Shown: piece after piece, positions 1-34,441 of the stretch
How the letters are laid out: the number at the start of each line of letters is the position of its first letter
How positions within the stretch are numbered: position 1 is the stretch's first letter
From: a virus
Direction: 5' to 3' (one strand)
Length of the DNA: 34,441 nucleotides
Virus genome (UHGV): UHGV-0156988
The notes under the pieces: model-generated
Seen by the model: the letters and a program-made list of their open reading frames with translations, nothing else
What the model was told of the DNA's origin: nothing
The model's database searches: none
Made by a program: the position numbers and the translations under genes

Positions 1-49
1 AAGGTATACTCTCATACCGTCATGACAATGGTTTCTATACGGGTGAATT

Positions 50-1306
50 GTGCTTACCGATACAAAATTAAAAAACCTCAAGCCGCAGGACAAACTGTAC
101 AAGGTCTCCGATCGTGACGGGCTGTATGTAGCTGTGCTTACGTCAGGCACGGTCTCGTTTCGCTATGACTACCGTATCAACGGTCGCCGCGAAACACTGG
201 TAATCGGGCAGTATGGGCGTGACGGTATCAGCCTGGCAGAAGCGCGAGAAGAACTGATTGCTGCAAAGAAGCTGCTTAAAGCAGGCCAGTCACCGGCTGC
301 GGCTAAACGTGACGGTATCAAAAAGATTCGTGGTGCCGAGACGTTTGCGGTACATACCGACAGTTATATGAAACACGTCATCCTGGCTGACAGTACCCGC
401 GCAATGAAGCAGGCGGTGATCGACCGTGACATACTTCCGGTTCTTGGCAACAAAATGATGGCTGAAATTACCACATCGATGGTTCGTGATTTGTGTGACC
501 GGATTGTCGAACGCGGTGGTCGGGCAACAGCAGTACAGGCCAGGGAGATCATCAGCAGCGTATACCGTCACGCCAATGACCGTGGTCATGGCTTGTTTAA
601 TCCTGCGGCTGACATTAAACCTTCGTCTATCGCCATATTTAAACCACGAGAGCGAACACTGACACCAGAAGAAATTGGCCTGTTCTTCCGCACGCTGGAT
701 GCCATTGGTGCTATGGGCACTATGAAAATGGCTTTAAAGCTGGTGCTTATCACTATGGTTCGTAAAGGCGAATTCACCAATGCAACGTGGGATGAAATAG
801 ATTTTAAAAAATGGACATGGACAATTCCTTCAGACCGCATGAAGGGAAGCCGGGCGCACGTTATTTACCTGCCTAAACAGGCACAGGATATATTGGTTGG
901 GTTGCAGATGTGCGCTGGTGGAAGTGAATATCTGGTTCCTGGTCGTTACAATTTCCGGAAGCCATTATCTAATGCCGCGCTGAACTCTCTGATCGACAGA
1001 ACGGTGAAAATAATAAATGAAGATGGTGAGCATATTCAGGACTTCACCGTACACGATATGCGCCGTACAGCCAGTACGTTGTTGCATGAGGCTGGTTATC
1101 CTTCAGACTGGATTGAAAAGGCTCTGGCACATGAGCAGAAAGGTGTGCGCGCCGTATATAACAAAGCGGAATACGCCAGACAGCGCGCCTACATGTTGCA
1201 GCAGTGGGCCGATATGATTGATTCCTGGATTAACGGGGAGCATACGGATCTGATTCCGTTCTCCCCGTCGAAGTTTGAGAGGTGGATGGAAGACAGTAAT
1301 AAATAA
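50..1306 (+). CDS. int: Tyrosine recombinase / prophage integrase, P4-type
   Basis: 418-aa ORF with GTG start 4 nt after GGGTGA; N-terminus LTDTKLKNLKP..YKVSDRDGLY resembles P4-family integrases; C-terminal HDMRRT...Y catalytic region. Confidence 0.9.
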   Translation: MLTDTKLKNLKPQDKLYKVSDRDGLYVAVLTSGTVSFRYDYRINGRRETLVIGQYGRDGISLAEAREELIAAKKLLKAGQSPAAAKRDGIKKIRGAETFAVHTDSYMKHVILADSTRAMKQAVIDRDILPVLGNKMMAEITTSMVRDLCDRIVERGGRATAVQAREIISSVYRHANDRGHGLFNPAADIKPSSIAIFKPRERTLTPEEIGLFFRTLDAIGAMGTMKMALKLVLITMVRKGEFTNATWDEIDFKKWTWTIPSDRMKGSRAHVIYLPKQAQDILVGLQMCAGGSEYLVPGRYNFRKPLSNAALNSLIDRTVKIINEDGEHIQDFTVHDMRRTASTLLHEAGYPSDWIEKALAHEQKGVRAVYNKAEYARQRAYMLQQWADMIDSWINGEHTDLIPFSPSKFERWMEDSNK

Positions 1307-1308
1307 TT

Positions 1309-1968
1309 CTATCCTTCCTGGACTTTGGTAAGCGTCAGATTTCCGCAGAACACTGCTCCGGTGTCGATGTACATCTGGTTTGCATACACTAGTGGGTGAT
1401 GTGCTGGCGTATGACCGAAGATGAACAAATCGGCACCGGTTATCTCCGAGACAATACCGTCCTGCGCGTCGCTAACCCGCTCACGATTCCATATCACCAT
1501 TTCTTCCGGTACTGGCTTATCGAATGCGTATTCGTTGTGCGGGTAGTCTGCGTGGCAGATGACGACCTTCTTATTGCCGGTAACCAGTTCGATAATCATC
1601 GGGAGGTTGGTAACCTTTGGCAGAAGGTATTTGAGTTGCACATCCTGCTCAGAATCAAGTTGGTGCCACCATCCACCGCCGTTTGACATCCAATGTCCGA
1701 AACTTCCGCCGTTGACCAGTGCATCCAGCATCATCTGCTCATGGTTGCCACGAACAGCTCGGAACCACGGCATAGTAATCAAATCCAGGCATTCGACGTT
1801 TTCAGCGCCGCGGTCAACAAGGTCACCAACGGAAATAAGCAAATCGCGCGCCGGGTCGAATGAAACTTTGTCGAGTTCGTTCATCAGCAGCGTGTAGCAC
1901 CCATGCAGATCGCCGACGACGAAGATATTGCACCAGTCAGCGCCATTGATGCGTTGATATAGGTTCAT
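1309..1968 (-). CDS. Ser/Thr protein phosphatase, lambda PPase-like metallophosphatase
   Basis: Motifs GDLHGCY, GDLVDRG, GNHE; near-colinear with lambda phosphatase as recalled; start taken at internal ATG (MNLYQR), not the ORF-track start at 2088. Confidence 0.88.
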
Positions 1969-2615
1969 GCTGCACGCTCCCGCCCCTGGTTGTCTGTTGG
2001 TGACAGCGGAGCATTGCTGAATGCATTTGTTAATCTGGCAATATCCAACGCGTATCCAGGGTGTAGTTGCACTGCTGGGTCTTCGCACTGATTACCCCAA
2101 ACATCGAAGCCATGAGACGACTGGCGGGCGAACAGTTCAATGCGAGAAACATCGCCTAACAATTGCACAAGTTTTTCACGAACGACATCTGGTTTTCTTG
2201 AATGCTCAAGCCGCGGTGCGGTAAATGACTGAACGATACCTGCATTAATGCGCGTAGGTAGTTTTCCCTTTACTGCAAACAGGCAATCTTCACTATTGGC
2301 GCGAGTCATGTGACCCATACCCATAACCAGTTTATCTGGTTGTCGACTACCACATTTTATCCACGTGAATCCCTTCATGGTCATCAGACGGAATCCCCAG
2401 GCTTCAACAACTTTTAGTGCTTCGAGTGGTTGTGTTGGCACCCACCACATGGCCAACAGACAGTTTTCATCGGCCAAATCCCACACAGGAAGGCGGCAGA
2501 TATCCAGCACACTCATAACCGGATATTTAAAACCGGCACCGCGATTACCATCTGCGGCTTTGTCCCGGTATACCCAGGGTGGATCTGCATAGATTAGTGT
2601 GTATTTCTTAGTCAT
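1965..2615 (-). CDS. MT-A70-family DNA N6-adenine methyltransferase
   Basis: YADPPW (DPPW) motif near N-terminus; ATGA stop-start overlap with phosphatase gene; start taken at ATG 2615 (MTKKY). Confidence 0.75.
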
Positions 2616-2907
2616 AAACCACCCCACAACATCCTATGCCGCTATAGTCGCCACGGCGAAGGCCGTTACCTTTTGTGATACATTGGTCCCTGCGAACCGC
2701 GATCCTTGCACGCTCAACATCACCAGAAGCAACATCCATACACTGAAGCCAAAGGTGGGCGGCAATGCGGAACTGCCCTTTTTTCTCTCTTTCAATCGCG
2801 CGTTTTTCGATCTCTATCGCCGCAGGAGTAACGGCAACAACCTTTGAATGGCTGCGCATTGAAACCTTGTTCATGTGATATTTTTCAAGTCGGCTTAACT
2901 TTCTCAC
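2608..2907 (-). CDS. Hypothetical protein
   Basis: ORF of 99 aa in operon context; weak RBS; alternative internal start MNKVS; no recognisable motif. Confidence 0.35.
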   Translation of the reverse strand: MRKLSRLEKYHMNKVSMRSHSKVVAVTPAAIEIEKRAIEREKKGQFRIAAHLWLQCMDVASGDVERARIAVRRDQCITKGNGLRRGDYSGIGCCGVVYD

Positions 2908-3016
2908 TTAATCCAACCCTCTCTGAAAATTAATGCCAGCAGATAAAGCCATGCTGAAACAGAGGCCAGGAATAAGTACCAGCCTGACCATTTGCTCCAG
3001 TGCCTTAGCAGCGCAC

Positions 3017-3265
3017 TCATGCAGCGTTGCTCACAGGACGATATACACGTTGCTGAACAGGAGGTTTTTTACCCTGGAACTCTGCCGGGCTTGCTGCCTG
3101 ACGTTCATCAAGCCAACGCTCAACTTCATCACGGTTCCATGCGCAGCGTTTGTCAGTGATATACCAGCGTTTAGGAAATTCCCCTGCGCGCTCCATACGG
3201 TCTATAGTGCTCCATGACAGTGGCACCACCGCCAGGAGTTCCTTCTTACCTAATGCACCTTTCAT
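3017..3265 (-). CDS. AlpA-family DNA-binding protein (excisionase / prophage regulator)
   Basis: 82 aa; PLSWSTIDRMERAGEFP...WNRDEVERWL pattern typical of AlpA/Xis-like small HTH proteins; SD GAGAGGT before ATG. Confidence 0.7.
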   Translation of the reverse strand: MKGALGKKELLAVVPLSWSTIDRMERAGEFPKRWYITDKRCAWNRDEVERWLDERQAASPAEFQGKKPPVQQRVYRPVSNAA

Positions 3266-3314
3266 AAATACCTCTCTTGGTTGCAGTGCGGCGCGTGTGG
3301 CGCCGCGGTGGTGG

Positions 3315-4256
3315 TTACATAGATGTTTCGTTTAATTCTTCCCGACGAACGCTGTAAACGTCGGTGGCTTTTGCCAGCAGTTCGTCATCATCTGAAAGTT
3401 TTTGTGCAATGTATTTGTAAGCCTTATCCAGTTCGGAGACAGTGCTGTAATTCATCGCTGCGCTGGTAAAGGCCATCAGCATTTCTTCTGGATCACGGCT
3501 GTCCGATTTACGCGTTTGCTCATCAGGCTTTTTCGCTGGTTTAGCGTTGATCAGACTGTTCATTCCCGCAGCAGTGGTCGTTTGCGGAGTAATGTCTCGC
3601 TCAACGCGCGGTGCCGTTTCCTGTAATTCGTCTGGGGTGTAGACGCCCATGATTACGTCAGGACAGTGCAGGCGAGACCAGCGTTTTGTCGCAAGGTATG
3701 CGAGTTGTTGTTTCGGATCACTGGCCCAAAGTGTGGAGTTTCTTACCTGTGCTTGAGACAGCATTAACTCAAGCACTCGAGGTTGATCCTCGCCCTTCAT
3801 GGTTGCCCATACGCGAACACCGCAGCCTTCTTCGTCTTTTAGAGTCCAGCCTGGTGCGATATATGGATTGCCGTTTTTGGATGTTTTCTCAACAAACTTA
3901 CCGATCACGCGTTCCCACGGCCCGAACCACTCGTAGTTGATGCGATCTTTTGTTGGCGACATCGTTGAGATAACTGCGTTTACTAATTGGGCTTCATAAC
4001 CTAGCGTGCCGTTCACAACATGGGTTTTCTGAGCCACGGCAAACGGGTTCATTCCCCACTGCGCAGCCTGCATTGCCACGGCCATGCAATCAGCTGGTTT
4101 CCCGGCGAGGTGCGCCGGTACCGTTACGCGGCTTTGCGCCATTACCTCGGCGAATTTCATCAGTTGGTTCAAGCCGTCTGGGCTGAAAATAGTTGCAGCA
4201 GTTCCAGCGATTGCTGTGTCTACTGGTGCGTTGATGTTTGCGATGTCGTTGCTCAT
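3315..4256 (-). CDS. RecT/Red-beta family single-strand annealing protein
   Basis: C-terminal half resembles lambda Bet as recalled (DPKQQL...ERDITP segment); ATGA overlap with upstream nuclease gene; start taken at MSNDIAN. Confidence 0.8.
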   Translation of the reverse strand: MSNDIANINAPVDTAIAGTAATIFSPDGLNQLMKFAEVMAQSRVTVPAHLAGKPADCMAVAMQAAQWGMNPFAVAQKTHVVNGTLGYEAQLVNAVISTMSPTKDRINYEWFGPWERVIGKFVEKTSKNGNPYIAPGWTLKDEEGCGVRVWATMKGEDQPRVLELMLSQAQVRNSTLWASDPKQQLAYLATKRWSRLHCPDVIMGVYTPDELQETAPRVERDITPQTTTAAGMNSLINAKPAKKPDEQTRKSDSRDPEEMLMAFTSAAMNYSTVSELDKAYKYIAQKLSDDDELLAKATDVYSVRREELNETSM

Positions 4257-5074
4257 ATGTACATATCCTGTTTGCGTGCCCACTCAGGGCGTTTAATGAT
4301 TTCCACACCGCCCCATTCATCATTGATGCGGCATTCGTGATAGGTATTCAGATCCCGGCGGAACAGAGCGTGCCCGGCATCGACATCCTGCGCATCCAGC
4401 TCGAACACGCGTACCGGATACCGACCACAATCAATGCTTTCGCTCACGGCAAGAAAGAAAAAACCATGCGGCTGACCAGTAACCCTCATTGCGCCTTCGC
4501 GGTACATTGCGTCCTGCACGTGGTAGCGGAATTCCTCGATGTGGCGTGCAAAACGGTCCATATCTGCAACATTTTTCACGTCGACGATCACGTTGTGCTC
4601 GTTCAGCCATTTGTCTGGACGAATTCGGCACAACTCCCCCGTCTCTTCATCGTTCCAGTACATTGATGCTTCGCAGTAACCAGGTGCTTCCAGCATCCAG
4701 CGTGCCGCCGGGTGAGCCATTGCGCTATCACGCATCAGCTCCAGTTTCCGCCACTGCTCGGCATCAAGTACCGTAATCCCCATATCCGCCACATCACGAA
4801 GAAATTCCTCTTCGTCAGCTTTACCTTGTTTCGTCCGACGATCGAATTTCGGTGAAACAATGAAGCGTTTGTCGAACTCTCCAGGCTCCAGAAGCAGACA
4901 GTGCAATGCGGTTCCCATATCCAGTGCAGACTTTTTCTCTTCGTCTTCTGGTGCTGCCTGAACCCATTTAAGAAGCGCCGGATTCTTGGCAACCATGTCC
5001 AGTTGCGACTTACTCACGCCGTCACCGGCGTGGTAGTCTTCGTTGCTGATGTCGAAATAAATTCCCGGTTTCAT
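4253..5074 (-). CDS. RecE/YqaJ-like PD-(D/E)XK exonuclease
   Basis: 273-aa ORF directly upstream of and translationally coupled to the annealing protein; SD AGAGGGA before ATG; general resemblance to exonuclease VIII catalytic domain. Confidence 0.65.
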   Translation of the reverse strand: MKPGIYFDISNEDYHAGDGVSKSQLDMVAKNPALLKWVQAAPEDEEKKSALDMGTALHCLLLEPGEFDKRFIVSPKFDRRTKQGKADEEEFLRDVADMGITVLDAEQWRKLELMRDSAMAHPAARWMLEAPGYCEASMYWNDEETGELCRIRPDKWLNEHNVIVDVKNVADMDRFARHIEEFRYHVQDAMYREGAMRVTGQPHGFFFLAVSESIDCGRYPVRVFELDAQDVDAGHALFRRDLNTYHECRINDEWGGVEIIKRPEWARKQDMYI

Positions 5075-5370
5075 GCCGCGTCCCTCTGCCCATCAAGCTG
5101 ATCAGCCAGATCCCAGCGGGCGATAATTGCCATTGCCTCGCGCCGGTAGGCATCCATTAGTTCTTCGAACTCAGGGCTGTCTTTAGCGGCCTCCAGTACT
5201 TCCTGGCGAACGCCTTTAACTGTTACAACGTCGAAAGTTGATGCCAGTTGATGAAGCCGGATACTCTCAATCAGTTCAACTTGTCGGTCATATAGCTGTT
5301 CTGACAGACGGTAGTCCTTGTCGAATGCCAGCATGATTTTTTGAAGATTTTTCTGCTGATTAACGTTCAT
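5071..5370 (-). CDS. Hypothetical protein
   Basis: 99 aa from MNVNQQ with SD GGGAGGG; overlapping stop/start with flanking genes. Confidence 0.5.
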   Translation of the reverse strand: MNVNQQKNLQKIMLAFDKDYRLSEQLYDRQVELIESIRLHQLASTFDVVTVKGVRQEVLEAAKDSPEFEELMDAYRREAMAIIARWDLADQLDGQRDAA

Positions 5371-5372
5371 TA

Positions 5373-5525
5373 TCAGCCCTCCCATATCTCGTTATCGTTG
5401 GCCACATCGCGAGCTTCTTTGCTGACGAAAGCCCACTTAATGCCTTCCTGTAAGGTGCGGAACTTCCAGCTCATGAATCCGCATGCAGTAACGCAGTACC
5501 AACCGTTGATGATTTTCCACTGCAT
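5373..5525 (-). CDS. Small hypothetical protein (50 aa), first gene of leftward early operon
   Basis: Not in ORF track (below size cut-off); ATG at 5525 with GAGGT about 8 nt upstream; stop overlaps next start (TGATAATG). Confidence 0.35.
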   Translation of the reverse strand: MQWKIINGWYCVTACGFMSWKFRTLQEGIKWAFVSKEARDVANDNEIWEG

Positions 5526-5544
5526 AACTTGTTACCTCGGTCTG

Positions 5545-5622
5545 TTACCGTTGAGGTAATAATTATGCGTATATGGTTTGATGTCAATAGATATGAGTTA
5601 AAAAAATTACCCGTTAGGTAAT
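5545..5622 (-). promoter_or_regulatory. Leftward early promoter bracketed by two TTACC-N5-GGTAA operator sites
   Basis: Sites at 5545-5559 and 5608-5622; on the minus strand TTGACA (5583-5588) and CATAAT (5562-5567) with 15-nt spacer lie between them. Confidence 0.5.
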
Positions 5623-5635
5623 CGAATAGGCAATA

Positions 5636-5660
5636 AAAAAGCCGCCATAAGGCGGCTTAC
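5636..5660 (-). terminator. Rho-independent terminator downstream of repressor-like gene
   Basis: GCCGCC-ATAA-GGCGGC hairpin flanked by A5 and T-rich tract; reads as hairpin plus TTTTTATT on minus strand. Confidence 0.6.
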
Positions 5661-5678
5661 TTACTGAAAAATATGGTT

Positions 5679-6263
5679 TTATTGTTTGTTTTTTTCGTTC
5701 TGGTTGATGACAAATTCAATGTAACTTTCGATCTTTGCTTTCTCGGTTTCGGGTAACAATGCGTAGCGCGAGCGGTCATAGTTGATGGTTGCAGGGTCGT
5801 GCGGGTGAATAAGTAATTCATAGCCGTGACGCCCGAATGCGGATGCCACATTCTCCAGGGTGGAAATGGAAACGCTAACCTCATTGTTTAACAGGCGGCT
5901 GATTGTCACCTGGGCGACGCCGGATGCGCGGTGTAGTTTTCCCTGCGTTGAAAGGTCGCGGCTTTCGCTCATCCAGCGTTCCAGGTTGTGAGCCGCCAGC
6001 TGACCTATATCGCTCGGGCCGACAGGCTGAAAACCTTCCTGAGAAAGCGAGCGATCGATATCAAGCCAGTTACGGGGTTTATTGGCGGCAGCTTCAATTT
6101 TTCGCGCAACCTGGTCGCCGATAACCTTCTTGCCAAGAGCCCAGCGGTTTACCAGATTTGCCTGAGTTCCAAGTTTTTCTGCCATCCGCGTCTGAACACC
6201 ATTGAATTCACGGTCGATCAAGTCGTTGAGATTTTGCCTGCGGACGTCTTGGATACTTTTCAT
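5679..6263 (-). CDS. Prophage repressor candidate with two HTH-like segments and no S24 peptidase domain
   Basis: 194 aa; HTH-like segments (TRMAEKLGTQANLVNRW and VAQVTISRLLNNEVSVSISTLENVASAFG); divergent from cro-like gene across an operator cluster; own terminator. Confidence 0.6.
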   Translation of the reverse strand: MKSIQDVRRQNLNDLIDREFNGVQTRMAEKLGTQANLVNRWALGKKVIGDQVARKIEAAANKPRNWLDIDRSLSQEGFQPVGPSDIGQLAAHNLERWMSESRDLSTQGKLHRASGVAQVTISRLLNNEVSVSISTLENVASAFGRHGYELLIHPHDPATINYDRSRYALLPETEKAKIESYIEFVINQNEKNKQ

Positions 6264-6318
6264 TTTCTGGAAAATCGCCTCATATATGAATCAGTAGATG
6301 ATTCAATTTAAAGCAATA

Positions 6319-6381
6319 TTACCCAACAGGTAAATGCACCCCATAGGTAACTATCCTTGATTTTTGTTACCTTATGGGTGA
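6319..6381. promoter_or_regulatory. Operator cluster between divergent repressor and cro-like genes (three sites)
   Basis: TTACC-CAACA-GGTAA 6319-6333 (perfect); GCACC-CCATA-GGTAA 6336-6350; TTACC-TTATG-GGTGA 6367-6381; AT-rich inverted repeat 6384-6405 before cro-like start. Confidence 0.55.
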
Positions 6382-6417
6382 ATATTTATTATCTGAAATA
6401 AATATCAGGCAATAGCT

Positions 6418-6648
6418 ATGAGCGATAACGAACATTTCGATTTCAAAAAGCACTGGCTTGCACTTACTCCGGATGAGCGTGAAGCCTTCGCACAGGAAGC
6501 CGGAACGACGAGTCACTATATCCAGACTCACTTAACAGGTAAGCGCAAAATGCCAGGTAAAGTATTGATGAATGGGCTTTTTAAAGCCTGTAAAACAAGA
6601 CAATGGCTGCGCTCAAAAGCAGAACTGGCATACTTCTTCTACTCATGA
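6418..6648 (+). CDS. Cro/CII-like small HTH regulator
   Basis: 76 aa, first rightward gene after operator cluster; HTH-like segment FAQEAGTTSHYIQTHLTGKR. Confidence 0.55.
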   Translation: MSDNEHFDFKKHWLALTPDEREAFAQEAGTTSHYIQTHLTGKRKMPGKVLMNGLFKACKTRQWLRSKAELAYFFYS

Positions 6649-6670
6649 TATCCAGCTACAACCCTCTGTA

Positions 6671-6692
6671 GACCGCCACCCGGCGGTCTTTT
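6671..6692 (+). terminator. Rho-independent terminator after cro-like gene (tR1-like position)
   Basis: GACCGCC-ACCC-GGCGGTC hairpin followed by TTTT. Confidence 0.6.
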
Positions 6693-6703
6693 CATATCTA
6701 TTC

Positions 6704-6718
6704 GTACCTCAAAGGTAA
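6704..6718. promoter_or_regulatory. Single operator-like site GTACC-N5-GGTAA
   Basis: One-mismatch copy of the TTACC-N5-GGTAA palindrome immediately after the terminator. Confidence 0.4.
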
Positions 6719-6798
6719 TAAAAAACCAAATCTGGTTGATCTTTTTTTTGTGTCAGCACAAAATAACCGTAATCCCAATACTAATAACAGGGCTTACC

Positions 6799-6999
6799 AT
6801 GGAAATCATTACACGTATTGATGCCGCAAAGCGCGGACTTAAACGCTACTACACCGGAAAACAATGTAAGCACGGACATGACAGTGAACGCTGGGTTTAC
6901 AACGGACACTGTGTTGAGTGCACCATGGAATCAAACCGTCGTATCAGGGCAGAGATTAAGCAGATCATGATTAATTCCTCCCCACAACATTCAAGCTGA
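6799..6999 (+). CDS. Hypothetical Cys/His-rich small protein
   Basis: 66 aa from MEIITRID; CKHGH...CVEC suggests zinc binding; sits between cro-like and replication genes (cII-like position). Confidence 0.45.
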   Translation: MEIITRIDAAKRGLKRYYTGKQCKHGHDSERWVYNGHCVECTMESNRRIRAEIKQIMINSSPQHSS

Positions 7000-7014
7000 T
7001 AGCGGAGATTAATC

Positions 7015-7830
7015 ATGAGCAGACATGCAACAGATTGGGCCTGGGAGACAGATCCAGGTAGCTCGTCATTAAAGCTCATACTGCTCTCGATGGCTGACAG
7101 AGCAGATGAATATAACCTCTGCTACCCCAGCATAGAACGCCTCGTTAAAGACACTTGCCTGAATAAAAAAACCGTGCAGGCCGGACTTATATCGCTCATG
7201 AAAATGGGGCTTATTTCAGATACCGGAGAGAGAAAGGGAGCGACGAAAAGAGTGCGGGTTTTCTCTCTTAATATAACCAAAAACGGGAACATTAAAGGCA
7301 ACCGGGAAGGGGGTAATGAACCCGAAAACGGTAATGTTACCGAAAACGGGAATATACCCAAAAACGGGATGTTGAATGATCCCAAAAACGGGATGTTGAA
7401 TGATCCCAAAAACGGGATCCAGAACCAGTCATATAACCAGTCATTTAACCAAGAGAGGGAGAGCAGGACAAAAACCGGGGATTCTGTGCCTCATGACCCC
7501 GGCGCAAACAACGCCGTGATGAATAACTTTGTTCCTCCTGGTGGGCCAGGGCAATTAGGCAAATTTGTCATGCATGAACAATGGCAGCCATCAGATGACT
7601 TTCTTCGGAAAAGCTCATTGCAGGGGATCTACCTGGACAGTCTGCCAACGGCACAGGAACTTGCAGAGTTCAGAATTTACTGGATGGCTGAGGGTAAGGC
7701 ATACCATCAGGCACAGTGGGAGCAGAAGCTGGCAAGGCGGCTGCAGATTAGCAGACAGAAGCAATCAACATTACCTGATAACAACGTTCCGCACTGGAAC
7801 AGCCCTGAAGCGTGGGAGGATTTCTTGTGA
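7015..7830 (+). CDS. Replication initiator protein, lambda O-like
   Basis: 271 aa; N-terminal HTH-like replication-protein region; internal iteron repeats; followed by overlapping P-like gene. Confidence 0.75.
   Translation: MSRHATDWAWETDPGSSSLKLILLSMADRADEYNLCYPSIERLVKDTCLNKKTVQAGLISLMKMGLISDTGERKGATKRVRVFSLNITKNGNIKGNREGGNEPENGNVTENGNIPKNGMLNDPKNGMLNDPKNGIQNQSYNQSFNQERESRTKTGDSVPHDPGANNAVMNNFVPPGGPGQLGKFVMHEQWQPSDDFLRKSSLQGIYLDSLPTAQELAEFRIYWMAEGKAYHQAQWEQKLARRLQISRQKQSTLPDNNVPHWNSPEAWEDFL
7277..7444 (+). repeat. Iteron-like direct repeats inside initiator gene (candidate origin of replication)
   Basis: Six copies of CC(C/G)(A)AAAACGG(G/T)A(A/T) beginning at 7277, 7322, 7340, 7357, 7381, 7405, then tandem AACCAGTCAT repeats at 7422-7444; encode the PKNG(M) repeats. 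Confidence 0.6.
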
Positions 7831-8612
7831 ACAACGTTTTTACCGCGATACAAAACCGTGACGGAGAAGCCCTTTCTCGCATGTCAGGTTATGAGCATCA
7901 GTACACCAACAATGATAACGTGGTGAACATGTCAGCAGAGAGGCTTGTTGATGCCCTTTTCAAACAGCTGAAACAACTGTTTCCGGCGGCAGTGGTAACC
8001 AACCTGAAGACGCCAGAGCAGGAAGTTGCTGCAAAACAGCAGTGGATTGCTGCGTTTGCCGAAGGGGGGATCCGAACCCGTGAACAGGTTTCTGCTGGTA
8101 TGCGCCACGCCCGCGCCAGTGAATCTCCGTTCTGGCCGTCGCCTGGGCAATTCATCAAGTGGTGTAAAGACAGCAAGATGGTTCTTGGCGTCACCATTGA
8201 CGATGTGATGGCGGAGTTTAACCGGTACAGCAAGGAAAAAAGTTTATATCCTGGTGGTCCCGAAAGATTCCCGTGGCGACATCCGGTTATGTACTGGGTC
8301 GTATGTGATACCCGCCGTGCAATGTATCAGCGCCAGCTTAGCGAGATTGAGGTTGAGAAACACGCGCGCAGGCTGCTCGATGATTGGGCGAAAAAGGTGG
8401 CTTCCGGACAGCAGATACCCGATCCGGTGATCAGCATACAGGCAAAGCCAGAACCCATGAGTACACCTCCGGACACAGGGAGAGACGTTTACCATCCACC
8501 AGGGCGAAGTTTCGGGTGCATGCCTAACGCCGCCACCCTTGGTGGAATAACACCGGCGCAGTGGCTGATGGAGGAATACAGGCGAGGAAAGGCGGCAGGA
8601 TTTATCAAGTAA
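7827..8612 (+). CDS. Replication protein P-like helicase loader
   Basis: Colinear with lambda P as recalled (FPA...QWIAAF...GMR.AR...PF.PSPGQF..WC); GTG 7827 with SD GGGAGGA, overlapping O-like stop; ORF-track start 7812 rejected. Confidence 0.8.
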   Translation: MNNVFTAIQNRDGEALSRMSGYEHQYTNNDNVVNMSAERLVDALFKQLKQLFPAAVVTNLKTPEQEVAAKQQWIAAFAEGGIRTREQVSAGMRHARASESPFWPSPGQFIKWCKDSKMVLGVTIDDVMAEFNRYSKEKSLYPGGPERFPWRHPVMYWVVCDTRRAMYQRQLSEIEVEKHARRLLDDWAKKVASGQQIPDPVISIQAKPEPMSTPPDTGRDVYHPPGRSFGCMPNAATLGGITPAQWLMEEYRRGKAAGFIK

Positions 8613-8617
8613 TACCA

Positions 8618-8637
8618 GCGCGATAGCGCATTTTTTT
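8618..8637 (+). terminator. Weak terminator-like hairpin after P-like gene
   Basis: GCGC-GATA-GCGC followed by T7; stem only 4 bp. Confidence 0.35.
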
Positions 8638-8649
8638 ACGCCTCGACAA

Positions 8650-8726
8650 TTACCTGTTAGGTAATAAAATATTCTAAAATCTATTGATTTCGTGTCTTAT
8701 GTGGTTTTTAATTACCTCAGAGGTAA
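8650..8726 (+). promoter_or_regulatory. Promoter region bracketed by two perfect TTACC-N5-GGTAA sites
   Basis: Sites 8650-8664 and 8712-8726, centres 62 bp apart; TTGATT at 8684-8689 between them; downstream site overlaps the RBS of the 8730 gene. Confidence 0.5.
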
Positions 8727-8729
8727 ATC

Positions 8730-9074
8730 ATGAGAAAACAGATACAGGCTCTTGGTCGACTCAAAACAGATCAGATGAACAAAACAGAATCTGCGTATTG
8801 CCAGCACCTTGAGCTGCGTAAACGTGCAGGAGAAATCGTCTGGTATCGATTTGAGGGTATCAAGCTGCGGTTAGCTGATAACACGTTCTATACGCCCGAT
8901 TTCGCTGTGATGCTCGCCACCGGCGAGATGGAACTACACGAAGTGAAAGGTTTCTGGACCGACGACGCCAGGGTGAAAACCAAAGTCGCCGCAGATCAGT
9001 ATCCGTTCCGAATCATCGGGGTAACGGTTAAACCAAAGAAAGCAGGTGGTGGCTGGAACATCGAAGAGTTCTGA
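8730..9074 (+). CDS. VRR-NUC/DUF1064-like nuclease-fold protein
   Basis: 114 aa; YTPDF...EVKG pattern resembling VRR-NUC-type folds (recalled, not searched). Confidence 0.5.
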   Translation: MRKQIQALGRLKTDQMNKTESAYCQHLELRKRAGEIVWYRFEGIKLRLADNTFYTPDFAVMLATGEMELHEVKGFWTDDARVKTKVAADQYPFRIIGVTVKPKKAGGGWNIEEF

Positions 9075-9135
9075 ATCGACGATCTTTTTAGTTATCAATG
9101 TAATCAATAAGTTATGTGGATAAGCGAGGGTAAAG

Positions 9136-9735
9136 ATGGAAAGTAATATCAAAGGGTTAGTTGCCGCCGGGCATGAGATGGCTTCGGAACTGAAAGCAGA
9201 ATGTGGTGCCGTTGATATGCGCAGTGTGGCAAAGATGATCAGCGATTTGGCAACGCAACTGGAAGTGCAACTGGTGCGTGCTAATGCGCTGGCCGAAGAC
9301 CAGCAGAAAACGATTGAGTCAATTAAGCAGGCTGATGCGGCTGTTAAGTTGGCACACGAGAAGTTTTCGGCGCTGGCGGCGGAGAATGCGGGGCTGAAGG
9401 CTGGAATACTGCAGGCATCAGAAGATATGGAAGCACACCATGATGACTATGCCCTATTCAGCTATGACGCTGACGGCGAGCAAATGGACGCGCTATTACG
9501 GCTTTGTGACGCTCAGGATTCAATAGCATCGCTGGAGGATGTCAAAACCCCAGCCACCGACGCCTTCCTGGCTGAAGTGCGGGCGCAGGGCGTGGAGATG
9601 TTTGAACAGTGGTGTAGAGGTGAGCGCGATTTTACTCTCATTGATGAGGATGTTGCTGATGCAGCGGCTTATGAAGAATGCGTAAAAAGAGCTGAATATT
9701 TCGCCGCCCAGCTTCGCAAAGGAGGCAACCAGTGA
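9136..9735 (+). CDS. Hypothetical protein
   Basis: 199-aa acidic ORF with SD GAGGGTAAAG; no recognised motif. Confidence 0.5.
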   Translation: MESNIKGLVAAGHEMASELKAECGAVDMRSVAKMISDLATQLEVQLVRANALAEDQQKTIESIKQADAAVKLAHEKFSALAAENAGLKAGILQASEDMEAHHDDYALFSYDADGEQMDALLRLCDAQDSIASLEDVKTPATDAFLAEVRAQGVEMFEQWCRGERDFTLIDEDVADAAAYEECVKRAEYFAAQLRKGGNQ

Positions 9736-10031
9736 GTGTATGTCTTATTGATAAACGCCGACGTGGGCAACAAATACCATCTGTTGGAATGCCGAATCAC
9801 ACATGGTTTTGCGTACTTGATATCGATGGTATGGATGCGTTGATTGACACTCGTCATTACTGCGATACCGCAACAGCTACTCCGACGAAAGCAAAGAAAA
9901 TGGCTGCTCTGATAGAAAACTGGACTCCACCTGATGGTTGGTGCAATGGGAATGATCGAGATTGGCATGAAAAAATGAAGGGCTATATCTGCGATTTCTT
10001 ACGTAAATGCAACGGCTTCAGGGTGATGTGA
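9732..10031 (+). CDS. Hypothetical Cys-rich protein
   Basis: 99 aa; GTG start overlapping previous stop. Confidence 0.4.
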   Translation: MSVCLIDKRRRGQQIPSVGMPNHTWFCVLDIDGMDALIDTRHYCDTATATPTKAKKMAALIENWTPPDGWCNGNDRDWHEKMKGYICDFLRKCNGFRVM

Positions 10032-10032
10032 T

Positions 10033-10767
10033 ATGACCAAAATTAACTATCAGGCACTGCGTGAAAAGGCAGAGAAAGCAACGTGTGGTGTGTGGTCGCT
10101 CGAATATGGAGAGGAGAGATTTGATGGTGATGATGCACTAATTCATCGCGAGGCTGCTGGATATATTCCCATTTGCAGAATTGAAGGAGCGCATCCTGAA
10201 AGCGGTTTCGATGAAGATTTCCAAATGGAACAGCAGGCCAATGCTGAATTCATCGCCGCAGCCAGTCCAGCTACCGTGCTGGCACTGCTGGATGAACGGG
10301 AAAGAAACCAGCAATACATAAAACGCCGCGATCAGGAGAACGAGGATATTGCGCTTACGGTTGGGAAGCTGCGCGTTGAGCTGGAAGGCAAAGACAGCAA
10401 AATAGCCAATCTTACCGCCGAACGCGATGCTCTTCGTGAAGGTGAGATGGGCGACGCTAGGCATAGCAACACACGGGCCGCAGCTGATATCTACTTCCAA
10501 CTGGTCGAGGAGTGCGAAATTCCTGCTGGCGGATCTCTGGTCGAGTACGTTGACGATATGCGCGAGAAGCTGGAAGCCGCAGAGAAGCGCATAGCAGAGC
10601 TGGAGTTGCGGGAGGTTGTGCTTCCGCAATGCTATAGCATGTTGCATCGCGTCGATTTTGACGAGCCTTACCACACTGAAATGGTTTACAGGCAGCATCA
10701 GGTTCTTGAGGCACTGCACAACGCTGGAATAAACGTCACCGAATCAGGTAAAGGAGAGGCATCATGA
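10033..10767 (+). CDS. Ea22-like prophage protein
   Basis: 244 aa; QQANAEFIAAASPATVLALLDE and coiled-coil segment resemble Ea22-like family as recalled. Confidence 0.5.
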   Translation: MTKINYQALREKAEKATCGVWSLEYGEERFDGDDALIHREAAGYIPICRIEGAHPESGFDEDFQMEQQANAEFIAAASPATVLALLDERERNQQYIKRRDQENEDIALTVGKLRVELEGKDSKIANLTAERDALREGEMGDARHSNTRAAADIYFQLVEECEIPAGGSLVEYVDDMREKLEAAEKRIAELELREVVLPQCYSMLHRVDFDEPYHTEMVYRQHQVLEALHNAGINVTESGKGEAS

Positions 10768-11765
10768 GCACTATCACAAGAGAATGGCTGCAGCAGGCTA
10801 TCAACGATTATGAAAGCGTTCGTGATGAGCTTCCTTTCGGGCTTGATGATTACCAGGGGAATATCCTGGCTGCCCTGCGTATCGCACTGGCATCGCTGGA
10901 ATCAGAGCCGGTGGCGTGGTTGCTGTCAGGAGGCGGGGCAAAAAACAACGTCAGCTTCGATAGTGGCAATGCTTATGCCGACCCGCTGCGAGAAGTAACG
11001 CCGCTTTACACCGCCCCGCCAGCGCCGGTATCTGTGCCCGCTGCGATGGAAATTGATGATGACTTTGACAGCGCGTTTGAACACGGAAAAGCTGTCGGCT
11101 GGAACGCCTATCGCGCCGCCATGCTTCAGGCCGAACCTGTAAGTAATAGTGATGAGTTACCGCTGGACTATCTGCAAGGACACAAAGACGGCCTGGAGTG
11201 GGCTGCACAACAGGCAGAGGCCAATCATCCGCAAACAGGTGACTGGTTGTACGATGACCCAATCGAGCTTGCCAGGGCGATTCGCAAAGGTCCGGATATT
11301 CCTGAATTTAAGTCAGTATCTGTTGATGAGGATGATAACTTCTACTCGTGGTTTGGCAGGTTCTGGTATGAAAATTATCAGAAAAATAATTACACAACAT
11401 CTGCAAAACAGATGCTTGGTACGATGGCTGAATTTGCCTATAGGGCAGGTAGAGAGTCGGCAGCGCTGGCTGGCAACTCTCCGGTAATTCCGGATGGTTG
11501 GATAAGCTGTAGTGAGCTAATGCCAGATGATGGTCAGCACGTAATTATTTTATGTGATGGCGCATTCGTTCTTTATGCGCAATATCGAGACGGAGAGTTT
11601 TTCGATATTGTCCGCAATGGTGATGAATTTTTCGAAACACAGAGTCGCAATGTAACCCACTGGATGCCGCTACCAGAACCGCCGCAGGGGGTGAAGTCAG
11701 CGTTTGAACATGGAATGCAGCGTTACGCCGGTGCTATGCAAAAACTGTCTGAAGGTGATAAGTGA
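10764..11765 (+). CDS. DUF551-domain prophage protein
   Basis: 333 aa; C-terminal W..C.E..P..G..V....DG region resembles DUF551 as recalled. Confidence 0.5.
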   Translation: MSTITREWLQQAINDYESVRDELPFGLDDYQGNILAALRIALASLESEPVAWLLSGGGAKNNVSFDSGNAYADPLREVTPLYTAPPAPVSVPAAMEIDDDFDSAFEHGKAVGWNAYRAAMLQAEPVSNSDELPLDYLQGHKDGLEWAAQQAEANHPQTGDWLYDDPIELARAIRKGPDIPEFKSVSVDEDDNFYSWFGRFWYENYQKNNYTTSAKQMLGTMAEFAYRAGRESAALAGNSPVIPDGWISCSELMPDDGQHVIILCDGAFVLYAQYRDGEFFDIVRNGDEFFETQSRNVTHWMPLPEPPQGVKSAFEHGMQRYAGAMQKLSEGDK

Positions 11766-11921
11766 TGGATTATCTCTTACTTTTCTACTCTGGAGGCGTC
11801 TTAGGCTGCATGCCTTTTCACTGGCAACTTCGTCGCAACGAGAAGGTCATGTATCGAGTCATAAATACCGTCATCTGCTCCGCCATCTGGCCGATATTGC
11901 AAACTCCCAAGGTGAATATCA

Positions 11922-12260
11922 ATGGCTAAATCCGCAGCAGAACGCAAAGCCGCTCAGAGAGCAAGACAAGCTGCATCTGGTGTGCGTAAGCTGGAAATTG
12001 TGCTTGATGCTCAGGAAATTGAAATGCTGGAGCGTAACTGTGCCACTCGTCGCCCCGGGCGTGCACCTTACGAATTTGGTGAGTATATAGCGTTACTGAT
12101 CCGCCAGGATGATGCACGTGTGCGCGGGCGTATAAAATCGATCAGCAGAAAACGTTGCGGTAAGTGCGGCGAGAGAGTTCCAGTTAATTCATGCCCGTGT
12201 AATGGTGACTCGCAATGCTGGGTGACTAAAGGCTGGCATGAAACGAAATTAATAGTGTGA
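11922..12260 (+). CDS. Hypothetical DNA-binding protein, RHH-like N-terminus plus Cys4 zinc ribbon
   Basis: 112 aa; basic helical N-terminus (AERKAAQRARQAASGVRKLEIVLD) and C-terminal CGKCG...CPC cluster; SD AAGGTGAAT; stop lies inside TGTGACATGTCACG motif. Confidence 0.5.
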   Translation: MAKSAAERKAAQRARQAASGVRKLEIVLDAQEIEMLERNCATRRPGRAPYEFGEYIALLIRQDDARVRGRIKSISRKRCGKCGERVPVNSCPCNGDSQCWVTKGWHETKLIV

Positions 12261-12309
12261 CATGTCACGAGTAGATTATGCATGATGAATTTGACGGGTT
12301 TTGAATACT

Positions 12310-12335
12310 GCCGCCAACTATGGCGGCTTTATTTT
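12310..12335 (+). terminator. Rho-independent terminator upstream of terminase operon
   Basis: GCCGCCA-ACTA-TGGCGGC hairpin followed by TTTATTTT. Confidence 0.6.
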
Positions 12336-12346
12336 GCATGGTACTA

Positions 12347-12379
12347 TTACCACAACGGTAACTATTACCACGGTGGTTA
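12347..12379 (+). promoter_or_regulatory. Two adjacent operator sites immediately upstream of terS
   Basis: TTACC-ACAAC-GGTAA 12347-12361 (perfect) and TTACC-ACGGT-GGTTA 12365-12379; second site overlaps terS start codon. Confidence 0.5.
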
Positions 12380-12975
12380 TGATGTCTGCTGAACCTAAAA
12401 CCTATAAACGCAAATCAACGCAATTTAAGCCACTAACAGCAATGCAGGAGGCTTATTGCCTGTCATACATCAAAACGCCTGAAAACCAGACTCAGGCAGC
12501 GATTAACGCAGGATTCTCCCCAAATACAGCGGCAGTTAAAGCCAGTGTCATGATGCGTGATGAACGCATTAAAAAACGGATTGCCGAGTTGATGGAGGAG
12601 CGCAACAAACGAATGCGCGTCAGTGCTGATTACGTTCTCATGCGCCTGGTGGAGATCGACCAGATGGACGTGATTGATATCCTCAACGACGATGGGAGTC
12701 TTAAGCCAATCCGCGAGTGGCCGAAAATATGGCGCACTACGCTTAGCGGCTTTGATCTGTCATCGACCATCATGAACATGAACGAGGATTCGATAGAGAC
12801 AATCCTCAAAAAAATTAAATGGCCTGACAAGGTGAAGAACCTCGAACTGATTGGCAAGCACGTCGATGTCAATGCATTCAAAGAACGCCTGGATGTTAAT
12901 GTGAATGTGACAATTGCTGATCGCATAGCGGCAGCCAGGAAGCGACTCAAAGAACGTCAGGATGGTAATCAGTGA
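12379..12975 (+). CDS. Terminase small subunit
   Basis: About 199 aa; immediately upstream of and overlapping terminase large subunit; start moved from ORF-track 12301 because a terminator and operators lie in that extension. Confidence 0.7.
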   Translation: MMSAEPKTYKRKSTQFKPLTAMQEAYCLSYIKTPENQTQAAINAGFSPNTAAVKASVMMRDERIKKRIAELMEERNKRMRVSADYVLMRLVEIDQMDVIDILNDDGSLKPIREWPKIWRTTLSGFDLSSTIMNMNEDSIETILKKIKWPDKVKNLELIGKHVDVNAFKERLDVNVNVTIADRIAAARKRLKERQDGNQ

Positions 12976-14447
12976 CAGATACAGCGTTATCTCCTGAAGA
13001 GCAGTTGATCGAGGATATTGCAGGGTTCACTCACGATCCGCTTGGCTATGCCCTCTATGCGTTCCCGTGGGGGGAAGAGGGGACTGAACTGGCACATGCC
13101 ACCGGCCCACATCAGTGGCAGGCTGATGCGTTCCGAGAGATACGTGATCACCTGCAGAATCCAGAGACGCGCTATCAGCCGCTTATGCTGGCACGCGCTT
13201 CTGGTCACGGTATTGGTAAATCCGCATTCATCTCAATGCTGATCAACTGGGGCATGTCCACTTGCGAGGATTGTAAGGTCGTGGTGACCGCCAACACCGA
13301 CAACCAGCTACGAACGAAGACCTGGCCGGAAATTATCAAGTGGTCGAACCTTGCCATCACGAAAGACTGGTTTACCTGTACCGCTACCGCGATGTACAGC
13401 AATGATCCTGGGCACGACAAGCGGTGGCGAGCTGACGCAATCCCCTGGTCTGAGCACAACACTGAGGCATTCGCCGGACTACACAACGAGCGCAAACGCA
13501 TCATCGTGGTTTTCGACGAAGCATCCAACATTGCCGATCTGGTGTGGGAGGTAGCAGAGGGTGCGCTGACGGACGAAGACACCGAAATCATCTGGGTGGC
13601 GTTCGGGAACCCGACGCGTAATACCGGGCGTTTCCGCGAATGTTTCCGCAAATATAAACACCGCTGGAAAACTGCGCAGATTGACAGCCGGACGGTGGAA
13701 GGCACCAACAAACAGCAGTTGCAGAAATGGGTTGATGACTACGGGGAAGACAGCGACTTCGTTAAAATCCGTGTGCGCGGCATATTCCCTGATGCATCTG
13801 AATTGCAGTTTATCCCTACCGGTCTTACTGACGAGGCAATGAAACGGGTGGTAACTGCTGCGCAGGTGGCACATGCTCCGGTGATAATCGGCGTTGACCC
13901 TGCATACTCCGGTGTTGATGACGCGGTGATATACCTGCGGCAGGGGCTGCACAGTAAGGTGCTGTGGACCGGCAACAAGACCACTGACGATCTGATTATG
14001 GCAAAGCGTATCGCTGACTTTGAAGACCAGTATCAGGCTGACGCGGTGTTCATCGACTTCGGTTACGGTACCGGGCTGAAGTCAATCGGTGACGGTTGGG
14101 GGCGCACATGGCAACTTGTTCCGTTCGGTGGTGCGTCCACTGACCCGCAGATGCTTAACAAGCGTGGGGAGATGTTCAACTCATGCAAGACATGGCTGAG
14201 GCTGGGCGGCATGCTGGATGACCAGGAAACAGCGGACGACCTGTCGGCGGCAGAGTACAAAGTTCGAGTGGACGGTAAAATCGTTATCGAACCGAAGGAA
14301 GATATCAAGGAGCGGCTTGGGCGTTCGCCGGGTAAAGGCGATGCGCTACTGCTGACGTTTGCGTTCCCTGTGTCTAAGCGTCTGCGAATTCCCGGGCAGC
14401 AGAACCAGCAAGGCAAGGCCATTACAGATTACGATCCCTATGCTTAA
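12972..14447 (+). CDS. Terminase large subunit
   Basis: 491 aa; Walker A-like ARASGHGIGKS and C-terminal nuclease region; GTG start overlapping terS stop. Confidence 0.88.
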   Translation: MTDTALSPEEQLIEDIAGFTHDPLGYALYAFPWGEEGTELAHATGPHQWQADAFREIRDHLQNPETRYQPLMLARASGHGIGKSAFISMLINWGMSTCEDCKVVVTANTDNQLRTKTWPEIIKWSNLAITKDWFTCTATAMYSNDPGHDKRWRADAIPWSEHNTEAFAGLHNERKRIIVVFDEASNIADLVWEVAEGALTDEDTEIIWVAFGNPTRNTGRFRECFRKYKHRWKTAQIDSRTVEGTNKQQLQKWVDDYGEDSDFVKIRVRGIFPDASELQFIPTGLTDEAMKRVVTAAQVAHAPVIIGVDPAYSGVDDAVIYLRQGLHSKVLWTGNKTTDDLIMAKRIADFEDQYQADAVFIDFGYGTGLKSIGDGWGRTWQLVPFGGASTDPQMLNKRGEMFNSCKTWLRLGGMLDDQETADDLSAAEYKVRVDGKIVIEPKEDIKERLGRSPGKGDALLLTFAFPVSKRLRIPGQQNQQGKAITDYDPYA

Positions 14448-14497
14448 TCCGTTAGCGGGGATAATGACGGAGACATCCTCTGGTGAGGATAAAACAA

Positions 14498-14517
14498 AGC
14501 CAGCTCATCGGCTGGCT
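14498..14517. terminator. Bidirectional terminator hairpin between convergent terL and 14538-14909 gene
   Basis: AGCCAGC-TCATCG-GCTGGCT hairpin; T-rich on minus strand; immediately followed by TGTGACATGTCACG at 14521-14534. Confidence 0.5.
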
Positions 14518-14537
14518 GTTTGTGACATGTCACGGTG

Positions 14538-14909
14538 TTATTGCTCGCTTAACTTCTGCTTCAGCAAGTAACCTTCAAGCATCCAGATTTTGTTTACAGC
14601 ATTCTGCCGGGCAATCTTCCGACCAATTTCCGCATCAAAGTTTTCCGGGCTTGCACAGGCGCTCTCTCCGGTGACGGTGAAGCCGTTGCGCAGCACCAGA
14701 ACGCAGAACGTCAGCAGAGAAAGTGATTCGTGCGGCTGGTAGTTTACCTCTCCGCCAGTATGTTTCGCTTTTATGGCTACGCCAAAGACACCATCTTCTG
14801 CTGTGAAATATGCCTCCTGAGCAATAATGCTCTCGATATGGTCTGGCGTAACGCGCGGCGCGGCTAAACCTTTAGCCTGAATTTCAGATTCAATGTCTTT
14901 GTCACTCAT
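14538..14909 (-). CDS. Hypothetical protein (possibly Gp49/Sf6 gp66-like family)
   Basis: 123 aa; reverse orientation to flanking late genes; SD AAGGTGAG; family call is a loose recollection. Confidence 0.5.
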   Translation of the reverse strand: MSDKDIESEIQAKGLAAPRVTPDHIESIIAQEAYFTAEDGVFGVAIKAKHTGGEVNYQPHESLSLLTFCVLVLRNGFTVTGESACASPENFDAEIGRKIARQNAVNKIWMLEGYLLKQKLSEQ

Positions 14910-14925
14910 AGTCTAATCTCACCTT

Positions 14926-14949
14926 AAAAAAATGCCCGGCGAACCGGGC
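14926..14949 (-). terminator. Rho-independent terminator between tRNA and 14538-14909 gene
   Basis: On minus strand GCCCGG-TTCG-CCGGGC followed by T7, which runs directly into the SD of the downstream gene. Confidence 0.5.
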
Positions 14950-15112
14950 GAACTGGAAGCAATGAGTTATGCCTTCCGTGGCTGTACTGGTTTACAGCAT
15001 GAAGTCATCGCAATGGCGTCCTGCTGTAAAAAGGGCGGTGATAGTCCTTCAAGGGAAACCATCACCGCCAAGCCCCTGGAACTTCTGGCATCACGGTCCT
15101 TAGGCGTGATTC

Positions 15113-15189
15113 TGGCGTGGCATGCAGGATTCGAACCTGCGACCAACCGCTTAGAAGGCGGTTGCTCTGTCCAACTGAGCTAATGCCAC
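15113..15189 (-). tRNA. tRNA-Arg, anticodon UCU
   Basis: 77-nt cloverleaf folded by hand: acceptor GTGGCAT/ATGCCAC, D-arm GCTC/GAGC, anticodon stem ACCGC/GCGGT with loop CTTCTAA, T-arm GCAGG-TTCGAAT-CCTGC, discriminator G, encoded CCA. Confidence 0.88.
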
Positions 15190-15511
15190 AACGCTGAGAG
15201 CACTTAGCCTGTTAAGGCGCCACACTTTGTCGCGGCTCCATAAATGCTCTCATCGTTGCACCCTCGTCTCTTCCGAGGCGTCACACCGAATCGCCGGGAT
15301 GGTGAATCCCCGTGCGCGGAATAAAACCGCTCGACTTGCACATTCCGGCTACCTGGTTCGTTTGCCCGAGCAAGGGAGGGTGCCCCTTAAACGTATCCAG
15401 ACCGCTATCGGCGCATGTGCCATACGCCGTACTGCTCAAAATAAAATCTCACTCCACCTGTTCAATTTAACGACAAGCCAGTCAGGTTAATAACAGGAAT
15501 GCACTCTCTGC

Positions 15512-15526
15512 TTACCTGAAAGGTAA
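15512..15526 (+). promoter_or_regulatory. Operator site upstream of virion operon
   Basis: Perfect TTACC-TGAAA-GGTAA about 90 nt upstream of the first virion gene. Confidence 0.45.
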
Positions 15527-15616
15527 TAATTCGTGCGTTAAATGTCAACTGCCTACGATAAATAAATCATATGTGGTTAAATTGGTAATAATTTAATTGC
15601 GTACGGAGTCATTGAT

Positions 15617-15823
15617 ATGTGCATGGGTAGCTCACCATCAGTGCCTGCAACACCAGAAGTTCAGGCAGCACCACAGGAGCAGGATGCCGCCGTTGTTGAT
15701 GCCCGCGACGAAGAAACACGTCGCCGTCGCGCTGCTGCTGGTCGTAGTTCTACGCTGCTTACCGGTTCTCAGGGCGACACATCAACCGCTAATACCAGCG
15801 GTAAAACGCTGCTTGGTCAGTAA
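15617..15823 (+). CDS. Small virion-associated protein candidate (T7 gp6.7-like position)
   Basis: 68 aa; SD GGAG 8 nt upstream in a context (CGGAGTCATTGA) duplicated before the portal gene; begins MC..; low-complexity S/T/A-rich. Confidence 0.45.
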   Translation: MCMGSSPSVPATPEVQAAPQEQDAAVVDARDEETRRRRAAAGRSSTLLTGSQGDTSTANTSGKTLLGQ

Positions 15824-15837
15824 CCGGAGTCATTGAA

Positions 15838-17517
15838 ATGGCGGAAACAACTAAAGAGCGATTGAACAAACAGTTCGCACAACTTGAAAGCGAGCGTCAG
15901 TCGTTCGAGCCGCACTGGCGCGAGTTGAGTGATTACATCAACCCGCGTGGTTCCCGCTTTCTGACTTCTGAGGTCAACCGTAACGATCGACGCAATACAC
16001 GCATTATTGATTCGACCGGGACTATGGCGGCGCGCACTCTCGCCAGCGGCATGATGTCAGGCATCACAAGCCCCGCGCGTCCGTGGTTTCGCCTGGCTAC
16101 GCCAGATCCTGAAATGATGGATTATGGCCCTGTTAAGTTGTGGCTTGAGGCGGTGCAGAACCGTATGAACGATATGTTCAATAAGTCGAATCTCTATCAG
16201 TCGCTGCCGCAGTTATACGGAAGCCTCGGCACATACAGCACTGGTGCAATGGCGGTGCTGGAGGATGACGAGGACATCATTCGCACAATGCCATTCCCGA
16301 TAGGCAGTTACTACCTGGCTAACTCACCTCGTGGCAGTGTGGACACCTGTTTTCGCAAGTTCTCTATGACTGTTCGTCAGCTTGTTCAGGAATTCGGACT
16401 AAATAACGTCAGCGAATCCGTAAAAAGCATGTGGGAAAGCGGCACCTACGAGAAGTGGATTGAAGTGATGCATTCGGTTTACCCGAACATTGACCGCGAT
16501 ACATCGAAGCTGGATAGCAAGAACAAGCCATTCAAATCGGTTTATTACGAGGTTGGTGGCGATAACGACAAGTTGTTGCGTGAGTCCGGATTCGATGAGT
16601 TTCCAATTATGGCTCCGCGCTGGGAAGTTAACGGCGAAGATGTTTATGGATCATCATGCCCGGGCATGTTGGCGCTTGGACCTGTTAAAGCATTGCAGCT
16701 TCTTCAGAAGCGCAAGTCGCAGTTGATTGATAAAGCCACCAATCCGCCGATGGTTGCTCCGACTTCCCTCAAGAATCAGCGCGCCTCCCTTCTTCCTGGC
16801 GACATCACGTATATCGATCAGATTACTGGTCAGGATGGTTTCAGGCCTGCTTATCTGGTTAACCCCAGTACAGCAGATCTGGTAGCAGACATTCAGGATA
16901 CTCGCCAAATCATTAACAGCGCCTACTTTGTCGATCTGTTCATGATGTTGCAGAACATTAATACCCGCTCGATGCCTGTTGAAGCGGTGATCGAAATGAA
17001 AGAAGAAAAACTTCTGATGTTGGGGCCGGTTCTGGAGCGTCTGAACGACGAATGTCTTAACCCTCTCATTGACCGCGCTTTCTCGATGATGGTGCGTAAA
17101 AACATGCTGCCGCCACCGCCTGACGCGATGGAAGGTATGCCCCTGAAGGTCGAATACATTTCCGTCATGGCTCAGGCGCAGAAGTCTATCGGCCTGTCCA
17201 GTCTGGCGTCCACGGTTAACTTCATTGGTCAACTTGCGAAAGCGAAACCAGAAGCTCTCGACAAGCTCAACGTTGATCAGGCGATCGATGCATTCGCTGA
17301 TATGTCCGGAGTGTCTCCAACCGTCATTGTTCCGCAGGAACAGGTTGAGCAGGCTCGCCAGCAACGGGCACAGCAGCAACAGCAGCAACAAATGATGGCG
17401 ATGGGGATGGCGGCGGCACAGGGTGCCAAGACGCTAAGCGAAGCTAAAACTTCGGATCCGAGTGTGTTGTCAGCTATGGCGAATGCAGTTAGTGGTCAGG
17501 GTGGGCAATCACAATGA
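15838..17517 (+). CDS. Portal / head-to-tail connector protein, T7 gp8-like
   Basis: 559 aa; N-terminal and Gln-rich C-terminal tail (QQRAQQQQQQQMMAMGMAAAQG) resemble T7 gp8 as recalled. Confidence 0.8.
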   Translation: MAETTKERLNKQFAQLESERQSFEPHWRELSDYINPRGSRFLTSEVNRNDRRNTRIIDSTGTMAARTLASGMMSGITSPARPWFRLATPDPEMMDYGPVKLWLEAVQNRMNDMFNKSNLYQSLPQLYGSLGTYSTGAMAVLEDDEDIIRTMPFPIGSYYLANSPRGSVDTCFRKFSMTVRQLVQEFGLNNVSESVKSMWESGTYEKWIEVMHSVYPNIDRDTSKLDSKNKPFKSVYYEVGGDNDKLLRESGFDEFPIMAPRWEVNGEDVYGSSCPGMLALGPVKALQLLQKRKSQLIDKATNPPMVAPTSLKNQRASLLPGDITYIDQITGQDGFRPAYLVNPSTADLVADIQDTRQIINSAYFVDLFMMLQNINTRSMPVEAVIEMKEEKLLMLGPVLERLNDECLNPLIDRAFSMMVRKNMLPPPPDAMEGMPLKVEYISVMAQAQKSIGLSSLASTVNFIGQLAKAKPEALDKLNVDQAIDAFADMSGVSPTVIVPQEQVEQARQQRAQQQQQQQMMAMGMAAAQGAKTLSEAKTSDPSVLSAMANAVSGQGGQSQ

Positions 17518-17810
17518 CAGATTACGAAGACGATCAACTGAAAGAAGAAAACGACCGTAAGCAACGTGACATGGCACAGCGTGAAATTGATGACATTCGC
17601 TTTGTCATGAGCAGTGAACAGGGGCGTCGCGTTGTCTGGTCGGTGCTGGAGAAAGGCCGTGTGTTTTCCGCTATCTCACCGATGGACGCTATGGCAATGG
17701 CATTTAATGAGGGGCAACGCAATCTGGCGCTGGAACTGTTTCAGCGCGTTATGGCGCATTGCCCTGAACAGTATTTGAAGATGGCCAAAGAGGCCAGTGA
17801 ACAGGAGTGA
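17514..17810 (+). CDS. Hypothetical protein
   Basis: 98 aa; ATGA overlap with portal stop. Confidence 0.5.
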   Translation: MTDYEDDQLKEENDRKQRDMAQREIDDIRFVMSSEQGRRVVWSVLEKGRVFSAISPMDAMAMAFNEGQRNLALELFQRVMAHCPEQYLKMAKEASEQE

Positions 17811-17812
17811 TC

Positions 17813-18508
17813 ATGAATTTATTTGAGCGTTTGCTGTATAGCCGTCTTTGCAATGAGCAACCAGTCGATGGTGGAGCAGCTCCGGCTGCGTCAGAACCGT
17901 CAGCGCCTGCAGGTGATAACCCTGCTCCAGTTGGTGATCCATCACAACAGGAAGGTGATAAGCCACAACCTGTTGCTGATGGCGATAAACCTGCTGATGA
18001 CAAAAAGCCTGAAAACGATAAGCAGGATGAAAAAAAGGACGGCGATAAACCAGATGGTGCGCCTGAGAAGTACGAGTTTCAGGCTGCCGAAGGCGTAGAG
18101 CTGGATACAGAAGCATTGAAGGAATTCGAGCCGGTGGCGCGAGAACTTAACCTGACCAACGAGCAAGCGCAAAAGCTGGTTGATGCTTATCCGAAGATTC
18201 TGGCAGGTGTTCAGCAGCGCCAGGCAGAAGCCTGGCAGAAAACAACCGAGCAGTGGGCTGCGGATGTAAAAGCTGACAAAGAAATCGGTGGCGACAAGTT
18301 GATTTCTAACCTTAGCGCCGCACAGCGTGCGCTTGACCAGTTCGGGACACCTGAACTCAAAGAATATCTGAACACCACCGGGCTGGGTAATCACCCTGAT
18401 CTGGTCAAAACGTTCGTGAAAATCGGAAAGGCGATGTCTGAAGATGGCATGGTCACCGGTGGTAATGAAGGCCAGCGTAGTGCGGCCGAAGTGCTCTATG
18501 GCAAATAA
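17813..18508 (+). CDS. Scaffolding protein candidate
   Basis: About 231 aa, acidic and Pro/Lys/Asp-rich N-terminus, helical C-terminus; between portal and capsid genes; SD CAGGAG. Confidence 0.5.
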   Translation: MNLFERLLYSRLCNEQPVDGGAAPAASEPSAPAGDNPAPVGDPSQQEGDKPQPVADGDKPADDKKPENDKQDEKKDGDKPDGAPEKYEFQAAEGVELDTEALKEFEPVARELNLTNEQAQKLVDAYPKILAGVQQRQAEAWQKTTEQWAADVKADKEIGGDKLISNLSAAQRALDQFGTPELKEYLNTTGLGNHPDLVKTFVKIGKAMSEDGMVTGGNEGQRSAAEVLYGK

Positions 18509-18516
18509 GAGAGGAA

Positions 18517-19509
18517 ATGACAATGGCTGTTAAAGGCTTAACTGCGCTAACGCTGGCTGACTGGGGTAAGCGCGTCGATCCAAACGGGAAAGTCGATAAG
18601 ATTATCGAGCTTCTCGGTCAAACTAACCCGATCCTTCAGGATATGCCTTTTGTCGAAGGGAACCTTCCTACCGGACACCGAACCACCATTCGTTCTGGTT
18701 TACCTTCAGCTACCTGGCGTTTGCTGAACTATGGCGTACAGCCAAGCAAATCAACCACAGTGCAGGTAACCGATTCCGTTGGCATGCTGGAAACCTATGC
18801 TGAAGTCGATAAATCACTGGCTGATCTGAACGGCAATACCGCTGAATTCCGCCTGTCTGAAGACCGCGCATTTATTGAAGCGATGAATCAGCAGATGGCG
18901 CAGACGCTGTTTTATGGTGATTCCAGCGTTAACCCTCAGCAGTTTATGGGACTGTCCTCCCGCTATTCCAGCCTGTCTGCGGGTAATGCTCAGAACATCA
19001 TTGATGCTGGTGGCACGGGTACAGATAACACCTCAATCTGGTTAGTGGTGTGGGGCGAAAACACCGTGCATGGCATCTTCCCGAAAGGGAAGAAGGCTGG
19101 CATCCAGATGGAAGATAAAGGCCAGGTGACACTGGAAGATGCTAATGGCGGCAAGTACGAAGGCTATCGCACCCATTACAAATGGGACAACGGACTTGCT
19201 CTGCGTGACTGGCGTTATGTTGTTCGCATTGCAAACATCGATGTCAGCAATCTTTCAGAACCTTCCTCTGCCGCAAATATTGCGAAGTTGATGGTTAAAG
19301 CACTGCATCGCATTCCAAACCGTGGAATGGGTCGCCCGGTGTTCTACATGAACCGCACTGTATGCCAGGCTCTTGATCTGCAATCTCTGGAGAAAACATC
19401 TCTGGCGATCAGCGTAAAAGAGACAGAAGGCGAGTGGTGGACTTCATTCCGTGGTGTACCAATCCGTGAAACTGATGCGCTTCTGGAAACAGAAGCCCGT
19501 GTGGTGTAA
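18517..19509 (+). CDS. Major capsid protein
   Basis: 330 aa after scaffold-like gene, SD GAGAGGAA; followed by stem-loop and strong terminator downstream. Confidence 0.65.
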   Translation: MTMAVKGLTALTLADWGKRVDPNGKVDKIIELLGQTNPILQDMPFVEGNLPTGHRTTIRSGLPSATWRLLNYGVQPSKSTTVQVTDSVGMLETYAEVDKSLADLNGNTAEFRLSEDRAFIEAMNQQMAQTLFYGDSSVNPQQFMGLSSRYSSLSAGNAQNIIDAGGTGTDNTSIWLVVWGENTVHGIFPKGKKAGIQMEDKGQVTLEDANGGKYEGYRTHYKWDNGLALRDWRYVVRIANIDVSNLSEPSSAANIAKLMVKALHRIPNRGMGRPVFYMNRTVCQALDLQSLEKTSLAISVKETEGEWWTSFRGVPIRETDALLETEARVV

Positions 19510-19560
19510 CGCCTGTTATTAACCAGTGGGTCTGTTACGACCCACTAATGGAGAAAGAAG

Positions 19561-19998
19561 ATGATCACCGACAAACTGTTGATGTTCTCCGAAGCACAGG
19601 CGGTAACTGATACCGCGGCTTCTACTGACGTAATCGATCTAGGTCCAATTGATGGAAATCGTCGCGATATCGGCGTGGGTTACCCGCTTGAGTTTTGGGC
19701 GCTGGTTAACGAAGCCGCCACGGCAAGTGGTGAGGCAACTGTAAACATCCAGTTGCAGACGAGTGAGAATAACAGCTCATGGTCCACTATTTATGATAGT
19801 GGCGCACTGGCAAAGGCTACCCTGACAGCAGGTAAACGAGTTGTTTCTGCAAAGGTGCCTGCCGGTGTTCAGCGATATCTGCGTGTTAACTACTCCGTCG
19901 CAACTGGCCCACTAACGGCCGGCAAATTCACTGCGGGTATTAGTCTGGATGTTGATGCCAATACACCGTACCCGATCCGCTCAAAAGTAACTGGTTAA
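19561..19998 (+). CDS. Hypothetical virion protein (possible capsid decoration protein)
   Basis: 145 aa, Thr/Ala/Gly-rich, directly after capsid gene with SD GGAGAAAG. Confidence 0.45.
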   Translation: MITDKLLMFSEAQAVTDTAASTDVIDLGPIDGNRRDIGVGYPLEFWALVNEAATASGEATVNIQLQTSENNSSWSTIYDSGALAKATLTAGKRVVSAKVPAGVQRYLRVNYSVATGPLTAGKFTAGISLDVDANTPYPIRSKVTG

Positions 19999-19999
19999 G

Positions 20000-20344
20000 G
20001 TGATTTCGATGTCAGGTGAGAAACCAAGATACCGCGTTCTGCGCCTCTCTCATATCCATAACACACTGTGGCCGGAGGGGGCAGAAATCGAATACGAAGG
20101 TGAGCCTGGTAGCGCACTGGAACCTGTTAACGATGCAGCCAGACAGGCAAAAGCAAAGGTAGCAGGAAAGGTGACTATGGCAGCAACCAGCACCAAAATC
20201 ATCAACGATGTGTCAGATGATGGTGAACTGGATAAGCTCCGTGAAGAGTACGAATTGCTCTTTAGCGAGAAGCCACACCATAACGCCAAAGCCGAAACGC
20301 TCCGCGAGAAGATCGCAGATAAGCGTAAAGAACTTGGCGTGTAA
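20000..20344 (+). CDS. Hypothetical protein
   Basis: 114 aa with charged helical C-terminus; followed by strong terminator. Confidence 0.45.
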   Translation: MISMSGEKPRYRVLRLSHIHNTLWPEGAEIEYEGEPGSALEPVNDAARQAKAKVAGKVTMAATSTKIINDVSDDGELDKLREEYELLFSEKPHHNAKAETLREKIADKRKELGV

Positions 20345-20360
20345 GCCTCGCGAATCAGAC

Positions 20361-20382
20361 AAGGGGCTTCGGCCCCTTTATT
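20361..20382 (+). terminator. Rho-independent terminator (UUCG tetraloop) after capsid gene block
   Basis: AAGGGGC-TTCG-GCCCCTT followed by TATT. Confidence 0.7.
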
Positions 20383-20394
20383 GCAGGAGTGTAT

Positions 20395-20718
20395 ATGGAA
20401 CTCGTAAACCTCAAAACCGGCACTGACAGCTACCAGGATGAGAGCGGAGAAACCAGAACTCGCGATGAATACCCGTGGGGGCTGTGCATCACTCTTAATA
20501 ACGACACATTGAATAAGCTGAAGGCGCAACCTCAGGGCGTCGGAACAGAAGTGATGATAACTGCAAAGGCTGTTATTCGAGGCCTGTCTGCCAGAGAAAC
20601 TGACGATGGTGTTAATCGCAGCGCCGATCTGCAGATCACTGATATGGCGATCGCTCCTGTTTCCGGGGATGTAGAAAAATCAGCGGCTGAAACTCTGTAC
20701 GGTAACGGAGGTGAGTGA
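20395..20718 (+). CDS. Hypothetical protein
   Basis: 107 aa; SD AGGAG 5 nt upstream of ATG 20395. Confidence 0.45.
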   Translation: MELVNLKTGTDSYQDESGETRTRDEYPWGLCITLNNDTLNKLKAQPQGVGTEVMITAKAVIRGLSARETDDGVNRSADLQITDMAIAPVSGDVEKSAAETLYGNGGE

Positions 20719-21323
20719 TGGCCTCTGTAGTAGAGATCTGTAATCGTGCGCTGTCCAATATTGGCAATAGTCGCAGCATTAACAGCCTGACGGAAGCCAG
20801 CAAGGAAGCGGGGGAATGTTCGCTGCACTTTGAGGCCTGCCGTGATGCTGTGCTTTCTGATTTTGACTGGAACTTTGCTACCAAACGCGTGGCGCTTGCA
20901 GATACGAGCAATCCACCGCCTGACTGGGAATATGCGTACCAGTACCCGTCAGATTGTCTGCGCATTACTGAAATTATGCTTCCTGGTGTGCGCAATCCAA
21001 CAGCAGCAATGCGCGTTCAGTACGAAGTTGGTGCAGACACCGACGGAACAGGGAAGTTGATCTACACAGACCAGCCGCAGGCATGGCTCAAGTATGTCTC
21101 TCGCGTTTCAGATGTGAACATGTTTGATGCCATTTTTATGGAGGCGTTGGCCTGGCGTCTTGCGGCAGCTATTAACATGGCGCTGACTGGGAATGCAGAC
21201 CTCGGTACGTTTGCCCTCAATATGTACAATCGCGTGATTCTTAGTGCTGGCTCGCATAGCCAGAATGAATCACAGGAACCACAGCCACCGGTTGATGAGT
21301 TTACCATTGCGAGGTTGTCCTGA
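20718..21323 (+). CDS. Tail tubular protein A candidate (T7 gp11-like position and size)
   Basis: 201 aa versus about 196 aa for T7 gp11; SD GGAGGTGAG; 1-nt stop/start overlaps on both sides. Confidence 0.45.
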   Translation: MASVVEICNRALSNIGNSRSINSLTEASKEAGECSLHFEACRDAVLSDFDWNFATKRVALADTSNPPPDWEYAYQYPSDCLRITEIMLPGVRNPTAAMRVQYEVGADTDGTGKLIYTDQPQAWLKYVSRVSDVNMFDAIFMEALAWRLAAAINMALTGNADLGTFALNMYNRVILSAGSHSQNESQEPQPPVDEFTIARLS

Positions 21324-23794
21324 TGGCTATCAGTTGGATCCAGCCCAGCTTTGCCGGTGGTGAGATTGGGCCGTCGTTGTACGGACGTATCGACATGGCG
21401 AAGTACCAGGTGGCATTGCGCAAGTGCGATAACTTTATCGTGCGGCAGTATGGCGGCGTTGAGAATCGACCTGGTACGCGTTTTGTCGGTGCCGCCAAAT
21501 ACCCAAATCGGAAATGCCGCCTGATCCCGTTCCAGTTCTCGACGGTTCAGACTTATGCTCTGGAGTTCGGACACCAGTACATGCGTGTTATCAAAGATGG
21601 TGCGTTGGTGCTGAACAGCAGTAATGTTATTTATGAAATTGCCACGCCATATACTGAAGCCGATCTGTTCCTAATTAAATTCACGCAAAGCGCAGACGTG
21701 CTTACGCTGGTTCATCCGGCATACCCGCCGAAAGAGTTGCGACGTTATGCGCATGACAACTGGCAACTGGTTGATGTGGTAACGAAGAACGGGCCATTTG
21801 AAGATATCAATATTGACGAGTCAGTGACGGTTTATGCCAGCGCCAGCACCGGGACAATTACGTTAACGGCAAGCGCCTCTATTTTTGGCGCGGAGCAGGT
21901 AGGCAAATTGTTCTATCTGGAACAGCCAGCAGTGGATTCAGTACCGGTATGGGAAACCAGTAAGAGTACGTCGATTGGCGATATTCGCCGTGCAGGCAGT
22001 AACTACTATCGCGCCGTTACAGCAGGCAAAACAGGTACTTTGCGCCCTTCGCATACAGAAGGCACATCATGGGATGGCTGGGGCGGATCCAGTGATGATG
22101 ATACTGGCATTGAGTGGGAATATCTGCACAGTGGTTTTGGCATTGCCCGTATCACTGCTGCAAATGGCACTACTGCAACTGCCGAGGTGATTTCCTATAT
22201 CCCTTCGCAGGTCGTTGGCGAGGATAATGCCAGCTATAAATGGGCTAAATATGCCTGGAACAGTGTTAATGGTTATCCTGGCACTGTTGTTTATTATCAA
22301 CAACGTCTTTACTTCGCCGCATCGACAGCGTTCCCTCAGACTATCTGGGCCAGCCGTACTGGGGATTATAAGGATTTTGGCAAAAGCAATCCTACGCAGG
22401 ATGACGACAGAATTATCTACACCTATGCCGGGCGTCAGGTTAATGAGATCCGCCACCTGATTGATGTCGGTTCGCTGGTGGCACTGACTTCCGGAGGTGA
22501 GTACGTCATCACCGGTGACCAGAACAAAGTGTTAACCCCATCATCATTTGCATTCAGCTCTCAGGGATCAAATGGCTCAAGCAACGTCCCACCAATTGCT
22601 GTGGCGAATATTGCTCTGTTCGTCCAGGAGAAAGGCAGTGTTGTCCGTGATCTGGCCTACTCATTCGATGTTGATGGCTATCAGGGGAACGACCTGACCA
22701 TCCTTGCCAATCATCTTTTTCAGAAGCACAGCATTGTTGACTGGTGCTTCTCGATTGTCCCTTACTCCAGCGCCTTCTGCATTCGTGATGACGGTAAATT
22801 ACTGGTGATGACCTATTTGCGTGATCAACAGGTTTTTGCATGGGCACCACAGTCCAGTACCGGAAAATATGAAAGCACGTGCAGTATCAGCGAAGGCAAT
22901 GAAGATGCGGTGTATTTCGTCGTTAACCGAACCGTTAACGGGCAAACAGTGAGATACATCGAGAGACTGTCCAGCCGTTTATTTACCAGCGATGAAGATG
23001 CTTTCTTTGTTGATTCTGGCCTTAGCTATGATGGAAGAAATACGTCTGACAGAACGATGACCATCACTGGTGGTTCTGGTGAATGGGATTACCGTGCGGA
23101 ATATACAATCAGTGTTTCTGGTGGTGCGTACTTCACCAGTAGTGATGTCGGCGCGCAACTACAGTTCCCTTATACCGGAACTGATCCTGGTACTGGCGAT
23201 GAAGTGTCAAAAGAATTACGTTGCGACATTATTTCTGTAACCAGCAATACCGCTGTAGTGGTTCGTGCTAACAGGAACGTCCCGCCATCCCTCAGGAATG
23301 TGGCCACCACGAACTGGCAGATGGCGCGCCGGACATTTGGAGGCCTGTCTCATCTTGAAGGGCAGACCGTAAACATTCTCTCTGATGCGAACGTGGAACC
23401 ACAGAAAGTGGTTTCCGGAGGTGCCGTCACGCTGGAATCTCCGGGGGCTGTAGTGCACATCGGCCTGCCAATAACTGCCGAATTCGAAACACTGGATATC
23501 AACATTAACGGACAGGAAACGCTGCTGGACAAAAAACAGGTGATCCCGTCCGTTACTCTGGTTGTGAATGCCAGTCGCGGCATCTGGGCGACTACGCCCA
23601 GCGGTAAATGGTACGAATATCCACAGCGTGAATTCGAGTTCTACGATGATCCTGTTGATGACGCTACCGGAAAAGTAGAAGTGAAACTGGACAGTAACTG
23701 GGGCAAAAACGGACGTGTAAAAATCCGTCAGCTTGACCCGTTGCCGCTGTCTGTTCTTGCCGTTATTCCTCGCCTTACTGTTGGGGGATTCTGA
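21323..23794 (+). CDS. Tail tubular protein B candidate (T7 gp12-like position and size)
   Basis: 823 aa versus about 794 aa for T7 gp12; translationally coupled to flanking genes. Confidence 0.5.
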   Translation: MAISWIQPSFAGGEIGPSLYGRIDMAKYQVALRKCDNFIVRQYGGVENRPGTRFVGAAKYPNRKCRLIPFQFSTVQTYALEFGHQYMRVIKDGALVLNSSNVIYEIATPYTEADLFLIKFTQSADVLTLVHPAYPPKELRRYAHDNWQLVDVVTKNGPFEDINIDESVTVYASASTGTITLTASASIFGAEQVGKLFYLEQPAVDSVPVWETSKSTSIGDIRRAGSNYYRAVTAGKTGTLRPSHTEGTSWDGWGGSSDDDTGIEWEYLHSGFGIARITAANGTTATAEVISYIPSQVVGEDNASYKWAKYAWNSVNGYPGTVVYYQQRLYFAASTAFPQTIWASRTGDYKDFGKSNPTQDDDRIIYTYAGRQVNEIRHLIDVGSLVALTSGGEYVITGDQNKVLTPSSFAFSSQGSNGSSNVPPIAVANIALFVQEKGSVVRDLAYSFDVDGYQGNDLTILANHLFQKHSIVDWCFSIVPYSSAFCIRDDGKLLVMTYLRDQQVFAWAPQSSTGKYESTCSISEGNEDAVYFVVNRTVNGQTVRYIERLSSRLFTSDEDAFFVDSGLSYDGRNTSDRTMTITGGSGEWDYRAEYTISVSGGAYFTSSDVGAQLQFPYTGTDPGTGDEVSKELRCDIISVTSNTAVVVRANRNVPPSLRNVATTNWQMARRTFGGLSHLEGQTVNILSDANVEPQKVVSGGAVTLESPGAVVHIGLPITAEFETLDININGQETLLDKKQVIPSVTLVVNASRGIWATTPSGKWYEYPQREFEFYDDPVDDATGKVEVKLDSNWGKNGRVKIRQLDPLPLSVLAVIPRLTVGGF

Positions 23795-24258
23795 TGATCG
23801 ATGTTCGAATTATTCCCGCTACCGAAGAGCATCTTCAGATGATTTTGCCGGATGTTCGTCAGGCTGATATTGACGAACTGTATGCGGTATCACTGATGAC
23901 TACCGAAGATGCGCTGCGTGTTGGTCTGCGTACTGCGACTATGGCCTGGTCAGGGTTCGCGAACGGAGAACTGGTAACCATGTTTGGCGTATCTCCGGCG
24001 TCAATGATCGGTGGCAATGGTACGCCCTGGCTGGTCGGAACCAGCCGTATTGAAAAATATCAGAAGACATTTCTGCGCCACTGCCGCCCTGTATTGCAGC
24101 AGATGCTGGCAGTTTATCCGCACCTGGAAAACTACGTCGACGAGCGAAACCATGTTGCCAAAGCATGGCTGCACTGGCTTGGATTCAGGCTTGAAGAAGC
24201 CGCGCCTTATGGTGCTCTTGGTCTTAATTTCCACAGATTTCACATGGAGAGAAAATAA
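23794..24258 (+). CDS. Internal virion protein candidate (gp13-like position)
   Basis: 154 aa; TGATG overlap with upstream gene. Confidence 0.4.
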   Translation: MIDVRIIPATEEHLQMILPDVRQADIDELYAVSLMTTEDALRVGLRTATMAWSGFANGELVTMFGVSPASMIGGNGTPWLVGTSRIEKYQKTFLRHCRPVLQQMLAVYPHLENYVDERNHVAKAWLHWLGFRLEEAAPYGALGLNFHRFHMERK

Positions 24259-24803
24259 TGTGCGATCCGGTTATTGCTGGTGGCGCAATGCTCGCCATGA
24301 GTGGCATTCAGGCATACACCCAGTACCAACAGGGAAAGTATGCCTCGAAGGTTGCAGAAGCGAACGCAGATATAGCCACTGCTCAGGCAAATGATGCAAT
24401 AAACAGAGGTAACGCTGAAGCTGAGCAACGGCGCAGAGAGCTCCGACAGCGGCTTGGTACACAGGCGGCGACAATGGGGGCGACCGGCGCTGATTTATCT
24501 ACCGGTAACGCGCTGGATATATTTGGCGACACTGCCCAGTTTGGCGCCCTTGATTCGCTGACGACGGTGAATAACGCGCAACGCGAGGCTTACGGTTATC
24601 AGGTTCAGGCTGCCAATTATAAAGCAGAAGCCAGTTCAGCCCGTAAACAGGGGAATGTGGGAGCAGCAACAACATTGCTCACTGCTCCTCTGAAGGCATA
24701 CGGTGCGTACCAGATGTTTGGTGGGACGTGGAGTCCGTTTACTCAAAGCACTCCTGCGCCAATCGGGGCAGCAGCAGGAACCAGATTACCCGGAGGATTA
24801 TAA
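24258..24803 (+). CDS. Internal virion protein B, T7 gp14-like
   Basis: 181 aa; N-terminus MCDPVIAGGAMLAMSGIQA resembles T7 gp14 N-terminus as recalled. Confidence 0.55.
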   Translation: MCDPVIAGGAMLAMSGIQAYTQYQQGKYASKVAEANADIATAQANDAINRGNAEAEQRRRELRQRLGTQAATMGATGADLSTGNALDIFGDTAQFGALDSLTTVNNAQREAYGYQVQAANYKAEASSARKQGNVGAATTLLTAPLKAYGAYQMFGGTWSPFTQSTPAPIGAAAGTRLPGGL

Positions 24804-27316
24804 TGCCAGTCGTACCAACAGTATCCGGACGCCAGGTTGAGAGCCGTGGAGTTCAGTCAGCAGGCTTGCAGACGTTTTCTCAGCCAGGTATTGGTGATGC
24901 TTTTGTTCGGGCAGGGACAGAGGCAATTGATGTTTTAGGGCAGGCAAAACAGCGTGCCAATATCGCTCTGGCTCAGGATGCTTCTCTTAGCTTAAGCCAG
25001 ATAAGCAGCGATCTGCTGAATAACCCTGAAACAGGTTTGCTTAACCTGAAAGGGAAAAATGCTATTGGAAAAGGTCAGGAGTATACGCAGCAGTTTGATG
25101 CCCAGGTCGAGCAACTGGCTATGTCGCTGCCGGATGAACAAGCTCGTAATGCTTTCATGCAGCAGGCGCAGCAGCAGCGCATTCAGTTCACTACGCAGGC
25201 CGGGCGGCACGAGATAGGGCAAATAAATGCCTACGAAGAAGGCCAGTTTCAGGCGACGCTGCTGAACAATGGTAAAAATGCCGCAGCATTGTATGGCGAC
25301 AACGCCGCATACGTATTGGCTAATAAGCAAACTTTCCAGCAAATTGAGGATTATGGCATTGCGCATGGCTGGAGCGACGAGCAAATCCAGGCCAAGAAAA
25401 TCGAGTTTAAAGAGAAGGTTGCTGATGCCGCATTGTCCCAGTGGTCGGCAAACAATGCGACCGCATTCATCCAAAGTAATGGCGAGTTAAGTGATACTGC
25501 TGCTGGAGCTCGCCGTGCTGTAACAGATAGTGGCTCTTCCGAGCGTGTCCGTGGCATACGCAACAATAACCCCGGAAATCTCGAATACAGCAAAACTAAT
25601 CCGTGGGTAGGCCAGACCGGTGATGATGGTAGATTTGCTAAATTCGAAACACCTGAACACGGGATTCGTGCATTAGGGCGGAACCTGATGTCGTATCAGC
25701 GGCAGGGTATTGATACCGTCAGCGAGATAATTAATCGCTGGGCACCGCCTACTGATAAAAATGACACTATGTCGTATATCAAAGCAGTGTGCGAACAACT
25801 TGGCGTTTCTGCTGATGAGCCTCTCGATGCATCTAATCCTGATACCCTGAAGGCGCTTTGTGCAGCCATTATCCATCATGAGAACGGTAGCCAGCCATAC
25901 AGTGATCAGCAGTTAACTGCTGGTGTCAGTGCAGCACTTGGTTTATCAACAATTCCAACCAACACCAAACGCTATACCGGTAATGCAGCATTCGATGCGG
26001 CATCTCCTGAGGCGCAGGCAAGTTTTATGCGACAGGCGGATCAACTGCGTCGGCAGCAGCAGGCTGAATATAAAACGATGATTGACAGCCAGGTTCGCGA
26101 TGCGACAGCTGCGTATATGCGTGGCGTTGAATTTCCTAACCCACCTGGTGAGGCTGATTTTATTGCAGCTTATGGAGTCAGAGAAGGAAACCTGCGATAT
26201 ACCGAGTTCAGAAATACGCAAATCGCCGGACAGTATATAGGCTCTTTCCGCAACATGCCGACAAGCAGCATTACAGCATATGTTGAGCAATTACGCCCGG
26301 ATACTGGTGAGACAGGGGAGGGTTATGCGGCACGAGCCGCTCTTTATGACAACGTTGTGTCGGCTGCAAGTCAGGTGATAAAGCAGCGACAGGCTGATCC
26401 TGTACAGTTCTCTCTTGCCGCCGGACAGGCAAAGCCTATCGACATGAGCAATAAGGATAACTTTGGACAGAGCGTTGCCTTGCGTGCTACTCAGGTCAGT
26501 GACCTTGCTAAGTCATATGGCACTCCACTGACGTTCTTTTCCAAAGACGAGGCCAATCAGATCGGTGTTTTCTTTCGTGATGCGCCCGTTTCCCAACAGG
26601 CAGCATATCTCGATACCATCAGGCAGAGCACTGGTGGTGGGCAGGTGTATATGTCAGCACTACAGCAGATCAGTGCCAACGCTCCATCTGCTGCCGTTGC
26701 CGGGATACTGATGGATAAGCCAGGTGGTATTTTGGCAGAAAAAAACTGGTTTAATCCGGATGTTTCCGTGTCTCCTGAAACCGCTGCGCAGACAATTCTT
26801 GCTGGCGCGGCGGCTCGTAAAGGTACTGATGACGCGAAAGGTATTCCGATGCCTAAAGATGCTGATCTCCGCCTTGAGTTTTCTGACATGGTGAAGGATG
26901 CATTTGCTGGTGATGCTCAGGGGGCATCAATGGCATACGAGATCGCAAAGGACTATTACGCTGGTGTGATGGCGAAAAAAGGCGTGATATCAGGCGAAAT
27001 TGACACTGATATCTGGAAACAGGCTGTTAACGTAGCTACAGGTGGCGTGCATGACTATAACGGAATGGGGAATGTCCTTTTGCCGTGGGGAATGTCTGCA
27101 GAGCAATTCGATAAGCAGGTTAATCAGGCTTGGAATGAACAAGTTGTCGGCTCCGGGATAAAAACACCGCCTGGTCAGTATGGTTTGCAAAGTTACGGCG
27201 ATAGTCAGTACCTGGTGAAACTTGGTACTGGTTATCTGCTGAAAGATGATGGTTCTCCCGTTGTTCTTAATCTGACACAGAAACGTCAGAGATTCTCCGG
27301 AGATATTCCGCAATGA
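24803..27316 (+). CDS. Internal virion / ejection protein, gp15-like
   Basis: 837 aa from ATG 24803 (TAATG overlap); Gln/Ala-rich helical regions; embedded segment GIRNNNPGNLE...W.G at 25540-25900. Confidence 0.55.
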   Translation: MPVVPTVSGRQVESRGVQSAGLQTFSQPGIGDAFVRAGTEAIDVLGQAKQRANIALAQDASLSLSQISSDLLNNPETGLLNLKGKNAIGKGQEYTQQFDAQVEQLAMSLPDEQARNAFMQQAQQQRIQFTTQAGRHEIGQINAYEEGQFQATLLNNGKNAAALYGDNAAYVLANKQTFQQIEDYGIAHGWSDEQIQAKKIEFKEKVADAALSQWSANNATAFIQSNGELSDTAAGARRAVTDSGSSERVRGIRNNNPGNLEYSKTNPWVGQTGDDGRFAKFETPEHGIRALGRNLMSYQRQGIDTVSEIINRWAPPTDKNDTMSYIKAVCEQLGVSADEPLDASNPDTLKALCAAIIHHENGSQPYSDQQLTAGVSAALGLSTIPTNTKRYTGNAAFDAASPEAQASFMRQADQLRRQQQAEYKTMIDSQVRDATAAYMRGVEFPNPPGEADFIAAYGVREGNLRYTEFRNTQIAGQYIGSFRNMPTSSITAYVEQLRPDTGETGEGYAARAALYDNVVSAASQVIKQRQADPVQFSLAAGQAKPIDMSNKDNFGQSVALRATQVSDLAKSYGTPLTFFSKDEANQIGVFFRDAPVSQQAAYLDTIRQSTGGGQVYMSALQQISANAPSAAVAGILMDKPGGILAEKNWFNPDVSVSPETAAQTILAGAAARKGTDDAKGIPMPKDADLRLEFSDMVKDAFAGDAQGASMAYEIAKDYYAGVMAKKGVISGEIDTDIWKQAVNVATGGVHDYNGMGNVLLPWGMSAEQFDKQVNQAWNEQVVGSGIKTPPGQYGLQSYGDSQYLVKLGTGYLLKDDGSPVVLNLTQKRQRFSGDIPQ

Positions 27317-29115
27317 GTTACTTTGGCCTTAATCCAGTAAACCAGAATCAGCAGCTTGACGAAGCAGCATCAAATCCAGCTGGCTTTAACAGCGATGTTG
27401 GTTTTTTCGACAATGCTGTAGGAGCGGCATTGTCTGGTTTGTACTCCGGGCTGGTGGCAAAGCCAGATCAGTTGCTATGGGCAGGGATGGATAAAATCGT
27501 ATCCCCGATTGCTCAGTTTGTTAACGAAAACACCTCGCTCAATGACACTTCAGTTTCATACATTGCTGAGCAGAGAAAACTAGCAGAGCAGCAGGTTAAG
27601 CGGCTGACGCCTGATGCCGCGACAACCGGAACCGCCGGGCAGGTCCTTTATGGGTTGTTCGATATGGGCGGGCAGGCTGTTGTTGGTACAACGCTCGGTG
27701 GTCCGGTCGGAGGTGCTGCGGCGGTAACTTCGCTACAGGGTTTTTCTGAGTTTGAACGGCTGACAGCACAGGGTGTTGATTTCAGGACGGCGCAGGAAGC
27801 GGGATTAGTGCAGGGTATTACTGCTGGTGCCGGAACACTGATCCCTATGAGCCTCGGGTTACGTGCTGGTGGTGCGCTGGCGGAAGGTGTGGCGGCTCAG
27901 CTTGCGCGGACGGGTGAAAGTTCAGTGCGACGCGCCGCAGCAACAGCAGTACGTGCAACGCCAGATATTGCCTATGCCGCAGGTACAAATATTGCGTTCG
28001 GTATGGCACAGCGTGGGCTTACTGCAAAAACGCTTCGTGATGGTGGCTATAGCGAAATGGCTAATCAGTATGATGTGTTGGATCGACAGGCAATTGCTAT
28101 TGATGCTGTTCTTGGAGTGGCGTTTGGTGGTGTCGGCAGATTTATTAACTCTCGCGGCGAGTCTACAAGCGCACCAAATTTTTCACCAGTTGATGTCGAT
28201 GCTGCACTGGCGGCGAATGCCGCTCATCATGCTGAAATTGATATTGCTCCCGGTGTGCCGATCAACGTGCTTTCGCGTAATTCGCACATTCAGGCTCTGC
28301 GAAAAGCCATGTCTGATGTTAGCCAGGGGATACCTGTAGACGTTGCCAGCATTGTTGAGTCTGCATCTTTCAGTGAAATTCCTGGGCGCAAGAGTCTGCT
28401 TTCTCAGGCAGTTAATGAGGCTCTGTCATCTGTAGATGATGGAGTAACGGCGCGCGCTATAGAAAATCGGTTGCTTGAAGAACAGGCCGCGCAGCTTTTG
28501 CCGCGTGGCGATAGACAGGTTTACCAGTCTGAAATCGCTAATAGCCAACGAATTATTGAAAATCTCACTGAACAGCGCGCACAAATTCTTGCAGAAGAGC
28601 CAACCGGTAGCGGTAAAGCTTTGTCTCGTGCTCGATCAGATAAACAGGCCAGACTTCGCGATATTGATCAACGAATCCGGCAGGCACAAGAACGCCTGGA
28701 GTTTTCCCGTAACGCGTTGGCACCGCACGAGCCTGGCGGTCAGTTTTTTGAAGCTCGAGCAGAACTGGCACGACGACAGCAGGCAGAAAGTGAACTTAAT
28801 GCTCAGGCTGTTTCATTCTATAAAACAGCAGAGGTCAGGACGCCAGACGAAGTAGCTCCTTTTGAGCCCGGTAAGATATTGCAACAGACAGAACAAAAAA
28901 TGATGGCAGATCCGGCAGGAGATATTGATCTGCGTATAGCTGAAGACTCGCTGCTTGAATCTCCGGACATGATAATCACCGTGCTGGATGATGATGGTAA
29001 TCCACAATCGCGCAGTGCGCGTGAAGTACTGGATGAAGCGAACAGGGAAAGTGAGCAGGCAATACAGGATTCCAGCCTGTTTGATGTTGCTGTGGCGTGT
29101 TTCTTGAGAGGTTAA
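27313..29115 (+). CDS. Internal virion / ejection protein (possible N-terminal part of a split gp16 analogue)
   Basis: 600 aa; ATGA overlap with upstream gene; Ala/Gly-rich N-terminal half. Confidence 0.5.
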   Translation: MSYFGLNPVNQNQQLDEAASNPAGFNSDVGFFDNAVGAALSGLYSGLVAKPDQLLWAGMDKIVSPIAQFVNENTSLNDTSVSYIAEQRKLAEQQVKRLTPDAATTGTAGQVLYGLFDMGGQAVVGTTLGGPVGGAAAVTSLQGFSEFERLTAQGVDFRTAQEAGLVQGITAGAGTLIPMSLGLRAGGALAEGVAAQLARTGESSVRRAAATAVRATPDIAYAAGTNIAFGMAQRGLTAKTLRDGGYSEMANQYDVLDRQAIAIDAVLGVAFGGVGRFINSRGESTSAPNFSPVDVDAALAANAAHHAEIDIAPGVPINVLSRNSHIQALRKAMSDVSQGIPVDVASIVESASFSEIPGRKSLLSQAVNEALSSVDDGVTARAIENRLLEEQAAQLLPRGDRQVYQSEIANSQRIIENLTEQRAQILAEEPTGSGKALSRARSDKQARLRDIDQRIRQAQERLEFSRNALAPHEPGGQFFEARAELARRQQAESELNAQAVSFYKTAEVRTPDEVAPFEPGKILQQTEQKMMADPAGDIDLRIAEDSLLESPDMIITVLDDDGNPQSRSAREVLDEANRESEQAIQDSSLFDVAVACFLRG

Positions 29116-29120
29116 ATTAA

Positions 29121-31595
29121 ATGAGACAGGAATGTATACAAGCGGTCCAGCAGGCGGCGCAGCGCACGTTAACGGCGCGAGAAATACAGAACATTGAAGA
29201 CCGCATTTATCGAAATATGCGCTCCATTGCTCGTGATGACCCGATGTCGTGGCGACAACTTTCCGAATCAGAACGGTTGTATCGTGCAGCACAATTGGCA
29301 TCTGAAGAATTACAGCGAGAAGCGGCATTAAAGAAACGTCGTGTGGCCCTCACTATAGCCGCACGTCAGAGATTGGATAAATTTATCAATAGCTATCAAG
29401 GGGCTGATGGGAAACTTGGCGCTCTTAACCGTACTATTGCTTTTAATGCAGACGGTAAATCGAATTTCCTCTCTGTTGAATCCAGAACAAAAGCCACCCG
29501 TGATTATGCATTGAGTCAATTGCAGGAGGCATTCGAAGCAGTTGATCCTCGCTTTTTTGGTCTGTTTGAAGATGAAGCGGGCGTACGTGACCTGGTATAT
29601 GAAATGCGGGGGCAAAATACTGGCAATGCTAAAGCAAGAAAAGGTGCTAAGGCGTGGAGAGAAGTTACAGAGCTGCTGCGCCGCCGGTTTAATGATGCTG
29701 GTGGGGACATTGGCTATCTCGAAAACTGGGGGATCCCTCAACATCATTCTATGGAAAAGGTTGGGGCGGTATCAAAAGATAAATGGGTTAGCGATGTTAT
29801 AGGTAAGCTGGATCGCAAATATTATACCCGAGCCGATGGACAACTGATGAACGATGCCGAGTTGTCTGCATTTCTTGGAGAGGCTTATAACACGATCGCT
29901 ACTGGTGGGCTGAATAAGCTTACTGATACCGGAATGCGAATTTCCGGCGCACGTGCTAACCGTGGTAATGCATCACGACAGATACATTTCAAAGATGCAG
30001 ATTCCTATCTGCAATATCAGCAACTTTATGGCGATCGCTCTCTATGGGAAATCATGGTCGGTCACCTTGAAGGTATCAGTAAAGATATTGCACTGGTGGA
30101 AACATATGGCCCAAACCCCGATCATGTTTTCCGCTCTCTTCTTGATCAGGTGAAGGCAGAAACGGCAACAGCTAACCCGAGTAAAACCGGTAAAGTCGAG
30201 CGGCTGGCGAACAACACAGAGAATCTGTACAACTTTATTTCCGGAAAGACACAGCCTGTAGCGAATCCGCACATCGCGCGATGGTCTGACAATATCCGCA
30301 ACTGGCTGGTTGCCAGCAGACTCGGATCCGCGTTGCTGTCATCGTTCTCTGATCTTGGAACCATGTATCTGTCTGCGAAGGTTACCAACCTTCCAATGAA
30401 CCAGTTATTCCGCAACCAGCTTGAAGCTATGGACCCAACGAACCGTACAGAACTTGCGCGGGCGCGCCGCGCTGGTCTGGCGATGGAATCTCTACTTGGC
30501 AGCGTTAACCGCTGGGCGATGGATAATATGGGGCCGTCTGTGTCTCGTTGGGCTGCAACGGCGGTAATGCGTGCCAGTGGGCTTACAGCATGGTCAGATG
30601 CGCACAAGCGCGCCTATGGCGTAACCATGATGGGAAGCCTGGGAGAAGTAGTGTCACGGACACCAGACCTTCGTAGCCTCGATGATTCTGATTTTCGTAT
30701 CCTGAAAAGCAAAGGGATTACTGACACAGACTGGAGCGTATGGAAGCTGGCGCAACAGGAGGACTGGGGGAACGGCAATAATACGATGCTGACACCGGAA
30801 AGCATTATGCGTATCCCTGATTCAGCAGTTAAACATCTTGGTGAGCCTGAACGCGTGAAATTTGAGGCAATGCGTAAACTGCTCGGTGCCGTAACTGAAG
30901 AAGTTGATATGGCTGTTATTACACCGGGAGCACGTGAGCAACTGATAACCGGTTCTGGTATTCAGCGTGGAACATGGAAAGGTGAATTAACGAGAAGTGT
31001 TTTCCTGTTTAAATCGTTCCCTATCTCGGTGGTTATGCGTCACTGGTCACGCGCTATGGGTATGCCGTCTGCTGGTGGGCGTGCGGCATATATTGCGACG
31101 TTTATTGCCAGTACGACCATTCTTGGCGCTTTGTCGCAGCAACTTAACGACCTTGCGTCTGGTCGTAATCCTCGCGAGATGACAGGAGAAGATGCTGCTA
31201 AATTTTGGCTTGGTGCTCTACTGAAAGGTGGTGGTCTTGGCCTTTACGGTGACTTTTTATTGTCAGATCACACTAGGTACGGAAGCGGCGCGCTGGCGTC
31301 GATGCTTGGCCCGGTAGCTGGTCTGGTTGATGACGTAGTGAAGATTGCTCAGGGCATACCGTTAAATGCTGTGGAAGGGAAGAGTGAGCAGACTGGTGGT
31401 GATCTGGTGAAGCTGGGGAAAGGTTTGATGCCAGGTGCGAATCTCTGGTACTTAAAGGCGGCTCTCGATCATATGATCTTTAACCAGATGCAGGAGTATT
31501 TTTCACCAGGCTATTTGCGTAAAATGGAGCAACGTTCGAAGAAAGAGTTTAACCAGACATACTGGTGGCGACCTCAGGATGTCACTCCGCAATAA
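29121..31595 (+). CDS. Internal virion / ejection protein (possible C-terminal part of a split gp16 analogue)
   Basis: 824 aa; last large gene before tailspike. Confidence 0.5.
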   Translation: MRQECIQAVQQAAQRTLTAREIQNIEDRIYRNMRSIARDDPMSWRQLSESERLYRAAQLASEELQREAALKKRRVALTIAARQRLDKFINSYQGADGKLGALNRTIAFNADGKSNFLSVESRTKATRDYALSQLQEAFEAVDPRFFGLFEDEAGVRDLVYEMRGQNTGNAKARKGAKAWREVTELLRRRFNDAGGDIGYLENWGIPQHHSMEKVGAVSKDKWVSDVIGKLDRKYYTRADGQLMNDAELSAFLGEAYNTIATGGLNKLTDTGMRISGARANRGNASRQIHFKDADSYLQYQQLYGDRSLWEIMVGHLEGISKDIALVETYGPNPDHVFRSLLDQVKAETATANPSKTGKVERLANNTENLYNFISGKTQPVANPHIARWSDNIRNWLVASRLGSALLSSFSDLGTMYLSAKVTNLPMNQLFRNQLEAMDPTNRTELARARRAGLAMESLLGSVNRWAMDNMGPSVSRWAATAVMRASGLTAWSDAHKRAYGVTMMGSLGEVVSRTPDLRSLDDSDFRILKSKGITDTDWSVWKLAQQEDWGNGNNTMLTPESIMRIPDSAVKHLGEPERVKFEAMRKLLGAVTEEVDMAVITPGAREQLITGSGIQRGTWKGELTRSVFLFKSFPISVVMRHWSRAMGMPSAGGRAAYIATFIASTTILGALSQQLNDLASGRNPREMTGEDAAKFWLGALLKGGGLGLYGDFLLSDHTRYGSGALASMLGPVAGLVDDVVKIAQGIPLNAVEGKSEQTGGDLVKLGKGLMPGANLWYLKAALDHMIFNQMQEYFSPGYLRKMEQRSKKEFNQTYWWRPQDVTPQ

Positions 31596-31604
31596 GGAAG
31601 TGTT

Positions 31605-31781
31605 GTGTTTTTAATTATTTTGAGTGTGATAATTTCTGGTGGGTTGTTATTTATTGACCGCTACAAATATTTTCTTAACCCTCAGACTCAAGCTATTTGC
31701 TGGTTCATCTTTGTTGTGCAGGGAATAGTTCTTGTTGCAAGCCTTATTGAGGGGAGGCCTCTGATTTTTACTGGGTAAATA
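31605..31781 (+). CDS. Small hydrophobic peptide, two predicted TM segments
   Basis: Not in ORF track; GTG 31605 (or 31626) after AGGAAG; about 58 aa, almost entirely hydrophobic. Confidence 0.25.
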
Positions 31782-31790
31782 GGTGACTAC

Positions 31791-32087
31791 ATGCAAGCTA
31801 TAGGATTCATTGTTTATATCGTCGTTGGTCTTTTTCAGTTGGCAGCAATTATGGCTGGGCTTGAATCATGGTGGGGATTGCACTGGATAATTGCAGCCCC
31901 CATTGCTTTCATCGTGAGCTATATTCCATTTGTTGGAGCGATTGTTGGTATGGTTGGCGCTGTGGATGTATGGCGGTGGGAGTGGTGGCAGGCTGGCCTT
32001 CTCTTCTTTGGTGGGATCATCTTTGCTATTGTCTGCGGTGGAATGTCATCATTTTTCGAATGGCTATCATTCAGAAAAAGAGCGTGA
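31791..32087 (+). CDS. Small integral membrane protein, three predicted TM segments
   Basis: 98 aa, SD AGGTGA; Gly/Ile/Val/Trp-rich hydrophobic stretches with basic C-terminus FRKRA. Confidence 0.6.
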   Translation: MQAIGFIVYIVVGLFQLAAIMAGLESWWGLHWIIAAPIAFIVSYIPFVGAIVGMVGAVDVWRWEWWQAGLLFFGGIIFAIVCGGMSSFFEWLSFRKRA

Positions 32088-32095
32088 CATGTCAC

Positions 32096-32113
32096 AGGCC
32101 GCTCTTGCGGCCT
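32096..32113. terminator. Bidirectional terminator hairpin between convergent genes
   Basis: AGGCCGC-TCTT-GCGGCCT; TTTAAATTT on plus side, CTCTTTTTCT on minus side; abuts GTGACATGTCAC at 32084-32095. Confidence 0.55.
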
Positions 32114-32119
32114 TTAAAT

Positions 32120-32377
32120 TTACCGGGTTTGTTTTCGTAATTGTTCGGCACAATAGTCGAGATGTGTTTGCAGATCCCGCATAGACATCTGTGAGCTGGT
32201 GACGTAGTTAATCAGTGCAGTCAGTTCGGCAAGTGGGCCATCGACATTAAATCCATCCTTATCGAGATCCCGGAGTAATTTCATCAAGTGCGATCCTTCC
32301 ACCAGTGACCTGACGCCTCCCGGCGTGTGAATCCTTTCGGTAAATCCGTCTTCCAGTGGATAGTGATACTGCTGCAT
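32120..32377 (-). CDS. LexA-controlled small acidic protein, candidate antirepressor
   Basis: 85 aa from MQQYHY with SD GGAGAAG; LexA box at 32398-32417 overlaps a TGtATAAAT extended -10; own terminator. Confidence 0.5.
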   Translation of the reverse strand: MQQYHYPLEDGFTERIHTPGGVRSLVEGSHLMKLLRDLDKDGFNVDGPLAELTALINYVTSSQMSMRDLQTHLDYCAEQLRKQTR

Positions 32378-32397
32378 CTTAATCTTCTCCATGCAAT

Positions 32398-32417
32398 AAC
32401 TGTATATTTATACAGTA
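32398..32417 (-). promoter_or_regulatory. LexA (SOS) box
   Basis: Plus-strand AACTGTATATTTATACAGTA: CTGT-N8-ACAG with AT-rich spacer, one or two mismatches from TACTGTATATATATACAGTA. Confidence 0.7.
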
Positions 32418-32454
32418 GCAAATAATTTGTTTGCTATCCAGCACGTTTTGCAAA

Positions 32455-32469
32455 TTACCAGAAAGGTAA
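32455..32469 (+). promoter_or_regulatory. Operator site upstream of tailspike gene
   Basis: Perfect TTACC-AGAAA-GGTAA between the LexA-controlled gene and the tailspike gene. Confidence 0.45.
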
Positions 32470-32575
32470 TATCTATTCGTATCCATAGTTTTTCTATGCA
32501 TATATGGTTTTTCAGGTAATAGAATGGATGGGACTGCATGCGCGATGGGCGCACAAGCTATCCGGAGATAATGAC

Positions 32576-33889
32576 ATGACGGTCTCAACCGAAGTCGACC
32601 ATAACGAATACACCGGGAATGGCGTCACGACGATATTCCCTTATACCTTCAGAATTTTTCAGAAGTCTGATCTGGTTGTTCAGGTTGTAGACCTGGATGA
32701 AAACTTGACAGTATTGACACTTGATACAGATTACACGGTAACTGGTGCAGGCGGTTACGCTGGTGGGAATGTCACCCTGACGACAGCGCTCGTAAGCGGT
32801 TACCAGATATCTATATCTCGAGAGCTTCCAGTTACCCAGGAAACAGATCTTCGCAATCAGGGTAAGTTCTTTGCAGAAGTTCATGAGGATGCTTTTGATA
32901 AACTGACAATGCTGATCCAACAGGTTCGCAGCTGGTTTAGCCTTGCGCTTCGTAAACCATCATTTATTGCAAACTATTATGATGCGCTGAACAATTACAT
33001 TCGTAATCTAAGAGACCCAGAAAGGCCTCAAGATGCAGCAACCAGAAACTATGTTGATACAGTATCAACGGCAAACCTCAATCGAACACTTCGTACGCCT
33101 GAACCTATCCCAGAACTACCTGGAGTTGAAGAGCGTAAAAATAAACTTGTTGCTATGGATGATTCTGGTAATCCTATTATGGTATTGCCTGAATCAGGAT
33201 CTGCATCGGATGTTCTCATTGAACTTGCCAAGCCAACTGGGGCAGGGTTGATAGGCATTAAACCAGGAGGAAATGTTCAACAAGCGCTATATTACGTTAC
33301 TCCCGAACAGTTCGGGGCAATCGGAGATGGCACTCTTCATCTATTATCAGAAAAATATTCTACCCTAACTGACGCGCAGTCAGTGTATCCGCTTGCAACA
33401 AGTTTGTCTCAGTCAATTGATTGGGCTGCTATGCAAACAGCTGATAGTGTTGCTCGAGAATTAAAATGTTCGGTCCGTTGTCCAACGTTGAAAAAATACA
33501 GATTCTCATCCCTTGACACGTTAATGCTGGATATCGACAGTTGCTTTATTGGCGGTCCGCAATCTGATCATTTGCATGGGACAATGATAATCAAAGACAA
33601 ACCACCGGTGACAGCATCAACAAATATTGGCGATATCTGCATAGTCAAGGTCAAAAAGGCTTCCGACACTGTATCAACCAATGGATTTGTCAATGGAGTG
33701 GTATTCCAGGGTTTTTCTCTTGAGTGGGCAAATGTTGCGTGGATGTCCGCTGTTAAAGGTGATTTGTCAATTTGCCTTCATATGAACGATGCGATCAAAG
33801 CAAAAGTAGACGTCAGCGTATGGGGCGGGGAATTTGGGGTATACGGGTATGGCTGCTGGGGAATGGTTGGTACTTTGCCGAATGCATGA
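32576..33889 (+). CDS. Tailspike / tail fibre protein with T7 gp17-like N-terminal adaptor; probably 3-prime truncated
   Basis: Start at ATG 32576 (SD GGAG); N-terminal NEYTGNGVTTIFPYTF motif; later PEQFGAIGDG region suggests start of a beta-helix; only 438 aa and ends at a junction with unrelated sequence. Confidence 0.65.
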   Translation: MTVSTEVDHNEYTGNGVTTIFPYTFRIFQKSDLVVQVVDLDENLTVLTLDTDYTVTGAGGYAGGNVTLTTALVSGYQISISRELPVTQETDLRNQGKFFAEVHEDAFDKLTMLIQQVRSWFSLALRKPSFIANYYDALNNYIRNLRDPERPQDAATRNYVDTVSTANLNRTLRTPEPIPELPGVEERKNKLVAMDDSGNPIMVLPESGSASDVLIELAKPTGAGLIGIKPGGNVQQALYYVTPEQFGAIGDGTLHLLSEKYSTLTDAQSVYPLATSLSQSIDWAAMQTADSVARELKCSVRCPTLKKYRFSSLDTLMLDIDSCFIGGPQSDHLHGTMIIKDKPPVTASTNIGDICIVKVKKASDTVSTNGFVNGVVFQGFSLEWANVAWMSAVKGDLSICLHMNDAIKAKVDVSVWGGEFGVYGYGCWGMVGTLPNA

Positions 33890-34355
33890 AGAGATAATCG
33901 GCATGATCGGCCGACACGTGCCTGAGTTTGATATTGCGGCAGTTCCAAAGCGTTTCCATCGCGTCGGAGAGTTCTACCTGCTCGAGGTCGATATTTTCCA
34001 TGTCGCGGAACATCTTCGGCGCGTCGATTCGGGTGTGCTTCATGCGCACATCGTCGGCGTACCAGATGGCGGCGCGGGCGCCGGGCGAAAAGCGGCCGCC
34101 CTCGAGCACCACATGTTTGGCGTGCCAGAAGGGGTATTTGCCTTCAAAGAGGCATTCTCGGGCAGTGATGTTTTCGACGTGCTTTAAGGCGGATTCGCCC
34201 GGGTGAATGACAACGTGGTCGAGCTCCGCGCTGCGGAGCGCAAAAAGCGGGCGCTCACCGCCGTATTCGACATTTTGGAGGATCTGCATTTTTTGTCCTG
34301 TTTGAATGGTGAGGCTCACCCGAAAAAAAGCGATGCCGGCATCTCTTTGGGGCAT
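33813..34355 (-). CDS. Hypothetical protein in a compositionally distinct segment (possibly a truncated flanking gene)
   Basis: 180-aa ORF; 3-prime end overlaps tailspike ORF by 77 nt; segment looks more GC-rich than the prophage by eye; alternative start at 34289. Confidence 0.35.
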   Translation of the reverse strand: MPQRDAGIAFFRVSLTIQTGQKMQILQNVEYGGERPLFALRSAELDHVVIHPGESALKHVENITARECLFEGKYPFWHAKHVVLEGGRFSPGARAAIWYADDVRMKHTRIDAPKMFRDMENIDLEQVELSDAMETLWNCRNIKLRHVSADHADYLFMHSAKYQPFPSSHTRIPQIPRPIR

Positions 34356-34441
34356 CGTCGGGCAGCGATGATGAATCGCTTCAAACTCTAAGACCGCAGG
34401 CTTTGGCCCGCCCTGCTGATCGCCGCAAAGAACTGTACGAT

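Follow-up and report, generated by a model that had tools for sequence, protein, structure and literature searches.

The window analysed here, a 34,441-nt stretch of DNA comprising the whole of UHGV virus genome UHGV-0156988, ends in an unexpected way: close to its right end a phage tailspike gene stops early and runs into an unrelated gene on the opposite strand. We asked what brought these two sequences together. An initial annotation of the locus had offered two explanations, namely a deletion or recombination breakpoint that truncated both genes, or the boundary between a prophage and its host chromosome. Alternatively, the join could have arisen outside of any cell, in the library or in the assembly. 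The evidence assembled below favours the last of these by a wide measure: we consider it very probable that the junction is a library or assembly chimera, in which an E. coli prophage was joined to Sutterella wadsworthensis DNA, and that it does not reflect biology. The features of the window on which this argument turns are as follows.

1..33877, plus strand: E. coli prophage, phiV10/epsilon15-like, starting 142 nt inside attL and running to the broken tailspike (integrase, colinearity).
32576..33877, plus strand: first 434 of the 759 codons of the prophage tailspike gene (protein and DNA identity to E. coli copies).
33813..33876, minus strand: spurious tail of the minus-strand ORF (...KYQPFPSSHTRIPQIPRPIR), in fact tailspike coding sequence read in antisense.
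33877..33878, no strand: breakpoint (three-way alignment, 1 shared base).
33877..34289, minus strand: 5' part of the S. wadsworthensis DUF3737 gene, codons 1-138 of 283 (Pfam, amino acid and DNA identity).
33878..33889, plus strand: junction-made end of the tailspike ORF, Pro-Asn-Ala-stop, an antisense reading of the Sutterella gene.
34290..34441, minus strand: native Sutterella azlD-DUF3737 intergenic region, identical to strain DSM 14016, with azlD beyond the window end.

The abrupt junction suspected from the sequence is real. A three-way alignment of the E. coli parent, the window and S. wadsworthensis placed the breakpoint to a single base, at 33877/33878. The E. coli parent matches the window up to and including 33877 (...GGTACTTTG), and Sutterella matches it from 33877 onward (GCCGAATGC...). 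The overlap between the parents is 1 nt, the G at 33877, and because this is the sole base common to both, the join is blunt and non-homologous. Across the BLAST searches and alignments, the Sutterella match begins at 33874-33877, while the prophage match ends at 33870-33877 in 10/10 intact relatives. Both genes are severed mid-ORF at this point and lie convergent, tail-to-tail: the tailspike gene, cut after codon 434, meets the 5' half of the DUF3737 gene. The two resulting ORFs overlap by 77 nt (33813-33889), exactly as had been claimed. The three-way alignment revealed no shared k-mer or microhomology between the parents beyond the single G, and neither this alignment nor an att-core search found an att core, a repeat or a mobile-element end at 33877/33878. 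Promoter and terminator scans returned nothing meaningful at the junction.

What is missing from the tailspike is apparent from its relatives. The ORF runs from an ATG at 32576 to a stop at 33887-33889, encoding 437 aa. The homologues begin at the same ATG (MTVSTEV...) and do not use an alternative upstream ATG at 32504. All 434 residues ahead of the break (434/434) are identical to the 759-aa E. coli proteins P0242, P0244 and P0254, which then continue RVLSCHKGIYF.... At the DNA level, identity to E. coli GCA_003686475.1 is 98.3% as far as 33877. Residues 1-238 constitute an N-terminal adaptor of the epsilon15/phiV10 type, which shares ~80-83% identity with its counterparts in phiV10, SPN1S and related phages; over residues 1-268, identity to the epsilon15 tailspike is 67%. 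Residues 226-434 form the start of a receptor-binding module, which the tail fibre of Escherichia phage S192/C1 shares at 90% identity, and the DNA at 33288-33874 is 84% identical to the S192/C1 tail fibre gene. The protein therefore carries the adaptor of an epsilon15/phiV10-type tailspike without a complete C-terminal receptor-binding domain, breaking off at residue 434 with three junction-made residues appended. The early stop described in the initial annotation, after a conserved adaptor and the start of a receptor-binding domain, is thus borne out. An intact tailspike of the same length in related phages would have counted against truncation, and none was found: full-length relatives are 753-764 aa, as compared to 437 aa and a stop here.

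The gene on the other side of the break proved to be an equally recognizable fragment. A minus-strand ORF is present at 33813-34355, but its real start is the ATG at 34289 (MQILQNVEYGGERPLF...), which is the start used by a 283-aa Sutterella protein. The fragment matches Pfam DUF3737 (PF12541; E=1e-50) over profile positions 3-137 of 275 only, as compared to 283 aa for the intact Sutterella protein. In a scan of species genomes, it was identical to the S. wadsworthensis DSM 14016 protein at 137/137 aa. At the DNA level, a BLAST alignment of window 33874-34441 with DSM 14016 gave 567/568 identical positions. The only mismatch, at 33876, falls on a base that comes from the prophage, and identity to DSM 14016 is therefore complete across 33877-34441. 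The right piece had no match among phages, plasmids or E. coli genomes. A Bacteroidota source was also considered and set aside, as Muribaculaceae/Duncaniella proteins match at merely 50-58%, compared with 100% amino acid identity and identical DNA for S. wadsworthensis. The low-complexity C-terminus that had been noticed in the minus-strand ORF, KYQPFPSSHTRIPQIPRPIR, is indeed encoded there, but it is not the real C-terminus of any protein; it is tailspike DNA read in antisense. We found no NCBIfam model for either the tailspike fragment or the DUF3737 fragment, and no solved structure matching DUF3737 by sequence.

The two sides of the break also differ sharply in composition, as had been judged by eye. 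GC content is 0.42-0.44 at 32.4-33.8 kb and 0.57-0.58 past 33.8 kb. For 33878-34441 as a whole it is 0.567, versus 0.443 in the tailspike part and 0.499 in the whole left part, and just 0.06% of equal-length windows of the left part reach 0.567. GC at third codon positions (GC3) is 0.38 in the tailspike part versus 0.745 in the minus-strand gene, and by tetranucleotide distance the right piece lies farther out than any window of the left part. The impression of a GC-rich right side therefore reflects a shift beyond chance.

The remainder of the right piece is the spacer between azlD and the DUF3737 gene, in which the earlier ORF start at 34355 falls. The gene order AzlC-AzlD-DUF3737 is found in L004 and in the metagenomic contig NODE_88 described below. 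Folding showed a terminator-like hairpin followed by a T-run on the minus strand of the spacer, at ~34323-34357. The intergenic region as a whole folds no better than its shuffles (z = -0.57), and a terminator scan over the spacer called none. A palindrome reported in this region, GGTGAGGCTCACC, is present, but at 34308-34320 rather than at 34303-34315, an offset of 5 nt. Relatives with 94-96% identity do not keep it: their left arm reads GGCCAG, and the right arm carries no compensating change. Because of this uncompensated alteration we see no sign that the palindrome has a function, and we rejected it as an operator, given its lack of conservation among close relatives.

We then considered whether the junction could be the edge of the prophage. 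Left of the break, the window is an E. coli prophage. Its integrase lies at 50-1306, and the exact integrase protein adjoins guaB-guaA in very many E. coli genomes, the insertion site being the 3' end of guaA. Window 1-24000 aligns colinearly to E. coli chromosomes, with ~98% identity and 90-93% cover. The tailspike N-terminus, together with a T7 gp14-like internal core protein encoded in the prophage, identifies the element as a phiV10/epsilon15-like temperate podophage. For its right end, we compared the window to E. coli GCA_003686475.1 and to eight Logan contigs, which carry intact copies; an intact right end lies at 104280-126559 of E. coli RDDB01000003.1. In intact copies, the tailspike gene is followed by an opposite-strand acyltransferase gene, two holin genes, an endolysin gene, DUF2514 and attR, and then by the host genes yfgI, yfgH, yfgG, pdeF, ppx and ppk. 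None of these genes is in the window, nor are attR and tailspike codons 435-759; every intact relative has the missing codons, the acyltransferase, both holins, the endolysin, DUF2514 and attR.

A shift in composition at the end of a prophage is what one would see if the GC-rich DNA were bacterial chromosome beside attR, and on this point the prophage-host boundary reading fits. Other findings speak against it. The host is E. coli, as its integrase adjoins guaA, yet the DNA beyond the break is from Sutterella, and there too the break falls within a gene. On the phage side it interrupts the tailspike ORF, with ~3.4 kb still to go before attR; in intact copies, the att core and the yfgI-yfgH-yfgG-pdeF flank sit ~3 kb to the right of the break position. 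The att core, ATTGAGTGGGAATGATT, is located at both attL (L008 9794) and attR (L100 15288) of intact E. coli copies, but it was found nowhere in the window on either strand, so the search for a direct repeat at the right end that had been proposed came back empty, and the known yfgI flank is missing as well. The junction thus lacks an att core, joins flanks from different hosts (E. coli on the left, S. wadsworthensis on the right) and does not leave the phage genes intact. The att-core and flank analyses refute the suggestion of a prophage-host boundary, and we give it virtually no chance of being correct.

To learn how widely the junction occurs, we turned to public assemblies. The exact 437-aa protein, including its junction-made ...TLPNA end, was found in two public contigs only, both from ENA. 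The first, NODE_88_length_58440_cov_6.19 (ERZ507880), is 100% identical to window 22576-34441, and the window is in fact the provirus part of this 58,440-nt contig (coverage ~6x; NODE_88 positions 22922-57362). The second is k141_40174 (ERZ19693276; 40822 nt, multi 6.998). The exact 158-aa DUF3737 fragment was found in NODE_88 only. By comparison, the intact 759-aa tailspike and the intact 283-aa DUF3737 protein are common in the protein collection. The junction sequence was absent from IMG/VR and JGI metagenome contigs, and from E. coli genomes. Two carriers might look like replication. However, NODE_88 and k141_40174 differ by one base (window 23214) in 11,519 nt, at coverages of 6.2 and 7.0, whereas the nearest other prophages differ from them by 1.5-2%. 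Given this near-identity, the two contigs come from one strain and probably from the same reads, so they do not replicate the junction independently. Among Logan contigs, we did not find the same strain with an intact tailspike; all relatives there are only 98.0-98.5% identical.

Beyond the junction, the two contigs disagree. NODE_88 stays colinear with the Sutterella chromosome for 1,578 nt, passing via azlD into azlC. Its last 70 nt have no match to Sutterella genomes, E. coli genomes or IMG/VR, and could be strain variation at the 5' end of Sutterella azlC rather than another chimera. In contrast, k141_40174 departs from Sutterella after 217 nt, at window 34094, where NODE_88 continues on it. 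This second join is again blunt, with an overlap of 0 nt. The 87-nt AT-rich tail that follows matches >120 human-gut contigs at 96.5-100% identity, in which a methyltransferase-ftsX-uppP cluster follows immediately downstream. The sources of the exact cluster proteins label them as Bacteroides (B. caccae and others). The end of k141_40174 therefore passes from E. coli prophage through 217 nt of Sutterella into Bacteroides, three taxa in ~400 nt. We considered Hi-C/3C proximity ligation as an origin and rejected it, since inspection of the alignments showed that at neither join do the parents share a restriction site such as GATC or AATT. A NotI site, GCGGCCGC, adjoins the second join, but it belongs to the Sutterella parent only, and the DNA is not cut at the NotI position.

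These observations bear directly on whether the junction formed in a cell. According to that reading, a gut E. coli acquired Sutterella (perhaps also Bacteroides) DNA by illegitimate recombination, which replaced the right end of the prophage and left it defective with a truncated tailspike. Several facts are compatible with such an event: the junction appears in two assemblies from different assemblers, the intact continuation of the tailspike is on neither contig, and end-joining with an overlap of 0-1 nt is possible in vivo. Yet the two assemblies, being of one strain and probably of the same reads, conflict 217 nt beyond the junction, and the junction occurs nowhere else in public assemblies, including any E. 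coli genome. The partner belongs to a different class of Proteobacteria and is joined bluntly, the foreign DNA has not diverged from that of the donor species, and there is no plausible cellular route to an E. coli-Sutterella-Bacteroides chain within 400 nt. Horizontal transfer should leave recipient DNA on both sides of the acquired segment. Neither contig comes back to E. coli DNA after the Sutterella segment: NODE_88 closes with Sutterella sequence and a further 70 nt that are not from E. coli, and k141_40174 closes with Bacteroides. We therefore regard in vivo recombination as very unlikely. The specific version in which the junction is a genuine molecule of a living E. coli, in which end-joining within the human gut put Sutterella DNA in place of the prophage's lost right end, we regard as extremely unlikely. 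The breakpoint claim of the initial annotation accordingly stands in part: a single breakpoint does cut both genes, and the DNA to its right is foreign and GC-richer, but an in vivo deletion or recombination event finds no support in the Sutterella partner, the blunt join or the lack of a return to E. coli.

If the junction was not made in a cell, it could have been made entirely by software, with two genomes joined at a shared repeat or k-mer and no chimeric molecule ever having existed. The junction does lie near the end of a low-coverage contig, and chimeric contigs are a known assembler error (PMC5610896). A join in a De Bruijn graph, however, needs a shared k-mer of >=21 nt, and the parents share 1 nt at the first join and 0 nt at the second. 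Because the parents lack a shared k-mer, at least one read must hold each junction. The unrelated partners and the blunt joins likewise argue for physical concatemers rather than graph errors, and a purely computational misassembly is in our estimation highly improbable.

The most likely source is therefore a chimeric molecule made during library preparation, and three observations are those expected of one. Up to the very join, the two sides are nearly identical to two different and unrelated genomes; the joins coincide with no homology, repeat or recombination site; and the junction does not recur in independent samples, with the two available assemblies diverging shortly downstream. One point runs counter to an artefact. 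Two assemblers, distinguished by their SPAdes-style and MEGAHIT-style contig names, both crossed the junction, and neither stopped at 33877/33878 or took the path of the intact tailspike. Because both crossed, the junction k-mers must have passed the filters of both assemblers, for instance by way of PCR duplicates or a local gap in coverage of the true path. We infer that the join originated in vitro and was then read through by the assemblers, rather than having originated in a cell. The sequence of events was probably as follows. The E. coli phiV10/epsilon15-like prophage was assembled correctly as far as tailspike codon 434. The contig then ran into a chimeric piece of DNA, in all likelihood short, end-repaired fragments that blunt-end ligation had strung into a concatemer during library construction, possibly carried by a few duplicate reads. 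From there it entered the chromosome of S. wadsworthensis, which lived in the same gut community. Both the 437-aa “tailspike” and the 158- or 180-aa product of the minus-strand ORF are artefactual proteins, and the junction is without biological function.

The main value of this finding lies in quality control. A public contig and the provirus record cut from it carry ~560 nt of Sutterella DNA, and two artefactual proteins, the 437-aa “tailspike” and the 158-aa “DUF3737” protein, are now in protein collections. Anyone relying on the record as it stands would be led to a truncated tailspike, to a prophage lacking its lysis cassette, to a spurious assignment of Sutterella as host of an E. coli phage, or to horizontal transfer. 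A further lesson is that short chimeric tails survive provirus trimming at gene boundaries. In the unlikely event that the junction is genuine, it would be one of the rare cases in which DNA capture between bacterial classes, at a prophage in the gut, has been seen directly.

Each part of the window can be compared to a known system. The left part resembles the phiV10/epsilon15-like (Uetakevirus-type) podophages of E. coli and Salmonella in its guaA-adjacent integrase, its gp14-like core protein and its tailspike adaptor, and up to the tailspike its gene order is colinear with that of the E. coli prophages of this type at ~98% identity. Unlike the intact prophages, it ends at tailspike codon 434 of 759, and it is without the lysis genes, the acyltransferase, DUF2514 and attR. 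The 676-aa tail fibre of S192/C1 (Deseoctovirus) has in common with the window tailspike the receptor-binding module at residues 226-434, but has a different N-terminus and extends ~325 aa past the end of the window protein. The right part corresponds to the azlC-azlD-DUF3737-aminotransferase locus of S. wadsworthensis DSM 14016 (NZ_QNRV01000008.1), to which window 33877-34441 is identical. The DUF3737 gene of that locus has 283 codons, of which the window keeps only 1-138, set tail-to-tail with phage DNA.

The junction itself finds its closest counterparts among technical chimeras. These have been documented in Illumina libraries, where rates of up to ~5% of reads are cited (PMC6983493), and chimeric contigs have been documented in viral metagenome assemblies, where they reportedly affect a few percent of contigs (PMC5610896). 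Chimeras in benchmarks are mostly between related genomes at shared sequence, whereas the partners here are unrelated and the joins blunt. In other respects the window behaves like known library and contig chimeras: unrelated genomes are joined without homology, near a low-coverage contig end, in a form that is reproducible only within the same material.

The window corresponds to positions 22922-57362 of NODE_88, with its left end 142 nt inside attL and its right end (34441) in the azlD-DUF3737 spacer. The att core was absent from both window ends (1-49 and 34441). These limits look like the product of automated provirus trimming at gene boundaries, a step that appears to have retained the chimeric DUF3737 fragment as "viral". 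Past the window end, NODE_88 diverges from the S. wadsworthensis azlC 84 nt beyond the azlC start codon, and the contig closes with the following segment.

Right end of the contig (L005, the retrieved NODE_88 stretch)
12875-12944: last 70 nt of NODE_88, past the window end

Read in frame on the minus strand, these 70 nt give MKDLVRNGFLNVPERAYTLFD..., and a search of E. coli genomes and IMG/VR returned no match to them. They represent either strain variation at the 5' end of azlC or another chimeric read.

The initial annotation had placed a palindrome in the putative upstream region of the minus-strand ORF. The palindrome, GGTGAG-G-CTCACC, does exist, at 34308-34320, 5 nt to the right of where it had been put. 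The same sequence occurs in S. wadsworthensis DSM 14016, and it is disrupted (GGCCAG...CTCACC) in two relatives at 94-96% identity.

DUF3737 loci in retrieved contigs
L002 202-5090 (Logan ERR13285567_175) and L003 202-944 (Logan SRR31518580_110398): locus with shortened DUF3737, counterpart of window 34061-34441
L004 1698-2432 (Logan SRR27904584_4367): Sutterella-like DUF3737, protein P0001

In a Sutterella relative with 94.5% DNA identity, DUF3737 is cut down to its first ~76 codons (94-aa ORF, P0060) and is directly followed by a 1535-aa ORF, for which no Pfam match was found. Because this arrangement is present in two independent samples (ERR13285567_175 and SRR31518580_110398), it is a real structural variant of the locus. 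L002 and L003 share one contig end point, 201 nt upstream of the shortened gene. P0001 has 244 aa versus 283. The ~39 missing residues were lost in frame, and the point of loss (..WNCRN | MVIRGAEIHAKDAFW..) is flanked by two beta-helix-like repeats that resemble each other, so the gap has the look of a deletion mediated by the repeats.

On the prophage side, a variable moron site lies immediately 5' of the tailspike.

Variable site (window coordinates)
32120-32392, minus strand
31791-32087, plus strand

In some E. coli relatives, an additional insert of ~2 kb with BRO-N, DUF4760 and Ant-type genes separates the 824-aa virion protein from the tailspike; the window prophage lacks it.

The tailspike (32576-33877) is a mosaic. 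Residues 1-238 form an epsilon15/phiV10-type adaptor, and residues 226-434 a module with 90% protein identity to the tail fibre of Escherichia phage S192/C1. Proteus mirabilis proteins of 760 aa are 71-74% identical across the entire fragment. This mosaicism is ordinary receptor-binding-module exchange: S192/C1 is a Deseoctovirus, an unrelated phage, with which the window tailspike has this tail fibre module in common.
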